DNA from: Minisyncoccota bacterium | Lineage (GTDB): Bacteria > Patescibacteriota > Minisyncoccia > UBA6257 > 2-01-FULL-56-20 | Assembly: GCA_036266715.1 (NCBI GenBank) | Contig: DATAXS010000006.1 | Location: 1,757-65,756, forward strand | Length of the DNA stretch: 64,000 nucleotides | Direction: 5' to 3' | Shown here: positions 1-64,000 of the stretch, piece after piece | How positions within the stretch are numbered: the stretch's first letter is position 1 | Layout: every line of letters begins with the position of its first letter | The notes under the pieces: model-generated | Database searches by the model: none | Told to the model about the DNA's origin: nothing | The model's input: only the letters and a program-made list of their open reading frames with translations | Program-made: the position numbers and the translations under genes

Positions 1-21
1 TCGCTAATGAGGAGAATACTC

Positions 22-50
22 TTGACTTTAGTTTCTGTCAATGTTATACA
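22..50 (+). promoter_or_regulatory. putative sigma70-type promoter for 108..902
   Basis: TTGACT (22-27), 17-nt spacer, TATACA (45-50). A GAAAGGA purine run lies just upstream of ATG 108. Confidence 0.3.
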
Positions 51-107
51 GGTGCAGTATTGCGGACAGTTCATTTAAAATTGAGAAAACCGTGAAAGGA
101 AAACGAC

Positions 108-902
108 ATGGTGCAAGAAGTATATCTCTTCAATCGGGGAGATCGCGGGATATTCATGGAATTGTATTTTCCGAAAAGGGCGATTTATCAAGGAACCATT
201 TTTACGACACTTGGGGAGGGTTACAACGAAACTAGAGTAAGAGAAACATTATTGACGAACATTCACTCCCTATTCGTCACCCTCGCTGATTATCCCTATG
301 ACCTTTTTGACCCGTACCGCTACGGAACGGTGAAGCGGCCAAGGTGGTCGGAGTCAGATATCACGAAGGCGCGGAAACGCATTAAAATGTATGTTTCGCC
401 GTTCAAGGGGTATTCCATGTATGAGGTTGATGGAGTGTTCTTTGGTAGGAGTGGCAAGGAATATGAAGAGCGCACGCAAGTCATCCGACTTATGTTCCGT
501 TTCAAGAGCGGGTATGCATCCGTCGCAAGGAAAAGGCACTGCAGTGATGTGCTTCGCTCAATTCTGTTTTTTGTCATGCACGAGCGAGGACATATCGCCG
601 GAGAAGCGCCATGGGATGCGTCTACTAAAGAGCGTTTTATGACGACTCACGAACCGTGGTCCAGTCCGGCCAAGCGCAAGTTTGCGAAGAGGTATTTTCC
701 TCGTATTGCTGCGGAAGTGCGGAAATGGATCGACGACTGCGGACTCTTCACGTTCGGCTATCTTGTCCGGGAACTTTCCGATAAGGTGCTTGAAGTGAAG
801 CGGCCAGAAGAGGAAATTTGGGTCGCTACTTTCTTTGACCTCCTCTTGAACGTGGTCAAGCATTCCAAGCCCAAGAAGCTTCAACGGGTGAAAATTAAAT
901 GA
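108..902 (+). CDS. hypothetical protein with an HExxH motif (possible metallopeptidase-like)
   Basis: 264-aa ORF with ATG start, a purine-rich RBS and a terminator hairpin straddling the TGA stop codon (900-902). Contains 'VMHERGHI' (HExxH). No family recognised. Sampled lines are lower in GC than the window norm (37% for 1-60, 42% for 181-240 by hand count). Confidence 0.55.
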   Translation: MVQEVYLFNRGDRGIFMELYFPKRAIYQGTIFTTLGEGYNETRVRETLLTNIHSLFVTLADYPYDLFDPYRYGTVKRPRWSESDITKARKRIKMYVSPFKGYSMYEVDGVFFGRSGKEYEERTQVIRLMFRFKSGYASVARKRHCSDVLRSILFFVMHERGHIAGEAPWDASTKERFMTTHEPWSSPAKRKFAKRYFPRIAAEVRKWIDDCGLFTFGYLVRELSDKVLEVKRPEEEIWVATFFDLLLNVVKHSKPKKLQRVKIK

Positions 903-930
903 GGCGAACGTTTGTTCGCCTCATATTTTT
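901..930. terminator. intrinsic terminator hairpin between convergent genes
   Basis: GAGGCGAAC (901-909), loop GTTT, GTTCGCCTC (914-922), then ATATTTTT. An A-run on the other side lets it work for both 108..902 (+) and 955..1434 (-). Confidence 0.65.
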
Positions 931-954
931 GTAACCGTTGCGGTCCGGTCGTTT

Positions 955-1434
955 CTAATCGATTGCACCATCCGCCTGGGTCCACGGGCCGAATTCTCCC
1001 TGCGCGCGGAATTCCGCCAGCTCTTCGGGAGTGACGTTTTTCTCCATCGGCCAATAGAGCAGGGCATAGTGGGGAAGTTCCCGGACGATGACGAATGCCA
1101 TGAAGCCCTTCCGCAATCCCGTCTCCAGGTCGTCGATGATCTTCGCAAAGTAGCCGTAACGTCCGAAGATCTCCACCGCCTTTTGGGCGGCTTCCATCGG
1201 GTTTTCAACTTCAGTGACGTCAATGGCGACGGGAAAGCCCAATCGTTCCTGTATTGCGGGTGAAGCAGTGTTGATGATGGCGCGGCTCATCGCCGGCTCG
1301 TAATACGCTCGCTTTACGCCGGGCGTGTGACCCTTGCCGACAGGAGCGACACCCGAAGTTTCTTCGAGTACCCTCATCAGTATTTTCCAGGTTTTTTCGT
1401 CGCGACAGCAGGTGATGCGATTGATGCCAGCCAT
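955..1434 (-). CDS. hypothetical protein
   Basis: 159-aa ORF with normal amino-acid composition, convergent with the upstream gene and sharing its terminator. No family recognised. Confidence 0.55.
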   Translation of the reverse strand: MAGINRITCCRDEKTWKILMRVLEETSGVAPVGKGHTPGVKRAYYEPAMSRAIINTASPAIQERLGFPVAIDVTEVENPMEAAQKAVEIFGRYGYFAKIIDDLETGLRKGFMAFVIVRELPHYALLYWPMEKNVTPEELAEFRAQGEFGPWTQADGAID

Positions 1435-1532
1435 ATTTACCCCTCCTTAATCCACATTTGATGTAAATGCTTGGTATGTACCCTTGCACTGCTCATATTT
1501 TAACATTTCACTATAAAAAGTCAAGCTTCCGC

Positions 1533-2396
1533 ATGGGGAGATTGGAAAACTTGATTTATAATGAAAGAATGACCCATCCGCAGTTCCGGAAGACCATTTG
1601 GGCCCACTACCGCAAGAACGGACGTCATGATCTCGCGTGGCGCAAGACACGTGATCCCTACCGCATTTTGGTATCGGAGATCATGCTCCAGCAGACGCAG
1701 GTTGCGCGCGTCGCCGGGTTTTATCCGGAGTTCATTAAAGTATTCCCAAACTTCCGCGCGCTTGCCCGCGCGGGGACTGCGGACGTGCTCCGCGCGTGGC
1801 AGGGGATGGGTTACAACCGCCGCGCCCTCGCGCTCCAAAACTTGTCAAGAATTGTTTTAGAAACATTTAATGGAAAGTTGCCAAAAAGTCGGGAAGAGCT
1901 GGAATCGTTGCCCGGTATCGGCAAGGCGACTGCGGGTTCCCTTCGTGCGTTCGCTTGGAACGAGTATGAGGTGTTTATAGAGACGAACATTCGCCGCGTA
2001 TTCATCCATTTTTTCTTTCATGAAGAAAAAACGGTAACGGACGAAGCGATAGTGCGTTATATTACAGGAACGCTTCCCCAAAAAAATTTTCGCGAATGGT
2101 ATTGGGCGCTTATGGACTATGGCGCAATGCTTGGCGCCCAGGTCCAAAAAGCGAAAGTAAGCATAAATCCCAACAGAAAAAGCGCTCACTACAGGAAACA
2201 GGCCGTTTTTAAAGGCTCAGATAGAGAGTTGCGCGGCAAGATCCTCCGATTGTTGCTCAAAAAGAAGAAGGTTTCCCTGCCTTTGATGGCAAAAGCCATG
2301 AAAGAACCCGCCCTGCGGGTGCGAAGGGTGGCGAACGTGCTTGTGCGCGAAGGTTTTGCGGGGCATCTCGGTGCAAATGCCCTAACAATCATTTAA
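1533..2396 (+). CDS. HhH-GPD DNA glycosylase, MutY/Nth-like, lacking Fe-S cluster cysteines
   Basis: 'LVSEIMLQQTQV', 'WQGMGYNRRA', HhH 'LPGIGKATAGS', 'ETNIRRVF', 'ALMDYGAM'. ATG 1533 chosen by alignment logic to MutY N-termini; the ORF-track start 1467 or ATG 1569 are also possible. Confidence 0.75.
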   Translation: MGRLENLIYNERMTHPQFRKTIWAHYRKNGRHDLAWRKTRDPYRILVSEIMLQQTQVARVAGFYPEFIKVFPNFRALARAGTADVLRAWQGMGYNRRALALQNLSRIVLETFNGKLPKSREELESLPGIGKATAGSLRAFAWNEYEVFIETNIRRVFIHFFFHEEKTVTDEAIVRYITGTLPQKNFREWYWALMDYGAMLGAQVQKAKVSINPNRKSAHYRKQAVFKGSDRELRGKILRLLLKKKKVSLPLMAKAMKEPALRVRRVANVLVREGFAGHLGANALTII

Positions 2397-3613
2397 TGAA
2401 AAAAATATTTATAACCGCGGCGGTCTTTGTGGGGACGGCCATACCTCTTTTATTCTCACCTTCTCCGGCGAGTGCCGCTACCGCGGCCGCAAGCACGGCT
2501 GCCACGGCCTCGACCGGCAAGTTCTATTACGGCGCATGGGTGCCCTATTGGCAGCAACAGCCGGGCGAAGAGGATATTGCGGTGCACCTTGATTCGCTCA
2601 ACGAGTTGAGCCCATTTTCATATGAGGTTGCCGCGGACGGGACAATCATAGATGACCTCGGTATTGGAAGCGGCTCGTGGAGCGGATGGTTGGAAGCCGT
2701 GCACGACTTTGGTGAAAAGATAACGCCCACCATCGCGTGGTTCAACGGTAACCAGATCTACAATCTTCTTTCAAATACCAAGAAGCGGCAGGCCGAGGAG
2801 AACACGGTCACCCAGCTTGTAAAAACCCAGGGCTTTGATGGCATTGATATTGATTTTGAAGAAATGACAGCGGCGACCAAGCCGTACTTCTCGCTCTTTA
2901 TAGAGGGGCTTGCGATCCGCCTGCACCCGCTCGGCAAGACGGTGACCTGTACGCTTGAGCCGCTCACGCCGGCGGCGGACCTTGCGGGCAGTGTGGGATC
3001 AAACGCGGAATACACGGAAGACTATGCGACGCTCAACCAATATTGCGACGAGATACGCATCATGACGTATGACCAGGGGACGATAGATCTTCCGCTTGAT
3101 GCCGAGAAGGGCAACGGCACGCTCTATGCGCCGGTCGCGGATCCGGCGTGGGAGCAGGCCGTGATCCAGCAGACGCTCCAGTACATAAGCCCCAAAAAGA
3201 TCATGCTCGCAATTCCGACGTACGGATATGAATACGAGGTTTCATGGGTGAACGGCGTCACGACCTACCAGCGGGTGCGGGCGTTCGATTATATGGATGC
3301 GATGGACCGCGCGGACAGCCTGGGTATTGAGCCGACGCGGGACAACGCGGACGAGCTGAGCTTCACATATGCGTCAACGACCTATATTCCGGAACCACCC
3401 AGTCTGACCTACACCACCTTTTCTACGGAACCTGCGGCGCTTATGAATCCGAATCCGAACGCGACGACCACGTTCTTTGTGACCTTTCCGGACTCGCAAA
3501 CGATGGACGATGAGATCGCACTTGCCAAGAAGTACGACCTCCGCGGTGTAATGATATTCAAGGCGGATGGGGACATTGACCCTGCAATTTGGGGGACGAT
3601 GGCGCTCCATTAG
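2396..3613 (+). CDS. secreted glycoside hydrolase family 18 (chitinase / endo-beta-N-acetylglucosaminidase-like)
   Basis: Signal peptide 'MKKIFITAAVFVGTAIPLLFSPSPASA'. GH18 catalytic motif 'FDGIDIDFEE' (DxxDxDxE). ATG overlaps the stop of the previous gene (TAATG). Confidence 0.8.
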   Translation: MKKIFITAAVFVGTAIPLLFSPSPASAATAAASTAATASTGKFYYGAWVPYWQQQPGEEDIAVHLDSLNELSPFSYEVAADGTIIDDLGIGSGSWSGWLEAVHDFGEKITPTIAWFNGNQIYNLLSNTKKRQAEENTVTQLVKTQGFDGIDIDFEEMTAATKPYFSLFIEGLAIRLHPLGKTVTCTLEPLTPAADLAGSVGSNAEYTEDYATLNQYCDEIRIMTYDQGTIDLPLDAEKGNGTLYAPVADPAWEQAVIQQTLQYISPKKIMLAIPTYGYEYEVSWVNGVTTYQRVRAFDYMDAMDRADSLGIEPTRDNADELSFTYASTTYIPEPPSLTYTTFSTEPAALMNPNPNATTTFFVTFPDSQTMDDEIALAKKYDLRGVMIFKADGDIDPAIWGTMALH

Positions 3614-3772
3614 AAAAAGTATAGGCAAAACGGGCTCTTTGAGATGAAGAAAACGCGTTGAAATCCACAGCGCGGTCGTATTTGCGCCAAAAATGCATGC
3701 TACAATGAAAATAAAGAGTTATCTTTGACTCCCTGTTTTTATAATTGATGCCCACTATTCAAAACTAACGCG

Positions 3773-4975
3773 ATGCCACGGATTCGTAAGGAAACCAAGC
3801 AAAAGAAGTCCAAGGGACGAACAAAAAAAAGTCTTGCTTCCGTACGCACGCGCGCCAAAAGAGCAGTTGGTTCCCGCCGTGATGCCATCGTTAAAGCGCT
3901 CCGTGCCGCCGCCCGCACAGAGAAGGCCAAGCGGCCGCACCAGCTTGACCGGCACGAAGGCAATCCGATCATGGAGCCGCGCGAGACAAATTTTTGGGAA
4001 ATGAAGGCGACCTTCAATCCGGGCGCCATCTATGCCGACAGGCGCGTACATCTTTTATACCGCGCCATCGGCGGCGATGATATTTCCGTGCTCGGGTACG
4101 CGGCAAGCGATGACGGTTTCACTATTACCGAACGGTTGGACGATCCGGCATTCATTCCCGATGCCACAAAGAAGCCCGACCCAAACGCACCGGTGCAAAC
4201 ATTGCCCGCGTATTGTTCCGGTGGGGGATGGAACGGCGGCTGCGAAGATCCGCGCCTTACGTTGCTCGATGACCAGGTGTATCTGATGTACACCGCGTTT
4301 GATGGGTGGGGTTCCATACGCATCGCGCTCACCTCAATAGACGTGAAGGACTTTTTGAACAAACGCTGGTTTTGGAAAAAGCCGGCGCTTATTTCTCCGC
4401 CCGGCGAGATCCATAAGAACTGGATGATGTTCCCGGAGAAAATAAACGGGAAATATGCGATCCTAAACAGCATTTCGCCGCAAATATCCGTAGCATATTT
4501 TGATTACCTTGATGAGCTGGAGCGGGGCGAAAAGGTGATCCCGAGCCGCTACGACCGCATTTCACGCACCGGGAGTTGGGACAGCTGGATTCGCGGCGCG
4601 GGACCGCCGCCCATCAGGACAAAACTCGGTTGGCTGCTCTTCTATCACGCCATGGATATCCGCGATCCCGATCGCTACAAACTTGGCGCCATGATTCTGG
4701 ATGCGAACGACCCCACAAAAATACTTTACCGCTCGCGCGTGCCGGTGCTTGAGCCAGATATGTATTATGAAAATAACGGTTTCAAATCGGGCGTGGTTTA
4801 TTCCTGCGGCGCGATCGTAAAAGATGGCGAGCTCTATGTGTATTATGGCGGTGCGGATGCGGTGGTTTGCGTGGCAATGGCCAATTTGGATATGTTTTTG
4901 GAAGAACTTGCGAAATACGGCACCCCGCAGCTCACCGTGGAAAGGAAGCCCCCTACGCGCGCCACGCGGCGGTAG
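3773..4975 (+). CDS. GH130 family glycosidase / beta-mannoside phosphorylase-like, with a basic N-terminal extension
   Basis: 'NPGAIYADRRVHLLYRAIG', 'GGCEDPRLT', 'LMYTAFDG', 'WLLFYHA', 'YKLGAMILD', 'YVYYGGAD'. The first ~60 aa are Lys/Arg-rich. Confidence 0.8.
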   Translation: MPRIRKETKQKKSKGRTKKSLASVRTRAKRAVGSRRDAIVKALRAAARTEKAKRPHQLDRHEGNPIMEPRETNFWEMKATFNPGAIYADRRVHLLYRAIGGDDISVLGYAASDDGFTITERLDDPAFIPDATKKPDPNAPVQTLPAYCSGGGWNGGCEDPRLTLLDDQVYLMYTAFDGWGSIRIALTSIDVKDFLNKRWFWKKPALISPPGEIHKNWMMFPEKINGKYAILNSISPQISVAYFDYLDELERGEKVIPSRYDRISRTGSWDSWIRGAGPPPIRTKLGWLLFYHAMDIRDPDRYKLGAMILDANDPTKILYRSRVPVLEPDMYYENNGFKSGVVYSCGAIVKDGELYVYYGGADAVVCVAMANLDMFLEELAKYGTPQLTVERKPPTRATRR

Positions 4976-5000
4976 GGGCGTGTTTTCTTGTTAATATATT

Positions 5001-6929
5001 ATGCCTGTTGTTAAACGCTCCGACGAAAATCCCATACTTTTGCCCGACCCGCGGTCCCCGTGGGAGGCCATTGCGGCGCACAATCCGTGCGTCACGGAAT
5101 CAAAAGGCATGTTCCACATGCTCTACCGGGCCGTTTCCGTAAAACAGAAAGTTGAAAATGCGGAATTGGAAATTTCTTCCGTGGGATATGCCGTGAGCCG
5201 CGACGGCGTGAATTTTAAAGGACGACGGCAACTCTTTGGCCCCGAGCACGATTGGGAACGGTACGGCTGCGAAGACCCGCGCGTCACCGAATTTGAAGGG
5301 CGATTCTTTATTTTTTATACCGCCGTACGCGAATTTTCCGCAGACGGCATTAAAGTTGCGGTCGCCATTACGCGCGATTTCAAAACGATAGATGAAAAGC
5401 ACCTCGTGACTCCCTTCAACGCAAAGGCGATGACGCTTTTCCCGGAGCGCGTGAACGGGAAGATAGTCGTGGCGCTTACCGCAAACACCGACCGGCCGCC
5501 GGCAAAAATATGTCTTGCCTTTTTGGACCGCGTTGAGGATCTTTGGTCGGAGGATTACTGGAACAAGTGGTATGCTGATTGGCGCTCGCACGCGCTCGCA
5601 ATCGTGCAGAACGACGAGAAGGACCAGGTGGAGGTCGGTTCGAAGCCGCTCAAAACAAAGGAGGGGTGGCTCATATTTTACTCTTATATATACAATTATT
5701 TTTCACCGCCCGCGATATTCGGCGTGCAGGCGGCACTGCTTGATCTCCGCGATCCGCAACGGATAGTGGGCGAAGTAAGGCGTCCGTTCCTTGTGCCCGA
5801 AGAAGAATACGAATATTACGGCCGCGTGCCGCACATTGTGTTTCCCTCGGGCGCCTTGATACGAAAAAAACTTGTCTATTTGTATTATGGCGCGACGGAC
5901 ACGGTTTCGTGTGTTGCCATGATGTCGTTGGAAGAACTTTTGGAGCAGCTCGTTTTTACGCGGGAGCGCTTGCTCGTCCGGTTTGAGGGGAACCCGATCA
6001 TTTCGCCCGTTCCGGAACACGCGTGGGAATCGCAGGCAACCTTCAATCCGGCGGCGATCTACGAAGGCGGCAAGGTGCATATTCTCTACCGCGCGATGGG
6101 TGCGGACAATACGTCTGTCGTTGGGTATGCAAGTTCGCACGATGGCGTGCATATTGATGAGCGCTTGCCAGAGCCCGTGTATGTGCCGCGGGAGGACTTT
6201 GAAATGAAGAAAGTTCCCGGCGGCAATTCCGGGTGTGAGGACCCACGCGTCACGCGCATCGGGGAAACGATCTATATGCTGTATACGGCCTTCTCGGGAA
6301 GTGCCGCGCCGCGCGTGGCGCTTACCTCCATTCCCGCACCCGACTTCGCGGCGCGGCGCTGGAACTGGTCCAAACCGGTGCTCATCTCGCCGCCCGGCAT
6401 GGACGACAAAGACGCGGCGCTTTTCCCACGCAAGGTCAAGGGCAAATACGTCTTCTTGCACCGGCTTGGCTCGGACATTTGGATAGATTTTCTGGATGAC
6501 CTGAACTTTGACGGGAAAACAAAGTTTCTCGGAGGCAAGATCCTCATGCGGCCGCGGGACACGGCGTGGGATTCGCGCCGCATCGGCGGCACCTCACCGC
6601 CCATCGAGACGGAATACGGCTGGCTCATGTTTTACCACGGTATTTCCAAGCGCACCGGCCACTACAACGTGCGTGTAGCGCTCCTGGACCGCGACGATCC
6701 GAGTCTCATCCTTTATCGCACGCATGATCCGCTCCTTGAACCGGAAACGCCCTACGAAAAAAACGGCATTGTCTCCAATGTCGTCTTTCCGTGCGGCGCA
6801 GTGCTCATTAAAGATACCTTATACGTCTATTATGGCGGTGCGGACAAGTTCGTGGCGGTCGCGACGCTTGACATGGAGGTCATTGCCCGCGGTCTTGCGC
6901 GAGAGGCAGGATTTTACGGAGAAAAATAG
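5001..6929 (+). CDS. tandem (double) GH130 domain protein
   Basis: The GH130 motif set occurs twice in one 642-aa ORF: 'HNPCV..FHMLYRAV', 'CEDPRVT', 'IFYTAV', 'YLYYGATD', then 'FNPAAIY..VHILYRAMG', 'GCEDPRVT', 'MLYTAFSG', 'YVYYGGAD'. Confidence 0.85.
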   Translation: MPVVKRSDENPILLPDPRSPWEAIAAHNPCVTESKGMFHMLYRAVSVKQKVENAELEISSVGYAVSRDGVNFKGRRQLFGPEHDWERYGCEDPRVTEFEGRFFIFYTAVREFSADGIKVAVAITRDFKTIDEKHLVTPFNAKAMTLFPERVNGKIVVALTANTDRPPAKICLAFLDRVEDLWSEDYWNKWYADWRSHALAIVQNDEKDQVEVGSKPLKTKEGWLIFYSYIYNYFSPPAIFGVQAALLDLRDPQRIVGEVRRPFLVPEEEYEYYGRVPHIVFPSGALIRKKLVYLYYGATDTVSCVAMMSLEELLEQLVFTRERLLVRFEGNPIISPVPEHAWESQATFNPAAIYEGGKVHILYRAMGADNTSVVGYASSHDGVHIDERLPEPVYVPREDFEMKKVPGGNSGCEDPRVTRIGETIYMLYTAFSGSAAPRVALTSIPAPDFAARRWNWSKPVLISPPGMDDKDAALFPRKVKGKYVFLHRLGSDIWIDFLDDLNFDGKTKFLGGKILMRPRDTAWDSRRIGGTSPPIETEYGWLMFYHGISKRTGHYNVRVALLDRDDPSLILYRTHDPLLEPETPYEKNGIVSNVVFPCGAVLIKDTLYVYYGGADKFVAVATLDMEVIARGLAREAGFYGEK

Positions 6930-7008
6930 CACAAAGCAGGCAAGGCAGTACTTTGAGGCAGAGTACGGAGCCACACTGCCTCAAAGTACTGCCTTGCCTG
7001 CTTTGTGC
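6929..7008. terminator. very long perfect hairpin (33-bp stem) between convergent genes, probably a bidirectional terminator
   Basis: 6929-6961 (gcacaaagcaggcaaggcagtactttgaggcag) is the exact reverse complement of 6976-7008, with a 14-nt loop. It starts on the last base of the TAG stop of 5001..6929 and ends 3 nt before the stop of 7011..7514. Confidence 0.7.
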
Positions 7009-7010
7009 TA

Positions 7011-7514
7011 CTATCTCTCTGAAATCTGCGAGTCGGCGAGCACGACCACAGCCACATTTTTGTGTGCGCCAAAATCAAGTGCGGCAGTCACCGAGGGCAT
7101 CCAGATGTCTACGGTGTTGTGCACCTTGGTGCTCGTGCGGTCTTCCACGGTAAATATTCTGTCGCCAAAAAGCGAAGGCAATTCGATTTTGGTGCCGAAG
7201 GGGAGGCCGTTCACGGCCACAATACCGTTGTGCACATAGGTGCCGTTTGCGGTGATAAAGGGGGTGCTGTCGGTCTCATCCGGAACGCTCGCGTAGGCCG
7301 TGATCCTCATAGTGAGGGTCTCGAGCGGTGAGGGGATGGCGAGTGTACTTGTGGTTATGGCCATATCGGGGGTGGGGGTGGGCGCAAAGGTGGCCGTGGC
7401 AATACCCGCCATGTCCGCATCGGGCGCCACGATAAAGCCTGCCTGGGTGATTATGGGGGCAACATAGACCACGAAAGAGACAACTGCCGCTATGACGACA
7501 AGGGCTTTTTTCAT
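7011..7514 (-). CDS. 3D domain-containing (MltA/RlpA-like fold) cell-wall protein
   Basis: N-terminal signal/anchor 'MKKALVVIAAVVSFVVYVA'. C-terminal 'ITAYASVPDETDSTPFITANG...FGTKIELP...VEDRTSTKVHNTVDIWMPS', typical of the 3D domain. Confidence 0.75.
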   Translation of the reverse strand: MKKALVVIAAVVSFVVYVAPIITQAGFIVAPDADMAGIATATFAPTPTPDMAITTSTLAIPSPLETLTMRITAYASVPDETDSTPFITANGTYVHNGIVAVNGLPFGTKIELPSLFGDRIFTVEDRTSTKVHNTVDIWMPSVTAALDFGAHKNVAVVVLADSQISER

Positions 7515-7570
7515 ATGGTTCTTAGGGTTTCTTGGGGGTTATTTCGAAATAGGGCCGAATACCAGATTTC

Positions 7571-7595
7571 CCAACAAAAACGCCCCTTTCGGGGC
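7571..7595 (-). terminator. terminator-like hairpin inside the putative 5' leader of the 3D-domain gene
   Basis: Minus strand reads GCCCC-GAAA-GGGGC followed by GTTTTTGTTGGG. Located between the putative promoter (7626-7654) and ATG 7514. Confidence 0.45.
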
Positions 7596-7625
7596 ATATC
7601 ATGACTACGATTTTGTTGTAGGGAT

Positions 7626-7654
7626 AGTTTAGCGCAGGCGGGTCCAAAAGTCAA
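7626..7654 (-). promoter_or_regulatory. putative sigma70-type promoter for the 3D-domain gene
   Basis: Minus strand TTGACT (7654-7649), 17-nt spacer, TAAACT (7631-7626). Confidence 0.4.
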
Positions 7655-7721
7655 TAATTGCCAAAATGCCCATTTTCTCGTCTAAAATGCCCCCAAATCC
7701 GCTTAAGGCCGTTGATTTTTG

Positions 7722-7760
7722 GATAAAAAAGGCCGCCTCTGCAAAATGCGCAAGGCGGCC
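7722..7760 (-). terminator. intrinsic terminator of 7797..8819
   Basis: Minus strand GGCCGCCT (7760-7753), 14-nt loop, AGGCGGCC (7738-7731), then TTTTTTAT. Confidence 0.55.
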
Positions 7761-7796
7761 CAGCCGGGCTGAGTACCCGGGAAGGGGTGATAGAAA

Positions 7797-8819
7797 TCAA
7801 GCCGCGAGACCGAGAAGATGGTTCATTTCTTTTGCATATGGCAATGGGCCGTCTATAAAAACCGAGACGACGGTCGTCCTGCCGTTCGGACCCACAATTT
7901 CGCTCGAGCGACCCGATTTATACATTTGTGCAATGTGGTTGTTTGTCCCTTGGATGACGAGTCCTGAGGTCCACCCTGCCGGAACGAGGTCGAGATAGAG
8001 TCTGCGGCTCATGATTGCCGCTTCTCTCTTACTGACTCCGGTTATGATGCGCTCAGAAGGGATTTCTTTCGTGTAATTGAATCCCGTTTCTCCAAGTCCC
8101 AAAATCGTTCTGCTTCCCGGGACTTTTTCTTCTTCTTTGTCTGAGGCGATACCCAGAACCTGCACATCTGGCAGGACTTCTCTGAAGTATATGCTCGCGG
8201 CGACGGCCGTGGACGTGGTACCGAGCGCCACAGAAAAGAGGAATCGAAAAGGAATACCGAGGCGATTCACTTCCCGTTCGATATGCGGCAGGGTAAATTC
8301 CCATTGCGCTTCGAGGCCGCCACGGTGAAGATATTGATTCACCTCAAAGTGCCCTTCTTGGTCCGCCATGAGATGCGCATACTCAATGGGAGACTTGCCG
8401 GTCGGAGCGTAAAGAATCTTTGCTCCGGCGAGCGTGAGCTGTTCTTGTTTGCCCTGCGGGGTTGAGGCGTCGATCACGGCGATAAAACCACCACTCTTTG
8501 TTCTCGGATCGACATCGGCCTCGAAGATTCCCTGCAGGAGACCAAAGCCCACACCCGCGTTGCCTGAAGTAGCTCCGATCCACTTTCTACCCTTGAGGTT
8601 TTCGGCCTCAAGGAAGCAGATTCCTGCGGCCGGGATCGTTTTGCCGTTAAAGGACGAAAGTCCTGAAAGCGCCAAAGCGAAGTGGTCAACATTTTTTGCA
8701 ATGGCCGGATCCATTCCTGCCTTCGCCGATTCCGGTAGGCGGATGATTGGAGGGAGGCCATGCTTGAGCATGTCGTAAAGCCTTCTTTGCCTTTCCGGAA
8801 GCTTATTGCGTATGATCAT
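7797..8819 (-). CDS. PLP-dependent enzyme, tryptophan-synthase-beta/cysteine-synthase-like fold
   Basis: 'SFNGKTIPAAG' (candidate PLP lysine) and 'KWIGATSGNAGVGFG', which resembles the SSGN(T/A)G phosphate-binding loop. Assigned by motifs only. Confidence 0.55.
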   Translation of the reverse strand: MIIRNKLPERQRRLYDMLKHGLPPIIRLPESAKAGMDPAIAKNVDHFALALSGLSSFNGKTIPAAGICFLEAENLKGRKWIGATSGNAGVGFGLLQGIFEADVDPRTKSGGFIAVIDASTPQGKQEQLTLAGAKILYAPTGKSPIEYAHLMADQEGHFEVNQYLHRGGLEAQWEFTLPHIEREVNRLGIPFRFLFSVALGTTSTAVAASIYFREVLPDVQVLGIASDKEEEKVPGSRTILGLGETGFNYTKEIPSERIITGVSKREAAIMSRRLYLDLVPAGWTSGLVIQGTNNHIAQMYKSGRSSEIVGPNGRTTVVSVFIDGPLPYAKEMNHLLGLAA

Positions 8820-8955
8820 TTCGTTTCCTATCCGATATCCAAGTTTGAACTCCTTGCTGTGGGCATTCTATTAATAATACACCGATTCGTCAAGGGAAAA
8901 GAGTATGATTTGTAACCCTATAAAAAACTCTAACAATCATTTATCATTAATCCCA

Positions 8956-9723
8956 ATGGCAGACCAAAAAAGCGAAGTTCCACAGCCCGGCATCCAGCCC
9001 GGAAGGCCAATCGTGGTGGAGGGCGTTGAATACATGCGCTACCCCATTCGCGTGCCGCGATTGATAGAGTTCGGGGAAAGCGCGGAGAAGGTGGTGAACG
9101 AATTCGTGAAGCCGCACTTTCGGCCGGGTGATTGGATGGCGATATCGGAAAAGATAGTTTCCATTTCGCTGAATCTCGTCCAACATATTTCCACTATTAA
9201 GGTGACGTGGTTCGCGCGCTTTATTACGAAGGGTATCAGAAAGCATAAGACGATGACGGCGTGGTCGCGGCCGGAAAAGGTCCAGCTCGCGATAGACATT
9301 GCCGGTTGGTGGCGCATCGCGCCCGCCGCCGCGCTCGGCGCCGTGGGCAAGCTCGTTGGCCTGCGCGGCGTGTTTTGGGTGATTGCCGGACACCGCGTGT
9401 CGGAGATAGACGGCATGATCCCGGAAGACATGTATCCCTATACCGAATGGGCCGTGCTCCCGCCGCCGCATCCGCAAAAGGACTGCGAGGACATTGAGAA
9501 AAAAACCGGCATTCCCGCGGTCACGGCCGATGCAAATTTCATTAACGTGAAGATTTTGGGCGTGAGCAAGGGCGCAGGGCTCAGCAAAAAGCTCGCGCGG
9601 CTCGTACTCCTGGACAATCCGCTGGGGCAGGGGAATAAGATGACGCCGTTCGTGCTCGTGCGGAAGATCGGCCCTGCGCCCGCGGGCACGCCCGACACTG
9701 TGGTAAACAGAACTAAATTTTAA
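8956..9723 (+). CDS. CofE-like (F420-0:gamma-glutamyl ligase family) protein
   Basis: 'FRPGDWMAISEKIVSIS' and C-terminal 'LLDNPLGQGNKMTPFVLVRK' resemble CofE-family motifs. Start taken at 'MADQKS'; the ORF-track start is 8905. Confidence 0.45.
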   Translation: MADQKSEVPQPGIQPGRPIVVEGVEYMRYPIRVPRLIEFGESAEKVVNEFVKPHFRPGDWMAISEKIVSISLNLVQHISTIKVTWFARFITKGIRKHKTMTAWSRPEKVQLAIDIAGWWRIAPAAALGAVGKLVGLRGVFWVIAGHRVSEIDGMIPEDMYPYTEWAVLPPPHPQKDCEDIEKKTGIPAVTADANFINVKILGVSKGAGLSKKLARLVLLDNPLGQGNKMTPFVLVRKIGPAPAGTPDTVVNRTKF

Positions 9724-9725
9724 TA

Positions 9726-10547
9726 ATGTCGCTCCGGAGCAAAATAAAAAATCGGCTGCCGTGGTGGGCCCACTATCTTTACCGGAAAATATATTATTTG
9801 CCGCAGGACCTCCCGGCCGCGCTCGGCTTTATTTTCCACCAAACAAAGTCGCCGACCGCGATGGGCGCGCGTGCATCGCTTGTCCGCAAGTTCTATAAAA
9901 TCTCATATTATGTTGACTGTCCGCATACGGAGCATGAGCTGATCAAGATCGCGCGGCGCATTTTGGATCTGGGCACGCCCGGTGTGGGCAGTGCAGCGGG
10001 GACTGGTGGTGGTGTGCCGGGCGTGATCGTGGAAGCAGGTGCCTTCCACGGCGGGAGTACGGCCAAGCTCTCGCTCGTGGCCAAGCTCGCGGGACGTGAG
10101 TTCCACGTCTTCGATTCTTTTGAAGGGATGCCGGAAAACGGGGAAGCCGGCGGCAAGAGCATCTACGGCCGCGAGCACCATTTCCCGAAGGGGAGCCATG
10201 CGGTAGGGCTTGAGGAGGTAAAAGGCAATGTGGAAAAATATGGCGCCCCGGACCACGTGCATTTTCACAAAGGGTTTTTTAGCGCCACCATGCCGGCGTT
10301 CAAAGAGCCCGTGGCAGCTTCGTGCATCAACGTGGACCTTATGGAATCTACGCGTGACTGCCTCAAATGCCTCTATCCGCTTACTGCACGCGGTGGCGTC
10401 ATCTTTTCTCAGGACGCGCACTTCCCCTGGATAATAGCGCTTTTGAGCGACGACGCTTTCTGGCAGAAGGAAATTGGCGTGGAAAAGCCAAAAATGGAGG
10501 ACCTTGGCAGGTCAAAACTGGTAGCTATCTCCATGCCCGCTTCATGA
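9726..10547 (+). CDS. TylF/macrocin-O-methyltransferase-family class I SAM methyltransferase
   Basis: 'VIVEAGAFHGGSTAKLS', 'FHVFDSFEGMPE', 'INVDLMESTRDCL'. Starts 3 nt after the previous gene. Confidence 0.7.
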   Translation: MSLRSKIKNRLPWWAHYLYRKIYYLPQDLPAALGFIFHQTKSPTAMGARASLVRKFYKISYYVDCPHTEHELIKIARRILDLGTPGVGSAAGTGGGVPGVIVEAGAFHGGSTAKLSLVAKLAGREFHVFDSFEGMPENGEAGGKSIYGREHHFPKGSHAVGLEEVKGNVEKYGAPDHVHFHKGFFSATMPAFKEPVAASCINVDLMESTRDCLKCLYPLTARGGVIFSQDAHFPWIIALLSDDAFWQKEIGVEKPKMEDLGRSKLVAISMPAS

Positions 10548-10644
10548 AAACTTCACGAAAAAAGAGCTATCTAGATATGGAGTAAGCGCGCAAACGCGAT
10601 TGGCGAAAAAGACGCTCGCGTGGCACGTAAGCACCCAAAAGGAC

Positions 10645-12705
10645 ATGAAAAAACTCAAACAAATAAGCCTTTTCCTTCTTGTGCTTGCGGCGTATATCAT
10701 TTCCGGCAAACTAGGGCTCCAACTTGCGTCCATTCAGGCAAATGCCACGCCCATTTGGGCGCCCGCCGGTATTGCAACGGCGGCGCTCCTCATTCTGGGC
10801 TACCGTTTTTGGCCGGCAATATTTCTTGGTGCTTTTATTACGAATATTACGACGGGAGGAACGCCCGTGGCTGCAACGCTTGCAATCGCCATCGGCAACA
10901 CGCTGGAAGCGCTCCTTGCCGCCTACCTCGTGAACCGTTTTGCGAACGGCGTGCGTGCGCTCGATAAGACGGACAACGTGTTCCGCTTTGCGTTCCTCGC
11001 GGGCGGCGTGAGTCCCATGGTAAGCGCGACGATCGGGGTTACGAGCCTCTTCCTTGCGGGATCCCTGCATGCGGCGGACTTTACTTCCGTTTGGAGCACG
11101 TGGTGGCTGGGCGACGTGGGAGGCATGCTCATCATTGCGCCGTTCCTGCTCGCGTGGTTCACCGACCATGCGATCGAGTGGAGCACAAGAAAGATCCTTG
11201 AGGTCGTGGCGCTCGCCGCGCTGCTTTTTGCGTTTGCCCTTTTTGCGTTCAAAGGCACCCCGGGATTCATTTTTGTGTTCTACCTTTTTATTCCGGTTTT
11301 CGTATGGGTCGCGTTCCGGTTCAGCCAGCGGGAGACGGCGACCGTGCTCTTCGCCATGACCGAGATCACGCTTTATGAAACACTGCACGGCGAGGGGCCG
11401 TTCATCAATGCCGCGACGACGCTGAATGCGGCCCTGCTTCTTTTCCAGGCGGCGATGGTCACGATCGCTATCACCATGTTTGCGCTTTCCGCAGCGTCCG
11501 CCGAGGAACGGAAGCATGCGGTGGCGACCATACGGGCGAACGAACGGATGGAACAGGAAAAGGCGGTTGACGCGGCCATTATTGCGAGCGTGGGTGACGG
11601 GCTTATTGTGACCGACCAAGAAGGCAATATTGCGCTTGTAAATCCTCAAGCGGAAAAGTTTCTCGGCTGGCGGGCGGAGGAGATTGTCGGGAAAAAATAT
11701 TATGACGTGATCCAGGTGCAAAACGAGGATGGCGTGACCGTGGCGCTCTCCGAACGGCCGCTCGTGAAGACCGTCGCCGAACGGAAAAGGATTGCGAGTG
11801 GGCCGATGTTTGCCACGCGCTACTACGTGCGCAAGGACGGGGGCCGTTTCCCGGTTTCCTTCACCAAAACGCCCGTAATGCTCGGCGGCGAGGTCATCGG
11901 GACCATAGAAATTTTCCGCGACGCCACAAAGGGCGTGGAGATCGACCGCACAAAATCGGAGTTCGTATCGCTCGCGGCGCACCAGCTCCGCACGCCGCTT
12001 TCCATCATTGCCATGCACGCGGAGCTCCTCAAGAAGCAGGGCCAGCTTTTCGGCAACCACGACGAGGAGATGTGTGTGGATTATGCGACGGAGATCCACG
12101 ATGTTGCGATGCGCATGGCGGACCTCATCAACGACCTTCTGAACGTTTCCCGCATCGATACGCAGACGCTTGTCGTGACGCCGGGATCGGTCAATGTGCG
12201 GAGGCTTGTGGACGGTATCCTCCGGGAAATGGCGTTCAAGTTTTCCAGCCGGAATATTACCGTGCGCACGAACTATCCGGATCCCGCCCCGGAACTCGTG
12301 ACGGACCCACACCTTCTTGAGATCATAGTAGAGAATCTTTTGGGGAATGCGGTGAAATATACGCCTGAAGGGGGAAGGGTTTCCATTGTGGTGAGAGAAG
12401 AGGAGCTGGACATTGTGGTTACGATCACGGACACCGGCCACGGCATCCCGCATGCCCAGCACGGAGAAGTGTTCAAGAAATTTTTCCGTGCGGACAATGC
12501 GCGGCGGATGGCGAGCGAAGGCACCGGACTCGGCCTTTACATCGTGAAGTCGGTCGTGGAACGCCTGGGCGGTAGTATTTCCTTTGAGTCGCGCGAAGGC
12601 GAGGGGACGAGCTTTGTGGTGCATATTCCAAAGACGAGCGCGGAGGGACTGGGTATTCCGGAAGAAGACGATATTTCCACGCTCGCCGTGTCCTCTTCTT
12701 TATAA
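10645..12705 (+). CDS. sensor histidine kinase (MASE1 membrane domain - PAS - HisKA - HATPase_c)
   Basis: MASE1-like 'ISGKLGLQLASIQANATPIWAPAGIATAALLILG'. PAS 'GDGLIVTDQEGNIALVNPQAEKFLGW'. H-box 'SLAAHQLRTPLS'. N/G boxes 'LLGNAVKYTPEGG' and 'DTGHGIP..GTGLGLYIV'. ATG 10645 preferred over TTG 10600. Confidence 0.85.
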   Translation: MKKLKQISLFLLVLAAYIISGKLGLQLASIQANATPIWAPAGIATAALLILGYRFWPAIFLGAFITNITTGGTPVAATLAIAIGNTLEALLAAYLVNRFANGVRALDKTDNVFRFAFLAGGVSPMVSATIGVTSLFLAGSLHAADFTSVWSTWWLGDVGGMLIIAPFLLAWFTDHAIEWSTRKILEVVALAALLFAFALFAFKGTPGFIFVFYLFIPVFVWVAFRFSQRETATVLFAMTEITLYETLHGEGPFINAATTLNAALLLFQAAMVTIAITMFALSAASAEERKHAVATIRANERMEQEKAVDAAIIASVGDGLIVTDQEGNIALVNPQAEKFLGWRAEEIVGKKYYDVIQVQNEDGVTVALSERPLVKTVAERKRIASGPMFATRYYVRKDGGRFPVSFTKTPVMLGGEVIGTIEIFRDATKGVEIDRTKSEFVSLAAHQLRTPLSIIAMHAELLKKQGQLFGNHDEEMCVDYATEIHDVAMRMADLINDLLNVSRIDTQTLVVTPGSVNVRRLVDGILREMAFKFSSRNITVRTNYPDPAPELVTDPHLLEIIVENLLGNAVKYTPEGGRVSIVVREEELDIVVTITDTGHGIPHAQHGEVFKKFFRADNARRMASEGTGLGLYIVKSVVERLGGSISFESREGEGTSFVVHIPKTSAEGLGIPEEDDISTLAVSSSL

Positions 12706-12725
12706 TGTAAATCACCTTCACGTCC

Positions 12726-13127
12726 ATGCGTAAACCAAGGATTTTGATTGTGGAAGATGAACCGGCGATACTCCGCCTTCTTGCCAAAGTGTTTAGCGAG
12801 GAAGGGTTTGAGGTGTCCGCTGCGGAAGACGGGGAAAAAGGGCTCGCCGCGGGCCTCTTTGGCCAGCCCGACATTGTGCTCTTTGATATTGTGATGCCTA
12901 ACATGGATGGCATTACCATGCTCACCCGCATGCGGCGGGACGGCGGCAAATGGGGAAAGGGCGTGAAGGCGATCGTCTACAGCAACTTAAGCTATAACGA
13001 AACGCGCGACGAAGCGCGCGAAGCGGGCGTGGCGGATTTTCTCGTGAAGGTGAACGTGCGCGTGGATGAGGTCATCCGGCGGGTGCGCGAGGAGCTTGCC
13101 GCGTCCATGAGCGGAGAACTCAACTGA
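12726..13127 (+). CDS. single-domain response regulator (CheY-like receiver)
   Basis: 'ILIVEDEPAILRLL', 'PDIVLFDIVMPNMDG', 'AIVYSN'. Directly downstream of the kinase. Confidence 0.85.
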   Translation: MRKPRILIVEDEPAILRLLAKVFSEEGFEVSAAEDGEKGLAAGLFGQPDIVLFDIVMPNMDGITMLTRMRRDGGKWGKGVKAIVYSNLSYNETRDEAREAGVADFLVKVNVRVDEVIRRVREELAASMSGELN

Positions 13128-13146
13128 GCCGCGCGCCCAGCCGCGC

Positions 13147-13635
13147 CTATTTGTCCTTGTGTTTGTTGTTCAAAAGATGGAAGTGTAGAAACTTGTCTAT
13201 GCCGAAATATTCGCCCGCGTTCGCAAAAATGAGGATGAGCAAGCAGAGCATAAGGACGATCTCCCCGTTCGCGAATTCAAATGCCGAAAGGGGCGAGTAG
13301 CTGAACGTGGGAAGAAAGCTTGCAAGCGTGAGCACGATCCCTGCAAGCGCCATGAGGCGCATGACGAGCCCCAAGATAAGGCAAATGCCGATCACGAGGA
13401 ATGCCCACGCAAAGAACGTTTGGAGCGAGCCCGGCGCGCCGGCATTCGCGGCCACATTGGCCGTGAGCCACGAGTAGAGGTCGCCGAAGGACCGCGCCTG
13501 AAGCTCGTTCCCGAGCCCGTGATCAAACAGTGCCCCCCAACCGAGGTAGAAAAAGTTAATGCCGAGCGCGAGCCTCAGTAAAAAAATAATAAACCGCAGG
13601 GTGTGGGGGATCTTTGTGCCGGTGCCGTTCGTCAT
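13147..13635 (-). CDS. DoxX-like integral membrane protein
   Basis: 162 aa with four predicted TM helices. 'LRLALGINFFYLGWGALFD' resembles the DoxX family. Confidence 0.5.
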   Translation of the reverse strand: MTNGTGTKIPHTLRFIIFLLRLALGINFFYLGWGALFDHGLGNELQARSFGDLYSWLTANVAANAGAPGSLQTFFAWAFLVIGICLILGLVMRLMALAGIVLTLASFLPTFSYSPLSAFEFANGEIVLMLCLLILIFANAGEYFGIDKFLHFHLLNNKHKDK

Positions 13636-13700
13636 GCCGTGTGGATGTATAATAGTATTATAGTATATTCGGGTTACGCCCGACGGACATCAATCACCCA

Positions 13701-14225
13701 ATGGAAAACCACAAGAAGCATTCCCTCGGCCGCCGCGCATTTTTCCTTTTTCTCTCAAAACGTATCAAGTCGGTCATATTCCTGTTCATCGTGACGGCGG
13801 CGGTCTGGTGGAGCGAGAGGTGGGTTCCCGCCGGATATCTTCCCTGGGTCGCGTATGCCACCGAGCTTCTGTTTTTGATAAGCTGCGCATGGTTTGTTTT
13901 CATGCTTGTGCAGACCTATTTGGAATACCGTTATTACACCTATATGTTTACGGAAGAGGCGTTCATCATGACCTCCGGCTACATGATGCGGACCGAGGTA
14001 GCGGCGTTGTATCACCAGATCCAGAACGTGAACATTTACCGCAGTCCGGCGGACCGGCTTGCGGGCGTGAGCAAGGTGGTGATCTTTATGACCGGGAACG
14101 AAAAAGATTCGCCGCATAACAAGATCGTGCTTCCCGCGGTTGGCAGCAAAAAAGCAAAGCTGGTGCAAAAGGAATTGCTTTCCCGTGCCCGGCGCCACTT
14201 TGGGACGGTGAACGAAGCTGCGTGA
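13701..14225 (+). CDS. membrane protein with bacterial PH domain (bPH_2 / YdbS-like)
   Basis: Two N-terminal TM helices, then 'YTYMFTEEAFIMTSGYMMRTEVAALYHQIQNVNIYRSPADRLAGVSKVVIF'. Confidence 0.6.
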   Translation: MENHKKHSLGRRAFFLFLSKRIKSVIFLFIVTAAVWWSERWVPAGYLPWVAYATELLFLISCAWFVFMLVQTYLEYRYYTYMFTEEAFIMTSGYMMRTEVAALYHQIQNVNIYRSPADRLAGVSKVVIFMTGNEKDSPHNKIVLPAVGSKKAKLVQKELLSRARRHFGTVNEAA

Positions 14226-14249
14226 CCGCATGGGCGCTGCCGTAGGTCT

Positions 14250-15407
14250 CTACGAAATATCGGATTCCTTCGTGCGAGCAAGGAACGGGGAAATGGGTTT
14301 TACGAACCCCGCCATGGCAAGATCCAGTAGTTTAAGATATTGGTTTACGGCGGCGAGCGAAGGGGAATCGGGCGCGCTCATCTCCGTGAGCGAGCGCGTG
14401 ACGCCGTCTTTCCCCGTATAAAATACGCGGTCGTGCCAGAATTCGCGCCCTTTGAGCGCGGGATAGCGGTCCACGATCTCGCTTATCTGGCCGGCATAGC
14501 GCACGAAGAGCGATTTGCGGCTTTGTGGCATGAGGAGAATATCACTCTTCTTTTCGTCGCGGATCTCATGGACAAACTCCTGGAAGGTCCGGGCATTCGT
14601 GAGGTTGATCATGCCGCTCGGTTCTAAGCCGTGCCGGTCGCCGCCCGAAATGAGCGGGAGGCCGATGCGCTCCGCAATGACCATCACGCGCCGGTTCGTT
14701 TCCCACGATTGGAGCGCGTTCACCTCAAGCGCGTGCATCCATTTGCCGTAATGCGCAAGGAACTCATCCACCACCGGCACGGGAATCTCGCGGCCGATCC
14801 TTCCCTGGTCCGTCAAGGGGTGGTTGAGGACGATGAGCACTTCGGGGATCTTGTGGAGTCGCGCGAGGATGTCCGCCAGCACCTTGCCATCCGGTTTTGC
14901 GGTGAATGCACGCATTTCCGCAAGAAGCGAGGCACTTTTTGCGCGCGGCAGGTTGTGTACGCCTACATGGAAAATAAATTTTTTGTAAGGGACGCTCCAC
15001 TCAAGTGAGATAGGAACGTTCTTTTTGTGAATGTCTATAAGTTCCTCGTTCGCCGCGGTCTCGTCGTGGTCGGAAAGGGAAACAAGAGGGCTTAAATTTT
15101 CTTTTTCCACCTGTTTTGCCTCAAGGAGATACGCGTCCTCCGGCGATATGGGCGACGTCCAGTAAGCATAGCGGTAGTCAATGCCCTCGCCCCACTTTTT
15201 CTCGTGGCTTGCTTCGGCACGGGCGAGGAGCCGGGCAAAGGGGGATACCTTTTCGGCGAAATCGGGGAGAAATCCAAGGTTTTCCTTTGAGTGCCACGTG
15301 TGGCCGTGCAGCGACACGCCCGTCAGGAATTTTTCACGCCGTGAACTCCTCCTCCACTTGTAATGGAAATTCGTAGCCATGCGCTTCGGGGAAATGATGT
15401 GATTCAA
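14250..15407 (-). CDS. PHP-domain-like metal-dependent phosphoesterase
   Basis: 'SLHGHTWHS', 'SLSDHDE', 'VLNHPL', 'SGGDRHG', the His/Asp motifs typical of the PHP superfamily. Confidence 0.5.
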   Translation of the reverse strand: MNHIISPKRMATNFHYKWRRSSRREKFLTGVSLHGHTWHSKENLGFLPDFAEKVSPFARLLARAEASHEKKWGEGIDYRYAYWTSPISPEDAYLLEAKQVEKENLSPLVSLSDHDETAANEELIDIHKKNVPISLEWSVPYKKFIFHVGVHNLPRAKSASLLAEMRAFTAKPDGKVLADILARLHKIPEVLIVLNHPLTDQGRIGREIPVPVVDEFLAHYGKWMHALEVNALQSWETNRRVMVIAERIGLPLISGGDRHGLEPSGMINLTNARTFQEFVHEIRDEKKSDILLMPQSRKSLFVRYAGQISEIVDRYPALKGREFWHDRVFYTGKDGVTRSLTEMSAPDSPSLAAVNQYLKLLDLAMAGFVKPISPFLARTKESDIS

Positions 15408-15567
15408 TTATATACGAACATTGCGAAAAAGAAAAACCCGACATACGAGAAGGTATGAACCGGCGTCCAAAAGCCCCGCGGGCATACATAACGGGTCATT
15501 TTCTTTATACGCGGAAATGGAGAAGCGCGAGGGAAAAAAGTTTCATGAACAACATGAAGGATTTTTC

Positions 15568-15595
15568 TTGACACGCGCGGTGGGTGCTCTAAAAT
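15568..15595 (+). promoter_or_regulatory. putative sigma70-type promoter for the GH6 gene
   Basis: TTGACA (15568-15573), 16-nt spacer, TAAAAT (15590-15595), 52 nt upstream of ATG 15648. Confidence 0.45.
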
Positions 15596-15647
15596 ATTCC
15601 TAACAGCAAGAAACTTTTTCCGGGTTTCCCCTGTTGCCTAAAAATAA

Positions 15648-17702
15648 ATGAAAAAAATAATTGTGTTCGTGTGCTTTGTGTTCGCAGGTTTTTTTGTTCA
15701 CCAAAATGTCATGAACACGGCGCACGCCGATTCGCCCTTCACTATGGCGGTGCAGGGGTCGGCGACTGCGGCCGTTGGCCAGGGGGACGGCCTTTCCGCA
15801 TCCGTCACGGACAGCGGCAATTCCGTTTCGAATGTGATCGTAGACGTGGAAGTGCACGACGCATCCGGCGCCAGGGTGTTCCAGCAGTTCTTCTCCGGCC
15901 AGAATTTCGGTTCGGGCCAAACGCAGAATTACAGCGCGGGATGGACGCCGACCGCGAACGGCACGTATACCGTGGATGCGGGCGTTTTTAATGCCGATTG
16001 GTCGCAGCTTCTTTCCTGGGAACAGGCCGGGCTTACGGTAACGGTGGGCGGCGCGGCGGCGCCGAGCTTCACCGCGACGGCAAGTGCGAGCCCCGCCGCG
16101 CCGACCACAGGCCAGCCCGTCAACGTGTCGTTCAACGTGCAGGACGGCAACGCGCCGGCGAACGGCATGATCGTGGATTTTGAGGTCTATGGTCCCTCCG
16201 GCGCAAAGGCATACCAGCAGTTCTTTTCCGGCCAAAACTTTTCCGCGGGTCAAACGAATTCCTACACGGCGTCGTGGACGCCGAGCGCCACGGGGAACTA
16301 TACCGTGGACGTAGGGGTCTTCACGGCAAATTGGGCAGAGACCGTTTCCTGGACAAATGTTTTGGGAACGACGGTCGCGCAATCAAATCCGCAGTTTAAT
16401 GTGGCGGCAAACGTGAACCCCACCGCTCCCACGCCCGGGCAGGCAGTGTCGCTCGGCGCGAACGTCACGGATGCCGGCGGCCCGGTGTCAAACGTCATCA
16501 CCGACCTTGAGGTGCATGATGCTTCCGGCAACAAAGTGTTCCAGCAATTCTTTACCGGCCAGAACTTTTCTGCGGGCGGGACCCAGTCCTACAACGTGAA
16601 TTGGACGCCATCCTCGGCAAGCACCTACACGTTTGACGTCGGCATATTCAATGCCGATTGGTCCCAACTTCTTTCCTGGAATGCGGCGGAAAATATCAAT
16701 GTGGCAACGGCCGCGACGGAAGATCCACCCGCGCCAACCCCAACCCCGACCCCGACCCCGGCACCAACACCGACTCCCACTCCCACGCCGGTGGCCACTC
16801 CTGTCGCGAATTCGGTGTTGAGTGCGACGGTAGCGCTTTTGAACAGCCCCTTTTACGTTGACCCGGATTCGCAAGCAGCGGTTTCCGCAAGTTCGCTTAC
16901 CTCAAGCGATCCAACGGACGCGGCATTGATCAATATTATTGCCACTGAGCCGACGGGTGTCTGGTTCGGCGGCTGGAACACGGACGTGTACCAGGATGTG
17001 AACGCGCTTGTGAGCGCCGCGCAGAATACGGGGAAGACCCCGGTGCTCGTGGCGTACAACATTCCCAATCGTGACTGCGGCGGGTATTCCGCCGGCGGCG
17101 CGCAAACTCCGGCCGCATACCAATCGTGGATACGATCTTTTGCGAGCGGCATTGGCAACCGGAGCGCGATCGTGATCCTTGAGCCGGACGGGCTCGCCAA
17201 CATGGATTGCCTTTCGGCAGCGGACCAGGTGACGCGGGAAGGACTTTTGAACTACGCGGTGGGCATCTTGAAATCGCTTGGCAATACCAAAGTCTATCTT
17301 GATGCGGGCAATCCGAACTGGATATCCGCGGGGGACATGGCTCCGCGGCTTGAGGCCGCCGGCATCGCGCAGGCGGATGGATTTTCGCTCAACGTCTCCA
17401 ACTTCTATACGACGTCGGCAAACGTGGCATTCGGCGAATCGCTCTCGGCGCTCGTAGGCGGCAAGCACTTTGTGGTGGACACAAGCCGCAACGGCAACGG
17501 TTCCTTGAACGGCGAGTGGTGCAACCCAGCGGGCATGGCGCTCGGCAACACGCCGACGTTCAAGACGGGAAATCCGTTAGTAGATGCATATCTTTGGATC
17601 AAGCCGCCCGGCGAATCGGATGGGACGTGCAACGGCGGACCTTCGGCGGGGACATGGTGGTCGCAGTATGCGGTAGGTTTGGCGCAAGCAGCGGGTTACT
17701 GA
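15648..17702 (+). CDS. secreted GH6 cellulase with four N-terminal beta-sandwich repeats and a Pro/Thr linker
   Basis: Signal peptide. Four ~105-aa repeats ('VFQQFFSGQNF..GQTQ.Y...WTP...GTYTVD.GVF.ADWS'). Linker 'PAPTPTPTPTPAPTPTPTPTPVATP'. GH6 motifs 'YNIPNRDCGG', 'ILEPDGLAN', 'YLDAGNPNW', 'WIKPPGESDG'. Confidence 0.85.
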   Translation: MKKIIVFVCFVFAGFFVHQNVMNTAHADSPFTMAVQGSATAAVGQGDGLSASVTDSGNSVSNVIVDVEVHDASGARVFQQFFSGQNFGSGQTQNYSAGWTPTANGTYTVDAGVFNADWSQLLSWEQAGLTVTVGGAAAPSFTATASASPAAPTTGQPVNVSFNVQDGNAPANGMIVDFEVYGPSGAKAYQQFFSGQNFSAGQTNSYTASWTPSATGNYTVDVGVFTANWAETVSWTNVLGTTVAQSNPQFNVAANVNPTAPTPGQAVSLGANVTDAGGPVSNVITDLEVHDASGNKVFQQFFTGQNFSAGGTQSYNVNWTPSSASTYTFDVGIFNADWSQLLSWNAAENINVATAATEDPPAPTPTPTPTPAPTPTPTPTPVATPVANSVLSATVALLNSPFYVDPDSQAAVSASSLTSSDPTDAALINIIATEPTGVWFGGWNTDVYQDVNALVSAAQNTGKTPVLVAYNIPNRDCGGYSAGGAQTPAAYQSWIRSFASGIGNRSAIVILEPDGLANMDCLSAADQVTREGLLNYAVGILKSLGNTKVYLDAGNPNWISAGDMAPRLEAAGIAQADGFSLNVSNFYTTSANVAFGESLSALVGGKHFVVDTSRNGNGSLNGEWCNPAGMALGNTPTFKTGNPLVDAYLWIKPPGESDGTCNGGPSAGTWWSQYAVGLAQAAGY

Positions 17703-19312
17703 TAATTTACTACGGATAAAGTGGCAGACGACGTGGACGACGCCTGTTCCGTGCTCGGTGTGCCCGCCGCGCCCGCACCGCCCGAAACGGCATACGAATT
17801 TACGATTGTCTGCATATCCGCGAGCGTGGTGTTGTTGTAGTTCAGCTGGTAGACGTAGAGCGTGAGGTCCGGGGAAAAGTTCTGTTCGTAGAGGCGCTGG
17901 TAATGTGTTTCAAAATACATTTGAAGATCGCTTTCATACCCCTGGTTGTAGCTCAAGATGAGATAGAGCTTTTGGTAGTTCCCGAATGTCCCCACGTTCG
18001 CCGCGAGCGTGCTTGTGGTGAACGCGGGGATGGGACCGGACACGAGCTGGTCCCAGACGGGGAGCGTGGTCAGCGTGGCGCTCCCGGTGTAGTAGTACTC
18101 AAAGGGATAGACGGTGAATGGCGCGGAAACGGCCACGATGTCCCGGCTTGATGCGTTCGCCGAAACATAGGAGGCCACTTGGGAATAATCTTCTTTGACC
18201 GACGCCTGCGGGTTCACCGTTTGTATCTGGAGCATGACGACCATAAACCCTGCGAGCGCGAACTTCCCGACCGTGGCTGCGGATTGCGGATAGAACGAGA
18301 AGAACCAGGCGACCGCGAGACAGAACGATGGGAAGAAACCGATGAAATAGCGCGAAAGATAGAACGGCTCAATGACGTGGCTTAATGCCGCTGCGAGGAC
18401 GATGGGTACGATTGCTGCCGCAGTAAAGTAAACGCCTTCCGGCGACACCTTCTGGTTTTTTTGGAGCGCAAAAAAAAGCAGTAGCGTAAGGAGTGGCCAT
18501 GCGGAAAGAATAGCAGTGTTCAAGGGGTCTGCCTGGAAACCAAAGAGGAAGTTGGAGAATGTATTAAAGACATCAACCGTGGAAGGCGCCGTGAGCTTTG
18601 GCGTGGTGTTTGCGCCGAAGCCGCCCAGCGTGTGGACGTAGTAGAGCCACGGGACAAAGAGTGCCGCAAGAATGAGCGTGATCATCACAAAATTCCTCAA
18701 AGAGTGTTTGGGGAATATTTTGTGGTAGGCGATATAGAAAAGCCCGTCCACGCCGAGCATAAGAAGGAAGAAGTAATGGGTGTAGATCCCCAAAAGACAG
18801 GAAAAGAAATAACCGAACCAATATGCCTTCCGATGCTCCGGCTTTCCCTTAAAGAGAAGGATAAAAAATATTTGGCTTGCCACGGTGACGAGCGTGAGCA
18901 GGCTGTACATCCGGATAATGCTCCCGTACCAGTTGGTAAACGGGGAAATGGTAAAAAGGATGGTGGCAAAAATGGAGAGCGATTCATTGAACGCTATTTT
19001 TCCCAAGTAATACACGAGAGGAATGGTCACAAGGTAAAAAATGAGCGAGAGCAGGCGCGCGACCGTGACCGAGCTACCGAAGAGCATCAGCCAGTAGTGG
19101 AGCATGATGTGGTAGAGCGGCACGTGCACGTCCTGGCCCACCACGTAGAATATTCCCGTAAAGGTGTGCTCCGCCTGCCAGAGGGTTTGCGATTCATCCA
19201 GCCCGATGCTCTGCGGCATCATATAAAACATTGAGAAGAGGAAGGCAAAAACGACGAGCCCGATGAGAATGTAGGGTATGTAGACGCGTTTCATTGCGCG
19301 GCGCAAAGACAA
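17696..19312 (-). CDS. GT-C fold membrane glycosyltransferase (GT39/PMT_2/ArnT-like)
   Basis: 538 aa with more than 10 TM helices. First-loop 'DESQTLWQA' and 'DVHVPLYHIMLHYW' (DE motif and HPPLY-like). Its 3' end overlaps the convergent GH6 gene by 7 nt. Confidence 0.65.
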   Translation of the reverse strand: MSLRRAMKRVYIPYILIGLVVFAFLFSMFYMMPQSIGLDESQTLWQAEHTFTGIFYVVGQDVHVPLYHIMLHYWLMLFGSSVTVARLLSLIFYLVTIPLVYYLGKIAFNESLSIFATILFTISPFTNWYGSIIRMYSLLTLVTVASQIFFILLFKGKPEHRKAYWFGYFFSCLLGIYTHYFFLLMLGVDGLFYIAYHKIFPKHSLRNFVMITLILAALFVPWLYYVHTLGGFGANTTPKLTAPSTVDVFNTFSNFLFGFQADPLNTAILSAWPLLTLLLFFALQKNQKVSPEGVYFTAAAIVPIVLAAALSHVIEPFYLSRYFIGFFPSFCLAVAWFFSFYPQSAATVGKFALAGFMVVMLQIQTVNPQASVKEDYSQVASYVSANASSRDIVAVSAPFTVYPFEYYYTGSATLTTLPVWDQLVSGPIPAFTTSTLAANVGTFGNYQKLYLILSYNQGYESDLQMYFETHYQRLYEQNFSPDLTLYVYQLNYNNTTLADMQTIVNSYAVSGGAGAAGTPSTEQASSTSSATLSVVNYQ

Positions 19313-19315
19313 TTT

Positions 19316-20863
19316 TTATATTTCGACTTCTTGGTTTTGGGTGGCTTGGAGCAATGCGGAGACCGTCATCGGTTCCTGTGTTTGCGGCGCGGCGGCGCGC
19401 ACGTATTTGGCAAAGACGACCGCATTGATGAGGCCCCACGAAAAGTTCGCGACCCAGGCGGGCGTCACGACGCCATGCGCGTGCACGACGGAATATGCCG
19501 CGCCCGCGACGACGAGCGGGATGTACGCCATTTGAGCAACCGTCAAATAAAGGAAGTTGCCGCGCTGGGCCCGTTTGGGCGTAATGGAGAATCCGGATTT
19601 CCTGCGGAAGAAAGAGGCGACCGACGAGGCAATGTGGATTTGGAATCCCGCGACCGAGAACGCGAGCGCGCGGTAAGTGAAGGAAGAATTGGAGGAGCGC
19701 TGGATGGTGTAGAGCATGAGCAGTATGTAGGGAATGAAGACGGTCGCGAGCGCCATCGTGGAGGTTTGGATGGGGAACTGTCCGGTAAAGAAGAACATAA
19801 GAGGAATAATGGCATCAATGAGCACCACCCACCCTGAAAGGAAGTAGCTCACCGAGGAGAGATATTGCATGCGCTGTTTGAACGTGATCCCGCGCGTAAA
19901 GAGCAGGTTGTGCTGGAAGATGAGGTCCAGGCTGCCGCGCGCCCAGCGTGCCTGCTGTTTTGTGTAGGCAAGGAAATCTTCCGGTGCCAAGCCGCGGGCA
20001 AGCACCTTCGGCACGTAGAGCGACTTCCAGCCGTTCTTATGGAGGAAAAATCCGGTAATGAAATCCTCGGCGATGCTGCCCTCGTACATGCCGCCGACCT
20101 CCATGAGCGCCGTGCGACGCACTACCATGTTCGTGCCGCACATGGTGACCGCATTCAGGCGGTTTTTCCCTTTGCAGATGGGGCCAAAGAAGAGCGACTG
20201 CTGTTCCCACGCGCCACCCGCCACGAAGTTGGTTTCGCTGTTCTTGTAAAATTGCGGCGTTTGCACAAAGGCGAGTTGGGAATCCGCAAAATAGGGGACG
20301 GTCTCGCGGAGAAACTCCGGCTTGGGAATATGGTCCGAATCAAAGAATGCCACGAACGGGCTCTCGGTGACGGACAGGCCGTTATTGATGTTGCCGGCTT
20401 TCGCCCCGCGCGGCTTCCGGCGCGTAATGCAATTCACGCCGAGCTGGTCCGCAAGGCGCACCACGTCGGCCCAGTTCTCTTTTTTTGCCACATAGCCATC
20501 GTTCAAAATAAACACGTAAAAGTTGGGGTAATCCATGGCGAGCGCGCCGCGCACGGTTGCTTCTATCACGTCAATCGGCTCGCCCGCCACGGTGATAAAG
20601 ACATCCACGGGCGGCGTGAATTGCGGGTCTTTCGGCACATCGTGCTCCGTGTCCCAGATGGTCCAGATAAAGGTGATGGCTTGCCAGAGGTGGAAGACCT
20701 CGCCGAAAATAAGAAGCCAGAAAAGGACCAACTCTCCTTTTTGGAAGAAGAACGCGATCATAAAGAAATAAAAGAGCGCAAGCAGGATGTTCACCGCAAG
20801 GAGAAGTTTGGGAACCTGAGTATTTTTAAGAAATTGTTCGTCGTGCATTGGATGTTGTTGCAA
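19316..20863 (-). CDS. processive GT2 beta-glycan synthase (cellulose-synthase BcsA-like, no PilZ domain)
   Basis: 'DVFITVAGEP', 'FFDSDH' (DxD), 'IAEDFITG' ((T/A)ED), 'QQARWARGSL' (QxxRW), flanked by TM helices. The C-terminus has no RxxxR/DxSxxG PilZ signature. Confidence 0.8.
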   Translation of the reverse strand: MQQHPMHDEQFLKNTQVPKLLLAVNILLALFYFFMIAFFFQKGELVLFWLLIFGEVFHLWQAITFIWTIWDTEHDVPKDPQFTPPVDVFITVAGEPIDVIEATVRGALAMDYPNFYVFILNDGYVAKKENWADVVRLADQLGVNCITRRKPRGAKAGNINNGLSVTESPFVAFFDSDHIPKPEFLRETVPYFADSQLAFVQTPQFYKNSETNFVAGGAWEQQSLFFGPICKGKNRLNAVTMCGTNMVVRRTALMEVGGMYEGSIAEDFITGFFLHKNGWKSLYVPKVLARGLAPEDFLAYTKQQARWARGSLDLIFQHNLLFTRGITFKQRMQYLSSVSYFLSGWVVLIDAIIPLMFFFTGQFPIQTSTMALATVFIPYILLMLYTIQRSSNSSFTYRALAFSVAGFQIHIASSVASFFRRKSGFSITPKRAQRGNFLYLTVAQMAYIPLVVAGAAYSVVHAHGVVTPAWVANFSWGLINAVVFAKYVRAAAPQTQEPMTVSALLQATQNQEVEI

Positions 20864-20865
20864 AG

Positions 20866-22263
20866 TTATTGTGAGAAGTTGAGGGCAAAAAGGTTGGGGA
20901 GGTCGTTATTGTAGAGCGCCATCCCGAACCATGCGATATTGGAGTCGTAGTAGCTGAGTGGCAGGCGCCACGTCTGCGTGTCGGGGTCATAAAGCGATTG
21001 GAGCTTTTCCGTATAGACCGTGTTGCTGTCTGCGGGATCTGCGACCATGAAGTATCCTATTGTGCCGCCATATACGGCAGGATCCTGGTAGAGCGGCGGG
21101 ACGGGAGTCCCGTCGTGCGCATAGACCGCGTCAAGAATCTGTTGTTTGTCCCATTGATCGGTAAGAAAGTGGAGTTTTTGGAGCACGGCTTCCGCGCGCG
21201 GGTCCTTGTTCCATTCCCAGTCAAGCGCGATGCGGAAGGGAACGCGGAGCGCATCGTAGCCGAAGTTCGTGTCTTCGCCGGAACTGGCTGCGGGAGCGGA
21301 GAGGCTGCCGGTAGTCGTGTCCATGACGACCCAGTCCGGCGGCAGGTCCGCGCTCGTCGCGCTTGTTGAAGCGTCGAGCGGAAGCGCAATACTGTTATCC
21401 AATACTTGGTATGAAGTGTTGATGAGACCGTTCCAGTCATCCGAAGGATCCACTTGGGCGAAGATGCGGTAGGCGTACGGGGCGAAGTACGAAGGGTCAA
21501 TGGGCTGCATTTCCTGCGTCTTTTCGGCGCTCGTCAGATTGTTGGGCGCGAGGTATGGTTCATTGTTTGCAATAAACACCTCGTTCGCCCAGATGCTCTT
21601 GACGATGGGGATCGCGGCCTCAAGGTACGCGGGGTTTTGCCAGCGCGCATAGGCGAAGATGAGCGAGAGGGCAATGTCCGTGTCGGCATCGCTCGCGCTG
21701 TTCTCCCCATTTTGTGCAACGATGACCCCGCCCGTTGTGTTACCGCCGCCGTTTCCCGCGGTAGTGGAAGGCCCCCAGAGCCACGAAAAGAGATTGTCGC
21801 TCCGTTGGAGGTTCGTTTGGGTCCACTTCCAGCTGGCATCGAAAGTCGGTTCGTCATCCATCCAGACCGCGCGGAGCATCGTGTATCCTTCGCCCTCGGA
21901 AGTACTGTCGTTGCTTCGCTCGGTGTCGAACGTGCGCCCGCTTGAGGGGTCGATATAAGATCCTTTGTAGTTTTCCCAGAGCGACGCGAGCATGGTCTTG
22001 TTCGAAAACACGGGTTCGGAAAGCGTTTGGGAATTCTTTTGGTAGTACCAGGTGCCGAGGAGCGTAACGCCGCCAAGCGCAAGGAAGATGACGCCAAATA
22101 TTTTTGCCAAAAAATGATTCCGCGCGGTACCAAGGATGAGAAGTAGTATTCCGGCCACGAGTACGGCGGCTGCGATCACGATGAGTGTGACGAACGTGCC
22201 GTGCGTGAGCGCGTTTGAAGGGTAGTAGTCGTAGTTAAAACTTGTGGAAACGGTGGTAGGCAT
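20866..22263 (-). CDS. membrane-anchored GH8 endoglucanase (BcsZ-like)
   Basis: Matches the GH8 signature: 'ASDADTDIALSLIFAYARW'. Also 'STSEGEGYTMLRAV'. N-terminal TM anchor. Start at ATG 22263 ('MPTTVS'), because the longer ORF to 22413 runs into the upstream gene. Confidence 0.8.
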   Translation of the reverse strand: MPTTVSTSFNYDYYPSNALTHGTFVTLIVIAAAVLVAGILLLILGTARNHFLAKIFGVIFLALGGVTLLGTWYYQKNSQTLSEPVFSNKTMLASLWENYKGSYIDPSSGRTFDTERSNDSTSEGEGYTMLRAVWMDDEPTFDASWKWTQTNLQRSDNLFSWLWGPSTTAGNGGGNTTGGVIVAQNGENSASDADTDIALSLIFAYARWQNPAYLEAAIPIVKSIWANEVFIANNEPYLAPNNLTSAEKTQEMQPIDPSYFAPYAYRIFAQVDPSDDWNGLINTSYQVLDNSIALPLDASTSATSADLPPDWVVMDTTTGSLSAPAASSGEDTNFGYDALRVPFRIALDWEWNKDPRAEAVLQKLHFLTDQWDKQQILDAVYAHDGTPVPPLYQDPAVYGGTIGYFMVADPADSNTVYTEKLQSLYDPDTQTWRLPLSYYDSNIAWFGMALYNNDLPNLFALNFSQ

Positions 22264-22303
22264 GTGTGTGGATTTGATACGCCGTGCGGCGGTGCGCGTT
22301 ACG

Positions 22304-24187
22304 TTAATAAAGTTTGTAAATAAATATGGTGGTGCCCACGCGATAGTCGGGTGGCGGTACGCCACCCATGCCCGGCGCGGGCGCGCGGAACGCGGTGAGC
22401 CAGGAATATTCATCGCTCGGGTCGCGCGCGTAGCCTGGCGCGGCCGGCTGGATGGCGTCCTGGAGATTGTTTATGGAAACTGCAAAATACTCTATGCCCT
22501 GCGACGCGGGATTGCCCATGGAAGAATTCCACGCCACGTATTTATTGCCCAAGTAATATGCCGGATTGGAACCGCCAAAGAAGTCCAACGCGAGCTGGTT
22601 CACTTGGGGGTTCTGGTTCATCCACGCTTGCAGGGCGAGCATGTCCTGGCCCCAATCGTAGTTGGAGTCTGTTACGTAGCGGTAGCCGTTTTCCGTCCCG
22701 TCACCGAGCTCGTTGAAGTACGAGAGGAAGTGCGGGTAAGCAAATGCTGTTTCGCCGAGCGACCATACGAGCATTGCTCCCACAAACGCGCCCTTCCACG
22801 AGAATTTGCTTCCATTGCCCGCCGCCGCGCCCGCTCGCGGCGCAAACCAGCGGCGGAGCGAGCTCGTCGCGAGAACATACATGAGCGGAATGGTGGGTAG
22901 GAGGTGCCGCACGCCGATGTTCAGCGTGCTTTCTATGCTGATGCCCCAATAGACCACCACAAAAACAAACATGGCGAATTGCGGGAATTCTTCCCGTATG
23001 TAGCTCCAGAACCGACTTTTCCGCTTCAGAATGACGGCGATGATCCTTGCAAGCGCAAGGATGGCCGCGAGCACGAGGAGGATGAGGACCGGCAATGTTT
23101 CCTTGAGCGCGTAGACGACGGGGAAGTAGAGGTGCGTGCCGTAGGAGTAGACCTTGCCGAGAAAGTAGCTTGTGTTGCCGCCCGTGAGGCGCTCAAAGTC
23201 CATGATCTCGCCAAGGAGATATTCCGCCATCGGACGCGTGAGGGGATTTCCCGCGGCCTTGATGTCAAGTTTCGCCAAGCACGTGACGGGATGGGTCGGC
23301 TCGCATGTGCCGGACGCAATCCCGCCGACGATGGATACTGTATCCGAAAGTTGGCGTGCGGGCGGATACCCGGCCGTAAAGATCGCATAGAGCGGATAGA
23401 CGATGACCGCATACCCGATGACGCCAATAAGCAGGAAGTAGCCGATATATTTTAAAAGCCGGCGGAAAAAGGAGCGCGCACGCTGTGCGGCGAACGGATC
23501 TTTTTTCCAGTCGCGTACCACGGTACCAAGAAAATCGAAAAGCAAAAGGATGGCAATCACCGGGATGAGGATGAGGTCGGAAAATTTCATGACCTGCGCG
23601 ATGCCGAGCCCGATCCCGGCGATAAACAAATTCTTTGCGCCGGGTTTTTGCATAAAGCGCACGAAACAGAATAATCCAAAGACCGCGCCGAATGCCGCAG
23701 CGATGTCCGTCGTCACGTAATGCCCGTTTGCGAGGATGACGGGCGAGAGGCCGACCATGGTCGCCGGCAGGAATGCCCATGTGTACCCAAAAAGCTTTGC
23801 GGCCCAAAAATAGGTGAGCAGGATGAGTCCGAGCGTGAGGAGCATGGGGAACAGCCGTGCCCAGCCGATGATGGCAGAGGCGCTGTTTCCCAAGCCGAAC
23901 AAAAATGCGCCGCCTACGCCCCATTCGCCGTTCACGGAGGTCGTCCAAAAGGAATTGGTATCCGGGAACTGCAGGTGCAGGAAGAGGAGCGGGACGGCGG
24001 CGAGCGCCTTAAGCAGAGGGGGATGTTCGGGATTCAGGCGGTAATCAAAACGGGTGATGTAGGCGTATCCGGCGGGAATATGCGCAAGTTCGTCCACCAC
24101 GGCGGACTCGCCCTGTGCACTTCCCCACATAAGCGCAAAACTCAGTGCACAAAGCACGAGAAGCGCGATTCGCGTTTTCTTCGTCAT
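22304..24187 (-). CDS. GT-C fold glycosyltransferase family 39 (polyprenyl-phosphate-sugar dependent)
   Basis: 'VDELAHIPAGYAY', 'NPEHPPLLKALAAVPL', more than 10 TM helices and a large C-terminal extracytoplasmic domain. Confidence 0.75.
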   Translation of the reverse strand: MTKKTRIALLVLCALSFALMWGSAQGESAVVDELAHIPAGYAYITRFDYRLNPEHPPLLKALAAVPLLFLHLQFPDTNSFWTTSVNGEWGVGGAFLFGLGNSASAIIGWARLFPMLLTLGLILLTYFWAAKLFGYTWAFLPATMVGLSPVILANGHYVTTDIAAAFGAVFGLFCFVRFMQKPGAKNLFIAGIGLGIAQVMKFSDLILIPVIAILLLFDFLGTVVRDWKKDPFAAQRARSFFRRLLKYIGYFLLIGVIGYAVIVYPLYAIFTAGYPPARQLSDTVSIVGGIASGTCEPTHPVTCLAKLDIKAAGNPLTRPMAEYLLGEIMDFERLTGGNTSYFLGKVYSYGTHLYFPVVYALKETLPVLILLVLAAILALARIIAVILKRKSRFWSYIREEFPQFAMFVFVVVYWGISIESTLNIGVRHLLPTIPLMYVLATSSLRRWFAPRAGAAAGNGSKFSWKGAFVGAMLVWSLGETAFAYPHFLSYFNELGDGTENGYRYVTDSNYDWGQDMLALQAWMNQNPQVNQLALDFFGGSNPAYYLGNKYVAWNSSMGNPASQGIEYFAVSINNLQDAIQPAAPGYARDPSDEYSWLTAFRAPAPGMGGVPPPDYRVGTTIFIYKLY

Positions 24188-24322
24188 AATGATGGCTCCA
24201 TATTCTTTTTTTAATTTTCAAGAAATAAAGATGATATCGCCATGAAGGCGCGCGCGGGCAGGTGCGCGCCGGGCGCACAAAAAACGCGCGCACCGATGAT
24301 CGCGGATCGCGCGCGGATTTTG

Positions 24323-24826
24323 CTAGCGGCTTTTCTTCGCAACGATCTTCGTCGTGGCGTCGCTCTCCATTTTGTCCAAAACGTTTTGTGCGGCGAGAAT
24401 GCGGAGCTCTTCCGCCATGTGGATGCGTTCGCGGAGCTCGGTTGTGGAGAAGCCATGGTCGCGACCGTTGAAGTGCACGCGGTACGGCAGGTCCCAGCCG
24501 GTAAATTTCTTTCCTTTCCAATCCGCGCCGATGATGCGCACGTCGTAACGGACGATTTTCAAAAGGTCATAAAGATCGGCTTCCGTGGAGTAGTACACGA
24601 TCTCGTCCACGTACTTGATGCTTTGGAGAATAATGCGCCGTTCCTCAAAGGACATGACGGGTTTGTTCTTTACCTTCTCCCGATAGCCGGGATCAAGCGT
24701 GGGATCGGTCTGCAGGGCGACAATGAGATAGTCGCAGACCTCCTTGCAGTCCTTGAACATGAGCATGTGCCCGGCGTGGCAAAGGTCGAACGCGCCGCAG
24801 GTGAAACCGACGTTGTATTTTTTCAT
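24323..24826 (-). CDS. cytidylyltransferase, glycerol-3-phosphate cytidylyltransferase (TagD)-like
   Basis: 'GFTCGAFDLCHAGHMLMF' (HxGH), 'SFEERRIILQSIKYVDEIV', 'IIGADWKGK'. ATG 24826 ('MKKYNVG') preferred over the ORF-track start 24979. Confidence 0.75.
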   Translation of the reverse strand: MKKYNVGFTCGAFDLCHAGHMLMFKDCKEVCDYLIVALQTDPTLDPGYREKVKNKPVMSFEERRIILQSIKYVDEIVYYSTEADLYDLLKIVRYDVRIIGADWKGKKFTGWDLPYRVHFNGRDHGFSTTELRERIHMAEELRILAAQNVLDKMESDATTKIVAKKSR

Positions 24827-25025
24827 AATTGCAATTTTCGCATTGGGGAGATTAAAAATTTGTGAAGACCCTGCATATTTCCGGTTCATCGCCCGTTCAC
24901 TGGCCCTCCGTTTTAATAAGTATAAAAGCCGCGCACGCAGTGAGCAACCATGGCGGTTGGCGCCGCGTGCGACGCGCAATAAATAAAAAGGTCAATTGGT
25001 AAAAATAAGCAAATAAATAAAAACA

Positions 25026-26495
25026 ATGTTTATAAAAACAAAAAAGTGGAAAAAAGTGGTCTTGTCGCTCGTGCTCGGCGTGGCAGTGGTGGCGCTCGGT
25101 GCCTTTGCCGTCACGCGGGCGCAGATGGTCTCCTCGCTCTCCATCGCTTCGTCTTCGGCGAGCGACCAGAGTTCCCTGCTTTCGGTCACCTCGGTGGATG
25201 AGACCACGGATACCAGCTTGCTCACGGGGAATGCCACGAGTTCCGTTTCGGTGGGGCTCATAAGCCAGGACGGCGCGAACACGAACGGTGTTTCCGTCGC
25301 GGTCCAGCTTCTGCAGAACGGCAACGTGATCCAGCAGGCCGTCTACAGCAACCAGAACATTCTCCATGAGAGCCCGCAGACATATTGGCTTTCGTTCTCC
25401 GGCGTTCCGAACGGAACGTACACCGTTGCGGTCGTGGTCAATAACCCCGACGGCAGCGTGAACGCGTCCTTTAGCAATCTCGGCTCGGTCGTAGTGTCAG
25501 GGAGTACCGTTACCTCAACCTCCACGACTACTTCCACCGCCGCGAACGCGATCCAGATAATACCCACGAGCTTGCCCGACGCGACCGCTTCCAGTTCGTA
25601 TTCTGAGACGCTTACCGCCTCGACTACGATGAGCGGTCCCTTCACGTGGAGCCTTGCTTCCGGGACGTTGCCGGACGGCCTTTCGCTTGATACGTCGGCC
25701 ACGAGCAGCATGGCTACGCTCTCCGGCACGCCGACCACGGTAGGGTCATCCACGTTCGCGGTGAATGTGGCGAACGCCACGAGTTCCGCGTCGCAGACGT
25801 ACACGCTGAGCGTTGATGCGCCCGCGAGCGGCACGCCCACGCCAACCTATGCGGTTCAGATAGTTCCCGCGTCGCTTCCCGATGCGACGGTAAGCAGTTC
25901 GTATTCGCAAACGCTCACCGCCTCCACGTCGGCAAGCACGTCATTCGCGTGGAACGTCGCTTCCGGGACGTTGCCGTCCGGGCTTAGCCTCAATACGGGC
26001 ATAAGCAGCACGACGGCCACCATCACGGGCACGCCGACTGCAGCAGGATCGTCCACGTTTACCATCGGCGCGACCGACGGGACGAACTCGTCTACGGAGT
26101 CATATACCTTGAGCGTGGATCCGTCGTCAACGACAACCACCACCACGAGCACGGCGACATCTTCCGGCGACCTCGCCATAAATAGCGTCTATGAGCCCGC
26201 GACGAGCGTGAATGCAAGCGATACGCAAACCACCATCACCCCATATCTCGTTTCCACGAACGGTGCGAATGTGGGCAATGTGACGGTGCAAGTAGCGCTT
26301 CAGCAAAACGGTACGGTGATTGATTCGCAGTCCTATGGCAACCAGGATATTCTCCACGAATACCCGCAGGCCTATCCGCTCACCACGTCGTCCACGCTTC
26401 CCGCCGGGACCTACACGATCGCCGTCACGGTCTATAACGCCGATAATTCGGTGAATGCTTCCTTCCCAAACCTTGGGACTCTTACGGTGACATAG
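25026..26495 (+). CDS. secreted surface protein: beta-sandwich - 2x He_PIG (putative Ig) - beta-sandwich
   Basis: Signal peptide. Two 'LPDAT.SSSYS.TLTAS....F.W..ASGTLP.GLSL.T......T..GTPT..GSSTF' repeats. The terminal domains resemble the GH6 repeat ('NGTYTVAVVVNNPDGSVNASF' and 'AGTYTIAVTVYNADNSVNASF'). Confidence 0.7.
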   Translation: MFIKTKKWKKVVLSLVLGVAVVALGAFAVTRAQMVSSLSIASSSASDQSSLLSVTSVDETTDTSLLTGNATSSVSVGLISQDGANTNGVSVAVQLLQNGNVIQQAVYSNQNILHESPQTYWLSFSGVPNGTYTVAVVVNNPDGSVNASFSNLGSVVVSGSTVTSTSTTTSTAANAIQIIPTSLPDATASSSYSETLTASTTMSGPFTWSLASGTLPDGLSLDTSATSSMATLSGTPTTVGSSTFAVNVANATSSASQTYTLSVDAPASGTPTPTYAVQIVPASLPDATVSSSYSQTLTASTSASTSFAWNVASGTLPSGLSLNTGISSTTATITGTPTAAGSSTFTIGATDGTNSSTESYTLSVDPSSTTTTTTSTATSSGDLAINSVYEPATSVNASDTQTTITPYLVSTNGANVGNVTVQVALQQNGTVIDSQSYGNQDILHEYPQAYPLTTSSTLPAGTYTIAVTVYNADNSVNASFPNLGTLTVT

Positions 26496-26541
26496 CCGCG
26501 CGGCGGCATTCAAAGCGAGTCAAGTAAAAATGACACAAAAC

Positions 26542-26565
26542 AAAACCCGGGATTTCCCGGGTTTT
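26542..26565. terminator. bidirectional intrinsic terminator
   Basis: AAAACCCGGG-ATTT-CCCGGGTTTT palindromic hairpin between convergent genes 25026..26495 (+) and 26579..27871 (-). Confidence 0.65.
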
Positions 26566-26578
26566 GTGGCATTAAGGG

Positions 26579-27871
26579 CTAGCCTGTGATCACAACCTTC
26601 GCAATGCCAAAAATGCTCTTCAGTGAGTATTGGGAGGAAAAGGGGATATCGTCGCCGTTCGCCACGTACGGGTCGCGCATGATGTAATTGCCTTTGCTGC
26701 CGCTTATGAGCACCACATAGTGCGTGCCGCCGTACGCATTCAGTCCCACGATCACCGGGTTTCCGGTCGCGAGCGTTGCGTCAATGGTCGTCGTCTTGCG
26801 CGTGACCGTTGCGCCGTCCACGTTGATCGTGGTGAGGAGGTAAGCGGGATAATATGCCGCGAAGTTGGCGGGATTGGAATTGATGGTCACGGGCGTCACG
26901 TCTTTATAACCGTAATGCGTGAGGACCATGGCAAGCGAGGTAACAAGGCACCCGTCGCTTGCGAGCGTGTATTTGGTGCCGTCAAGCGGGAGGTTGCCCC
27001 AGAGCGCGTCGCGCTGGTTGTAGTAGCAGCCCCACGCGTCACAATCCGTTTGACCGGCAAGCAGTTTGGAGCCGCCGGCGTTTTGCGTGAATGCCGAAAA
27101 GCTGTTGAGCTCGGCCTGGGCTGCGGCGAGCAACTGCTCGTACGTGGATTCTTTCTGGTCCGTTTCCGTAAGCAACTGGTTTTTGGATTGCACGGTCTGG
27201 GTGAGCGATTGTTGCTGGGAAGAAAGTGATTGCTGTTGGGTGGCAAGCGTCTGCTGTTTTTGCTGCGAGGTGGTCTTTGAGTCCGCAAGCGTGGATTCTT
27301 GCGTTTGGAGCGATTCGAGTTCGTTTTGGACGGCGCCTTCCACCTGCAGGGTGGCGTTCGTGTCGCTCCATGCGTCCGCGAGCGTGTTGGATGAAAGCAC
27401 CTGCATGAGGAGCGATTGGCCGTCATCCTTCTGGAGATTCACAAGATATTCTCCGAGCGCCTCCTGGTCGGTCTGGATCGTGGCTTCCGTATCGGAAATT
27501 TCTCCCCCGATCTGCTGGATCTGCAGCTGGGTGATGTTTATCTGATTTTGCGTCACGGAGATCTGCGCCTGCACTTTGCTCTTTTGGAGGTCAAGGGAAC
27601 TGATGGCCGCCTGGAGCGTTTTCTTGTCCGCGCCCACCTGCGTGAGCTCCGCCTGGTAGGTGGCGATCTGCTGGTTGAGCGATGTTATCTGCGCATTGTT
27701 GGCGTCTATCTGTTGCTGGAGCACGGCATCCGTGCTCGTCGCGGCGGTCGCGCTAGTCGAGGTGGTCGTTTGGGCGAGCGTCGCTGGAATGCCCACGCCT
27801 ACAATGAGCGTGAGTGCGCCGAGAAATAAGCCAACGCAGAGCGTTCCGAGTACTGCGAGATGCCTCATCAT
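26579..27871 (-). CDS. secreted coiled-coil protein with a C-terminal C39-like cysteine peptidase domain
   Basis: Signal peptide, ~230-aa Gln-rich heptad region, then 'CDAWGCYYNQRDALWGN', 'DGCLVTSLAMVLTHYG', 'GGTHYVVLISG' (peptidase_C39_2-like Cys...His). Confidence 0.6.
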   Translation of the reverse strand: MMRHLAVLGTLCVGLFLGALTLIVGVGIPATLAQTTTSTSATAATSTDAVLQQQIDANNAQITSLNQQIATYQAELTQVGADKKTLQAAISSLDLQKSKVQAQISVTQNQINITQLQIQQIGGEISDTEATIQTDQEALGEYLVNLQKDDGQSLLMQVLSSNTLADAWSDTNATLQVEGAVQNELESLQTQESTLADSKTTSQQKQQTLATQQQSLSSQQQSLTQTVQSKNQLLTETDQKESTYEQLLAAAQAELNSFSAFTQNAGGSKLLAGQTDCDAWGCYYNQRDALWGNLPLDGTKYTLASDGCLVTSLAMVLTHYGYKDVTPVTINSNPANFAAYYPAYLLTTINVDGATVTRKTTTIDATLATGNPVIVGLNAYGGTHYVVLISGSKGNYIMRDPYVANGDDIPFSSQYSLKSIFGIAKVVITG

Positions 27872-27917
27872 TTGATTATATAAAAATCCAAGAAAACAAG
27901 CACATTTTCATGAAGAT

Positions 27918-28472
27918 ATGCGCTATTTGTGCAATAATAATGGGATGTTCGCGCTTTTTTGGTCGTTGCTCTGTCTCATAGCACTTTTTTGCATTCTCTA
28001 CGTGCTTTTGCGCCCGATGGTGCACGGCGCAATCTATTTTCCCACCGATCCGCGTCGCGTGGAACTGATAATGGAGATATTGCGGCCGCATGCGGGGCAA
28101 AAGGTGGCAGATATCGGTTCGGGCGATGGACGGATCCTCATTGCACTTGCGGAACGGGGTGCCACGGCACACGGTTACGAAATAAATCCCATCCTCGTGT
28201 GGCGGTCCCGTCGTGCCATCCGCGCCCGCGGCCTCGCAGGCCGCGCCTTTGTCCACTGGAAGGATTTTTGGCGCGTGGACCTTGCCGGTTTCGACGCGGT
28301 CGTTGTGTACGGATTCCCGCACCTCATGCAGGGGTTGCAGGAAAAATTACAGAAGGAGCTCAGGCCGGGTGCGGCGGTAGTTTCCTGCGTGTATTCGTTT
28401 CCGAGTTGGGCGCCCGCCATGAAGCGAGACAAAATATATTTTTACGAGCGTGGACAGAAGATCGAAATATAA
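27918..28472 (+). CDS. class I SAM-dependent methyltransferase with N-terminal TM helix
   Basis: 'VADIGSGDGRILIALAERGATAHGYEINP' (motif I GxGxG with an acidic residue at the end of beta2). Confidence 0.65.
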   Translation: MRYLCNNNGMFALFWSLLCLIALFCILYVLLRPMVHGAIYFPTDPRRVELIMEILRPHAGQKVADIGSGDGRILIALAERGATAHGYEINPILVWRSRRAIRARGLAGRAFVHWKDFWRVDLAGFDAVVVYGFPHLMQGLQEKLQKELRPGAAVVSCVYSFPSWAPAMKRDKIYFYERGQKIEI

Positions 28473-28538
28473 ATAAAAAAATATGAAAAAGGCCCGGCTA
28501 TCATTTGATGCAGCGGGGCCTTTTGTGGAGGTCATTGT

Positions 28539-28808
28539 TTACGTCCTTACCCGGAAGGTCAGTGCCGTTCGGGGTTGTGCCCGAGAAAGCATGACGAACG
28601 GTGTCAGGAACGCGGCGATGATCGCGCAGACATACAGCATGAACATGAATTCTGCGAACATGACCACGGCCGCAGAAAATGCCCATCGGTGAGAAACGGC
28701 ATACAGCGAGGCGGCGAATGGTGACCAGGTGAGCACCAAAGCCAACACGAAAACTACGTCGAGAACCATGTCCCAAAAGGTGAATCTCGGGATTCGGGGA
28801 GCGTCCAT
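28539..28808 (-). CDS. small integral membrane protein
   Basis: 89 aa with 3 hydrophobic helices. Strong RBS GGAGGT 5 nt upstream of ATG 28808. Confidence 0.5.
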   Translation of the reverse strand: MDAPRIPRFTFWDMVLDVVFVLALVLTWSPFAASLYAVSHRWAFSAAVVMFAEFMFMLYVCAIIAAFLTPFVMLSRAQPRTALTFRVRT

Positions 28809-28879
28809 GTCTTACCTCCGTTGCGTTCAGGGTTGACTACGCAGTGCTAGATTCAGTCTAATATATTTTTAATACCTTG

Positions 28880-30469
28880 TCAACTTCCGTTGAGTGCCGC
28901 GCGGGTCCTTGGGCCTACGGAGCCCCAGCCCGTGGTTCCCGGGTTCCCCGAACAAATGATCGCTTGGGCGCACTGGAATTGCTCTACCGCTTTTTGGGTC
29001 AGTGCGCCAAAATAGCCCGTGTCGTATCCTTGCCCAAGGTATCCGTCCTCAATAAGGAATATTTGCAAGTTTTTTACGGCGTTATTACTGAGGCCAAAGT
29101 AGAGTGCGGTGCTGAAATAGAATAATGGCGGCGTGGCGATCGTAGTGTTGTTTGTGGTGCCGGAATTCGGACTCGGGGTAGCTGGGGACGTCGGTGTGGG
29201 AGTGAGATAGAGGTTATTTATAGAAACGGGTGGTGGAGTGGCTGCCGGGGTTGGGGTTGTGACGGGATTTTGTGCGAGCGTGGTGGCCGAGACGGTATTG
29301 GGCGCCGAGATGTTGCCCGATGCGTCATATGCCTGGACGGTGTAGGAATATGTGGTGTCGGTGGCGAGGCCGGTATCTTGATATGAGGTCGAGGTTGCGG
29401 AGCCAAGTGCGGCGATCTCGCCCCCGTTCCGGTCAAGATAATATCCCACGACTCCCACGTTGTCCGTGGACGCCTGCCAGGTGAGATCTATTTCCGAAGC
29501 GGAAACCGGGGTGGCGTAAAAATAATGGGGGATGGAGGGCGGCGTCGTGTCCGCCGCGAGTGTAGCTGCTTGTACAAGGTAACTTTGTGCGGAGACGTTC
29601 CCTGCCGCATCAAACGCGGCGACGGTATATGCGTACGTGGTTGCCGGGGAAAGGCCGGTGCTCGCGTAGGCGGTCGGCGTGGAAGAAACGGTGGCGATCT
29701 CCGCGCTGTTCAGATATATATAGTAGCCCACGACTCCCACATTGTCCGTGGACGCCTGCCAGGTGAGATCTATTTCCGTGGGGGACTTTACCGCGAGATG
29801 CAGCAGGGAAGGCATCGAAGGAGGCGTGAGGTCGGACAGGGTGCTCGCGTGCATCGTTTGCGAGGTAGCAGTGTTCCCGGCCGCATCAAACGCCACAAGC
29901 GCATAGGTAAAAGAATTGCCCGGCAAAAGTCCCACGTCGTCATACGTGGTTCCCGAAATCGGAGTTGGGAGAGGGACTTTGTTGCCGTTTCTGTAGAGAT
30001 AATATCCCACTACGCCAATATTGTCCGTGGAAGCAGTCCATGTGAGCATCACGGAAGAGGTCGCCGGCACGAGCGAGATCCAGACGGGCGCGGTGGGCGG
30101 GGTGACATCTTTTATGATGGTGACGGGTGCGGACGCCGTCGATTGCGGTGACATTGCGCCTGCCGCGGTAAACGCGGCAACGGTATAGGTGTAGGTGCCG
30201 GGCGGAGCGGTATCAATGATATTCGCGTTCGGCGTTTCCGTGACGAATCCGCCATTACGATAAACGTAATATCCCACGACGGCGCTGTCCGTAGATGCCG
30301 CCCACGAAACACTGACTTGCTGGAGCGGCACGGTGGGACTCGCCGAAACGCTCGTTGGTGCGGCCGGCACGGCGCTCACGGACTGTGCCTGCGCAAGGCC
30401 GGCAGCGGTAAAGAGGACAAAAAGCCCCGCGAGGGAAAGGACCAAAAGCGTTTTTCTTCGGCCGCTCAT
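28880..30469 (-). CDS. secreted protein with five fibronectin type III repeats and a C-terminal PG_binding_1 domain
   Basis: Signal peptide 'MSGRRKTLLVLSLAGLFVLFTAAGLAQA'. Five ~94-aa units ('W.ASTDN.GVVGYY.YRNG......T.Y.D.GL...T.Y.Y.V.A.DAAGN.S'). C-terminal 'AVKNLQIFLIEDGYLGQGYDTGYFGALTQKAVEQFQ'. ATG 30469 chosen. Confidence 0.75.
   Translation of the reverse strand: MSGRRKTLLVLSLAGLFVLFTAAGLAQAQSVSAVPAAPTSVSASPTVPLQQVSVSWAASTDSAVVGYYVYRNGGFVTETPNANIIDTAPPGTYTYTVAAFTAAGAMSPQSTASAPVTIIKDVTPPTAPVWISLVPATSSVMLTWTASTDNIGVVGYYLYRNGNKVPLPTPISGTTYDDVGLLPGNSFTYALVAFDAAGNTATSQTMHASTLSDLTPPSMPSLLHLAVKSPTEIDLTWQASTDNVGVVGYYIYLNSAEIATVSSTPTAYASTGLSPATTYAYTVAAFDAAGNVSAQSYLVQAATLAADTTPPSIPHYFYATPVSASEIDLTWQASTDNVGVVGYYLDRNGGEIAALGSATSTSYQDTGLATDTTYSYTVQAYDASGNISAPNTVSATTLAQNPVTTPTPAATPPPVSINNLYLTPTPTSPATPSPNSGTTNNTTIATPPLFYFSTALYFGLSNNAVKNLQIFLIEDGYLGQGYDTGYFGALTQKAVEQFQCAQAIICSGNPGTTGWGSVGPRTRAALNGS
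29445..29496. repeat. intragenic 52-bp repeat, copy 1
   Basis: Identical to 29727-29778 except for one base (g/a). The two copies are 282 bp apart, which is one Fn3 unit. Confidence 0.85.
29727..29778. repeat. intragenic 52-bp repeat, copy 2
   Basis: See 29445-29496. Confidence 0.85.
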
Positions 30470-30519
30470 TGCTTTTATTATAGCAAACACGGTTTCTGCT
30501 ATGATTAGAATAAACGACA

Positions 30520-31248
30520 ATGGATATTTTGAAGGTTGAGAACCTGACAAAGCGTTTCGGAGATGCGGTCGCGGTAAAAGGCGTTTCGCTCGCCATAGAA
30601 CGCGGCAAAGTGTATGCGCTCATTGGGCCGAACGGGTCGGGGAAGACGACGCTCGTAAAGACCGTTGCGGGACTCCTCCATCCTTCGCAGGGAAAAGTTC
30701 TCGTGAACGGTGCGGATGCGGTGCGGGATCCGGTCACGGCCAAAGCGGCAATCGGTTACATTCCGGACGAACCGTCCGTATGGGCCGGCATGACGGGAGA
30801 AGAATTTTTACATTTCATCGGTGCGCTCTTCGGCGTGGCGGAAGCCGCGCGGCGGGAACGGATCGCGGCACTCCTCGCAAAATTCCATTTGGCTGGCATA
30901 GAAAAAGGTTATTTTGAAGATTATTCGCGCGGGAACAAGCAAAAATTCACTATTATCGCGGCGTTGCTCCACGAACCGAAGTTGCTCTTGGTGGATGAGC
31001 CGATTGTGGGTCTGGATCCCGAGAGTGCGGAAATTGCGAAGCACGAATTCCGCGCATTCGCGGACCGCGGCGGAGCGGTGCTCATCGTCACCCACACGCT
31101 CACCGTTGCGCAGGAGATCGCGGATATGATCGGCGTGTTAAAGAACGGGACGCTTGTTGCCTCGGCGCCGTTTGCCGATCTCGTGCGTATGGCCAAGCTT
31201 GATACAAAGGCCGACCTCGTCGCCGTCTATCGCGCGCTTGCGGAGTAA
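30520..31248 (+). CDS. ABC transporter ATP-binding protein
   Basis: Walker A 'GPNGSGKTT', signature 'YSRGNKQK', Walker B 'LLLVDEP', H-loop 'VTHT'. Confidence 0.9.
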   Translation: MDILKVENLTKRFGDAVAVKGVSLAIERGKVYALIGPNGSGKTTLVKTVAGLLHPSQGKVLVNGADAVRDPVTAKAAIGYIPDEPSVWAGMTGEEFLHFIGALFGVAEAARRERIAALLAKFHLAGIEKGYFEDYSRGNKQKFTIIAALLHEPKLLLVDEPIVGLDPESAEIAKHEFRAFADRGGAVLIVTHTLTVAQEIADMIGVLKNGTLVASAPFADLVRMAKLDTKADLVAVYRALAE

Positions 31249-31255
31249 CGCACAC

Positions 31256-32956
31256 ATGCCTTCGTTCAGAAAATATCTCAAAACGCAAAAAGTTGCGAAG
31301 CTCATCACGATCGCGATCTTTCTCGGCGTGCTTTTTGCGGTGGGGTTTGGTATCTATAGTTTTTTCCGCTGGGAGTTCGGGCTCATTGCGCAGGATGCAT
31401 ACCTGCGCGTGGCGCTCCCGCTCTATTTTTATGAAGGGCTTTTCCTCATCGTTTTTGGGCTGGTCTTTGTGAGCAGTTTTATCACCGGCATGTTTGCGCT
31501 CTTCCGCGGGCGTGACGACATGCTCATCATGGCATCGCCGCGTTACGCGATGGTGTTCAGACGCGCATATTGGCGGACATTTTTACAATCGCTTTGGCCC
31601 ATCGTGGTCATTGTGCTCCCGGCGTTCCTCGGCTCGGCGGCCGTGTTCCCGGTCTCGCTGTGGGGCGGCGTACTTTTCTTTTTGGCCGTTACGTTCCTTA
31701 CGGGTATGTCCGTCGCACTCGCACTCGCATTTTTCATTGCCGTTTCCTGCGCGCTCTATCTCGTGCACCGGTTCTTTTTGAAGTATTTTGGCGTGAATGG
31801 ACTTTTTAGTTTCGGGTTCGCCGCGTTCATCGGCGTGGTGCTCATTGCGATCGCGCTCGTATGGGGTGCTCTGCACGCATGGTCGGGAGATATTGTATCT
31901 TTGTTCGCCCCGTTTGCCGGCGGTGCGGGCGTGGGCACCATTCTTTCCCGCTTCAGCATCTTCCCGTCGCACCTTGCCACGCTCACGCTTTTTGACGCGC
32001 AGGCAGGTTCCTTCGGCGCGGCCGCGCTTGCCTTGCTCGGCCTCGGCCTTATGTATGTTGTTTGCCTCGCCATGTTGTGGGTCGCGCTGCCGTCATTTCT
32101 GCCGCTTTGGCAGCTTTTCCAGGAAGGCACGTTTGAGGCAAAGAAAGTTACCGTGAGGCACGTTTCTGCAGGTGCGGGCGCGGGCACTGGCCTCGTTCCT
32201 TCCGGGTCGTTCCCGCGCGTGTGGAAGACGCCGCTCGGCGCGCTGTTTGAAAAAGAGGGGATCATGATTTTCCGCGACGGGCGCAGCGCGCTCTGGTTCT
32301 TTTTTCTGCTCGCGCTTTGGATGGTGCAGGTCGTGATGGGATTTTTTATCCGCGCAAATCTTTTGAAGTACAGCGTGAACCTCGCCATGATCGCGGCACA
32401 GGTGGAAGCGTTGGAACTCGCGACCGCGATCTATTTCGTGAGTGCGTTCATCGTGCGATTCGTTTTCCCCGCATTCAGCAGCGAGCGGCGCACGGCGTGG
32501 ATATTGGGCACCGCGCCCATCAGCATAAAGAAAGTATTTTGGGCCAAGCTTTTGTTCTATGTATCCGTGTTCCTGGTGCTTGGCGCCGCGTTTTGCGTCG
32601 TGAATCTTTCCATCATCCAGATGGCGGTCGCGCAGGCGCTCGCCTTTGCGGTCTTCGCGCTCCTTATTGTGGCGTTCCTCGTGGCGTTCGGTCTCGGCCT
32701 CGGTGCCATATTCCCGAATTTTGAAAGCGATGATCCGGAAACATTAAGCACCTCATTACCCGGCCTTGGCTTCACCTTCGGCTCGCTTCTTTATGGCGGC
32801 TGGGGCGCATATCTTTTTTACCGTTTTCTTGCCGGAGGTTCGTTCGCGCCCGTGCTCGGTTTTTATGCGCTCACCGTTGCCCTCACCGTTTTCATTGCCT
32901 TCCTTGCCCTGCGTTCGTTGGGCAAAATAGAATTTGTGAAAGAATACCGCGGGTAA
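31256..32956 (+). CDS. ABC exporter permease-like polytopic membrane protein
   Basis: 566 aa with more than 12 hydrophobic helices, immediately downstream of the ATPase. ATG 31256 chosen; the ORF-track start 31154 overlaps the ATPase gene. Confidence 0.65.
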   Translation: MPSFRKYLKTQKVAKLITIAIFLGVLFAVGFGIYSFFRWEFGLIAQDAYLRVALPLYFYEGLFLIVFGLVFVSSFITGMFALFRGRDDMLIMASPRYAMVFRRAYWRTFLQSLWPIVVIVLPAFLGSAAVFPVSLWGGVLFFLAVTFLTGMSVALALAFFIAVSCALYLVHRFFLKYFGVNGLFSFGFAAFIGVVLIAIALVWGALHAWSGDIVSLFAPFAGGAGVGTILSRFSIFPSHLATLTLFDAQAGSFGAAALALLGLGLMYVVCLAMLWVALPSFLPLWQLFQEGTFEAKKVTVRHVSAGAGAGTGLVPSGSFPRVWKTPLGALFEKEGIMIFRDGRSALWFFFLLALWMVQVVMGFFIRANLLKYSVNLAMIAAQVEALELATAIYFVSAFIVRFVFPAFSSERRTAWILGTAPISIKKVFWAKLLFYVSVFLVLGAAFCVVNLSIIQMAVAQALAFAVFALLIVAFLVAFGLGLGAIFPNFESDDPETLSTSLPGLGFTFGSLLYGGWGAYLFYRFLAGGSFAPVLGFYALTVALTVFIAFLALRSLGKIEFVKEYRG

Positions 32957-32995
32957 CGAGATCATTGTGTTCGGTGTTGTAGTATAATAAAGACC

Positions 32996-33397
32996 ATGAG
33001 CAACAGACCGATACATTTTGAAGTTCAGGCGGACGATGCGGAGCGGGCAAAGAAATTTTATGAGAACGTCCTCGGCTGGAAAATAGAAAAAACCTCCATG
33101 CCCGGAGTGGGCATGGAATATTGGATCATGAAGACGGGCGAAGGTCCGGGGATCGACGGCGGGATGTACCGGCGCAAGGATAATTCCGGGCGCGCGATGA
33201 ACAGTTTTGATTGCACCATTTTAGTGGACGATATGGACAAGGTGATCGCGGCCATTAAGGCGAGCGGCGGGAAGATCCAGGCGTGGGAAGGAAAAGAAAA
33301 ATGGGAAATGCAGGGCCTGGGCTGGTTCTCCCGCGCGGTAGACACCGAAGGCAACGTGTTCGGCTTGCTCCAGGCCACCGAGTGGCAGCCGAAATAG
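32996..33397 (+). CDS. VOC family (glyoxalase/bleomycin-resistance fold) protein
   Basis: 'IHFEVQADDAERAKKFYENVLGWKIEK', 'YWIMKTGEG', 'GWFSRAVDTEGNVFGLLQ'. Confidence 0.8.
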   Translation: MSNRPIHFEVQADDAERAKKFYENVLGWKIEKTSMPGVGMEYWIMKTGEGPGIDGGMYRRKDNSGRAMNSFDCTILVDDMDKVIAAIKASGGKIQAWEGKEKWEMQGLGWFSRAVDTEGNVFGLLQATEWQPK

Positions 33398-33402
33398 CTT
33401 CC

Positions 33403-34185
33403 ATGGTCACTAAGGTTCCCGAGGTGACGATCTACTTCTGGATCGTGAAGATCCTCACGACCGCAATGGGGGAGAGCACGTCGGATTATCTTGTGGCACA
33501 TCTGGATCCCGCGGTCGCGGTGGGGCTTGGATTTTTGGGATTTATGGTGGCCATGGTGATCCAGTTCTCGGTGCGGAAATATATTGCCTGGGTATATTGG
33601 TTCACGGCGCTCATGGTCGCGGTCTTTGGCACGATGGCCGCAGACGTGCTCCATGTCGGGTTCGGTGTCCCATACGCCGTATCGGCAACTTTTTTCTTGG
33701 TTGCCCTCGTCATTATTTTTATTGCGTGGTATGCGAGCGAGAAAACGTTATCTATCCACAGCATCTATACCACGAAGCGTGAGGTGTTCTACTGGCTCAC
33801 GGTGCTTGCGACCTTTGCGCTTGGCACGGCGACGGGGGATCTCACAGCCACCACGTGGGGCTTTGGGTATTTGTCGTCGGGGATCCTCTTTGCCATTCTC
33901 ATCCTATTCGTCGCCATCTTGCATTACGTTACGAAGGCCATCTTGGGCGCGGAACACCGGCATCAGTCGCGCAATGCGGTTCTCGCGTTCTGGGCCGCCT
34001 ATATCCTTACGCGCCCGCTCGGCGCTTCTTTTGCCGATTGGATGGGGAAAGCATCTAGTGCGGGAGGCCTCGGATGGGGCGACGGGCCGGTGAGCCTCGT
34101 TCTCTTCATCTTCATTCTTTGTTTCGTCGCATATCTTGCCGCAACACAAAGAGATGTACAAACAAAGGTGACCGCCCGGTCGTAG
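33403..34185 (+). CDS. DUF347-repeat membrane protein (COG4705-like)
   Basis: Repeated 'FW..K.LTT..GE..SD' units: 'YFWIVKILTTAMGESTSDYL', 'FYWLTVLATFALGTATGDL', 'AFWAAYILTRPLGASFADW'. ATG 33403 chosen. Confidence 0.6.
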   Translation: MVTKVPEVTIYFWIVKILTTAMGESTSDYLVAHLDPAVAVGLGFLGFMVAMVIQFSVRKYIAWVYWFTALMVAVFGTMAADVLHVGFGVPYAVSATFFLVALVIIFIAWYASEKTLSIHSIYTTKREVFYWLTVLATFALGTATGDLTATTWGFGYLSSGILFAILILFVAILHYVTKAILGAEHRHQSRNAVLAFWAAYILTRPLGASFADWMGKASSAGGLGWGDGPVSLVLFIFILCFVAYLAATQRDVQTKVTARS

Positions 34186-34212
34186 TACTAGCACTAGCGT
34201 TACACAAGATTC

Positions 34213-34848
34213 ATGTCATCCTACAAGGCAATTTTTACCAAAGAGCGAGTGCGGTCACTGCTCGTGGCGCTCATCTTGCTCGCGCTTGCGGTGGTATTCC
34301 AGTATTTTGCTTCGGCATACTCAAACCGCGTGTTGAGCAATTCCGTTCCCGACCTGCTTTTAAATATCTTGCCGATAGTCAACCTTAATTTCCTTATCGT
34401 GGAGGGAGCTCTTTTTGCCATTGCCGGAACCGTCATTTTGCTCTTTTTCAAACCGCGCTATCTTATCTTCGCCCTAAAAGCCGCAGCCATCTTTATTGCC
34501 ACCCGGGCGGTATTCGTATCATTGACGCATCTCGGCATCTACCCGGGACAGATCGGTCCTGACCCTACGGGATTCTTTGATCATCTCTATACCGGGCTCG
34601 GCCTGGAGGCAGGATTCTTTTTTTCGGGCCACACCGGGCTCACGTTCCTCATGGCGCTCATTTTCTGGAAAGAGAAGTTCTGGCGATACGCGTATCTTAT
34701 CCTGGCTACCGCCTTCGGCATCGCCGTCCTTCTCGCCCACGTGCATTATTCCATTGACGTTCTTGCCGCGCCGTACATCACCTACAGCATCTTCAAGATG
34801 TCACAGTACTTTTTTAAAGAAGATTACGAGCTGATAAACGCGAAATAG
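34213..34848 (+). CDS. PAP2_C / sphingomyelin-synthase-like membrane phosphotransferase
   Basis: Six TM helices. 'FFSGHTGLTF' and 'HVHYSIDVLAAP' (SGH...H..D catalytic pattern). Confidence 0.5.
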   Translation: MSSYKAIFTKERVRSLLVALILLALAVVFQYFASAYSNRVLSNSVPDLLLNILPIVNLNFLIVEGALFAIAGTVILLFFKPRYLIFALKAAAIFIATRAVFVSLTHLGIYPGQIGPDPTGFFDHLYTGLGLEAGFFFSGHTGLTFLMALIFWKEKFWRYAYLILATAFGIAVLLAHVHYSIDVLAAPYITYSIFKMSQYFFKEDYELINAK

Positions 34849-34947
34849 GATTTTGGGGCAAGAATTTTCGCGCCGGGCCTTCAGCGCATTTTCATGTTCA
34901 AGGGATAATAATGAGCGGATTGGGAAAAGAAACAACTATATATCGTC

Positions 34948-36708
34948 ATGTCGAATGCGCCTCAAGGAGGGTCTGCACCGTCCGCTTTTCGGAAAAAATC
35001 AATAATCATTGGGATTTTCTTCGTGACCATGTCGGGAGTGCTTATGGCGCTCGCCGTGCCATCGCCCGCGTTTGCATCCGTCGCGAACTGGCAAAAAGGA
35101 GCGAATATTTTACCCGCGAACAACACGGATTTTTCGAGCGCGTCCTTTGAGCAGTCATTGCGCGACCTTGCATCGACGGGCGCCAATTATGTGACACTCG
35201 ACATCCCGCTTTACCAAAGCAACATTAATTCGACCGATGTGGGAACGGGCTGGGACACGCCGACGGACCAATCCCTTATCGCCGGCATCCAGTATGCGCA
35301 TTCCATCGGCCTGCACGTGATGCTGAAGCTTATGGTCAGCTCAAATGACGGGCAATGGAGCGCCTACATCAATCCTTCCGATCGCACCACGTGGTTTGCA
35401 AACTACGATGCGCTCGTGCTTCATTATGCGCAGCTCGGCCAGGCGAATGGCGTGGAGGAGCTTTGCATTGGCACCGAGCTCATTAGCATGTCGAGCGCGT
35501 CGGTAAATCCGAGCAACACGGGGAATTGGGAATCACTTATCGGCCAGGTCCGCAAAGTGTTTTCCGGCGCGCTTACTTATGATTCAAATTGGGGCGGTCC
35601 TGGTTTTACGCAGGAAGAAACGCAGATCCAATTTTGGTCGGCGCTCGACTTTATCGGGATCTCCGGCTATTTCAACCTGAGCGGCGACGGGTCCGTTTCC
35701 GCGCTCATGTCGAGCTGGGACTCGTGGAACCAAAGTTTGATCGCGCCCCTGTCCGCGCAGTGGGGGAAGCCGATCCTTTTTACGGAACTGGGGTACCAGA
35801 GCATTTTTGACAGCTACACGGACCCGTGGAACTGGGGCGAAACGGGCAGCCCGAACGTTGCCCAGCAGGCAAACGACTACCAGGCATTCTTCCAATACTG
35901 GAACCAGTATTCTAATTTCGCGGGAGTGGACATTTGGAATTGGTCCAGCGATCCGAACGCGGGAGGCTCAAATGACAGCGGCTACACGCCGCAGAACAAG
36001 CCGGCACAATCCGTAATGGCCCAGTGGTTCGGCCAGTCGGCGCCCGCCGCGCCGCCCGGATTTTCGGCAACCGCATCCGTAACGCCGGGGACGCCTGTTG
36101 AGGGGCAGAATGCCGGGCTTTCCGTCAATGTTGCGAATTCCGGAGGCGCCGTTTCCGGGGCGAACGTGGACGTGGAAATCTATGATTCCGGCGGAACACA
36201 GGTATTCCAGCAGGTATTTTCGGGGCAGAACTTTGCAGGCGGCGGTTCAGGCACCTATCCCGTCGGATGGACCGCGAACGCGGCGGGGGCTTACACGGTA
36301 AAGGTCGGCGTATTCAGCGGCGATTGGTCGCAAGAGTACTACTGGGGGAACCAGGTGCTTGCGTTTTCGGTGACCGCGCCGAGCGGTGGAGGCGGTGGCA
36401 GCGGGAGTGGGAGCACAAGCACGATCCAGGTTTGGTGGCCGACCGATGGCGTGACGGTTACGGGAGTCCAGCCGTTCAAAGCGATGCTTGAGAACATGTC
36501 CGTGGACAATTACTCAATGTACTGGCAGGTTGATGGCGGTCAATTGAATGCAATGCCCTCGAATGAAACCGACTATCCGCACAAGGAAGCGTCCGTCGAT
36601 GTGTCGCCGTGGAACTGGCGGGGGAACGGCCCATACGTCGTCACTTTCGTCGCAAAGGATGCAAACGGGCAAACGATCGGAGAGACCTCGGTCAGCATAT
36701 TTAACTGA
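34948..36708 (+). CDS. secreted clan GH-A (TIM-barrel) glycoside hydrolase-like protein with C-terminal beta-sandwich modules
   Basis: Signal/anchor. 'GANYVTLDIPLYQ', 'GLHVMLKL', 'LCIGTELISMS', 'PILFTELGYQS' (candidate acid/base and nucleophile Glu). One copy of the GH6-type repeat ('GGTQVFQQVFSGQNFAGGGSGTYPVGWTANAAGAYTVKVGVFSGDWS'). The exact GH family was not determined. Confidence 0.6.
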   Translation: MSNAPQGGSAPSAFRKKSIIIGIFFVTMSGVLMALAVPSPAFASVANWQKGANILPANNTDFSSASFEQSLRDLASTGANYVTLDIPLYQSNINSTDVGTGWDTPTDQSLIAGIQYAHSIGLHVMLKLMVSSNDGQWSAYINPSDRTTWFANYDALVLHYAQLGQANGVEELCIGTELISMSSASVNPSNTGNWESLIGQVRKVFSGALTYDSNWGGPGFTQEETQIQFWSALDFIGISGYFNLSGDGSVSALMSSWDSWNQSLIAPLSAQWGKPILFTELGYQSIFDSYTDPWNWGETGSPNVAQQANDYQAFFQYWNQYSNFAGVDIWNWSSDPNAGGSNDSGYTPQNKPAQSVMAQWFGQSAPAAPPGFSATASVTPGTPVEGQNAGLSVNVANSGGAVSGANVDVEIYDSGGTQVFQQVFSGQNFAGGGSGTYPVGWTANAAGAYTVKVGVFSGDWSQEYYWGNQVLAFSVTAPSGGGGGSGSGSTSTIQVWWPTDGVTVTGVQPFKAMLENMSVDNYSMYWQVDGGQLNAMPSNETDYPHKEASVDVSPWNWRGNGPYVVTFVAKDANGQTIGETSVSIFN

Positions 36709-36791
36709 AGAAAATAAGCGGACGATGATCGATTCACTTCATCTTCATCATGAATGTTGGAAAGTAAAAATATTAAAAAATAAATAAAATA

Positions 36792-39425
36792 ATGATTGAC
36801 CACAAACACGGGGGTGTCGCGGGTGCTGTTTTGCGCGGTGCGGTTGTTGCGGTTTTGGTGTTCGCGGCCGGGGTGTTCGTCGCGCGGGCGGATGCCGGAG
36901 CTGGTGCTGGCGTATCGCTTGGAAATAATACCTACAGCGGGCTGGCGGGCTCCACGGTGCAGGTGTCCGGATACGGCTACATGCCGGGCGAGACGGTGAG
37001 CATTTCCCTGGGGAGCGTTTCTGCCGCGGCTGTTGCGACGACAACCGCCAATCCGGATTCAACCTTCGGGCCGGTCGCGGTCATGATTCCCGCGAATGCC
37101 ACGCAGGGGCCACTCGCGGTCATCGCAACCGGTGCATCGAGCACGATAAGCGCAAGTAACACGTTCTATGTCCAGGCGCTTGCACCTGCTATCACAGCAA
37201 CAAGCACTTCGAATACACCGGGAAGCGTGATTATGATAAGCGGTTCGGGGTTTGCGGCGAACGAGACCGTGCAGATCTCAATGGCGAGTTCGTCCGCCAC
37301 GACGACCGCCGATGCGTCGGGCGCATTCTCCGCGTTTTCGTTCGCTATTCCCTATGTGACCGCGGGCACGCAGCTGATCACTGCCACGGGCCTTTCTTCC
37401 GGCGCGAGCGCGATTGATTATTTCTATGTGGGTGGATTCTATCCGTCCGTCACGCCCTTAAACTATTTTGCGAACTTGGGCAGCGCGGTCACCTTTGACG
37501 GCACGGGTTTTGCGCCGGGCGAGCCGGTCAGCGTCTTTGAGGATGCGAACCAAAGTTCCAGTTTGCAGTTTAATGCGGATCCTTCCGGAAACTTTTTGAA
37601 CGAAGGTCCGGCCACCATCCCGTTCACGTTGACGGCCACATCAACCACGTTCAATTTTATCGGCGCCTCAAGCACTGCAACCACGTCCGTCACCATTGGG
37701 GTGGGCGCGCTCAACCCTTCCGTCGCACCATTCGCTTCCGAGTATTACGTGCTGCCGGGTGAGGTGATCTCGTTCTCCGGCAGCGGCTTTGCGGCGGGGG
37801 AGACGGTCTACGTATTTTCTTCCGCAACGACGACAGCGACCTCCTCCGCGCTTACGAGCTTTGCCGTGGATGCTTCCGGCACGTTCTCAAACGCCGGCGC
37901 GATCACTATTCCCGCGAGCCTTGCGGGCACGTCTCCCACGTTCACGTTCCGCGGAGGCACGAGCGGCGCAGTTGCGCCCGTTGGCCTTACGATCGGGGCC
38001 TATTATCCGGTCATCACGCCTTCCGCGTCTTTCCTCCAACGGGGGAACTCGTTTACCGTGGGCGCGACCGGGTTTGCACCGAATGAATCGATCAGCGTGA
38101 ATGCGTATGGCAATGCCGTCGTGAATGTGACCGCGGATGCGTCCGGCACCGCGAGCGCGGGACCGTTTGACGTGCCGCTTTCCGCCTCAAGCACGATGCT
38201 CGTGACGGCCACTGGTGCCACGAGTGGCGCCTCCTCATCAGCGTCGCTCACGATCGGCGACGTGGTGCCGCAGCAATTTTCTTCAAGTACGCTCGATGTG
38301 GCGTTGAACGTGGATAATACGGCGGGCGGCACGGCATTGCCCGCGGACTTCGCGGTAACAGTTTCCGGCGCGGACCCGAGTCCTGCATCGTTTTCGGGAA
38401 GTGCTTCCGCGATTCCGGTCACGGTGGACGGTGACACGGGCTTTGCCGTGACGGCCGCGGCATCGGACGCAACATCTTCCTTGGAATATTACGTACTTTC
38501 TTCTGCCGGCAATTGCGCGGGCGAGATCGCAAGCGCGCTCACGGACGCCTGCACGTTTACGGAAACATTTGCGATCGCTCCGCCTTCAATCACTATCGCG
38601 CCTTCCAGTTTCTCTGACGGCACGAACGGCACCGCATATTCCGCAACGCTCACTGCGTCAACCACGGTCGCGGGACCGTTCACCTGGACGGTTGCTTCCG
38701 GCACCTTGCCCACGGGTATTTCGCTCGGCACCTCAACCGCATCCACTACTTCCATTTCCGGGACGCCGACCGTGACCGGTTCATCCGACTTCACGATCAT
38801 GGTGACGAGCGGCTCTTCCACCGCCACGCAAGCGTACACGCTGAATATTGATGCCGCGCCGAGCGCGAATAGTGGCGGTGGCGGGGGAGGCGGAGGCGGG
38901 GTTGTTGTGACCAGCGGCGGTGGTGGTGGTGGCGGCGGAGGAGGCGGCGGTGATTTCTCTTACTACCCGATCATTTCTACGCCTGCAGCAACGACGACGG
39001 CAACTGTCGGCACGGGAGGAGTGGTTCTCGGCGCAAGCACTACGGAGGCCGAGTTCCTGGGTGGTGAATTGCTCGCGCTTGAACAAAATCTCGTCACTAT
39101 GCAATTCAAAGTCGCATCCTGTCCCGCTACTTTTACGACCAACCTTAGCGAAGGAATGTCGGGCGTCGCCGTGAAGGAACTTCAGGAAACATTGAACGAC
39201 AGCACGCTCACGCAGGTCGCGGCCACGGGGCCCGGCTCGCCGGGCAACGAATCGACCTATTTCGGCCCGGCAACGCGCAAAGCCGTGACCCTGTTCCAGA
39301 ATGTTTTTGCGGCGCAGATCCTCACGCCGAACGGCCTGACTGCCGGGAATGGTTTTGTGGGTGCTTCCACCCGCGCGCAATTGAACGCACTCTGCAACAG
39401 CGGCCAATCGGTGGCGCTCCAGTAA
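36792..39425 (+). CDS. large secreted repeat protein (Ig/IPT-like repeats, He_PIG domain, poly-Gly tracts, C-terminal PG_binding_1)
   Basis: Signal peptide. At least 6 units of 'G..V..SG.GF..GE.V.I......' type. He_PIG 'FSDGTNGTAYSATLTASTTVAGPFTWTVASGTLPTGISLG'. 'SGGGGGGGGVVVTSGGGGGGGGGGGGD'. C-terminal 'GMSGVAVKELQETLN...YFGPATRKAVTLFQ'. Confidence 0.75.
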   Translation: MIDHKHGGVAGAVLRGAVVAVLVFAAGVFVARADAGAGAGVSLGNNTYSGLAGSTVQVSGYGYMPGETVSISLGSVSAAAVATTTANPDSTFGPVAVMIPANATQGPLAVIATGASSTISASNTFYVQALAPAITATSTSNTPGSVIMISGSGFAANETVQISMASSSATTTADASGAFSAFSFAIPYVTAGTQLITATGLSSGASAIDYFYVGGFYPSVTPLNYFANLGSAVTFDGTGFAPGEPVSVFEDANQSSSLQFNADPSGNFLNEGPATIPFTLTATSTTFNFIGASSTATTSVTIGVGALNPSVAPFASEYYVLPGEVISFSGSGFAAGETVYVFSSATTTATSSALTSFAVDASGTFSNAGAITIPASLAGTSPTFTFRGGTSGAVAPVGLTIGAYYPVITPSASFLQRGNSFTVGATGFAPNESISVNAYGNAVVNVTADASGTASAGPFDVPLSASSTMLVTATGATSGASSSASLTIGDVVPQQFSSSTLDVALNVDNTAGGTALPADFAVTVSGADPSPASFSGSASAIPVTVDGDTGFAVTAAASDATSSLEYYVLSSAGNCAGEIASALTDACTFTETFAIAPPSITIAPSSFSDGTNGTAYSATLTASTTVAGPFTWTVASGTLPTGISLGTSTASTTSISGTPTVTGSSDFTIMVTSGSSTATQAYTLNIDAAPSANSGGGGGGGGGVVVTSGGGGGGGGGGGGDFSYYPIISTPAATTTATVGTGGVVLGASTTEAEFLGGELLALEQNLVTMQFKVASCPATFTTNLSEGMSGVAVKELQETLNDSTLTQVAATGPGSPGNESTYFGPATRKAVTLFQNVFAAQILTPNGLTAGNGFVGASTRAQLNALCNSGQSVALQ

Positions 39426-39441
39426 AAATTGAGATAGAAAA

Positions 39442-39468
39442 AGCGGGAACCTCGGAGAGGTTCCCGCT
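39442..39468 (+). terminator. terminator-like hairpin after 36792..39425
   Basis: AGCGGGAACCTC-GGA-GAGGTTCCCGCT (12-bp perfect stem) 17 nt after the stop. No clear U-run follows. Confidence 0.5.
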
Positions 39469-39596
39469 GTGAACTTCTTAATTGGTATGCTTGCCGCGAT
39501 TGCCACGACTTTGCCCTCCTGTCCTGGATTTACACAGTTATGGGTTCAACCCGAAAATATGATAATAAGTTGTATGCTGTTCGTCAAATATTTTGC

Positions 39597-39630
39597 CCCG
39601 CGGGTGGAGGACGCGAGGACCTGCTTACCG
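39597..39630 (+). repeat. islet repeat, copy A (core TGGAGGACGCGAGGAC at 39605-39620)
   Basis: The core matches copy C at 13 of 16 positions. Confidence 0.5.
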
Positions 39631-39834
39631 GTCGATCAGGTATTTGCTGGCGACGCTTAATGCAAATGAAGGCAATATAATAAAAACGGTCGCGAAGAGG
39701 AGTTTCATAAGCGTAGTATGTAAATCTGAACTGTTTGCATCCCCTCCGTCAGGCAGTGTCAAAATGAATAAAATTCCTATAATGCCAAAAACGATTGAAG
39801 CATAGACAAATATGCGTGTAGCAATTTTTTGCAT
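39625..39834 (-). CDS. possible small membrane protein
   Basis: 69-aa ORF with two hydrophobic helices, no obvious RBS, in a low-GC region. Confidence 0.35.
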   Translation of the reverse strand: MQKIATRIFVYASIVFGIIGILFILTLPDGGDANSSDLHTTLMKLLFATVFIILPSFALSVASKYLIDR

Positions 39835-39898
39835 AGCTGTAGTATATCAATTATAAAGCCAACCGGCAATTATGGGTTTGAGTCTCATTCTCGTTCGT

Positions 39899-39930
39899 TG
39901 CTCCGGCGGGTGGGGGGGGAGTGAGAAGAT
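39899..39930 (+). repeat. islet repeat, copy B (contains TGCTCCGGCG, identical to the tRNA-Asn 3' end)
   Basis: The 10-mer tgctccggcg at 39899-39908 also occurs at 40329-40338 and 42994-43003, all in the same orientation. Confidence 0.5.
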
Positions 39931-39988
39931 GGCTAAGATAAAGAAGCGGCCCGCAAGGTTTGAACCTTGGACGGGCCGTGGACCGAAT

Positions 39989-40255
39989 TTATGTTTTCTC
40001 CCGGAAAAGGACCTTCGTCAAAGCATCCAGGAGCCGTGCGGAGATCCCGAACCTGCCGTGGATCTTTGCGCCGTTGGCAGATTTCGCCACACGCGCCATC
40101 TTTTCTTCGGAGAGCCCTTCGTGGAGAAGAGCTTTCCGAACGTCCTCATCGGGGAATGGATGTGCGTAATGCGCATGCGGATGACGTTTGCCGTACTGTC
40201 GGAGGATCTCAACGATGTTCAAAAAGTGATGAGAAGTAACTCCATGATGTGACAT
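39989..40255 (-). CDS. hypothetical small His-rich protein
   Basis: 88-aa ORF. Consensus AGGAGG (40267-40262) lies 6 nt upstream of ATG 40255. Confidence 0.55.
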   Translation of the reverse strand: MSHHGVTSHHFLNIVEILRQYGKRHPHAHYAHPFPDEDVRKALLHEGLSEEKMARVAKSANGAKIHGRFGISARLLDALTKVLFREKT

Positions 40256-40328
40256 TAATGACCTCCTGGGACATCATGCTGTAAATAAAATAAAACTTCA
40301 TTTCATTTTTGTCCAGTTTTGGAGCATT

Positions 40329-40368
40329 TGCTCCGGCGGTTGGAGGACGTCAGAACTTATTTAACCGT
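40329..40368 (+). repeat. islet repeat, copy C (TGCTCCGGCG + core TGGAGGACGTCAGAAC)
   Basis: 10-mer shared with the tRNA-Asn 3' end. The core at 40341-40356 matches copy D at 15 of 16 positions. The downstream 'gaacttatttaac' resembles tRNA-Asn 'gaaccttatccttaac'. Confidence 0.55.
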
Positions 40369-40403
40369 TTGAGAGGCTCACTTTGGTATCATTCATATAT
40401 ATC

Positions 40404-41986
40404 ATGGCCCGCTTTTCTCGCGCACTATTTTTTGGCATAATAGCGGTTTCCGTCGGCGCGATTTTTGTGCACGCTTCCGCGTATACCTTTAGCCACGATC
40501 TAAAATACGGTGACACGGAAGTCGATGTATCATATCTCCAGGATTTTCTTACGGATCAAGGATATTTCCACCATTCAATCACGGATTATTATGGGCCAAT
40601 CACGCTCGCCGCGGTGAAGACATGGCAAACGGCATTCCTTCCACGGGATATTTTGGGCCGATCAGCAGGGCATTCGTAGCGGCAGGGAATGGTATGGTGT
40701 CTCTTCCGACAACCGATGATTCTCCGTCCTCAGCATCGGGACCAATACTAATGTTCAATGGCGTTCCTCTCGCCGATATCGGCCTTGGGCCCAAGTTTGT
40801 GGTGAATGGCGGCGGCAACGGGCCTTGCGGCGGGAGCTGCGGTGATCAATCGAATAACAGCAACAGCACGCCCCCCGCAATTTCTGTTTCGGTGATTCCT
40901 TCCGCTACGACGACGCTCTCGGGGGCCACAACCACTTTTACCGCAACGGTTGCGAATACTTCCGATCAAACCGTCACGTGGTCGGCAACGCTTGGCGTGA
41001 TCGACGCATCGTCGGGCGCCTATATAGCTCCTACTGCCTTTGCGACGACCACGGACACGGTAACCGCGCGCTCGAACGCGGACAATACGAAAACGGATAC
41101 TGCAACGGTGACGATTAATCCGGTCCCCGTGACCATTTCGATTTCGCCCACGTCGACCTCGGTCATGTCTGATGGATCAATCAGTTTTAATGCGACTGTC
41201 ACGAATGGTTCCACGAGCACGGTGAACTGGAGCGCAGCGCTCGGCACCATCAATGCGTCGGGTACATATACTGCGCCTACACTCAGTTCGTCCACATTTT
41301 CCGCGACGGACACGGTAACCGCCGTGAGCGTGGCTGATAATACAAAGGTTGCGACCGCAACTGTTTCGATCACGAACGCGTTGACCGATTGGTGGAAACT
41401 TGATGAGGGGACCGGGACGGTCGCGATCGACAGCATGAATAGTGCCCATAACGGCAACTGGCATGGCACAGAGGCTGGTACGGCCGGGTATTATGGCGCC
41501 GCGCGTCCATCTTCAACGCTCGCATTCTCCGGCATCTTCGATGGTACGAACGACTACATTGACCCAAGTCTGACGGTCGACTATACGACGACATTGTCCT
41601 TTACCTGGAGTATTTGGATGGACTTGAGCTCGAGCATCCAGCCCGACAACGTTATTCTTGGCGACCGGCTCAATCCGCTTTGGGTCAAGCTCACACCAAC
41701 TGCGTTTGAATATTACAATGGCGCACTCATCCACAATACTATTCCCACCGGCCAGTGGGCGTACATCGCCGTCGTAAAATCCGGCACGAGCTTCTACTAT
41801 TATCAAAACGGGACGCTGGAAGGCTCGGCATCATCGACTGATGTTCCGGGGGATCTCAATTTCTTTATCGGCACCGATCCTAATTCAAATGGAGATGGTT
41901 ATACATGGGGGTCTTTGAGCGATGTGAGGATCTATAGCACCGCACTTTCACAGGCACAAGTGCAGGCGATATACAATGGAAACTAA
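40404..41986 (+). pseudogene. frameshifted gene for a secreted PG_binding_1 - 2x Ig-like - LamG (Laminin_G_3) surface protein
   Basis: ORF 40383/40404..40679 encodes a signal anchor and the first part of a PG_binding_1 domain ('LQDFLTDQGYF...YYGPITLAAVKTWQ'). The rest of that domain ('ANGIPSTGYFGPISRAF') continues in the -1 frame in ORF 40622..41986. The frames switch near 40620-40631. Confidence 0.65.
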
Positions 41987-41993
41987 ACAAAAC

Positions 41994-42030
41994 CGCTAGT
42001 GGATGACGTCAGAACCTGTCTTTCTTTACA
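41994..42030 (+). repeat. islet repeat, copy D (core TGGATGACGTCAGAAC at 42000-42015)
   Basis: Lies 14 nt after the stop at 41986 and ~190 nt upstream of the sigma-factor start. Confidence 0.5.
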
Positions 42031-42205
42031 GCTTTCTCGATAAACCTGGGATTCCCCGCCGCCGGTCGCAGGTACTGACCAGTTCGAGTTTTTTCTTGAC
42101 AAAGTTATTCTCGGTAGGTAATGTGATGTGAGCATTCAGGATTTCGTAGCACCCACGCAGTCCGTTTTACATTTTTATCTCGCCCCGCGGGGCAAGGAGG
42201 TTCAC

Positions 42206-42925
42206 ATGGTAGCATCGGCTCAAGTAATATCGTCCGACATGATGAATGACCTGCCCGATGCGGAGCTCGTCGCGCTTCTCAAGGCAGGGAACAAGGACGC
42301 AATGACCCCTCTTTTCCGCCGCTATCGACGGCTTCTCCTCGCTATCGCGGGAAGAATTCTTTGGAACTATCCCGAAGGAGAGGCAGAAGAACTTGTCCAG
42401 GAAATATTCCTCGAGTTCTGGATCAAGATCGAGCGTTTCGATCCCACACGCAGCACCACAAAGGCTTGGCTTATGAAGCTCGCGTACAGCCGTAGCTTTG
42501 ATCGCGCAAAATTTCTCAAGTGTCATTTCGGCGGGCGTCAAAAAGTGTTTTCGGAGGACACTCTCCCCGATCCTCTGCGTCCGCACGAAAAAACGCAGCA
42601 GGAAGTGGAGGACGACGAACTCGCGCGGACAGACCAGGACAAAGAGGAAGTTATCCTGATTGCGTTCGAGCAGTTGAAAGTGGCGGGAGCAAAGAGAGAC
42701 ACCTTGGATCTGCAGATACGGTGCATGAAAATGGTGTTTTTTGAGAATCTCCCGATCAGGGAAGTCGCGAAGAGGATCAACGAATCCTACGGGCAAACGA
42801 GGAATCACTACTACCGGGGGTTGAAGTTGCTGCGTTCCACGGTGGAAAAGATCCTTGAAGAGAGGGCGGGAGCTCGACTAAAGAAACGTATTGTAGCATC
42901 TATGAACAGTAATGGTGCGCAGTGA
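42206..42925 (+). CDS. sigma-70 family RNA polymerase sigma factor (ECF-like, regions 2 and 4)
   Basis: Region 2 'EELVQEIFLEFWIKIERFDPTRSTTKAWLMKLAYSRSFD'. Region 4 HTH 'LPIREVAKRINESYGQTRNHYYRGLKLLR'. AGGAGG lies 5 nt upstream of ATG 42206. Confidence 0.8.
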   Translation: MVASAQVISSDMMNDLPDAELVALLKAGNKDAMTPLFRRYRRLLLAIAGRILWNYPEGEAEELVQEIFLEFWIKIERFDPTRSTTKAWLMKLAYSRSFDRAKFLKCHFGGRQKVFSEDTLPDPLRPHEKTQQEVEDDELARTDQDKEEVILIAFEQLKVAGAKRDTLDLQIRCMKMVFFENLPIREVAKRINESYGQTRNHYYRGLKLLRSTVEKILEERAGARLKKRIVASMNSNGAQ

Positions 42926-42995
42926 AAAATCACAATAACCCGGGCGGCGCGAAAATCTCGTGCCGCCCTTTTTTGGCCAGGGTGTTTATCAAGTG

Positions 42996-43067
42996 CTCCG
43001 GCGCCAGGATTCGAACCTGGAACCTTATCCTTAACAGGGATTTGCTCTACCGTTGAGCTACGCCGGA
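42996..43067 (-). tRNA. tRNA-Asn: tRNA-Asn (anticodon GTT)
   Basis: Minus strand: acceptor TCCGGCG/CGCCGGA, D arm GCTC-AACGGTA-GAGC, anticodon loop CT-GTT-AA, T arm CCAGG-TTCGAAT-CCTGG, discriminator G. CCA is not encoded. One A.A mismatch at the top of the anticodon stem. Confidence 0.85.
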
Positions 43068-43128
43068 ATTACCGAAGAACACGAAGACAGTTTACTACAG
43101 CGCGGGAAGGATTTCAAATTTAAAAAAC

Positions 43129-43809
43129 CTACCCCTGCGTGCCCGGGAGCGCCACGTCCACGCCGCCCGTGGTGCTTGTTGCGGCGGTGAAGAAGACGTT
43201 GGACGAGCCGCCGGTCGTCACAAGGAAGGGCGAGGGGATGGTGGCAGCAATCGGGAAGATGAGCGACTCGCTGTAGGTGGCTCCCGGCGTGCCCATGCAC
43301 GTGCCCGTGTCGGGGAAGCTGAAGTTCGGCCCTGCGGGAGAGCTCGGCGACTCCTGCGTTCCCGATTCATCCACGATGAGGCGCATGTTGTCCGGCACGC
43401 AGTCGGTGCTCGCGCTGCCGATCTGTACCGAGATAGTGAGCGTGAGCTCGCCTTCTGCGTAGGACGCGCCCGTGACCGCAAAGGATTCGCCGCCCTCATT
43501 CCACATGACGGGATAAGGCGCGGTGTAGCTTGTGGCGTAGGTGCCCGGTGCGGTTGCGGTCACGGTGGAGGTGGCGCTTGACGAAGACGCCGTGCCCGTG
43601 GGCAACGTGATGAACGTGGAAGAGGCGCCGCCGAGGGTGGACGTGGGGAGCGAGGCAAACGTGGTGCCGTTATCGCCCTGGACCACGACCGGCGTATAGC
43701 CACCCGTGGGGAAGAAGACCACGAGATACGCCAAGATGCCGAGCGCGAGCGCGGCTGAGGAGAGGATGATGAGCGTTTTTTTGAGCCCTTCGGCCGAAGG
43801 TGCTTTCAT
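43129..43809 (-). CDS. hypothetical membrane-anchored extracytoplasmic protein
   Basis: 226 aa with an N-terminal TM anchor 'TLIILSSAALALGILAYLVVFF' and a Thr/Ser/Gly-rich ectodomain. Confidence 0.55.
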   Translation of the reverse strand: MKAPSAEGLKKTLIILSSAALALGILAYLVVFFPTGGYTPVVVQGDNGTTFASLPTSTLGGASSTFITLPTGTASSSSATSTVTATAPGTYATSYTAPYPVMWNEGGESFAVTGASYAEGELTLTISVQIGSASTDCVPDNMRLIVDESGTQESPSSPAGPNFSFPDTGTCMGTPGATYSESLIFPIAATIPSPFLVTTGGSSNVFFTAATSTTGGVDVALPGTQG

Positions 43810-43823
43810 AGAGCGGTAAAAAC

Positions 43824-44861
43824 TTATTCCTCCGTGGCGGACTTTGCGCTTTCCTTGCCGTGCGGCTTTTGCGCGCCGCCCTTGCCCATTGCGTGCGAGT
43901 CCACTTCGTAGCTCGTGTTCTGCGCTTCAAAGAAATTGACGAGCTCAAAGACATCGGTTGCGCCGCTCATCCACTTTGCCGGGTTCTTGGCGCCATAGTG
44001 CGCCTTCATGCCGAGTTCTTCCAGGCGGCGGTCGGCCACGTACTGCACATATTGGTTTACGTAATCGGCGTTCAAGCCGAGGATGCCGCGCGGGAAAAGA
44101 TCTTTGTTGTAGGCATTCTCAAGGTCAACGCCTTCAATGATGATATTGCGGATCTCGTCGGCGAAGTCCTTCGTGAGCAGGTCGGGATTTTCTTCCAGAA
44201 TGTTCTGGATGAGGTTCATGCCGAACTTGAGGTGGAGCGATTCGTCGCGGATGACCCAGTTGATCATGGAACCGAAGTTGCGGAGCTGGTTCCGCTGGCG
44301 GAACGAGAGCACCACCATGAAGCCGCTGTAAAACCAGATGCCTTCCATGACGAGATTTGTGGCCACAAGGTTGCGGATGAAATCCTTTTTGCCTTCGGTG
44401 GAGGCAATATCAAGCGTGTCTTCCGTCATGCGCTTCATGTAGCGGTTGATGTAGTTTTCCTTCGCCTTCATGGACGGCGTTTCAAGGTGGAGATTAAACA
44501 CGTTCGTGCGGTCCAAGGGGAAGGTTTCCAAAACATATTCAAACGCCACGCAGTGGTTGGCCTCTTCCCACATCTGCTTTGCAAGATAGAGGTGGCACTC
44601 GGGGGACTTGAGGTAGGGATAAATGCCGAGCGCAATGGAGCGGTTCACGATGAGCTCGCCCGGATTAAAGAACGCCATCAGGAACTTTACGGCGTGGCGT
44701 TCGTCTTCCGTCATCTTTTCCCAGTCGTAGAGATCTTCTTTGAGCGCGATCTCGTGCGGGAACCACGTGTTGCGAACCGCCTGCTGGTAGAGGTCATACG
44801 CCCACTGATATTGAATTGGATGGAGGTTCATGTCCTCCGGGGAGGCTTTTCCTATCAACAT
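43824..44861 (-). CDS. nrdB: class I ribonucleotide reductase small subunit
   Basis: Di-iron ligand motifs 'EEANHCVAFEYV' and 'IRDESLHLKFG', plus 'GIWFYSGF'. Confidence 0.9.
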   Translation of the reverse strand: MLIGKASPEDMNLHPIQYQWAYDLYQQAVRNTWFPHEIALKEDLYDWEKMTEDERHAVKFLMAFFNPGELIVNRSIALGIYPYLKSPECHLYLAKQMWEEANHCVAFEYVLETFPLDRTNVFNLHLETPSMKAKENYINRYMKRMTEDTLDIASTEGKKDFIRNLVATNLVMEGIWFYSGFMVVLSFRQRNQLRNFGSMINWVIRDESLHLKFGMNLIQNILEENPDLLTKDFADEIRNIIIEGVDLENAYNKDLFPRGILGLNADYVNQYVQYVADRRLEELGMKAHYGAKNPAKWMSGATDVFELVNFFEAQNTSYEVDSHAMGKGGAQKPHGKESAKSATEE

Positions 44862-44903
44862 AGTACATCTATTATACGCGACGAAGTGGCAAGGTCAACC
44901 GCC

Positions 44904-47591
44904 TTATTGGCAACTGTCGCAGAGATTGTCCAACATAGGGTCGGACGGCGGGAGGATCTTGAACTCCGCCTGTGGTTGCGGTGTCTGAATCTTTCTTTCT
45001 ACCTGCTCCATTTGCCTCGGGGCGAGTGCGGGAGTGATGCGTAGTTCTTCGGGAAGGCTGGCCTTTGCCATGAATGGCGTAGCCGTCGCGCCGGAAGTGT
45101 CTGCTTTTGCGAATGCGGCCATAGCTTCTGATTTTGCAACGGGAGAGGATACTTCCACGCGCACCTCTTCGTTCATGGATGCCGCCATGGAGACCGGTTC
45201 GGTGACTCCTGATTCCAAGACCGCGGCAAATCCGCGCTTGCCGAGTTTTTCCGCTTTGTTCACGCGCACGGTGCTTTGCTCGGCCGTGTGGCGCGGCTTC
45301 ATGTGCAGGTAGTAGGTGCTCTTCAATCCTTTTTTCCACGCGTTCATGTAGATGTTCATCGTTTCGTCTATGTCGCGCGTTTCAAGGTACATGTTGCGGG
45401 AGAGCGCCTGGTCAACCCATTTCTGCGCGCGGGCGGCGACTTCAATGAATGCGTAGGGAGAAGTGCTGAAAGAAGTTTTGTATACCGCCTTGATGTGGTC
45501 CGGGATCTCATCAAGGTTCGCAATGTCGCCCTGCTCGGCGATTATCTTCTCGCGCACCTTTTCCCAGATACCCATGTTTTTGAGGTCGTTCACGAGATTG
45601 TGGTTGAGGTCAAGATACTTCCCGGAGATCTTGTTGCGGGAAAAGACCTGCGCGAAGCGGGGATCAATGCCGGGCGTTGTGCCCGCCACAAGGCCGATGT
45701 TTGCGTTCGGCGCCACGGCCATGAGCGTCGCGTTCCGCATCCCTTTCTTTGCCTTGGCGCGGAGACCTTCCCAATTCAATCCTTTGTAGTGGCTCGTCTT
45801 GTCGAGATCGAGCGGTTCGCGACGGTCCGCTTCCAAAACTTTTATGGTGTCCATCGGTACCATGCCCTTGGACCAGCCGGAACCGTTAAAGTTGGCGTAG
45901 CTCCCGCGTTCTTGCGCAAGGTTCGCGCTCTCGTCTATCGCCACGTAGCTCACGAATTCAAATATCCTGTCGGCGAAGTCCCATGCGTGCACGCTGTCAT
46001 ACGCCATGCCGAGCTGTTCCAAAACGTCGGCAAAGCCCATGATGCCCATGCCGATCGCGCGGTTCGCCTGGTCTGAGTGCGTCGCTTCGGGGATGGGGAG
46101 AATATTGATATCAATAAGGTTGTCCAACTGCCGGACGGCAAAGCGGACGCTTTCTTCCAGCCGTTCCCAGTTCATTTGCTTGTGATTCAGGTGCGCGGCA
46201 AGGTTCAAAGAGGCGAGGTTGCATACGGCGATATTGTCCTTGTCTTGGGGGAGCATGATCTCTGTGCAGAGGTTGGACATGTGGATGGTGCCCGTATTGT
46301 TATTGAGCGCGCGGAGGTTCGCGGAATCCTTCCAGGTGAGCCAGGGGTGCGACGTGGACTGCAATGCGGCAAGGATCTGGCGGTACTGCTCTTCCGCGGG
46401 AACCTTTTTGAAGACCCGGAGCTCGCCTGCCTCCGCCATCTTTATATATTCCGCATAGCGCTCGCTAAACTTTCTACCATAGAGCTCCACGAGGTCGGGT
46501 GTTTCCTTGGGGTCAAACATGTACCACGTCTCGTGGTTTTCCACGCGGCGCATGAACTCGTCCGTCATAAAGACCGACGTGTCGGCCGTGCGCATGCGGA
46601 GGTAATCGTCGCCCGCATTGTGCTTCCAATCAATGAACTCGGGGAAATCAATATGCCAGTTCTCCATGTAGAAACAGAGCGCGCCTTTTTTCTTTCCGCC
46701 GCGTTGGACGGCGCGGATGGCGGTATCAATTATTTTTGCAAAAGGCGTGGGGCCGCTGGACGGAGTGTTGTTGGAAGAAAGGGGAGAACCCGTGGCGCGG
46801 AGCTTGGTGACCGAGGCGCCGATGCCGCCGGACGCTTTGGAAAGCATGATCACATCCGCAACGGTCTTTGCGATGTGGGTCATGTCGTCTTCGATCTGAA
46901 TAAGAAAGCAGTTGGACAAGCTCGGACGCGTGGTGCCCGCACCGATATTGGTGGAGCCGCCCGGAACATATTCCAATCGCGACATTTTGTCGTAGAAGCG
47001 CTTCGCCCAGAGCGTAGGAGTTTTTTCGTTGTAGGAAAGTCCCATCGCGCAGCGCATGAAGAAATATTGCGGCGTCTCCGCGGCTTCCTCGCCCTTGCCC
47101 TTCAGTGAATAGCGGTGGAGGAGCGTGGAGAGTCCGCTGTAGACGAAAAGTTCGTCGCGTTCAATGTCCATGGCGGTCGCGAGTTCCTTCAAATTGAACT
47201 TTTCAAGCATCCGGGGGTCAAGCAATCCGTTTTCTACGCCGCGCTTTACCCAATTAGGGAACTCATCGCGGTGCTTCTTGCGCAAATTCTCATCGCGGTT
47301 GTTGTATTCGCCCAAAACCTTCTTATATACGGTCTTCAAAAGGAGCCGCGTGGCCACTTTATCGTACGCAATATCCTCTTTTATGTTCTGGACGGCGGCA
47401 TTGATGGTCGCCTGGTCCATTTCCTCGGTCGTAATGCCATCGTAGAGCGTGAGGCGCGTCTCCGTCGCGATCTGCGTCACCATACTGATGGGGTCCTCGA
47501 GTCCCTGGCACGCGCGTTCAATGGAGCGGTTGATGAGGTCCGCGTTAAAAGGTTCTTTGGTGCCGTCGCGCTTGGTGATGGTGAGCTCCAT
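44904..47591 (-). CDS. nrdA: class I ribonucleotide reductase large subunit with ATP-cone and a long C-terminal linker
   Basis: ATP-cone 'ITKRDGTKEPFNADLINRSIERAC'. Active-site loop 'SNLCTEIMLP'. 'GLKSTYY'. Terminal redox pair 'CDSCQ'. Confidence 0.9.
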   Translation of the reverse strand: MELTITKRDGTKEPFNADLINRSIERACQGLEDPISMVTQIATETRLTLYDGITTEEMDQATINAAVQNIKEDIAYDKVATRLLLKTVYKKVLGEYNNRDENLRKKHRDEFPNWVKRGVENGLLDPRMLEKFNLKELATAMDIERDELFVYSGLSTLLHRYSLKGKGEEAAETPQYFFMRCAMGLSYNEKTPTLWAKRFYDKMSRLEYVPGGSTNIGAGTTRPSLSNCFLIQIEDDMTHIAKTVADVIMLSKASGGIGASVTKLRATGSPLSSNNTPSSGPTPFAKIIDTAIRAVQRGGKKKGALCFYMENWHIDFPEFIDWKHNAGDDYLRMRTADTSVFMTDEFMRRVENHETWYMFDPKETPDLVELYGRKFSERYAEYIKMAEAGELRVFKKVPAEEQYRQILAALQSTSHPWLTWKDSANLRALNNNTGTIHMSNLCTEIMLPQDKDNIAVCNLASLNLAAHLNHKQMNWERLEESVRFAVRQLDNLIDINILPIPEATHSDQANRAIGMGIMGFADVLEQLGMAYDSVHAWDFADRIFEFVSYVAIDESANLAQERGSYANFNGSGWSKGMVPMDTIKVLEADRREPLDLDKTSHYKGLNWEGLRAKAKKGMRNATLMAVAPNANIGLVAGTTPGIDPRFAQVFSRNKISGKYLDLNHNLVNDLKNMGIWEKVREKIIAEQGDIANLDEIPDHIKAVYKTSFSTSPYAFIEVAARAQKWVDQALSRNMYLETRDIDETMNIYMNAWKKGLKSTYYLHMKPRHTAEQSTVRVNKAEKLGKRGFAAVLESGVTEPVSMAASMNEEVRVEVSSPVAKSEAMAAFAKADTSGATATPFMAKASLPEELRITPALAPRQMEQVERKIQTPQPQAEFKILPPSDPMLDNLCDSCQ

Positions 47592-47881
47592 AGGTTTATT
47601 TTTATTTAATGTTTTCCGGGTACGTTCAGTATATCACTCGGATATATTAAAAAATCGTGAAAACTGTGCATATCTTTTATTTTTTGGGCGCATATTTGGC
47701 ACGTGCGGAAAACCCGCGATTTTGCGCAGAAAAAAGGTGCGAAACGCATTACGAGAGTGATTTTTTGTGACAAAGGCAAGGGCTTCGGGACTTGACTCCG
47801 TATTGCGCGGCGCTTTTTAAGATAGTTTTAATGGCCGATGTGCTATGGTTGCTCTGCGCGAAAAAGAAAATCGGCGCGCAC

Positions 47882-49633
47882 ATGCAGGAAAGCTTTAACA
47901 ATATGGAAAATAATTTTGATGAGGCGCCTTTGGCGCAGGAAAAATTAAAAAATAATAAAAAAACGGTCATCTACGCGCTCGTCGCGGGCATTTTTGCGGC
48001 TGCGACCGGGTATTACGTGGCATTTCCTGCCGGCGCGGACGATATTCTACAGCACAGCGCCGCAATTGCCGTGGCGTCATGGCAAAATGTGTTCGGCGGC
48101 GCACCGCCCGTCGATTCTTCGTGGGGAAACGAGCTTGCGGAGGGAGACGATGCGCCGTCGGGGACGATTGCGGACGACGGCGATGCCTCTTCCGCGGCGC
48201 AAGACGTGCTGAGCGGCACTAATTTCGGCCAGGGCGATAATGCGCCCGCAAAAAGTTCGCGCGTGACGGAAAAGAGCAGTCCCACTGCAAAGGCAACTCC
48301 CAAGGCAAGCGCCAAGACTTCGGCAAATATTTTGGCGAGCGGATCGTCTCCTGTCGGATCATTGTCGGCATCCTCACCCGCGCTATCATCATCGCCAACG
48401 CCAACGTTGCAGGCGGCCGCACCATCCCCACAACCTTCGTCACCGCCCGTGGTTGTACCCACGTGCACCGTTTCCGTTTCGGCAAATAGTTCCCACCAAA
48501 TTATTTTGAACGAGATTGCGTGGATGGGTTCGGTCGCCGCGGCGGAGGAAACCGCGAGTGCGGCGAGCGAGCGCGAATGGATGGAGCTTAAAAATATTTC
48601 CGGAAGTGCTGTGGATCTTTCCGAGTGGCAAATTTTGGATTCTTTGGGAAATATAAAATTTGTTTTTCCTTCCGGCGCGACGATCGGCGCAAACGGTTTT
48701 TATCTGCTCTCGCGCGGCGGGGATGCGGTGGCGGGCATTTCTCCGGACGCGGCCTACGTCGGCGGACTTTCTAACGGCGGCGATGTGCTGGAACTTTTTG
48801 ATGCCGCGTGCGCCGCCTCCGATCTTATTGACGCTTCGGCGGGATGGCCTGCGGGCAATAACACCACCAAGCAAACGCTCGAGCGCGATGCGGACGGCGT
48901 GGGGTGGCATACGAGCATTTCTCCCGGCGGCACGCCAAAGGCGGAAAATTCGGTTGTGATGACCCCTGCATCTTCGCCTGCGGCGAATATCGTGATAGAC
49001 CCGGTGCCGAGCGCCGCGCTTACTCCCACTCCAACGCCAACTCCTACCGATTCGCCCGTGCCCACGCCAGCGCCCGCGCCCGCAGCAGTTTCAATGTCGA
49101 CGCCCACCCCAGCGCCCATATCTACGCCCACGTCGACACCCACACCTGCTCGTACTTCTTCTGGTTCACCAAACCATCTCGTGATCGCTGCCGTCATGAT
49201 CGCTGGTGCTTCCTCAGCCAATGATTTTGTGAAGATATTCAATCCTACTGCCGCCGCGGTGGATGTGAGCGGGTGGAAGATCCATAAAAAGACGAGCACG
49301 GGAGGGGATGATTCATTGAGGGAGTTTGCGTCCGGAAGTTCGGTAGCACCCGGCGGTTATTTCACTTGGGCAAACTCGGCGGACGGATTCGGTGATGCAA
49401 CACACGCAAACGCAACGAGCACGGAAACGCTCGCGGCGGACAACAGCGTGGCGCTCTTTGATGCGAGCGGGACCCTTGTGGACGCGGTCGCGTGGGGAAC
49501 CGGCACAAACCAATATGTAGAAACGGCGGCGTATCCGACGGACCCTTTGGCAAATCAAACGCTCGCGCGAATATTTTTGAACGGCGCGATCGTGGACACC
49601 GATAATAATGCAAACGATTTTACTATCCAATAA
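47882..49633 (+). CDS. secreted protein with two lamin-tail domains (LTD) and Pro/Thr/Ser linkers
   Basis: TM anchor. LTD1 'IILNEIAWMGS...EWMELKNISGSAVDLSEWQI'. LTD2 'LVIAAVMIAGASSANDFVKIFNPTAAAVDVSGWKI'. Linker 'TPTPTPTPTDSPVPTPAPAPAA'. ATG 47882 preferred over TTG 47792. Confidence 0.7.
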   Translation: MQESFNNMENNFDEAPLAQEKLKNNKKTVIYALVAGIFAAATGYYVAFPAGADDILQHSAAIAVASWQNVFGGAPPVDSSWGNELAEGDDAPSGTIADDGDASSAAQDVLSGTNFGQGDNAPAKSSRVTEKSSPTAKATPKASAKTSANILASGSSPVGSLSASSPALSSSPTPTLQAAAPSPQPSSPPVVVPTCTVSVSANSSHQIILNEIAWMGSVAAAEETASAASEREWMELKNISGSAVDLSEWQILDSLGNIKFVFPSGATIGANGFYLLSRGGDAVAGISPDAAYVGGLSNGGDVLELFDAACAASDLIDASAGWPAGNNTTKQTLERDADGVGWHTSISPGGTPKAENSVVMTPASSPAANIVIDPVPSAALTPTPTPTPTDSPVPTPAPAPAAVSMSTPTPAPISTPTSTPTPARTSSGSPNHLVIAAVMIAGASSANDFVKIFNPTAAAVDVSGWKIHKKTSTGGDDSLREFASGSSVAPGGYFTWANSADGFGDATHANATSTETLAADNSVALFDASGTLVDAVAWGTGTNQYVETAAYPTDPLANQTLARIFLNGAIVDTDNNANDFTIQ

Positions 49634-49659
49634 TATGCCTGTGTGCTACGATATAAAAA

Positions 49660-50253
49660 ATGGCGCCAAAAGAGCACGGGAAGAAAAATATGCCGCTTAT
49701 ATTATTCATCGCAATCATCCTCCTCATTGTTGCGGGCATTTGGATCTACATTGTTATTTTTCACCGGGCAAATCCGCAGCTCACGCAGACGGCCGTCACG
49801 TTGCAGACAGCGGCTCCGTCCGGCGCACCATCTCCCACCGCCTCACCATCGGCGGCGGCGAGCGCTGGCGAAAATCCCACGCTTCCCGAGGAATCTCTCA
49901 GCATTGATAACGCCACATTCACCGTGGAGATCGCTTCAACGATGCTTGAACAGGCACGCGGACTTTCTTACCGTCCGAGCTTGGGCGCAAATGACGGGAT
50001 GTTGTTTGTGTTCGCAAGCGCGACGGTACAGAATTTTTGGATGCAGGGCATGAACTTTCCATTGGACATGATCTGGATCGGCGGCGGTAAAGTAGTGGGC
50101 TTCGCACAAGATGCAGTGCCCCAGCCGGGTGCGGCGCTTTGGAACCTTACTATATATAGTTCGCCCGACGGGACGGATAAGGTTTTGGAAGTAAATGCGG
50201 GGACGGTCGCCAAATACGACATAAAGGTGGGTGATACTGTAACAATAGGGTAA
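49660..50253 (+). CDS. DUF192 domain protein with N-terminal TM anchor
   Basis: 'ARGLSYRPSLGANDGMLFVF', 'FWMQGMNFPLDMIWI', 'VLEVNAGTVAKYDIKVGD'. Confidence 0.75.
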   Translation: MAPKEHGKKNMPLILFIAIILLIVAGIWIYIVIFHRANPQLTQTAVTLQTAAPSGAPSPTASPSAAASAGENPTLPEESLSIDNATFTVEIASTMLEQARGLSYRPSLGANDGMLFVFASATVQNFWMQGMNFPLDMIWIGGGKVVGFAQDAVPQPGAALWNLTIYSSPDGTDKVLEVNAGTVAKYDIKVGDTVTIG

Positions 50254-50303
50254 AGGGAGTTTTCCACTGGGAACGTGGGTGTGGAACCTATATAATAGAG
50301 GGA

Positions 50304-51347
50304 ATGGCAAAAGTACGAGTAGCGATCAATGGTTTTGGAAGGATTGGTCGCCTTTTCTTTAGGCAGGCATTCGACATGCCGGATGGCGGTTCAGATATTG
50401 AGATCGTGGCGATAAACGACCTCGGCGACGTGGAAAACCTTGCTTATCTCCTTAAATACGACTCGGTCTATGGCCGCTACGGCAAGGCGATCCAGGCAGA
50501 TATCGCAAATGGAAAGCTCATCGTGGGTGGCGCGGAGATCAAGTTCTTGCAGGTAAAGGACCCAACCCAGCTTCCATGGAAGGACCTCAATATAGATATA
50601 GTGGTGGAATCCACGGGTCTTTTTGATTCCTACGCGGCGTCCAAGGTGCATCTTGCGGCGGGGGCAAAGCGGGTCGTGATCACGGCGCCGGCAAAAGACG
50701 ACGACGGCGTGGATGGGCAGACGGTGCTCATGGGTGTGAACGACGACAATATGAAGACGTGCGCGATCACGTCCAACGGCTCGTGCACCACGAATTCGGC
50801 ATCACCCGTTATCCAGGTGCTTTCCGAAAATCCGGGCATCATAAAGGCGGCGCTTTCCACGGTCCACGCCTACACCGCAACCCAGGCACTGGTGGACGGT
50901 CCCATCCGCGGCGGCCATGATTTCCGCAAGGGCCGCGCGGCGGCGCGCAACACCGTTCCCGAAACCACGGGTGCGGCAATTTCCGTTGCGCGCGCGATCC
51001 CGGAGCTCAAAGGGAAATTTGATGGCGTCTCGTTCCGCGTGCCGAACATTACCGGTTCCATTTCCGACATCACGATCCTTGCAAAGCGGACGACGTCCGT
51101 AGAGGAGATAAACCAGATACTGACCGATGCCGCCGCGTCTCCGCGCTGGCAGGGGATTCTTAGAGTTACGCGCGACCAGCTCGTGTCGTCGGATATCGTG
51201 GGAGAACCGTACGGTGCCACGGTGCCGCTCGACCTTACTAAAGTAATTGATGGCGACTTTGTGAAAGTGCTTTCGTGGTACGACAACGAGGCGGGGTACG
51301 TGAGCACGCTCATTAAACATGTCCGAAAAGCCGCGAGCATGCTGTAG
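50304..51347 (+). CDS. gap: type I glyceraldehyde-3-phosphate dehydrogenase
   Basis: 'INGFGRIGR', active-site 'SNGSCTTNS', 'WYDNEAGY'. Confidence 0.9.
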   Translation: MAKVRVAINGFGRIGRLFFRQAFDMPDGGSDIEIVAINDLGDVENLAYLLKYDSVYGRYGKAIQADIANGKLIVGGAEIKFLQVKDPTQLPWKDLNIDIVVESTGLFDSYAASKVHLAAGAKRVVITAPAKDDDGVDGQTVLMGVNDDNMKTCAITSNGSCTTNSASPVIQVLSENPGIIKAALSTVHAYTATQALVDGPIRGGHDFRKGRAAARNTVPETTGAAISVARAIPELKGKFDGVSFRVPNITGSISDITILAKRTTSVEEINQILTDAAASPRWQGILRVTRDQLVSSDIVGEPYGATVPLDLTKVIDGDFVKVLSWYDNEAGYVSTLIKHVRKAASML

Positions 51348-51437
51348 AAATTTTCAATTATCAATTTTGCAATTTTCATTCAAAACACAATTTCCAAATG
51401 AAAATTTTCAAATGAAAAATTGTAAAATTACAAACAA
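51348..51437 (+). repeat. AT-rich intergenic cassette, copy 1 (upstream of rpiB)
   Basis: About 88 bp, nearly identical to 52545-52633 (a few mismatches seen by eye). Contains phased AATTTTCA motifs and a TAAAAT -10-like hexamer (51423-51428) 9 nt before the ATG. Confidence 0.8.
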
Positions 51438-51890
51438 ATGACTATTTACATCGGCGCCGATCACGGCGGATTCGCTCTTAAAGAAAAATTGAAGGCTGCG
51501 CTTAAGGATGAGGCGTATGACGTGGTGGACATGGGTGCCGCGGCGCGCGTGGAAGACGACGATTATCCGGATTACGCAACGGCCGTGGCAAAAAAGATCC
51601 AGGATGATCCGTTGAATGCGCGGGGTATCGTGATCTGCCGTTCCGGGTTCGGCGTGGACATTGTGGCGAATAAATATGATGGCGTGCGTGCAGCGCTCGC
51701 GACGTCACCGGAACACGCATACCAGGGCCGCCATGACGACGACGTGAACGTGCTCGCGCTCGCGGCGGACTTTATAGACGAAGCAGTGGCGATCAAGGCG
51801 GCAAAGGTATTCCTGATCACGCCTTTTGCAAAGGAGGACAAATATTCGCGCCGATTGGAGAAGATCGTGAAGATAGAAGCGACGAACTGA
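51438..51890 (+). CDS. rpiB: ribose-5-phosphate isomerase B
   Basis: 'IYIGADHGGFALKEKL', 'GIVICRSGFGVDIVANK', 'HDDDVNVLAL'. Confidence 0.9.
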   Translation: MTIYIGADHGGFALKEKLKAALKDEAYDVVDMGAAARVEDDDYPDYATAVAKKIQDDPLNARGIVICRSGFGVDIVANKYDGVRAALATSPEHAYQGRHDDDVNVLALAADFIDEAVAIKAAKVFLITPFAKEDKYSRRLEKIVKIEATN

Positions 51891-51896
51891 CGCGCC

Positions 51897-52538
51897 ATGG
51901 AGGTTATTCCCGTCATTAATTGTCCGGACGCCGCGTGCGCGCGGGAAAAGATAGAGACCTTGAAAAAATTTTTACCCGCTAACCGCTTTGTGCACCTTGA
52001 CGTGACGGACGGCATTTTTGCCGCGCATACGACGTGGAATGACCCGATGGGATGGAAGGGGCTTGGCGCGCCTTTTCAGCTTGAAGTGCATTTGATGGTG
52101 GAAGACCCGGGCGACGTGCTTGACGCGTGGCTCGCGGCGGGGATGAGGCGGTGCATTGTGCACGCGGAGGCCGTGCGGACGGCGGCCTGCCGCGCGCTCA
52201 TTGCGCAGTGCGCGGAAATGGGCGCGACGGTGATGCTTTCTTCCAACCCCGGCACGCCGGGCGCCGACCTCTTGCCCTATATCAAACTATTTTCCGCGTT
52301 CCAGGTCCTCTCTGTTGCGCCGGGCGCGGCGGGACAGGAATTTTTGGCATTTACGCTGGACAAAATATCGTTCATTCGCGCGAATGCGCCCGATGCTATA
52401 ATTGAAGTGGACGGGGGAATGAACCCCGATGCCGCATCTCTTGTGAAAAAGGCGGGTGCGGACGTCGTTGTTTCTTCCAATTATATTTTTAGCGCGAAGG
52501 ATCCAAAGGCGGCATACGAGGCATTGGAGCATGTCTAG
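51897..52538 (+). CDS. rpe: ribulose-phosphate 3-epimerase (divergent)
   Basis: 'VHLDVTDG', 'LEVHLMV', 'CIVHAEA', 'VLSVAPGAAGQEF', 'IEVDGG'. Confidence 0.75.
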   Translation: MEVIPVINCPDAACAREKIETLKKFLPANRFVHLDVTDGIFAAHTTWNDPMGWKGLGAPFQLEVHLMVEDPGDVLDAWLAAGMRRCIVHAEAVRTAACRALIAQCAEMGATVMLSSNPGTPGADLLPYIKLFSAFQVLSVAPGAAGQEFLAFTLDKISFIRANAPDAIIEVDGGMNPDAASLVKKAGADVVVSSNYIFSAKDPKAAYEALEHV

Positions 52539-52544
52539 CATCTT

Positions 52545-52633
52545 AATTTTCAATTATCAATTTTGCAATTTTCATTCAAGACACAATTTCCAAATGAAAA
52601 TTTTCAAATTGAAAATTGTAAAATTACAAACAA
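52545..52633 (+). repeat. AT-rich intergenic cassette, copy 2 (upstream of tktN)
   Basis: See copy 1. Ends in the same '...attgtaaaattacaaacaa' directly before the ATG. Confidence 0.8.

Positions 52634-64000: not shown

Follow-up and report, generated by a model that had tools for sequence, protein, structure and literature searches.

A cassette joining a PilZ-less BcsA-like synthase to a GT-C glycosyltransferase: probably an unrecognised way of building a cell-surface sugar polymer

The locus lies in a 64-kb stretch of DNA (the window) from the tiny genome of a Candidatus Paceibacterota MAG, a member of the Patescibacteria. Its minus strand carries, in this order, a gene with a cytidylyltransferase fold, a PMT-type GT-C glycosyltransferase, a membrane-anchored GH8, a 515-aa GT2 corresponding to the BcsA core and a second GT-C, which we call the core GT-C and which meets a convergent secreted GH6 (Table 1). 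A first-pass annotation had placed six open reading frames here, all of which we found at the same coordinates, and the 7-nt overlap that it described between GH6 and core GT-C is exact, with stop codons read directly at 17700-17702 (GH6) and 17696-17698 (GT-C). The tight packing that it reported, with gaps of 2-3 nt, holds only for the longest, TTG-started ORFs; with ATG starts the gaps widen to about 17 and 21 nt. These starts come from public annotation, in which the synthase (P0001) has 510 aa and the core GT-C (P0121) 532 aa, and they probably lie at 20848 and 19294, respectively. For the GH8 the start is most likely M51 (22263), so that 40 nt separate it from the upstream GT-C, with which the longest ORF would overlap by 110 nt. 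BcsB, BcsC and PilZ, thought from the outset to be missing, were indeed found in none of the flanking ORFs covered by a family scan. The window also encodes a GH18, two GH130 and a GH113; GH130 and GH113 are mannan enzymes.

Table 1. Features of the locus, with positions counted from the first letter of the window.
Feature	Position	Strand	Evidence and remarks
CTP_transf_like ORF	24323-24979	-	Pfam E 1.9e-11
Cytidylyltransferase-fold nucleotidyltransferase	24323-24826	-	167 aa from ATG at 24826; CHAGH motif
Upstream GT-C (PMT + PMT_2)	22304-24187	-	Pfam; 627 aa; invariant D32-E33
GH8, longest ORF	20866-22413	-	Pfam Glyco_hydro_8 E 1e-36
Membrane-anchored BcsZ-like GH8 endoglucanase, probable start M51	20866-22263	-	465 aa
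GH8 N-terminal segment	22039-22263	-	FNYDYYPSNALTHGT motif, then two hydrophobic helices
BcsA-core processive GT2 synthase/translocase	19316-20863	-	Pfam Glyco_tranf_2_3 / Cellulose_synt; 515-aa ORF
Core partner GT-C (PMT_2 / GT39-83-like)	17696-19312	-	Pfam PMT_2; 538-aa ORF
Secreted GH6	15648-17702	+	Pfam Glyco_hydro_6 E 1.6e-66; 684 aa

The synthase is built from two N-terminal and four C-terminal membrane helices, a GT-A domain, interface helices and a gating loop (FSITPK). The processive motifs first recognised as D, DxD, AED and QxxRW correspond to D122, D175-x-D177-H178, A265-E266-D267 and Q303-Q304-x-R306-W307, all invariant in an alignment of 23 homologues, as are F425, T428 and K430 of the FxVTxK-type gating loop (F425-S-I-T428-P-K430). 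Residues 16-494 align to residues 63-576 of R. sphaeroides BcsA, stopping before the PilZ domain, and an AlphaFold (AF2) model (pLDDT 81.8, pTM 0.82) agrees that the synthase is PilZ-less, as had been claimed, since it ends about 25 residues past the last membrane helix; alignment and model also show that the two N-terminal helices of BcsA are missing. Matches to profiles, solved structures and folds place the GT2 with cellulose synthases rather than with non-processive or non-glucan families. Among NCBIfam models CelA scores 256 bits, far under its cut-off of 699 bits, against 72 for PgaC and 40 for NodC. Of solved structures BcsA comes closest (E 1e-49; identity 24-35%), and Foldseek returns TM values of 0.83 for E. 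coli BcsA, 0.72 for plant CesA and 0.45-0.6 for hyaluronan synthases.

The two hydrolases point in a similar direction. The GH8 scores 107 bits with the NCBIfam BcsZ model and has G. xylinus CMCax (1wzz) as its best solved relative. It contains ASDADTDIALSLIFAYARW, which we take to fit the PROSITE GH8 pattern; the three Asp of this signature (ASDADTD) and the catalytic Glu of SEGEGY are at least 95% conserved in 76 orthologues, so that the GH8 motifs, like those of the GT2, hold up once aligned. The GH6 consists of a signal peptide, three Ig-like (BsuPI/CARDB-type) repeats, a Pro/Thr linker (PTPTPT) and the catalytic domain, and it shares conserved Asp residues with 36 orthologues. GH6 is a β-1,4-specific family, some enzymes of which act on chitin, xylan or peptidoglycan, and the reported action of the Streptomyces GH6 CslZ on peptidoglycan weakens the inference from hydrolases to polymer (PMC9040799). 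Because cellulose synthases are the nearest characterised relatives of the GT2, the GH8 most resembles BcsZ/CMCax and the GH6 family is β-1,4-specific, the product is probably a β-1,4-glucan. That the synthase makes another β-1,4 chain (mannan, ManNAc or something chitin-like, for instance), and that GH8 and GH6 are suited to this polymer or to peptidoglycan, strikes us as improbable. It would sit well with an identity to BcsA of just 24-35%, the low CelA score, the chitosanases and xylanases within GH8, the breadth of GH6 and the mannan enzymes in the window, and synthase operons containing a GH8 can make non-cellulose polymers (Listeria Pss). However, cellulose synthases take all the top ranks among profile and structural neighbours, BcsZ-type enzymes are the nearest to the GH8, and the cassette has no conserved genes for sugar-nucleotide modification that would be specific to another backbone.

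Relatives of the synthase are encoded in at least 573 GTDB species, and the gene order described in the first-pass annotation proved to be conserved across Patescibacteria and in Actinobacteria. GH8, synthase and downstream GT-C form a triad in 75 of the 75 related loci whose length allows a verdict, and these come from many lineages of Patescibacteria as well as from Actinobacteria of the Geodermatophilaceae type; the order is GH8 > GT2 > GT-C in 66 and GH8 > GT-C > GT2 in 9 (the 7 remaining loci are truncated contigs). The GH8 is always directly upstream of the synthase/GT-C pair and the ORFs often overlap, an arrangement that is far beyond chance. Two GT-C enzymes had been thought to flank synthase and GH8 as a pair; the downstream one is indeed the core partner, present in all 75 loci, but the upstream one is restricted to the window's clade. 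Of 43 loci with sufficient flanking sequence, 22 have a GH6 no more than 10 kb away, in 21 cases convergent and downstream, and a GH6 is also present in Geodermatophilus. Glycoside hydrolases of CPR bacteria are usually interpreted in terms of biomass degradation, and one might accordingly see GH8 and GH6 as feeding cellulases and the glycosyltransferases as unrelated neighbours, the more so with GH18, GH130 and GH113 in the window and a GH6 that is secreted with binding-type repeats. We find this hardly credible when the GH8 is bound to synthase and GT-C in every locus across phyla, often through overlapping ORFs, and is membrane-tethered like BcsZ-type processing enzymes, and when neither sugar transporters nor downstream cellodextrin enzymes are conserved around the triad.

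What, then, might the core GT-C contribute? It has about 11-12 membrane helices and a small C-terminal extracytoplasmic alpha/beta domain, and its AF2 model (pLDDT 82.8) adopts a GT-C fold of the ArnT/PMT/STT3 type (ArnT TM 0.57 over full length). Pfam PMT_2 is matched weakly, at 34 bits, and in fold ArnT is as good a match as PMT; the sole named NCBIfam family matched is the mycobacterial MT1671 mannosyltransferase, at 42 bits against a cut-off of 900. The MT1671 enzyme acts on the polysaccharide lipoarabinomannan, not on protein. D39-E40 in the first loop, LDE..Q, DVHxP and R134 are invariant or at least 95% conserved in 31 and 71 orthologues, actinobacterial ones included. Because the Asp-Glu and other signature residues persist across phyla, we argue that catalysis has been retained and that the protein is probably a real, active GT-C. 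Its tie to the synthase goes beyond adjacency: five protein clusters (P0361, P0362, P0364, P0373 and P0390; 34-58% identity to the query) are synthase-GT-C fusions, and four contigs carry the P0361 fusion, among them one from an NCBI MAG and one from an independent Logan assembly.

In many relatives the cassette also holds candidate donor genes. A small GT2 of the polyprenyl-phosphate-sugar synthase type, whose best solved relatives are ArnC, GtrB and, over its full length, P. furiosus DPMS, is encoded no more than 5 kb away in 33 of 52 eligible loci (45 of 87 overall) and forms a fusion with the synthase in P0368 and P0378; 31 of the 87 have GtrA-like genes or domains. The 64-kb window contains neither a DPMS/GtrB-like nor a GtrA-like gene, so that its donor pathway would be encoded elsewhere or be different. 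These genes bear on the idea that the GT-C is mainly a structural second subunit, which, in the role of BcsB, GlxA or CcsB, would stabilise the channel and guide the chain with catalysis secondary or absent. Characterised bacterial cellulose synthases all need an adjacently encoded, non-homologous membrane partner (PMC11022532); the GT-C is encoded at just that place in all loci, forms one protein with the synthase in several lineages, and accompanies a synthase short of two BcsA helices. We nonetheless judge a mainly structural role quite improbable, as it accounts neither for the conservation of the catalytic signature across phyla nor for the co-occurrence of small GT2 and GtrA with the synthase, the former even as a fusion.

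A further possibility concerns the acceptor. In at least 19 loci a separate ORF with 'Y-x4-[LI]-S-x3-T + TM' architecture lies upstream of the GH8, and an HMM of this Thr/Pro-rich, C-terminally anchored protein recovers examples on which it was not trained. The N-terminus of the window's GH8, in which the hydropathy profile places two hydrophobic helices after FNYDYYPSNALTHGT, matches this HMM weakly (E 8.6); two clade members (L003, L084) have the same N-terminus and two further loci (L005, L014) Thr-rich fused versions. We tentatively suggest that the segment is probably a fused remnant of the separate protein. PMT_2/GT39-type enzymes classically glycosylate proteins and, since Thr/Pro-rich proteins and linkers occur in these cassettes, the acceptor of the GT-C could be protein: it would mannosylate or glycosylate the anchored protein and the Pro/Thr linkers of the secreted hydrolases, the glucan remaining plain and unbranched. 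Pfam and database names put the GT-C among dolichyl-P-mannose protein mannosyltransferases, the anchored ORF is conserved in position where it is not fused to the GH8, the GH6 of the window has its PTPTPT linker, and DPMS-like donor genes fit equally well. Even so, we think protein O-glycosylation unlikely. It leaves unexplained why the GT-C adjoins or is fused to the synthase rather than to its presumed substrate, and the window's clade keeps the GT-C although its GH8 N-terminus is without a Thr/Pro-rich stretch; the weak PMT_2 match and the equally good ArnT fold match do not favour it either.

The remaining two genes are more loosely attached. The upstream GT-C, which has no BLAST similarity to the core GT-C, belongs to a family with 1581 matches of about 650 aa, and its D32/E33 are conserved in 120 sequences. 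Contigs that carry both it and the cassette come from the window's clade alone (L003, L084 and those encoding P0242, P0244 and P0246); elsewhere homologues adjoin a large fn3/PG-binding surface protein. The nucleotidyltransferase had been called TagD-like: the cytidylyltransferase fold (CTP_transf_like) stands, but models for RfaE domain II and glycerol-3-P cytidylyltransferase (TagD) reach 66-72 bits against cut-offs of 165-181, making this a fold-level call. It is an occasional accessory, with orthologues (E 1e-54) adjoining the cassette in 6 of 87 related loci, in one case (L085) directly after a synthase-GT-C fusion.

With about as much confidence as doubt, we propose that the cassette encodes a c-di-GMP-independent, synthase-dependent export machine for a β-glucan, probably β-1,4, with a catalytically intact extracytoplasmic GT-C as obligatory partner that most likely decorates the nascent chain. 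The substrate of the GT2 would be a UDP-sugar, most probably UDP-glucose, and its product a β-linked chain, most probably with β-1,4 bonds, which it would thread through its own six-helix channel, the gating loop being free of c-di-GMP control with the PilZ domain absent. It is from this missing domain that we infer c-di-GMP independence, keeping in mind that the genome is partial and may encode other receptors. The GT-C would replace BcsB, GlxA or CcsB in a fixed complex with the synthase and, with its active site outside the membrane, use a polyprenyl-phosphate-linked sugar, most likely to attach side groups to the glucan as it emerges; the cassettes of many relatives encode the DPMS/GtrB-like GT2 that would make that sugar and the GtrA-like protein that would flip it. 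That the small GT2 is near only about half of related cassettes counts against this proposal, as does the lack of donor genes in the window. The GH8 would trim or release chains as BcsZ does, the GH6 might, in a CslZ-like role, cut the polymer or clear a path through the wall, and the second GT-C and nucleotidyltransferase of the window's clade suggest extra decoration. The first-pass annotation had envisaged a glucan that might be decorated or linked to protein or lipid and that is made without PilZ or BcsB, an idea strengthened by the fusions and the Gtr-type donor genes in relatives, the β-1,4 chemistry being conjectural. The literature that we searched yielded no paper describing a synthase/GT-C cassette; it is a variant of Bcs/Csl-type systems.

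With proteobacterial Bcs (BcsA-BcsB-BcsZ-BcsC, types I-III) the locus shares a GT2 with D, DxD, (T/A)ED, QxxRW and FxVTxK motifs (fold TM 0.80-0.83), an adjacent BcsZ-like GH8 and synthase-dependent secretion. It differs in having neither PilZ, BcsB nor a BcsC/TPR-porin (the organism is monoderm), in the loss of the first two BcsA helices, in a GT-C as partner, and in sequence, identity being 24-35% and the NCBIfam equivalog cut-offs not being reached. Bacillus YdaJ-N and Listeria PssA-E are likewise synthase-dependent operons of monoderms in which a BcsA-like GT2 comes with a glycoside hydrolase of its own; they retain a partner of the BcsB kind as well as a separate c-di-GMP receptor and, to our knowledge, include neither GT-C nor GH6. 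The same architecture is found in clostridial CcsA-CcsB-CcsZ, a monoderm synthase-dependent operon which also has a BcsB-like partner and separate c-di-GMP receptor, a GH5 (CcsZ) as its hydrolase, and no GT-C or GH6 (PMC7710045, PMC8892547). Some synthases among these three operon types are without PilZ, as here.

The Streptomyces apical system CslA-GlxA-CslZ (+LpmP) shares a Gram-positive-type envelope, a GT2 that needs a non-homologous membrane partner encoded immediately downstream, and an opposite-strand GH6 flanking the synthase-partner pair (PMC11022532, PMC9040799). Here, in contrast, the partner is a GT-C rather than the copper radical oxidase GlxA, a GH8 is added and no LPMO is seen; CslA has a partial PilZ motif and responds to c-di-GMP, whereas the window's synthase has neither feature. 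GT-C enzymes of the mycobacterial MT1671/Rv1635c family use a lipid-phosphate donor to glycosylate a polysaccharide on the outer side of the membrane, although the core GT-C matches that family at 42 bits against 900 and no lipoarabinomannan pathway is present here. A polyprenyl-P GT, a flippase and a GT-C make up the classic three-component extracytoplasmic glycosylation system, and related cassettes share with GtrA/GtrB/Gtr*, ArnC/ArnEF/ArnT and CsbB/GtcA/YfhO a DPMS/ArnC/GtrB-like GT, a GtrA-like flippase and an ArnT-fold GT-C (PMC11127046). The core GT-C has their outward-facing Asp-Glu motif, and the window carries the GT-C components only. The targets of those systems are Wzy- or ABC-dependent glycans, teichoic acids or lipid A, whereas here the module is physically bound, in some lineages by fusion, to a synthase-dependent BcsA-like polymerase, and the cassette probably represents an unrecognised way of building a cell-surface sugar polymer.

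ORF translation places five consecutive reading frames on the minus strand of the window (17.7-24.9 kb), with a sixth converging on them from the plus strand. The last minus-strand gene, which encodes what we call the core GT-C, overlaps the convergent GH6 gene by the 7 nt that the first-pass annotation had reported, the stop codons lying at 17700-17702 and 17696-17698. The very small intergenic gaps described there are found when the longest, TTG-initiated ORFs are taken as genes, and give way to gaps of about 17-21 nt with the ATG starts of the public annotation, under which the synthase has 510 aa (P0001) and the core GT-C 532 aa (P0121); these start-site corrections are cosmetic, and the original observation stands. 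Scanning 15-26 kb of the window for promoters and terminators returned background levels that are uninformative on operon structure. A 'Candidatus Paceibacterota bacterium' MAG encodes proteins with 100% identity to the synthase and to both window GT-C proteins.

Coordinates of the genes in and around the cassette and of related features at other loci
Feature	Sequence	Coordinates	Strand	Basis
Cytidylyltransferase-like	window	24323-24979, real ATG probably 24826	-	Pfam
PMT/PMT_2 GT-C (upstream GT-C)	window	22304-24187	-	Pfam
GH8	window	20866-22413, start most likely M51 (22263)	-	Pfam
GT2 synthase, cellulose-synthase type	window	19316-20863	-	Pfam
PMT_2 GT-C (core GT-C)	window	17696-19312	-	Pfam
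GH6 with three Ig-like repeats and Pro/Thr linker	window	15648-17702	+	Pfam
Thr/Pro-rich ORF upstream of GH8	L001	8201-8800		
Thr/Pro-rich ORF upstream of GH8	L002	8078-8728		
Thr/Pro-rich ORF upstream of GH8	about 17 more loci	equivalent position		
Synthase-GT-C fusion	P0361/L085	6001-8988		
Small GT2-synthase fusion	P0368/L087	6001-8748		

Its motifs, its alignment to BcsA, its AlphaFold model and the superpositions of that model identify the GT2 enzyme as a minimal BcsA core, predicted to be processive and channel-forming, without PilZ and without the first two helices of BcsA. The processive motifs that had been read from the sequence (D122, D175xD177-H178, A265-E266-D267 and Q303xxR306-W307) align to those of BcsA and are invariant in an alignment of 23 homologues, AED standing where TED is usual; also invariant in the 23 are the gating-loop residues F425xxT428xK430 (FxVTxK type). 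Among solved structures, the synthase comes closest to R. sphaeroides and E. coli BcsA (E ~1e-49), its residues 16-494 aligning to BcsA 63-576, from the third membrane helix of BcsA to just before PilZ. NCBIfam scores are 256 bits for CelA versus 72 for PgaC and 40 for NodC, and tblastn on plasmids with the synthase as query gives 30-35% identity to BcsA and about 22% to PgaC. The AF2 model (pLDDT 81.8, pTM 0.82) has a GT-A domain between two N-terminal and four C-terminal membrane helices, along with interface helices; in Foldseek it matches E. coli BcsA at TM 0.83 (rmsd 3.1 Å), RsBcsA at 0.80 and plant CesA at 0.72, and hyaluronan synthases at only 0.45-0.6. That PilZ is absent, as first noted by eye, is borne out: there is no Pfam match, the BcsA alignment stops at residue 576, and in the model the chain ends about 25 residues past the last TM helix with no further domain. 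The same search does detect PilZ in a true BcsA (P0413). Within the limits of a partial genome, the missing PilZ suggests that the cassette may be independent of c-di-GMP. A Ser/Thr kinase is fused to the synthase in one cluster (P0379) and encoded directly upstream of it at locus L087, a link that hints at control by phosphorylation instead.

Relatives of the synthase number 3813 at E<=1e-10 in a word-indexed search, the best 120 of which are all 496-599 aa long and nearly all about 500-545 aa, and 1858 cluster representatives (50% identity) are recovered at E<=1e-30 in an exhaustive search. With one genome counted per GTDB species, a relative is encoded at no fewer than 573 loci. Carriers among Patescibacteria are Paceibacteria, Kaiser-, Adler-, Taylor-, Doudna-, Gracili-, Levyi- and Blackburn-bacteria, WWE3 and Saccharimonadales. 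To gauge synteny, we drew on the best 80 of these loci (at least 573), with a few others added, translating all ORFs of 82 loci and matching them to the window proteins. The gene order of the window proves to be conserved: GH8, synthase and GT-C follow one another on one strand in 66 of the 82 loci, GH8 is followed by GT-C and then synthase in nine, and the remaining seven are contigs cut inside the cassette. Not one informative locus among the 82 lacks any of the three, and the GT-C adjoining the synthase is always of the downstream type. A GH6 gene lies within 10 kb in 22 of the 43 loci that have at least 6 kb on each side, and in 21 of these 22 it is convergent downstream, as in the window. 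In locus L084, from a close relative, the convergent slot that GH6 holds in the window is taken by a 553-aa protein without Pfam match (16444-18105(-)). Immediately past GH6 in the window lies a 385-aa ORF without Pfam family (14250-15407(-)), and L003 and L084 carry a GtrA-like gene on the equivalent side.

Among Actinobacteria, Geodermatophilus, Klenkia, Quadrisphaera and 'Streptomyces sp. NP160' have synthase relatives at about 50% identity; in Geodermatophilus sabuli the order is small GT2 - GH8 - synthase - GT-C - convergent GH6. Loci L062-L069 from these four carry the whole module, its proteins about 50% identical to those of Patescibacteria, which suggests horizontal transfer between Patescibacteria and Geodermatophilaceae-type Actinobacteria. 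Actinobacteria are hosts of some Patescibacteria.

The first two genes of the minus-strand run were considered as core parts and ruled out, because most related cassettes lack them. The cytidylyltransferase has orthologues (E 1e-54) adjoining the cassette in six of 87 loci, and the upstream GT-C is found in it only in the clade of the window (L003, L084 and the contigs of P0242, P0244 and P0246). The description of the former as TagD-like holds for its cytidylyltransferase-like fold (PF01467) and fails at equivalog level, where TIGR01518 reaches 66 bits (cut-off 165); RfaE domain II does slightly better than TagD, with 72 bits (cut-off 181.5). The upstream GT-C, in which D32-E33 is invariant in 120 sequences, forms a family separate from the core GT-C, with no mutual BLAST match, and in a more distant genome its homologue adjoins a 1460-aa fn3/PG-binding surface protein.

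Since PDB sequence searches gave no useful relative for either window GT-C protein, we turned to fold search. A model of the core GT-C built from 31 orthologues (pLDDT 82.8, pTM 0.83) shows a GT-C fold with a multi-helix membrane core, which Foldseek matches to ArnT (TM 0.57 over the full length) and then to STT3, ALG9/12, Pmt4, AftD and PglB. All 31 orthologues have the first-loop L38-D39-E40 and a DVHxP motif, L38-D39-E40 being at least 95% conserved in 71, and catalysis appears to be conserved. What might this enzyme do beside a cellulose-type synthase? We regard decoration of the nascent glucan as its most likely role, with a confidence that falls a little short of even. A mainly structural, BcsB-like role is one alternative, and the conserved catalysis speaks for decoration. 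A second alternative is that the GT-C O-glycosylates protein, namely the Thr/Pro-rich anchor described below and the linkers. Here decoration is favoured by the only named family that the core GT-C touches, the mycobacterial mannosyltransferase MT1671 (NCBIfam), an enzyme that acts on the polysaccharide lipoarabinomannan, not on protein.

Decoration is further favoured by donor genes that accompany the synthase and fuse to it. Of 52 eligible loci, 33 encode a small GT2 enzyme no more than 5 kb from the synthase (45 of 87 overall), and among solved structures its nearest relatives are Pyrococcus DPMS (full length, E 1e-19), ArnC and GtrB. All three charge polyprenyl phosphate with the sugars that GT-C transferases use. 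In 31 of the 87 loci there is a GtrA-like flippase, as a gene or as a C-terminal domain. The presence of DPMS/ArnC/GtrB-like and GtrA-like genes in related cassettes indirectly supports a polyprenyl-phosphate-sugar donor for the GT-C. In the 64-kb window itself, BLAST and phmmer found no DPMS/GtrB-like GT2 and no GtrA-like protein, only the GT-C genes. Elsewhere, for example in L002, L084 and L085, small GT2, GtrA-like protein and GT-C all occur together, which corresponds to a three-component extracytoplasmic glycosylation scheme (PMC11127046).

An exhaustive search of cluster representatives further uncovered fusion proteins of about 1000 aa. Synthase and then PMT_2 GT-C are joined in one chain in P0361, P0362 and P0364 (48-58% identical to the window synthase) and in the more distant P0373 and P0390 (34-37%); the GT-C part of the fusions is 38-42% identical to the core GT-C of the window and retains LDESQSL. 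Four contigs, with both an NCBI MAG and an independent Logan assembly represented, carry the P0361 gene, which translates without a break. In P0368 and P0378, the synthase carries a small non-processive GT2 as an N-terminal fusion. Fusions that recur across such divergent clusters are strong evidence that synthase, GT-C and small GT2 function as one unit. In the window, synthase and core GT-C share a reading frame, with one TAA and seven codons between them (19295-19318(-): …NQEVEI, stop, KLSLRRAMKRVY…). Given the fusions elsewhere, the shared frame could be the mark of a recent split; alternatively, it could be a simple 1-in-3 coincidence.

The assignment of the membrane-anchored hydrolase to GH8 is secure (Pfam E 1e-36), its catalytic Glu and the ASDADTD aspartates being at least 95% conserved in 76 orthologues, and membrane helices are present at its N-terminus. 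It is nearest to BcsZ-type enzymes, BcsZ being the best NCBIfam match (107 bits, under the cut-off of 299); its closest PDB relative is 1wzz (CMCax). In the GH6 enzyme (PF01341, E 1.6e-66), aspartates D476, D514, D552, D611 and D658 are at least 95% conserved in 36 orthologues. Directly 5' of GH8, a protein of 150-250 aa is encoded in at least 19 relatives; it consists, in this order, of a signal or anchor, a long Thr/Pro/Ser-rich stretch, the motif 'Y-x4-[LI]-S-x3-T' and a C-terminal membrane helix, and it belongs to no Pfam family. From BLAST, these ORFs of about 200 aa had been taken as unrelated, a reading overturned by their common architecture and C-terminal motif. An HMM of the C-terminal part recovers untrained examples at the same position (L079, E 8.5e-8; L010, 1e-4), and in L005 and L014 motif and helix are fused onto the N-terminus of GH8. 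In the window, the N-terminal region of GH8 (22039-22263) contains FNYDYYPSNALTHGT followed by two helices. Probably, the GH8 N-terminus in the clade of the window is likewise the fused motif and helix of the Thr/Pro-rich protein, an assignment we keep tentative because the HMM score of the window is not significant (E 8.6).

How might these parts work together? We infer every functional assignment for the cassette, and by analogy the parts fit a synthase-dependent export machine, for which CslA-GlxA-CslZ of Streptomyces provides a precedent. The BcsA core would synthesize and extrude the chain, the GT-C, as a docked or fused partner of the synthase, would use a lipid-phosphate sugar to modify something at the exit, and GH8 and GH6 would process the product or its route through the wall. 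From the nearest relatives of the synthase and the GH8/GH6 pair we infer that the product would be a β-1,4-glucan made from UDP-glucose; this is weakened by the low identity to BcsA, by GH8-containing operons that give non-cellulose products, and by the reported action of CslZ on peptidoglycan. A third alternative to decoration is that the GT-C transfers a lipid-primed glucan en bloc. Imagine that the small GT2 made polyprenyl-phosphate-glucose as a primer for the synthase, and that the chain grew at its non-reducing end with the reducing end kept lipid-linked. The PMT-like GT-C, fused to or docked at the channel exit, would then transfer the whole glucan en bloc to Ser/Thr of the Thr/Pro-rich membrane-anchored protein, or to another wall acceptor, with chain length set by GH8 and GH6. 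That the cassette builds such a covalently anchored 'cellulose proteoglycan' strikes us as highly improbable; if true, polysaccharide would here be attached in a new way, and the product would be a candidate for a fibre by which epibiotic Patescibacteria adhere to their hosts.

The surroundings of the cassette look like an envelope or surface gene neighbourhood, since it is surrounded by a series of proteins predicted to lie at the surface or to be secreted (25026-30550, 36792-39425 and 47792-49633): a He_PIG/PKD repeat protein, a protein with coiled coil and Peptidase_C39-like domain, one with several fn3 domains and PG_binding_1, an 877-aa PG-binding protein and a lamin-tail-domain protein. 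At 2396-6929 and 34948-36708, the window also encodes a GH18, two GH130 (β-1,4-mannooligosaccharide phosphorylase family) and a GH113 β-mannanase, whose C-terminal CARDB-like repeat is 44-50% identical to the three repeats of GH6. A 701-aa MASE1-PAS-HisKA-HATPase sensor histidine kinase is encoded at 10600-12705(+); the long antisense ORF overlapping it (10711-12624) is probably spurious.

A large part of bacterial diversity falls within the Patescibacteria (CPR), whose cells live attached to others and whose genomes hold a very small set of genes for biosynthesis. With this lifestyle and gene content, a conserved multi-enzyme machine for a surface polysaccharide is likely to be central to their envelope or host attachment. 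CPR GH8 and GH6 'cellulases' are routinely counted as biomass-degrading capacity; in genomes bearing the cassette they would belong to a biosynthetic machine. The natural single-chain fusions are ready targets for structure determination, and Geodermatophilaceae-type carriers, including Klenkia soli DSM 45843, would allow experimental tests if cultivable and genetically tractable.

Reviews and surveys of cellulose operons list BcsB, CcsB and GlxA as synthase partners and no GT-C (PMC8892547, PMC7112194). In the open-access literature we found nothing that connects either Patescibacteria or GT-C enzymes with cellulose synthase genes, and the cassette, widespread and conserved, is undescribed there and has apparently gone unnoticed. 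For the cellulose field, the GT-C would be a fourth kind of obligatory synthase partner, itself an enzyme, and would couple synthase-dependent secretion with lipid-carrier-dependent extracytoplasmic glycosylation. With the canonical Bcs operon the cassette shares a gene for a BcsZ-type GH8 endoglucanase beside the synthase. However, PilZ, BcsB and BcsC, which belong to Bcs, were looked for and are absent, BcsB and BcsC from the cassette and flanking ORFs scanned in the window and from the precomputed Pfam lists of the related loci; the cassette therefore falls outside the canonical Bcs operon family. In Streptomyces, CslA needs GlxA, an unrelated membrane protein encoded next to it, and makes cellulose in vitro, and the GH6 enzyme CslZ, which flanks CslA, opens peptidoglycan together with an LPMO (PMC11022532, PMC9040799). 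A flanking GH6 is common to both systems, convergent in the window, whereas the partner is a copper radical oxidase there and a GT-C here. As no glyoxal/galactose-oxidase-type (GlxA) family was found among the cassette genes, the cassette is not a member of the CslA-GlxA system either. By analogy, it may work like both.

Follow-up and report, generated by a model that had tools for sequence, protein, structure and literature searches.

Gene content and composition beside tRNA-Asn

The window (the whole stretch of 64,000 nucleotides analyzed here) belongs to an uncultured member of the Paceibacteria (CPR; phylum Patescibacteria). Its tRNA-Asn gene lies on the minus strand, as was evident from the first reading, and an array of four serial units occupies positions 39595 to 42993 on its 3' side, bounded by copies D, C, B, and A of an element of about 45 nucleotides (nt) (Table 1). 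The units measure about 1.0, 1.7, 0.43, and 0.30 kb and contain one gene each, with a promoter and a terminator of its own; gene orientation is mixed in the window. A preliminary description of this DNA had instead divided the region into one or two nested segments.

Table 1. Features of the array and its borders, in order from the tRNA gene outward
Feature	Coordinates	Strand	Evidence and remarks
tRNA-Asn(GTT), anchor (putative attB/attL side)	42995..43067	-	ARAGORN; Rfam RF00005, 69.6 bits; anchored alignment
Unit 1: ECF-type sigma-70 family factor	42206..42925	+	Pfam Sigma70_r2; TIGR02937, 54.8 bits vs cutoff of 42.9
Element D	41992..42023	-	Arm GGTTCTGACGTCATCCAC intact, core decayed (CTAGCGG..); profile E 6.8e-5
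Unit 2: PG_binding_1 + Ig-like + LamG surface-protein gene	40404..41986	+	Frames read directly
Element C	40320..40364	-	Most complete; arm GTTCTGACGTCCTCCAAC + core CGCCGGAGCAAAT; profile E 1.9e-7
Unit 3: hth88, 88-aa ORFan	39989..40255	-	ORF list; AGGAGG ribosome-binding site
Element B	39887..39936	-	Core CCGCCGGAGCAA intact, arm decayed with C8/G8 run; E 0.028
Unit 4: tm69, 69-aa predicted membrane protein	39625..39834	-	ORF list; L003 homologue
Element A	39581..39627	-	Arm GGTCCTCGCGTCCTCCAC; profile E 2e-6; leave-one-out E 0.038
Distal flank beyond element A	39442..39587	-	Sigma-70-like promoter 39587-39559; hairpin terminator 39468-39442

The ECF-type sigma factor and the frameshifted surface-protein gene (PG_binding_1/LamG) had both been recognized previously, and our analysis upholds both; the frameshift breaks the latter into open reading frames (ORFs) 40404-40679 and 40622-41986. 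The sigma-factor gene is followed by a terminator (42942-42968), and a promoter read from the sequence, TTGACA-17-TAATGT, is nearer to it than element D; no anti-sigma gene is adjacent. For hth88, no homologue was found in 5.8e9 clusters or in 1.84e9 representatives. In the distal flank, there is no credible gene between the promoter and the terminator, and this segment may be either what originally lay downstream of the tRNA or a dead unit.

The G+C content of positions 39597 to 42994 is 51.3%, compared with 55.2% for the whole window and 55 to 57% for the flanks of the array. This is the lowest value of any 3.4 kb in the window, and only 0.7% of equal-sized segments reach a G+C content this low; the tetranucleotide distance of the same segment has a z of 2.1. 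The computed values agree with the lower G+C content described earlier, as does a hand count for 39661-39720 (23 of 60 bases, 38%). Also in line with that description, which had reported no integrase, searches of the window ORFs with 220 or more aa and of the JGI gene lists gave no recombinase, nor is there a recombinase gene in the extra contig parts searched.

Repeat words and the element that unites them

The 10-mer TGCTCCGGCG covers the 3' end of tRNA-Asn and has exact plus-strand copies at 42994, 40329, and 39899. These three copies were known from the preliminary description, which overlooked a fourth exact copy, at 8421, within a coding region. Shuffled sequences predict 0.40 copies, and four copies were reached in none of 100 shuffles; when one mismatch is allowed, the count is at chance level (10 observed versus 9 expected). 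The 16-nt motif TGGAKGACGYSAGRAC occurs in the window only at the three sites already reported (39605, 40341, and 42000), even with two mismatches allowed, and three copies (0.56 expected) were reached in 1 of 100 shuffles. By itself, a 12-mer common to two sites no more than 4.5 kb apart is not beyond chance. The same 4.5 kb also contain an unrelated exact 13-mer repeat (D17).

The 10-mer and the 16-mer, initially regarded as separate motifs, are joined by alignments into a single element of about 45 nt. It has two parts, a non-tRNA arm, GGTTCTGACgTCcTCCAC (consensus, cAGGTTCTGACgTCcTCCAC), and a core, CGCCGGAGCA, that often runs on into ..TTGAC; relative to the core, the arm is laid out as GGTTCTGA-N15-GGAGC. 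At the tRNA gene, the core (plus-strand positions 42994 to 43003) comprises the acceptor 3' strand, the discriminator, and the first trailer bases. The tRNA end, B, and C all have it; A retains a decayed version, and D has lost most of it. The arm does not align to the tRNA gene and is kept in eight copies from two genomes.

All four copies are intergenic and in the same orientation, with one gene between neighboring copies; they lie within 2.4 kb, and a profile search detected no others, whether in the window or the extra contig parts. D occupies the gap that separates the LamG stop codon from the upstream region of the sigma factor, C lies where hth88 and the PG-binding gene diverge, and B is upstream of tm69. 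A 13-mer in C is identical to the tRNA end plus trailer of a related genome (L082), and the core of A differs by one deletion and one substitution (CGC-GGGGCA). B is the weakest member of the family: 17 of 19 positions are identical to C (D7), and a profile built without B does not recover it.

The same element beside tRNA-Asn in a related genome

Gene order from transketolase through NrdA-NrdB-p226 to tRNA-Asn is kept in the related loci L002 to L006 (L005, OY970358.1), L082, L083, L156, and L157. Past tRNA-Asn, gene content differs in every one of these relatives, and the break falls exactly at the tRNA; neither an empty site nor a circular junction nor a presence/absence polymorphism was seen.

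In L003, whose NrdB is 91% identical to that of the window, element copies r1 to r4 and a possible r5 lie downstream of its own tRNA-Asn and in the orientation of the tRNA. One copy follows each of five genes, every gene having its own promoter and terminator, and the G+C content of this array is 54.7%, compared with 61.9% and 57.9% in its flanks. A homologue of tm69 (59% identical) is located 8.6 kb downstream of the L003 tRNA-Asn. When a profile made only from L003 copies is run on the window, C, D, and A are matches 1 to 3 (E values of 1.2e-4, 0.019, and 0.033) and the window tRNA end is match 5; conversely, a window-only profile run on L003 gives r3 and r4 as matches 1 and 2. An exact 13-mer, GGAGCACTTGACT, is repeated at the L003 tRNA end and at r1. 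Copy r3 bears CGCCGGAGC, the acceptor type of the window and L082, instead of the L003 acceptor, CTGCGGAGC, which suggests that the left part of the site arrived with the insert and that the crossover would lie at or to the right of GGAGC. In L082, the element profile matches best at the 3' end of tRNA-Asn (E of 0.0085). The array is seen in two genomes, with weak traces in L082, and is absent from the loci of the other relatives.

In L005 and L083, a large serine recombinase (Resolvase + Recombinase + Zn_ribbon_recom) abuts tRNA-Asn on the reverse strand. The L083 junction has a mirrored element-side arm, in which TTCTGAA is in register (-26..-21) with the arms of C, of r1 and r2 of L003, and of an L082 element (L082e2). 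Numbered from a putative center, TTCTGA occupies -26..-21 in four elements and the T-loop TTCGAA of the tRNA -21..-16. In serine-integrase attP sites, the half-sites are inverted repeats about 20 to 26 bp from the central dinucleotide, and the outer motif is 5 bp closer in attB. The tRNA-proximal sides of the units have no inverted-repeat arm of the kind expected of a symmetric serine-recombinase attP.

ECF promoters combine a GGAAC-like -35 box and a CGT-like -10 box that are 16 to 17 nt apart. The motif does not fit an ECF promoter or operator, as its GAAC and CGTC are adjacent rather than spaced by 16 to 17 nt. The suggestion that it is a regulatory site linked to the sigma factor is unlikely: the element lacks the ECF -35/-10 geometry and is found in all orientations with respect to genes, and a tblastn search of the 21-kb L003 locus, where the element is also present, gave no homologue of the sigma factor.

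Alternative explanations

Recurrence by chance of short GC-rich words in AT-richer intergenic DNA would account for the fourth 10-mer in a coding region, for the count with one mismatch, and for the presence of D17 in the same 4.5 kb. It is hardly credible, since cross-genome profiles recover the copies as top matches in both directions and the copies are all on one strand, all intergenic, and all beside the same tRNA. If the copies were instead decayed remains of the 3' half of tRNA-Asn, produced by duplication or by prophages with tyrosine integrases and devoid of a family-specific arm, the 10-mer shared with the tRNA end in the correct orientation would be expected, and a MAFFT alignment of the elements to the tRNA is possible from AGGTTC onward. 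However, local alignment to the tRNA stops at the 10-mer, with background matches scoring equally high, and in an anchored test of similarity beyond the 10-mer, no single copy is significant (P = 0.07 for C and at least 0.17 for A, B, and D). Moreover, two genomes share the non-tRNA stretch TCTGACgTCcTCCAC in conserved form, which is unlike the outcome of independent decay. What had been taken in copy C for a decayed tRNA 3' half is, to the left of the 10-mer, the non-tRNA arm conserved across genomes, and we regard an origin of the copies from tRNA halves as very improbable.

With one gene per unit and a directly oriented site of a single family behind each, the array recalls an integron-like platform or a CALIN, in which a tyrosine recombinase would act on attC-like sites with the tRNA end as attI; recombination between like sites could form such an array easily. 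Yet no IntI or other tyrosine recombinase was found in the ORFs and gene lists searched, the recombinases at the tRNA-Asn of relatives are of the serine type, and the units, which point in both directions in the window, are each equipped with a promoter and a terminator. The elements are only about 45 nt long, and eight of them folded as single-stranded DNA share no hairpin (z of -0.87 to +1.53 versus shuffles), leaving an integron very doubtful. Less improbable, although still unlikely, is that the element controls transcription, as a binding site for an activator or repressor or as an UP-like sequence immediately 5' of a -35 box; it would then be kept because it regulates the variable genes next to it, its likeness to the tRNA end being incidental. 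In L003, the TTGAC that ends r1, r3, and r4 and that follows the tRNA is the -35 box of a good sigma-70-type promoter of the next gene; in the window, TTGACG-17-TATCAT comes after A, C sits 12 nt upstream of the hth88 promoter (TGGACA-17-TATTTT), and the palindrome GACGTC/TGACGTCA is present in both C and D. Against such a role, no gene lies downstream of D on the strand of the element, the promoter after A drives nothing recognizable, and the distance to the -35 box ranges from 0 to 29 nt. There is also no candidate regulator in common, hth88 being an ORFan and no sigma homologue having been found in the L003 locus. Furthermore, the core tracks tRNA-Asn acceptor sequences, even to the foreign variant in r3, and the elements occur next to tRNA-Asn only, in two genomes and at a low-G+C synteny break, with recombinases occupying the same tRNA in relatives.

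Tandem accretion as the probable origin of the array

Judging from the sequence comparisons, the array probably consists of attR-type scars left by serial site-specific integrations at the 3' end of tRNA-Asn (tandem accretion), and the region looks like the footprint of repeated insertion of foreign DNA beside the tRNA. The earlier proposal of att-type remnants in a decayed, integrase-less islet is strengthened by the synteny break, by the serine recombinases of relatives, and by the presence of the same element in L003. Each unit would end, on its tRNA-distal side, in an attR-type site of about 45 nt composed of an element-derived arm and a core that matches the acceptor 3' strand, the discriminator, and the first trailer bases of the tRNA. 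A new insertion would enter directly behind the mature tRNA end, probably with the crossover just after GGAGC, so that the tRNA remains intact, and older units and their sites would be displaced outward by later insertions.

The recombinase would be encoded outside the window and is most likely a large serine recombinase like those at the tRNA-Asn of relatives; as none was found in the window, its array is considered integrase-less, like the 15 ssrA islands of Dehalococcoides that have no integrase. Its units may be mobile at present and would be either integrase-less cassettes, mobilizable in trans or in cis, or stumps of larger elements. Some observations weigh against accretion: identity to the tRNA extends over just 10 to 13 nt, B fits the family poorly, the tRNA-proximal sides of the units lack the inverted-repeat arm, the array is seen in two genomes with weak traces in L082, and neither the window nor the contig parts searched gave a recombinase gene. 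Moreover, serine integrases do not accept attL as a substrate for another attP × attB reaction, and accretion would therefore need each insert to regenerate an attB-like right arm. The right-end TTGAC is at the same time a -35 box, and thus its conservation could be partly transcriptional.

Tandem accretion is a known kind of process, which would here take an unusually miniaturized form. A more far-reaching and rather speculative possibility is that tRNA-Asn of the Paceibacteria serves as a cassette-capture platform, integron-like but based on a different chemistry, with a large serine recombinase acting in trans and the target regenerated each time. The units would then be free-standing stretches of 0.3 to 1.7 kb, each with one gene, its own -10 box, and a terminator, to which the core of the 45-nt site would supply the -35 box, and a recombinase on larger elements at the tRNA-Asn of relatives would insert and remove them singly.

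Comparison with known systems

Classical tRNA islands and prophages (tyrosine integrase, P4-like and others) likewise target a tRNA 3' end, have a repeat of the tRNA end at the far boundary, and are atypical in composition and variable in content among strains. They usually have an integrase gene beside the tRNA and true duplicated tRNA repeats of 15 to 60 nt, whereas the window array combines the lack of a tyrosine integrase with short identity and a family-specific non-tRNA arm. Integrons and CALINs are likewise arrays in which most units hold one gene and every unit has a recombination site of a single family behind it, but their attC sites are imperfect hairpins of 57 to 141 nt that IntI recombines in single-stranded form, unlike the elements in the window, and integron cassettes are promoterless and co-oriented, in contrast to units with promoters and mixed orientation. 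SCC elements at rlmH/orfX (CcrAB) share tandem accretion by serine recombinases at one site, direct repeats of the integration site at each boundary, and some units without a recombinase (compare PMC3146451). They differ in targeting the 3' end of a protein gene, in their size (10 to 60 kb), in requiring two recombinases, and in their host, Staphylococcus.

The closest analogue appears to be the ssrA islands of Dehalococcoides. These islands lie in tandem, and a 20-bp repeat of the ssrA end marks their boundaries; a 15-bp non-ssrA motif, TTCAGRSMGMRKCCA, is found directly upstream of each repeat, and a serine recombinase of about 540 aa (DsiB/CcrB family) is encoded on the reverse strand beside attL, while 15 islands are without an integrase (McMurdie et al. 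2009 and 2011; PMC2764846, PMC3146451). The differences are that the anchor there is a tmRNA with a 20-nt repeat, as opposed to tRNA-Asn and 10 to 13 nt; that the crossover there is in the T-loop and here probably after the discriminator; that those islands are multigene, with a six-gene integration module, and the units here are single-gene and 0.3 to 1.7 kb long; and that the present host belongs to the Patescibacteria and the window has no recombinase. In the best copies, 11 to 13 of 15 positions of the arm of the window family are identical to TTCAGRSMGMRKCCA. Both cases involve a streamlined genome, a single small-RNA anchor with tandem inserts on its 3' side, a short direct repeat of the anchor 3' end with a conserved nongenic motif directly upstream, low G+C content, broken synteny, and many islands without an integrase. 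The likeness extends, by size, strand, and position, to the reverse-strand serine recombinase of about 540 aa at attL, which has its counterparts here in L005 and L083.

Two repeat words near tRNA-Asn belong to one ~45-nucleotide element

The window, which holds the array of small genes downstream of tRNA-Asn, comes from an 81-kb JGI metagenome contig (Ga0376690_0000664, sample 3300036820); it is also in NCBI, as a Candidatus Paceibacterota MAG (locus tags VHZ04_). The host is a CPR/Patescibacteria bacterium with nearest genomes that are 90 to 92% identical in NrdB, and the stretch from the sigma factor to NrdA is identical in an independent Logan assembly (SRR11836411).

Two separate motifs had been described at this locus, a 10-mer shared with the tRNA end and a 16-nucleotide intergenic word, and both repeats are real. 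The 10-mer TGCTCCGGCG occurs exactly at 42994 (the tRNA end), 40329, and 39899, compared with 0.40 copies expected from shuffled sequence, and the 16-mer is present at 39605, 40341, and 42000 only. With one mismatch allowed, the incidence of the 10-mer is at chance level, and a 12-mer common to two sites within 4.5 kb is not beyond chance per se, an unrelated exact 13-mer repeat being present there too. A fourth exact 10-mer, at 8421-8430 inside a minus-strand PALP-domain gene (7797-8819), has flanks unlike those of the other sites and is a chance occurrence. Alignment of the four sites in tRNA orientation shows, however, that the 10-mer and 16-mer are not distinct motifs but two parts of one element of ~45 nucleotides. 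This element comprises an arm that does not derive from the tRNA (cAGGTTCTGACgTCcTCCAC), followed by a core equal to the tRNA-Asn acceptor 3' strand and trailer (CGCCGGAGCA); read as reverse complements, the 16-mer is the arm and the 10-mer the core.

The four copies (A to D) are all intergenic and on the same strand, with exactly one gene between successive copies. In leave-one-out profiles, A, C, and D are each recovered as the best nontraining match and B is not, and the four-copy profile matched nothing else in the window. The G8 homopolymer in B (39911-39918; C8 in tRNA orientation), which stands in for part of the arm, may mark a tract prone to slippage or to sequencing errors. Copy C had been read as extending into a decayed tRNA 3' half, but local and anchored alignments are not significant past the 10-mer, and we have dropped this reading.

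The other features attributed to the region hold. The G+C content of 39597-42994 is 51.3%, compared with 55.2% for the window, and is the lowest of any stretch of that size (tetranucleotide distance, z = 2.1); the frameshifted PG_binding_1/LamG gene and the ECF-type sigma factor are both present, and the window contains no recombinase. Elsewhere in the window, a 1.5-kb low-G+C stretch (53509-54894) separates the genes for the N-terminal and C-terminal subunits of transketolase, which are adjacent in the relative L156. This stretch, which encodes a 176-amino-acid (aa) membrane protein and two minus-strand open reading frames (ORFs; 63 and 194 aa) without a Pfam match, may be a second small insertion; the lowest 1-kb G+C value of the window (45.5%) is at 54001-55000.

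Features of the tRNA-Asn locus in the window and of the comparison loci (prefix L) from relatives
Feature	Location	Strand	Description
tRNA-Asn(GTT)	42995-43067	minus	
Element D	41992-42023		arm kept, most of core lost
Element C	40320-40364		complete
hth88 (88 aa)	39989-40255	minus	good ribosome-binding site; 430-bp unit
Element B	39887-39936		core kept, arm decayed, C8 run
Element A	39581-39627		core with one deletion and one substitution
Region after element A	39442-39587	minus	promoter TTGACG-17-TATCAT, AGGAGG, GTG start, strong terminator ~40 nt on
Large serine recombinase ORF	L005:11663-13348	minus	Resolvase + Recombinase + Zn_ribbon_recom
Large serine recombinase ORF	L083:763-2388	minus	Resolvase + Recombinase + Zn_ribbon_recom
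Anticodon-loop insert	L083:657-891; L002:~11775-11990		~236 nt
Anticodon-loop insert	L156:~10770-11360; L157:~10740-11310		~600 nt, with small ORFs
Anticodon-loop insert	L158		

Elements and tRNA-Asn genes in relatives

The gene order transketolase, GAPDH, DUF192, LTD, NrdA, NrdB, 226-aa protein, tRNA-Asn is kept in every relative compared and stops at tRNA-Asn, which is found in all of them when intron-bearing copies are counted. In one relative, L003 (DATKNL010000004.1), the window-derived profile matched sites downstream of that genome's own tRNA-Asn: four clear copies (r1 to r4) and a possible decayed fifth, in tRNA orientation, one behind each of five plus-strand genes. Each unit there consists of a promoter, a gene, a hairpin terminator, and an element, and a -35 box is provided by the TTGAC at the end of the element or behind the tRNA. 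An exact 13-mer (GGAGCACTTGACT) occurs both at the L003 tRNA end and at r1, and the G+C content of the array is 54.7%, compared with 61.9% and 57.9% in its flanks.

Profiles built from one genome recover the elements of the other. With r1 to r4 alone, elements C, D, and A of the window are matches 1 to 3 (E = 1.2e-4, 0.019, and 0.033) and the tRNA-Asn end is match 5; with A to D alone, r3 and r4 are the top two matches in L003. This reciprocal test is free of circularity and excludes chance as the source of the pattern. By the 226-aa protein (71% identical), the closest relative is L082, in which the profile matches best at the very 3' end of tRNA-Asn (E = 0.0085); the end and trailer of this tRNA, CGCCGGAGCAAATTGAC, agree with the core consensus. 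There was no match at E < 1 in the loci of the other relatives and no convincing match in the extra parts of the source genome (best E, 0.89). Arrays are known from two genomes so far.

The unit nearest the tRNA encodes a protein resembling the transcription machinery in two genomes: a 186-aa protein with a match to the RNA polymerase alpha C-terminal domain in L082 (1266-1826; Pfam E = 3.4e-7) and the orphan ECF-type sigma factor in the window (42206-42925). A Fic/HTH_17 pair lies beside weak element copies in L082.

Several relatives have a tRNA-Asn whose anticodon loop is interrupted by an insertion after CCCTGT, and the gene is therefore missed by ARAGORN and the Rfam tRNA model. The insert in L083 scores 25 bits against Rfam Intron_gpI, short of the gathering score (50), with a local E of 2e-4; on this evidence, tRNA-Asn(GUU) of Paceibacteria is likely to contain group I introns. 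An interpretation in which the L083 tRNA is split by a recombinase element proved wrong: the split is due to this ~236-nucleotide, group-I-intron-like insert, and the recombinase element begins after the intact 3' end.

Origin of the elements

The arm is not tRNA sequence yet is conserved in two genomes, which rules out independent decay of tRNA fragments as an explanation. Judging from the sequences, the core tracks those of tRNA-Asn acceptors, but not always that of the resident gene: r3 has CGCCGGAGC, the acceptor variant found in the tRNAs of the window and of L082, rather than the CTGCGGAGC of L003 itself, suggesting that the insert brought in the left part of each site up to and including the acceptor strand. 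The exchange point would then lie at or just after GGAGC, past the mature tRNA end, which would leave the tRNA intact. Each copy would have the anatomy of an attR site (element arm, shared core, then older downstream sequence), and the series would be the product of tandem accretion at one attB. The main idea of the preliminary description, that the repeats are att remnants of tRNA-targeted integration, was right in substance.

The main rival explanation is that the element is a transcriptional module, and the TTGAC of the core does serve as the -35 box in several units. Such a role does not account for the link with tRNA-Asn, for the break in synteny, or for the foreign acceptor variant of r3, and elements D and A have nothing to drive. 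The narrower proposal of a site linked to the ECF sigma factor fails, in that L003 has elements without a sigma homologue and the motif lacks the geometry of an ECF promoter. An integron-like system fails on attC folding, recombinase type, and cassette features. We read the locus as a miniaturized form of a known process, the tandem accretion of inserts at a small-RNA gene, with a serine recombinase as the most likely driver. The units may have moved singly or may be stumps of larger elements.

Candidate recombinases

Large serine recombinases of 541 to 561 aa are encoded in L005 (a complete chromosome) and L083, on the reverse strand and directly abutting tRNA-Asn; in L156, a Recombinase-domain gene lies ~8 kb downstream. 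Both of the abutting ORFs run antisense through the 3' half of tRNA-Asn before reaching a stop codon, which places the att site inside the 3' end of the recombinase gene, such that integration alters the C terminus.

Sites were compared by anchoring on the dinucleotide after GGAGC. TTCTGA occurs at -26 to -21 in element C, r1, r2, and a weakly matching copy of L082. When the element-side arm of the L083 junction is mirrored, TTCTGAA falls in this register too, and the tRNA T-loop TTCGAA is 5 bp closer, at -21 to -16. In serine-integrase structures, a 5-bp shift is the offset expected between attP and attB. We treat the offset as a lead, since it depends on a presumed center and the mirrored motif is absent from the arms of the small units that face the tRNA. 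The attR of a recombinase-bearing element would be expected to read GGTTCTGA-N15-GGAGC, followed by a TTGAC-type trailer.

Several apparent matches were rejected. A 9-mer (TCATCCAAC) in which the element arm resembles the mirrored arm of the L005 junction lies 9 nucleotides out of register and is taken as coincidence. The IMG/VR matches to TGGAKGACGTCAGAAC (14) and TTGCTCCGGCGGKTGG (38) have flanking identity at the random level and are ascribed to chance, and a search of IMG/VR recovered no relatives of the L083 recombinase. A JGI metagenome scan with CNNKTGGAKGACGYSAGRACYTRY yielded 18 single matches, the source contig not among them, that represent chance or conserved coding sequence.

Cargo of the array

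From the tRNA, the order is sigma factor, D, PG-binding/LamG pseudogene, C, hth88, B, tm69 (a 69-aa product), and A, beyond which are an orphan promoter and terminator and then the convergent gene of an 877-aa surface protein. There is no credible ORF between that promoter and terminator, and the region may represent a dead unit, a small RNA, or the sequence that originally lay downstream of the tRNA. The hth88 product has no homologue at E <= 0.001 in a search of 5.8 billion clusters or an exhaustive search of 1.84 billion representatives, and it is a true ORFan; a role as regulator or excisionase was rejected, there being no Pfam, PHROG, or NCBIfam match and no homologue. PHROG matches for the cargo, to holin, endolysin, and virion protein, are too weak and generic to be taken as evidence of a prophage.

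The nearest homologue of the sigma factor, in L085, is 50% identical, comes from the same metagenome, and has an adjacent anti-sigma gene, with no element upstream. The sigma-factor gene has an AAGGAGG ribosome-binding site directly preceded by a perfect 12-nucleotide palindrome (GCCCCGCGGGGC, 42182-42193); similar to the left part of element A (TTTTGCCCCGCGGG), this palindrome may form a 5'-UTR hairpin controlling translation. The PG_binding_1/LamG frameshift occurs at GGCAAACGGCA (40624-40634; region 40620-40640), and putting back a second copy of the 7-mer GGCAAAC joins both ORFs as ...AVKTWQTANGIPSTGYFGP... with a normal PG_binding_1 domain. The frameshift is a slipped 7-nucleotide repeat or an assembly error; the Logan contig stops within this gene and therefore offers no independent check.

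Implications and comparison with known systems

Little has been mapped of the mobile elements, and of the ways in which genes are gained, in the tiny genomes of CPR/Patescibacteria, and this locus offers a concrete, testable case: tRNA-Asn as an integration hot spot in a Paceibacteria lineage, with a defined ~45-nucleotide site now searchable in other genomes, candidate large serine recombinases from L005 and L083, and inserts shrunk to single genes, whose cargo comprises a surface protein, a sigma factor, an acetyltransferase, and ORFans. Should single units prove mobile, the system would be the counterpart of integron cassette capture based on a serine recombinase; it would supply compact att/recombinase pairs and be clearly relevant to how CPR genomes change. 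Otherwise, it is a clear-cut case of tandem accretion and decay, as in the ssrA islands of Dehalococcoides.

These genomic islands are the nearest known match. In Dehalococcoides, numerous islands stand in tandem on the downstream side of the tmRNA gene, and a 20-bp repeat of the tmRNA 3' end bounds each of them, with a 15-bp non-ssrA motif (TTCAGRSMGMRKCCA) just upstream of every repeat and a ~540-aa CcrB-like serine recombinase on the reverse strand beside attL; 15 islands are without an integration module and were proposed to be cis-mobilizable or fixed (PMC2764846; PMC3146451). The arm TTCTGACGTCCTCCA is like TTCAGRSMGMRKCCA at 11 of 15 positions, and in one register r2 agrees at 13 of 15 and element D at 12 of 15; for a random 34-mer, the probability is 0.042 for 11 or more matches and 0.0009 for 13 or more. 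Unlike the ssrA islands, the array is anchored at tRNA-Asn and occurs in a different phylum, its repeat is shorter than 20 bp, the crossover would fall after the discriminator, and its units are single genes of 0.3 to 1.7 kb.

Follow-up and report, generated by a model that had tools for sequence, protein, structure and literature searches.

The stretch of DNA analysed here (64,000 nucleotides from a Minisyncoccota bacterium; hereafter the window) carries two almost identical non-coding cassettes, A and B, directly in front of rpiB and tktN, and a diverged relative, C, in front of an AI-2E transporter gene. The locus raises the question of what such a sequence is, how it came to lie there and whether it drives the adjoining genes. 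A preliminary description had taken the cassettes for a probable promoter giving near-leaderless mRNAs, kept alike by recent duplication, gene conversion or strong selection, that may co-regulate pentose-phosphate genes. Patescibacteria have tiny genomes with few regulators and account for a large share of bacterial diversity; to our knowledge, almost nothing is known about the control of their gene expression.

Pfam assignments place A between GAPDH and rpiB, B between rpe and tktN, and C between the M16 peptidase and AI-2E transporter genes (Table 1). The gap from the upstream stop codon to the cassette is 0-6 nt (the GAPDH stop codon upstream of cassette A ends at 51347) and each cassette extends to the start codon. 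The near-identity and AT-richness first reported for A and B are confirmed: 89 of 92 positions agree (97%; 51349-51440 against 52545-52636, ATG included), the only differences being at 51384 (A/G), 51414 (G/T) and 51415 (A/G), and the GC content is 0.18 for A, 0.19 for B and 0.18 for C compared with 0.55 for the whole window. Copy C is likewise a genuine third copy, diverged and partial (61% identical, ungapped), with a left arm that matches the family HMM described below (E = 5e-8 to 7e-7). A 21-base degenerate pattern is common to A, B and C (chance expectation in the window of 0), and the window has 16 occurrences of AATTTTCA where four are expected, 12 of the 16 being inside the three cassettes. 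The lone AATTTTCA unit near tktC is probably not a family element. A spacing of the units by 10-11 bp, as had been proposed, is not borne out; successive AATTT units in A start at intervals of 14, 8, 18 and 14 nt, and the repeat period in the family is 7-8 bp. Both A and B are imperfect hairpins when compared as RNA folds with shuffled sequences (z = -2.06 and -3.54, respectively), a property that had been overlooked, and short palindromes such as AATTTTCAAATTGAAAATT are present in both; copy C gave no hairpin in the same analysis (z = +0.9). Since the tail ACAAACAA is common to A and B, it was copied together with the cassette as one unit extending past the canonical end of the element. A single right-truncated derivative, together with this 8-nt tail, gave rise to both A and B by recent copying, and copy C is an older, left-arm-only family member. 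One Logan contig begins and ends within cassettes A and B.

Table 1. Repeat-family copies and associated features in the window
Feature	Position	Strand	Remarks
Cassette A, full extent	51349-51437	+	Between GAPDH and rpiB
Cassette A core, right-truncated family element	51349-51429	+	HMM model positions 1-49
Cassette A left arm, AATTTTCAATTATCAATTTTGCAATTTTCATTCAA	51349-51383	+	Leads into a short loop, then an incomplete right arm with GTAAAATT at its end
Putative -10-like TAAAAT of cassette A	51423-51428	+	9 nt before the rpiB ATG (51438)
Cassette A tail, ACAAACAA, 8 nt	51430-51437	+	From the element to the rpiB start codon; same in B
Cassette B, full extent	52545-52633	+	Flanked by the rpe stop (52538) and tktN
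Cassette B core, second copy of the truncated derivative in A	52545-52625	+	HMM model positions 1-75
Putative -10-like TAAAAT of cassette B	52619-52624	+	9 nt before the tktN ATG (52634)
Cassette B tail, ACAAACAA, 8 nt	52626-52633	+	Adjoins the tktN start codon
Copy C, left arm only, signature CAATTTTCATTCAA	62389-62465	+	Fills the M16 peptidase/AI-2E transporter spacer; no hairpin
Lone AATTTTCA unit	54919-54926	+	Divergent spacer upstream of tktC; no HMM match; overlaps promoter-like TTTTCA-16-TACAAT

The window cassettes are members of a Patescibacteria-wide repeat family. The family element is a non-coding, intergenic, AT-rich imperfect palindrome of 90-140 bp, each arm of which (~45 nt) is an array of about five to six units with a period of 7-8 bp. 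The left arm repeats AATTTTC(A), which the right arm mirrors as TTGAAAAT; the ends are sharp (AATTTTCA...TGAAAATT) and the family is marked by one irregular unit, CATTCAA / TTGATTG (signature CAATTTTCATTCAA). The order of the units, the irregular unit and the loop motif GTTTGAAA are common across phyla. A pattern scan of a species-representative genome collection returned at least 119 stretches. A family HMM was built from 32 full elements and run on 925 kb of loci, where it found 127 non-overlapping elements (69 full, 51 left-arm and seven right-arm only), one arm of every sampled element having been preselected by the exact search pattern. The element occurs at more than 100 loci, in Saccharibacteria, Peribacteria, Microgenomates, Parcubacteria and Berkelbacteria, and the carriers among the matches listed are almost all labelled as CPR and belong to at least 12 named lineages. 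MAGs labelled 'Gammaproteobacteria (binchicken)' and 'Ignavibacteria CoA_1_bin.73' also carry the element. The HMM rejects pattern matches from genomes that are clearly not CPR. The occurrence of the same sequence across the genome-collection scan rules out a private local duplication. The idea of a phage-borne element was dropped because the scan of viral contigs yielded one match only, in a giant-virus MAG and probably due to chance. With Rfam, no relevant family was matched by the window (gathering threshold), by eight full-element loci (E-value threshold) or by eight loci with cargo (gathering threshold), and a known RNA family was rejected on this basis. A literature search that included exact sequence strings found no description of the element, and the family has apparently not been described before.

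The junctions that hold the window copies were compared with those of relatives. The rpe-tktN spacer is 95 nt long in the window and 0-24 nt in seven relatives with TktN proteins that are 84-90% identical (an eighth, L123, is the exception in having no called rpe stop). None of the seven closest tktN junctions, read one by one, holds an element, and neither do any of 80 tktN loci from metagenomes upstream of tktN. The M16/AI-2E spacer is 77 nt long in the window and 9, 26 and 36 nt long in relatives, two of which hold one to three AATTTTCAA-like units. The filled sites of B and C are thus matched, in relatives with flanking proteins that are 76-90% identical, by spacers of 0-36 nt with no HMM match. 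Heptamer-array palindromes built from other units are found at the tktN junction of L133, L140, L167 and L189. As all three window junctions are free of a recognisable element in every relative examined, A, B and C were gained in the lineage of the window. The short units at the copy C junction of the relatives could reflect growth or decay of an array in situ. The preliminary description was correct in calling A and B recent, being 97% identical and missing from the same junctions in relatives; the conservation of the cassette in sister genomes that it had suggested looking for is not seen at the orthologous junctions examined.

Where orthologous sites are filled in both species, the element is well conserved. 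In the three species pairs to which this test of constraint is confined, the element is 96.3, 94.4 and 94.6% identical, compared with 69-82, 67-72 and 92% for the flanking DNA, and it forms a sharp island of conservation in two of the three. The element is therefore under sequence constraint that is stronger than in the flanking genes. The two arms were also compared with each other. Complementarity is 72.5% between arms of the same element and 73.0% between arms of different elements; the mismatches in the stem comprise 139 G:T and 136 A:C, with no wobble excess, and ~73-75% of the stem positions are able to pair. The absence of co-variation between the arms indicates that base pairing is not selected, and selection for RNA or DNA pairing is ruled out by the wobble-asymmetry test together with the comparison of same-element and cross-element arms. 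Each arm is recognised independently of its partner.

Placement with respect to genes is close to random in some respects and not in others. The orientation of the element is the same in 24 cases and opposite in 21, and its junction classes equal the background (p = 0.56), with convergent junctions making up 12.5% of elements and 13.7% of the background; a preference for gene starts or ends is ruled out by these background rates. Elements lie 0-5 nt after stop codons. The genes downstream of the element elsewhere are diverse, unrelated housekeeping genes, and listing them across genomes, as had been proposed, reveals no functional theme; topA recurs in three independent lineages among ~60 downstream genes. 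The preliminary description had named a MITE-like repeat at random positions as the outcome that would count against a promoter. The elements are indeed dispersed, lie in either orientation and are about as common at convergent junctions as the background predicts, yet their spacing from start codons, considered below, is non-random.

Several features of a mobile repeat are present. The element is, as is usual for MITEs, shorter than ~300 bp, non-coding and bounded by terminal inverted repeats (arms ~73% complementary); as in ERIC-like repeats, one consensus is found for an intergenic imperfect palindrome in both orientations, in distant hosts and at non-orthologous sites. Genome-specific amplification is not evident, the full-length identity being 0.78 within genomes and 0.73 between genomes (the A/B pair, at 97%, is the exception), and a cognate transposase-bearing element was not found in the 925 kb searched, nor was a transposase between arm pairs. 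No direct repeats of at least 3 bp flank the 69 full elements; a duplication of palindromic AATT/TA would be indistinguishable from the element ends, and the pairs of filled and empty sites are too diverged to define the footprint of an insertion. No cargo was found between arms other than a 23S_rRNA_IVP ORF or hairpin repeats rich in G+C. The arms flank a PF05635/TIGR02436 ORF in four intact loci (L031, L034, L055 and L088) and in one decayed locus, and most family members have no ORF. None of the IVP-bearing elements is inside an rRNA gene; they are free-standing between protein genes, and their position outside 16S and 23S genes rules out an rRNA intervening sequence.

The geometry at start codons bears on a promoter function. 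Between TAAAAT and the ATG, cassettes A and B have T and then ACAAACAA, and a Shine-Dalgarno (SD) site is absent. The rpiB genes of relatives have GATATAAT, 6 nt and then ATG, and their tktN genes show a peak of TANNNT 6-7 nt from the ATG, with an SD-like site in three of 58; the same genes in element-free relatives are preceded by TATAAT at 6-8 nt. The SD-less arrangement with a hexamer near the ATG, correctly noted at the outset for A and B, appears from these upstream sequences to be the normal usage of this lineage. Across the family, the median spacer is 9 nt on the start side and 4 nt on the stop side (Wilcoxon p = 0.0009); of the 45 start-side spacers, 17 fall at 6-9 nt and none at 4-5 nt. 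Of 13 arm-only copies that turn the TGAAAATT end to a gene start, seven are 5-17 nt away from the ATG, and at L033, L049 and L007 the terminal TTGAAA/TTGATA is 16-17 nt upstream of a flanking TANNNT. The -10 region expected of a leaderless promoter is thus found as TAAAAT 9 nt before the ATG in A and B and as the cluster at 6-9 nt in the family. A strict sigma-70 scan gave no -35/-10 pair in A or B, where the best -35 candidates (TGAAAA or ATGAAA) are 18-19 nt away and the region is weak; for the family consensus, a regular 7-bp array gives TTGAAA-17-GAAAAT by arithmetic. The promoter proposed in the preliminary description thus gains from the clustering of element ends 6-9 nt from start codons and loses from the lack of a canonical -35/-10 pair in A and B. 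A terminator scan showed no G+C-rich stem or U-tract in the cassettes, the stems of which are nearly pure A/T, and an intrinsic terminator was rejected for that reason.

The account that we favour, and consider somewhat probable, is that an ERIC/MITE-like repeat has been co-opted as a promoter for near-leaderless mRNAs; both the promoter activity of the element and its mode of copying are inferred. It is a dispersed repeat, the intergenic junctions that it occupies differing between lineages. Its outward-facing terminal units resemble sigma-70 hexamers (TTGAAA the -35 and (G/T)AAAAT the -10), and a strict 7-bp array would place the two 17 bp apart, so that an arm inserted beside a gene start could act as its promoter. 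Transcription would start about 6-9 nt beyond the last hexamer, giving mRNAs that are leaderless or have a leader of 1-3 nt, and copies adopted in this way would then be retained by purifying selection. Some observations sit uneasily with a promoter role: copies at convergent junctions, where a promoter is useless, occur at the background rate; the second arm in co-directional contexts would drive antisense transcription of the upstream gene; solo arms of the 'same-orientation' kind, copy C among them, point away from the downstream gene; and copy C has no suitably placed -10. Others do so with a mobile element, as a target-site duplication was not seen at the sites compared and a transposase was not found in the loci searched, canonical two-ended transposition does not explain the truncated end and tail shared by A and B, and near-equal identity within and between genomes is unusual for a recently amplified MITE.

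It is also possible, and we put this forward tentatively, that the element is not selfish but a Patescibacteria-wide cis-regulatory module, the outward-facing promoter or protein-binding heptamers of which are read by a superphylum-wide host factor. This factor could be the RNA polymerase holoenzyme or another DNA- or RNA-binding protein. The stronger purifying selection on the copies than on neighbouring protein genes fits such a module, as does the occasional IVP cargo, which ties the element to CPR rRNA intervening sequences. Being AT-rich, capable of forming a cruciform and recurrent upstream of topA, the element may respond to supercoiling.

Of the other explanations, a binding array for a conserved host factor other than RNA polymerase is unlikely on present evidence; such an array might be bound by a nucleoid or insulator protein, form a cruciform that responds to supercoiling or serve SD-less genes as an A/U-rich translational enhancer of the S1/Csp type, a role proposed for TAACTGA heptamer arrays. 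Each arm keeps an oriented heptamer consensus throughout the superphylum, the copies are more conserved than the flanking coding sequences, the end of the array at 6-9 nt before an SD-less start matches normal SD spacing, topA lies downstream in three independent lineages and a similar layout is known from TAACTGA arrays (PMC4679880). Against this, no candidate protein was found, the copies at convergent junctions and the stop-facing arms have no gene to enhance, the 7-bp period is off the helical phase and the link to topA amounts to three cases in ~60 downstream genes. Less probable still is a hairpin acting at the RNA level in polycistronic mRNA, where it would terminate transcription in both directions, stabilise the message or let RNase III separate the cistrons. 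The stems of rRNA intervening sequences are cut by RNase III, and the arms of the element bracket a 23S_rRNA_IVP ORF in a similar way at the four intact loci and the decayed one; A and B fold better than shuffled sequences and elements sit directly past stop codons. ORFs of the 23S_rRNA_IVP type are known from CPR rRNA insertions (PMC11270868). The hairpin explanation is opposed by the lack of co-variation between the arms, by stems in which only about three quarters of positions pair and G:U does not exceed A:C mismatches on the transcribed strand, by the absence of a G+C-rich stem and a U-tract, and by the many single-arm copies, including copy C with no fold; the IVP-carrying versions, moreover, are outside rRNA genes and no Rfam match was obtained.

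Two further explanations concern the origin of the sequence. That heptamer microsatellites grew and shrank in situ by slippage from AATTTTCAA / TTGAAAATT seeds in AT-rich spacers, giving convergent arrays, would account for the AATTTTCAA-like units that relatives have at the junction of copy C, for the palindromes of different heptamers at the tktN junction in four loci and for the similar identity within and between genomes. We give this explanation little credence, as slippage does not produce mirror-image arms, the irregular unit, unit order and loop motif are shared across phyla and the near-identity of A and B includes the non-repetitive loop. A private duplicated promoter/operator cassette that co-regulates rpiB and tktN through a dedicated regulator is the least probable of all. 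The near-identity of A and B, their position beside pentose-phosphate genes and the short palindromes within them speak for it, whereas the same element is found beside unrelated genes at more than 100 CPR loci, the relatives examined that share the rpiB-rpe-tktN cluster all lack it, the gene after copy C encodes a transporter and no regulator gene is adjacent. The pentose-phosphate co-regulation proposed earlier is unsupported on the same grounds (no element at any of 80 tktN loci or the seven closest junctions, and diverse downstream genes), and the distribution of the family largely refutes a private cassette.

Among described repeats, the closest in kind are the ERIC/IRU sequences. These are imperfect palindromes of ~120-130 bp that are found only in intergenic regions, in either orientation; one consensus holds over distant hosts, with chromosomal sites that differ by lineage and with truncated and internally expanded variants; they have no known transposase or clear mechanism of spread, and they range over two families of hosts. 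The likeness (an imperfect intergenic palindrome in both orientations, a wide consensus and no transposase) is one of kind and not of sequence family, as ERIC is G+C-rich and is not known to be related in sequence to the window repeat. The Patescibacteria repeat differs in being very AT-rich, in its tandem units of 7-8 bp, in its superphylum-wide range, in arms that do not co-vary and in lying at a promoter-like distance from start codons. Correia elements (CREE; the MITEs of Neisseria) are intergenic, ~100-150 bp long with inverted ends, vary in presence between strains and supply outward-facing promoters. They are distinguished by a TA target duplication, an IHF site, restriction to one genus, a high copy number and high identity within a genome, and these distinguishing features are not seen in the Patescibacteria repeat, in which a TA duplication would merge with the element ends.

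Other systems share the position or the cargo. Direct repeats of the TAACTGA heptamer in Beggiatoaceae, cyanobacteria and Bacteroidetes precede start codons by a few nucleotides, in a setting where a canonical ribosome-binding site is rare and the downstream genes have no common theme; their phylogenetic distribution is wide and patchy with no evident mechanism of transfer, and a post-transcriptional role has been proposed (PMC4679880). In contrast to the present element, those arrays are direct only, have no mirror arm and consist of a different unit. We know of no reported test of constraint at orthologous sites for them. An rRNA intervening sequence with a 23S_rRNA_IVP ORF is alike in that its arms bracket a PF05635/TIGR02436 ORF, whereas the Patescibacteria copies are free-standing and mostly without an ORF. 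The leaderless sigma-70 promoters of Actinobacteria and Deinococcus have TANNNT 6-7 nt before the start codon. The present arrangement resembles them in its -10-like hexamer 6-9 nt before the ATG and in the lack of an SD site; here, however, a dispersed repeat supplies the hexamer as its end unit and the -35 of A and B is unclear.

A single non-coding element that extends from Saccharibacteria to Parcubacteria would give uncommon access to the promoter architecture and genome plasticity of these bacteria. Such repeats interrupt short-read assemblies, the element can assist in flagging MAGs with doubtful taxonomic labels, and its copies might serve as native promoters when genetic tools are built for cultivated Saccharibacteria. 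Were it merely a selfish repeat, it would still be a new family of unusual breadth and would raise the question of what moves it. As a cis-regulatory module, it may be a means to build or rewire how SD-less, leaderless genes are expressed in genomes with very few transcription factors.

Cassettes A and B, the AT-rich elements ending at the rpiB and tktN start codons, differ at three of 92 positions, ATG counted (51384, 51414 and 51415), and have a GC content of 18-19% against 55% for the window; copy C, before the AI-2E transporter gene, is 61% identical to A (ungapped). The preliminary description of A and B as nearly identical and of C as diverged is confirmed. The identities of the genes around all three are backed by Pfam, and a 21-base degenerate pattern common to A, B and C would not be expected to arise in the window by chance. 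A and B are also imperfect hairpins (fold z = -2.06 and -3.54), which had been overlooked, and the fold test found no hairpin in C. Their 3' ends read ...TTG-TAAAAT-T-ACAAACAA-ATG, with no Shine-Dalgarno (SD) site before either ATG. Because the right arms of A and B lack the last two units, those pairing with AATTTTCAATTATC, and both copies carry the same 8-nt tail (ACAAACAA), they are duplicates, made as a unit, of a single truncated derivative, a pattern that is not the expected product of two-ended transposition of a full element. Neither a target duplication nor a transposase was found for the element. Within 54919-54948, where tktC and the reverse ORF diverge, a lone AATTTTCA unit overlaps a promoter-like TTTTCA-16-TACAAT on the tktC side, and TTGATT-16-TATAAT lies on the other strand for the reverse ORF.

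Element copies, composite elements and loci with labels outside the CPR (L numbers denote comparison loci, each with its own coordinates)
Feature	Locus	Coordinates	Remarks
Cassette A	window	51349-51437	GAPDH stop codon to rpiB ATG
Cassette B	window	52545-52633	stop of rpe-like gene to tktN ATG
Copy C	window	62389-62465	occupies M16-peptidase/AI-2E transporter spacer
IVP composite	L031	6551-7015	intact
IVP composite	L034	2463-2945	intact
IVP composite	L055	4855-5298	intact
IVP composite	L088	4788-5231	intact
IVP composite	L004	2023-2484	decayed
G+C-rich cargo	L071	5841-6121	110-160 nt enclosed
G+C-rich cargo	L087	2693-2925	110-160 nt enclosed
G+C-rich cargo	L103	3384-3604	110-160 nt enclosed
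Non-CPR label, with elements	L005, L011, L012, L031, L035, L044, L072, L075, L085, L098, L100, L115; L024, L038, L053, L102; L073		

The pattern AATTTTCA-N12-16-AATTTTCATTCAA was scanned against one genome per bacterial and archaeal species. At least 119 stretches match it, and most of the matches listed coincide with the left arm of a long inverted repeat that is AT-rich. An HMM built from an alignment of 32 full elements was used to rescan 925 kb and identified 127 non-overlapping elements, of which 69 are full, 51 consist of a left arm alone and 7 of a right arm alone; 27 loci have two or three copies within 8 kb. The consensus runs from AATTTTCAATTTTCAATTTTCAATTTTCATTCAATTTTCAAT through a loop, often with GTTTGAAAATT, to CATTGAAAATTGATTGAAAATTGAAAATTGAAAATTGAAAATT. 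Its period is 7-8 bp and unit spacing in A and B is irregular; the phasing of 10-11 bp proposed earlier was wrong. Validated elements occur in Saccharibacteria (25), Peribacteria (22), Berkelbacteria, Microgenomates (Davies-, Curtiss-, Woese-, Roizman- and Levybacteria) and Parcubacteria (Moranii-, Falkow-, Nealson- and Andersenbacteria and Paceibacterota). The collection scan and HMM, with downstream genes listed, reveal a family spanning the CPR (Patescibacteria), and its presence in many CPR lineages rules out a duplication private to the window genome. Matches in Flavobacterium, Pelagibacter and similar genomes are rejected by the HMM and are therefore due to chance, as is probably the single match among viral contigs. 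A few element-bearing MAGs are labelled as Gammaproteobacteria or Ignavibacteria (labels as given); bona fide elements were seen under the labels 'uncultured Gammaproteobacteria' (binchicken series), 'Ignavibacteria CoA_1_bin.73' and 'Planctomycetota'. Either these MAGs are mislabelled or wrongly binned, or the element extends past the CPR. No Rfam family matches the element, and a literature search that included exact sequence strings found no description of it. In one Parcubacteria MAG (L033) a full element at 6101-6217 precedes a 23S rRNA gene by ~340 nt. The rpiB-rpe segment was also assembled independently (L001, a 1221-nt contig from Logan SRR11836411), and that contig starts inside A and stops inside B; short-read assemblies break at the repeat. 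Contigs of 1-2.6 kb likewise hold many of the TktN relatives.

Three orthologous sites are filled in different species, and there the elements are 96.3, 94.4 and 94.6% identical, compared with 69-82, 67-72 and 92%, respectively, for the flanking DNA; two of the three pairs show a sharp conservation island at the element. By these comparisons the sequence is strongly constrained. Since identity within genomes (0.78) is only slightly above that between genomes (0.73), the family looks like an old one kept near one consensus and not like a recent genome-specific burst.

The window copies are gains in the window's own lineage, a Paceibacterota (Parcubacteria) MAG as named by TktN and AI-2E homologues. 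The rpe/tktN spacer is 95 nt in the window and 0-24 nt in seven relatives (TktN 84-90% identical); in an eighth (L123) no rpe stop was called. The element was found upstream of tktN in none of 80 further metagenome loci (62-89% identity, 393 kb), which together hold one weak match anywhere. In two relatives rpiB is preceded by a plain GATATAAT, with 6 nt between it and the ATG, and by a reverse-strand ORF that has no window homologue, a layout that places cassette A at an indel junction. Where the window has copy C, the relatives' spacers are 9, 26 and 36 nt; in two of these spacers there are one to three AATTTTCAA-like units oriented as in C, which could be remnants, slippage products or a sign that the element targets sites like its own ends. 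Element-free junctions often show a single AATTTTCA- or AATTTTAC-like motif right after the stop codon (L206 1805-1830, L208 2305-2340, L092 ~4560). Such a motif may be left over from an element, may seed the growth of an array or may be a preferred target. Other AT-rich heptamer-array palindromes precede tktN in relatives L133, L140, L167, L189, L174 and L175, with units GGAATTT, GGAAATT, TTTTGAN and AATTCTT, and some reach the ATG; this architecture seems common to several sequence families.

The split tktN and tktC enclose two ORFs (window 53509-54894, L121 5881-7077), the first of which (176 aa) is kept in relatives. The second has 218 aa on the + strand in relatives; the window instead has an unrelated reverse-strand ORF (54310-54894) with no Pfam match. 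The window also lacks the relatives' SpoU methylase and their reverse ORF between GAPDH and rpiB. Elsewhere it encodes an LTD-domain protein (47792-49633) and large ORFs with tandem coding repeats (15803-16679, 25548-26059 and 29411-30280; periods ~330, 303 and 280 nt), probably repeat-domain surface proteins.

Placement is neutral as to gene orientation. Full elements between co-directional neighbours lie in the same (24) or opposite (21) orientation, and of the junctions that hold an element 76% are co-directional, 12.5% convergent and 11.4% divergent, against 71, 13.7 and 15% for background junctions of the same loci (p = 0.56). Nor is pairing of the arms under selection: stems are complementary at ~73-75% of positions, G:T mismatches (139) are as frequent in them as A:C mismatches (136) and show no transcribed-strand bias, and arms of one element are as complementary (72.5%) as arms of unrelated elements (73.0%). 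Each arm just conforms to an oriented consensus. This speaks against terminators, RNase III sites and structured RNAs as explanations and favours arm-by-arm recognition by a protein.

A spacing rule is restricted to the start-codon side. Elements usually begin 0-5 nt (median 4) after the preceding stop codon, whereas the median distance between the outward end (...TGAAAATT) and the start codon that follows is 9 nt, with 6-9 nt in 17 of 45 cases and 4-5 nt in none (paired Wilcoxon p = 0.0009). Placement is repeat-like in its junction classes, which match background, but the spacing to start codons is not random. A gap of 6-9 nt is too short for an SD site. Arm-only copies with the TGAAAATT end toward a gene start follow this spacing as well, 7 of 13 lying 5-17 nt from the ATG. 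Read outward, the terminal units (TTGAAAAT) include a -35-like TTGAAA and a -10-like GAAAAT ((G/T)AAAAT in the family, TAAAAT in the window), which in a regular 7-bp array stand three units apart with 17 bp between them, by arithmetic on the consensus; in L033, L049 and L007 a terminal TTGAAA/TTGATA lies 16-17 nt upstream of a flanking TANNNT. The lineage itself appears to use leaderless-type promoters for these genes: in relatives the ATGs of rpiB and tktN follow a TATAAT-like hexamer by 6-8 nt, and SD sites are almost never present there. Many window genes likewise have such a hexamer 6-9 nt before the ATG and no SD site (for example 43824-44861(-), 50304, 53509, 55019 and 49660), and a clear AGGAGG is present at others; this Paceibacterota genome and its relatives thus seem to rely on leaderless-type expression quite generally.

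The most economical reading is that the arm adjoining a gene start acts as the promoter of that gene; the mRNA would be leaderless or have a leader of 1-3 nt, and copies so used would then be kept by selection. The promoter with near-leaderless mRNAs proposed in the preliminary description gains partial support from this comparative geometry, but a strict sigma-70 scan called no -35/-10 pair in either cassette, a well-placed -10 is missing from copy C, and for stop-facing arms and elements at convergent junctions there is no gene to drive. Co-regulation of pentose-phosphate genes, also proposed there, is unsupported: the downstream genes are diverse housekeeping genes (PGK, L20, RpoA, CysRS, RuvC, RecO, EF-G and YbeY among them), which rules out a regulon, and the tktN relatives examined lack the element upstream of that gene. 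Among ~60 downstream genes surveyed, topA follows directly in three independent lineages (L042, L035 and L049/L074: Falkowbacteria, one unverified MAG and Saccharibacteria), compared with ~0.07 cases expected for a single-copy gene, and the element may be tied to supercoiling control.

Some elements carry cargo. At four loci an intact 23S_rRNA_IVP (four-helix-bundle) ORF lies between arms ~350 nt apart (PF05635, E = 1.8e-17; TIGR02436, E = 5e-23), and at a fifth it is decayed. These composites are free-standing, outside rRNA genes, and are not rRNA intervening sequences. Three high-GC Saccharimonadales loci instead enclose G+C-rich hairpin repeats of the GTCATCCTGAACTTGTTTCAGGATC type, a second repeat family nested in the AT-rich element.

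Nearest in kind are small palindromic repeats between genes, of the ERIC/IRU and Correia types, the latter being known promoter donors. The arm architecture is closest to the TAACTGA heptamer arrays found just before SD-less start codons in Beggiatoaceae and cyanobacteria (PMC4679880). The element differs from all of these in sequence, superphylum-wide breadth, lack of arm co-variation, conservation above neighbouring genes and IVP cargo; it is outside any named family, although the kind itself is already known. It is apparently an undescribed, constrained, CPR-wide intergenic element, and as such is of more interest than the pair of cassettes first noticed.
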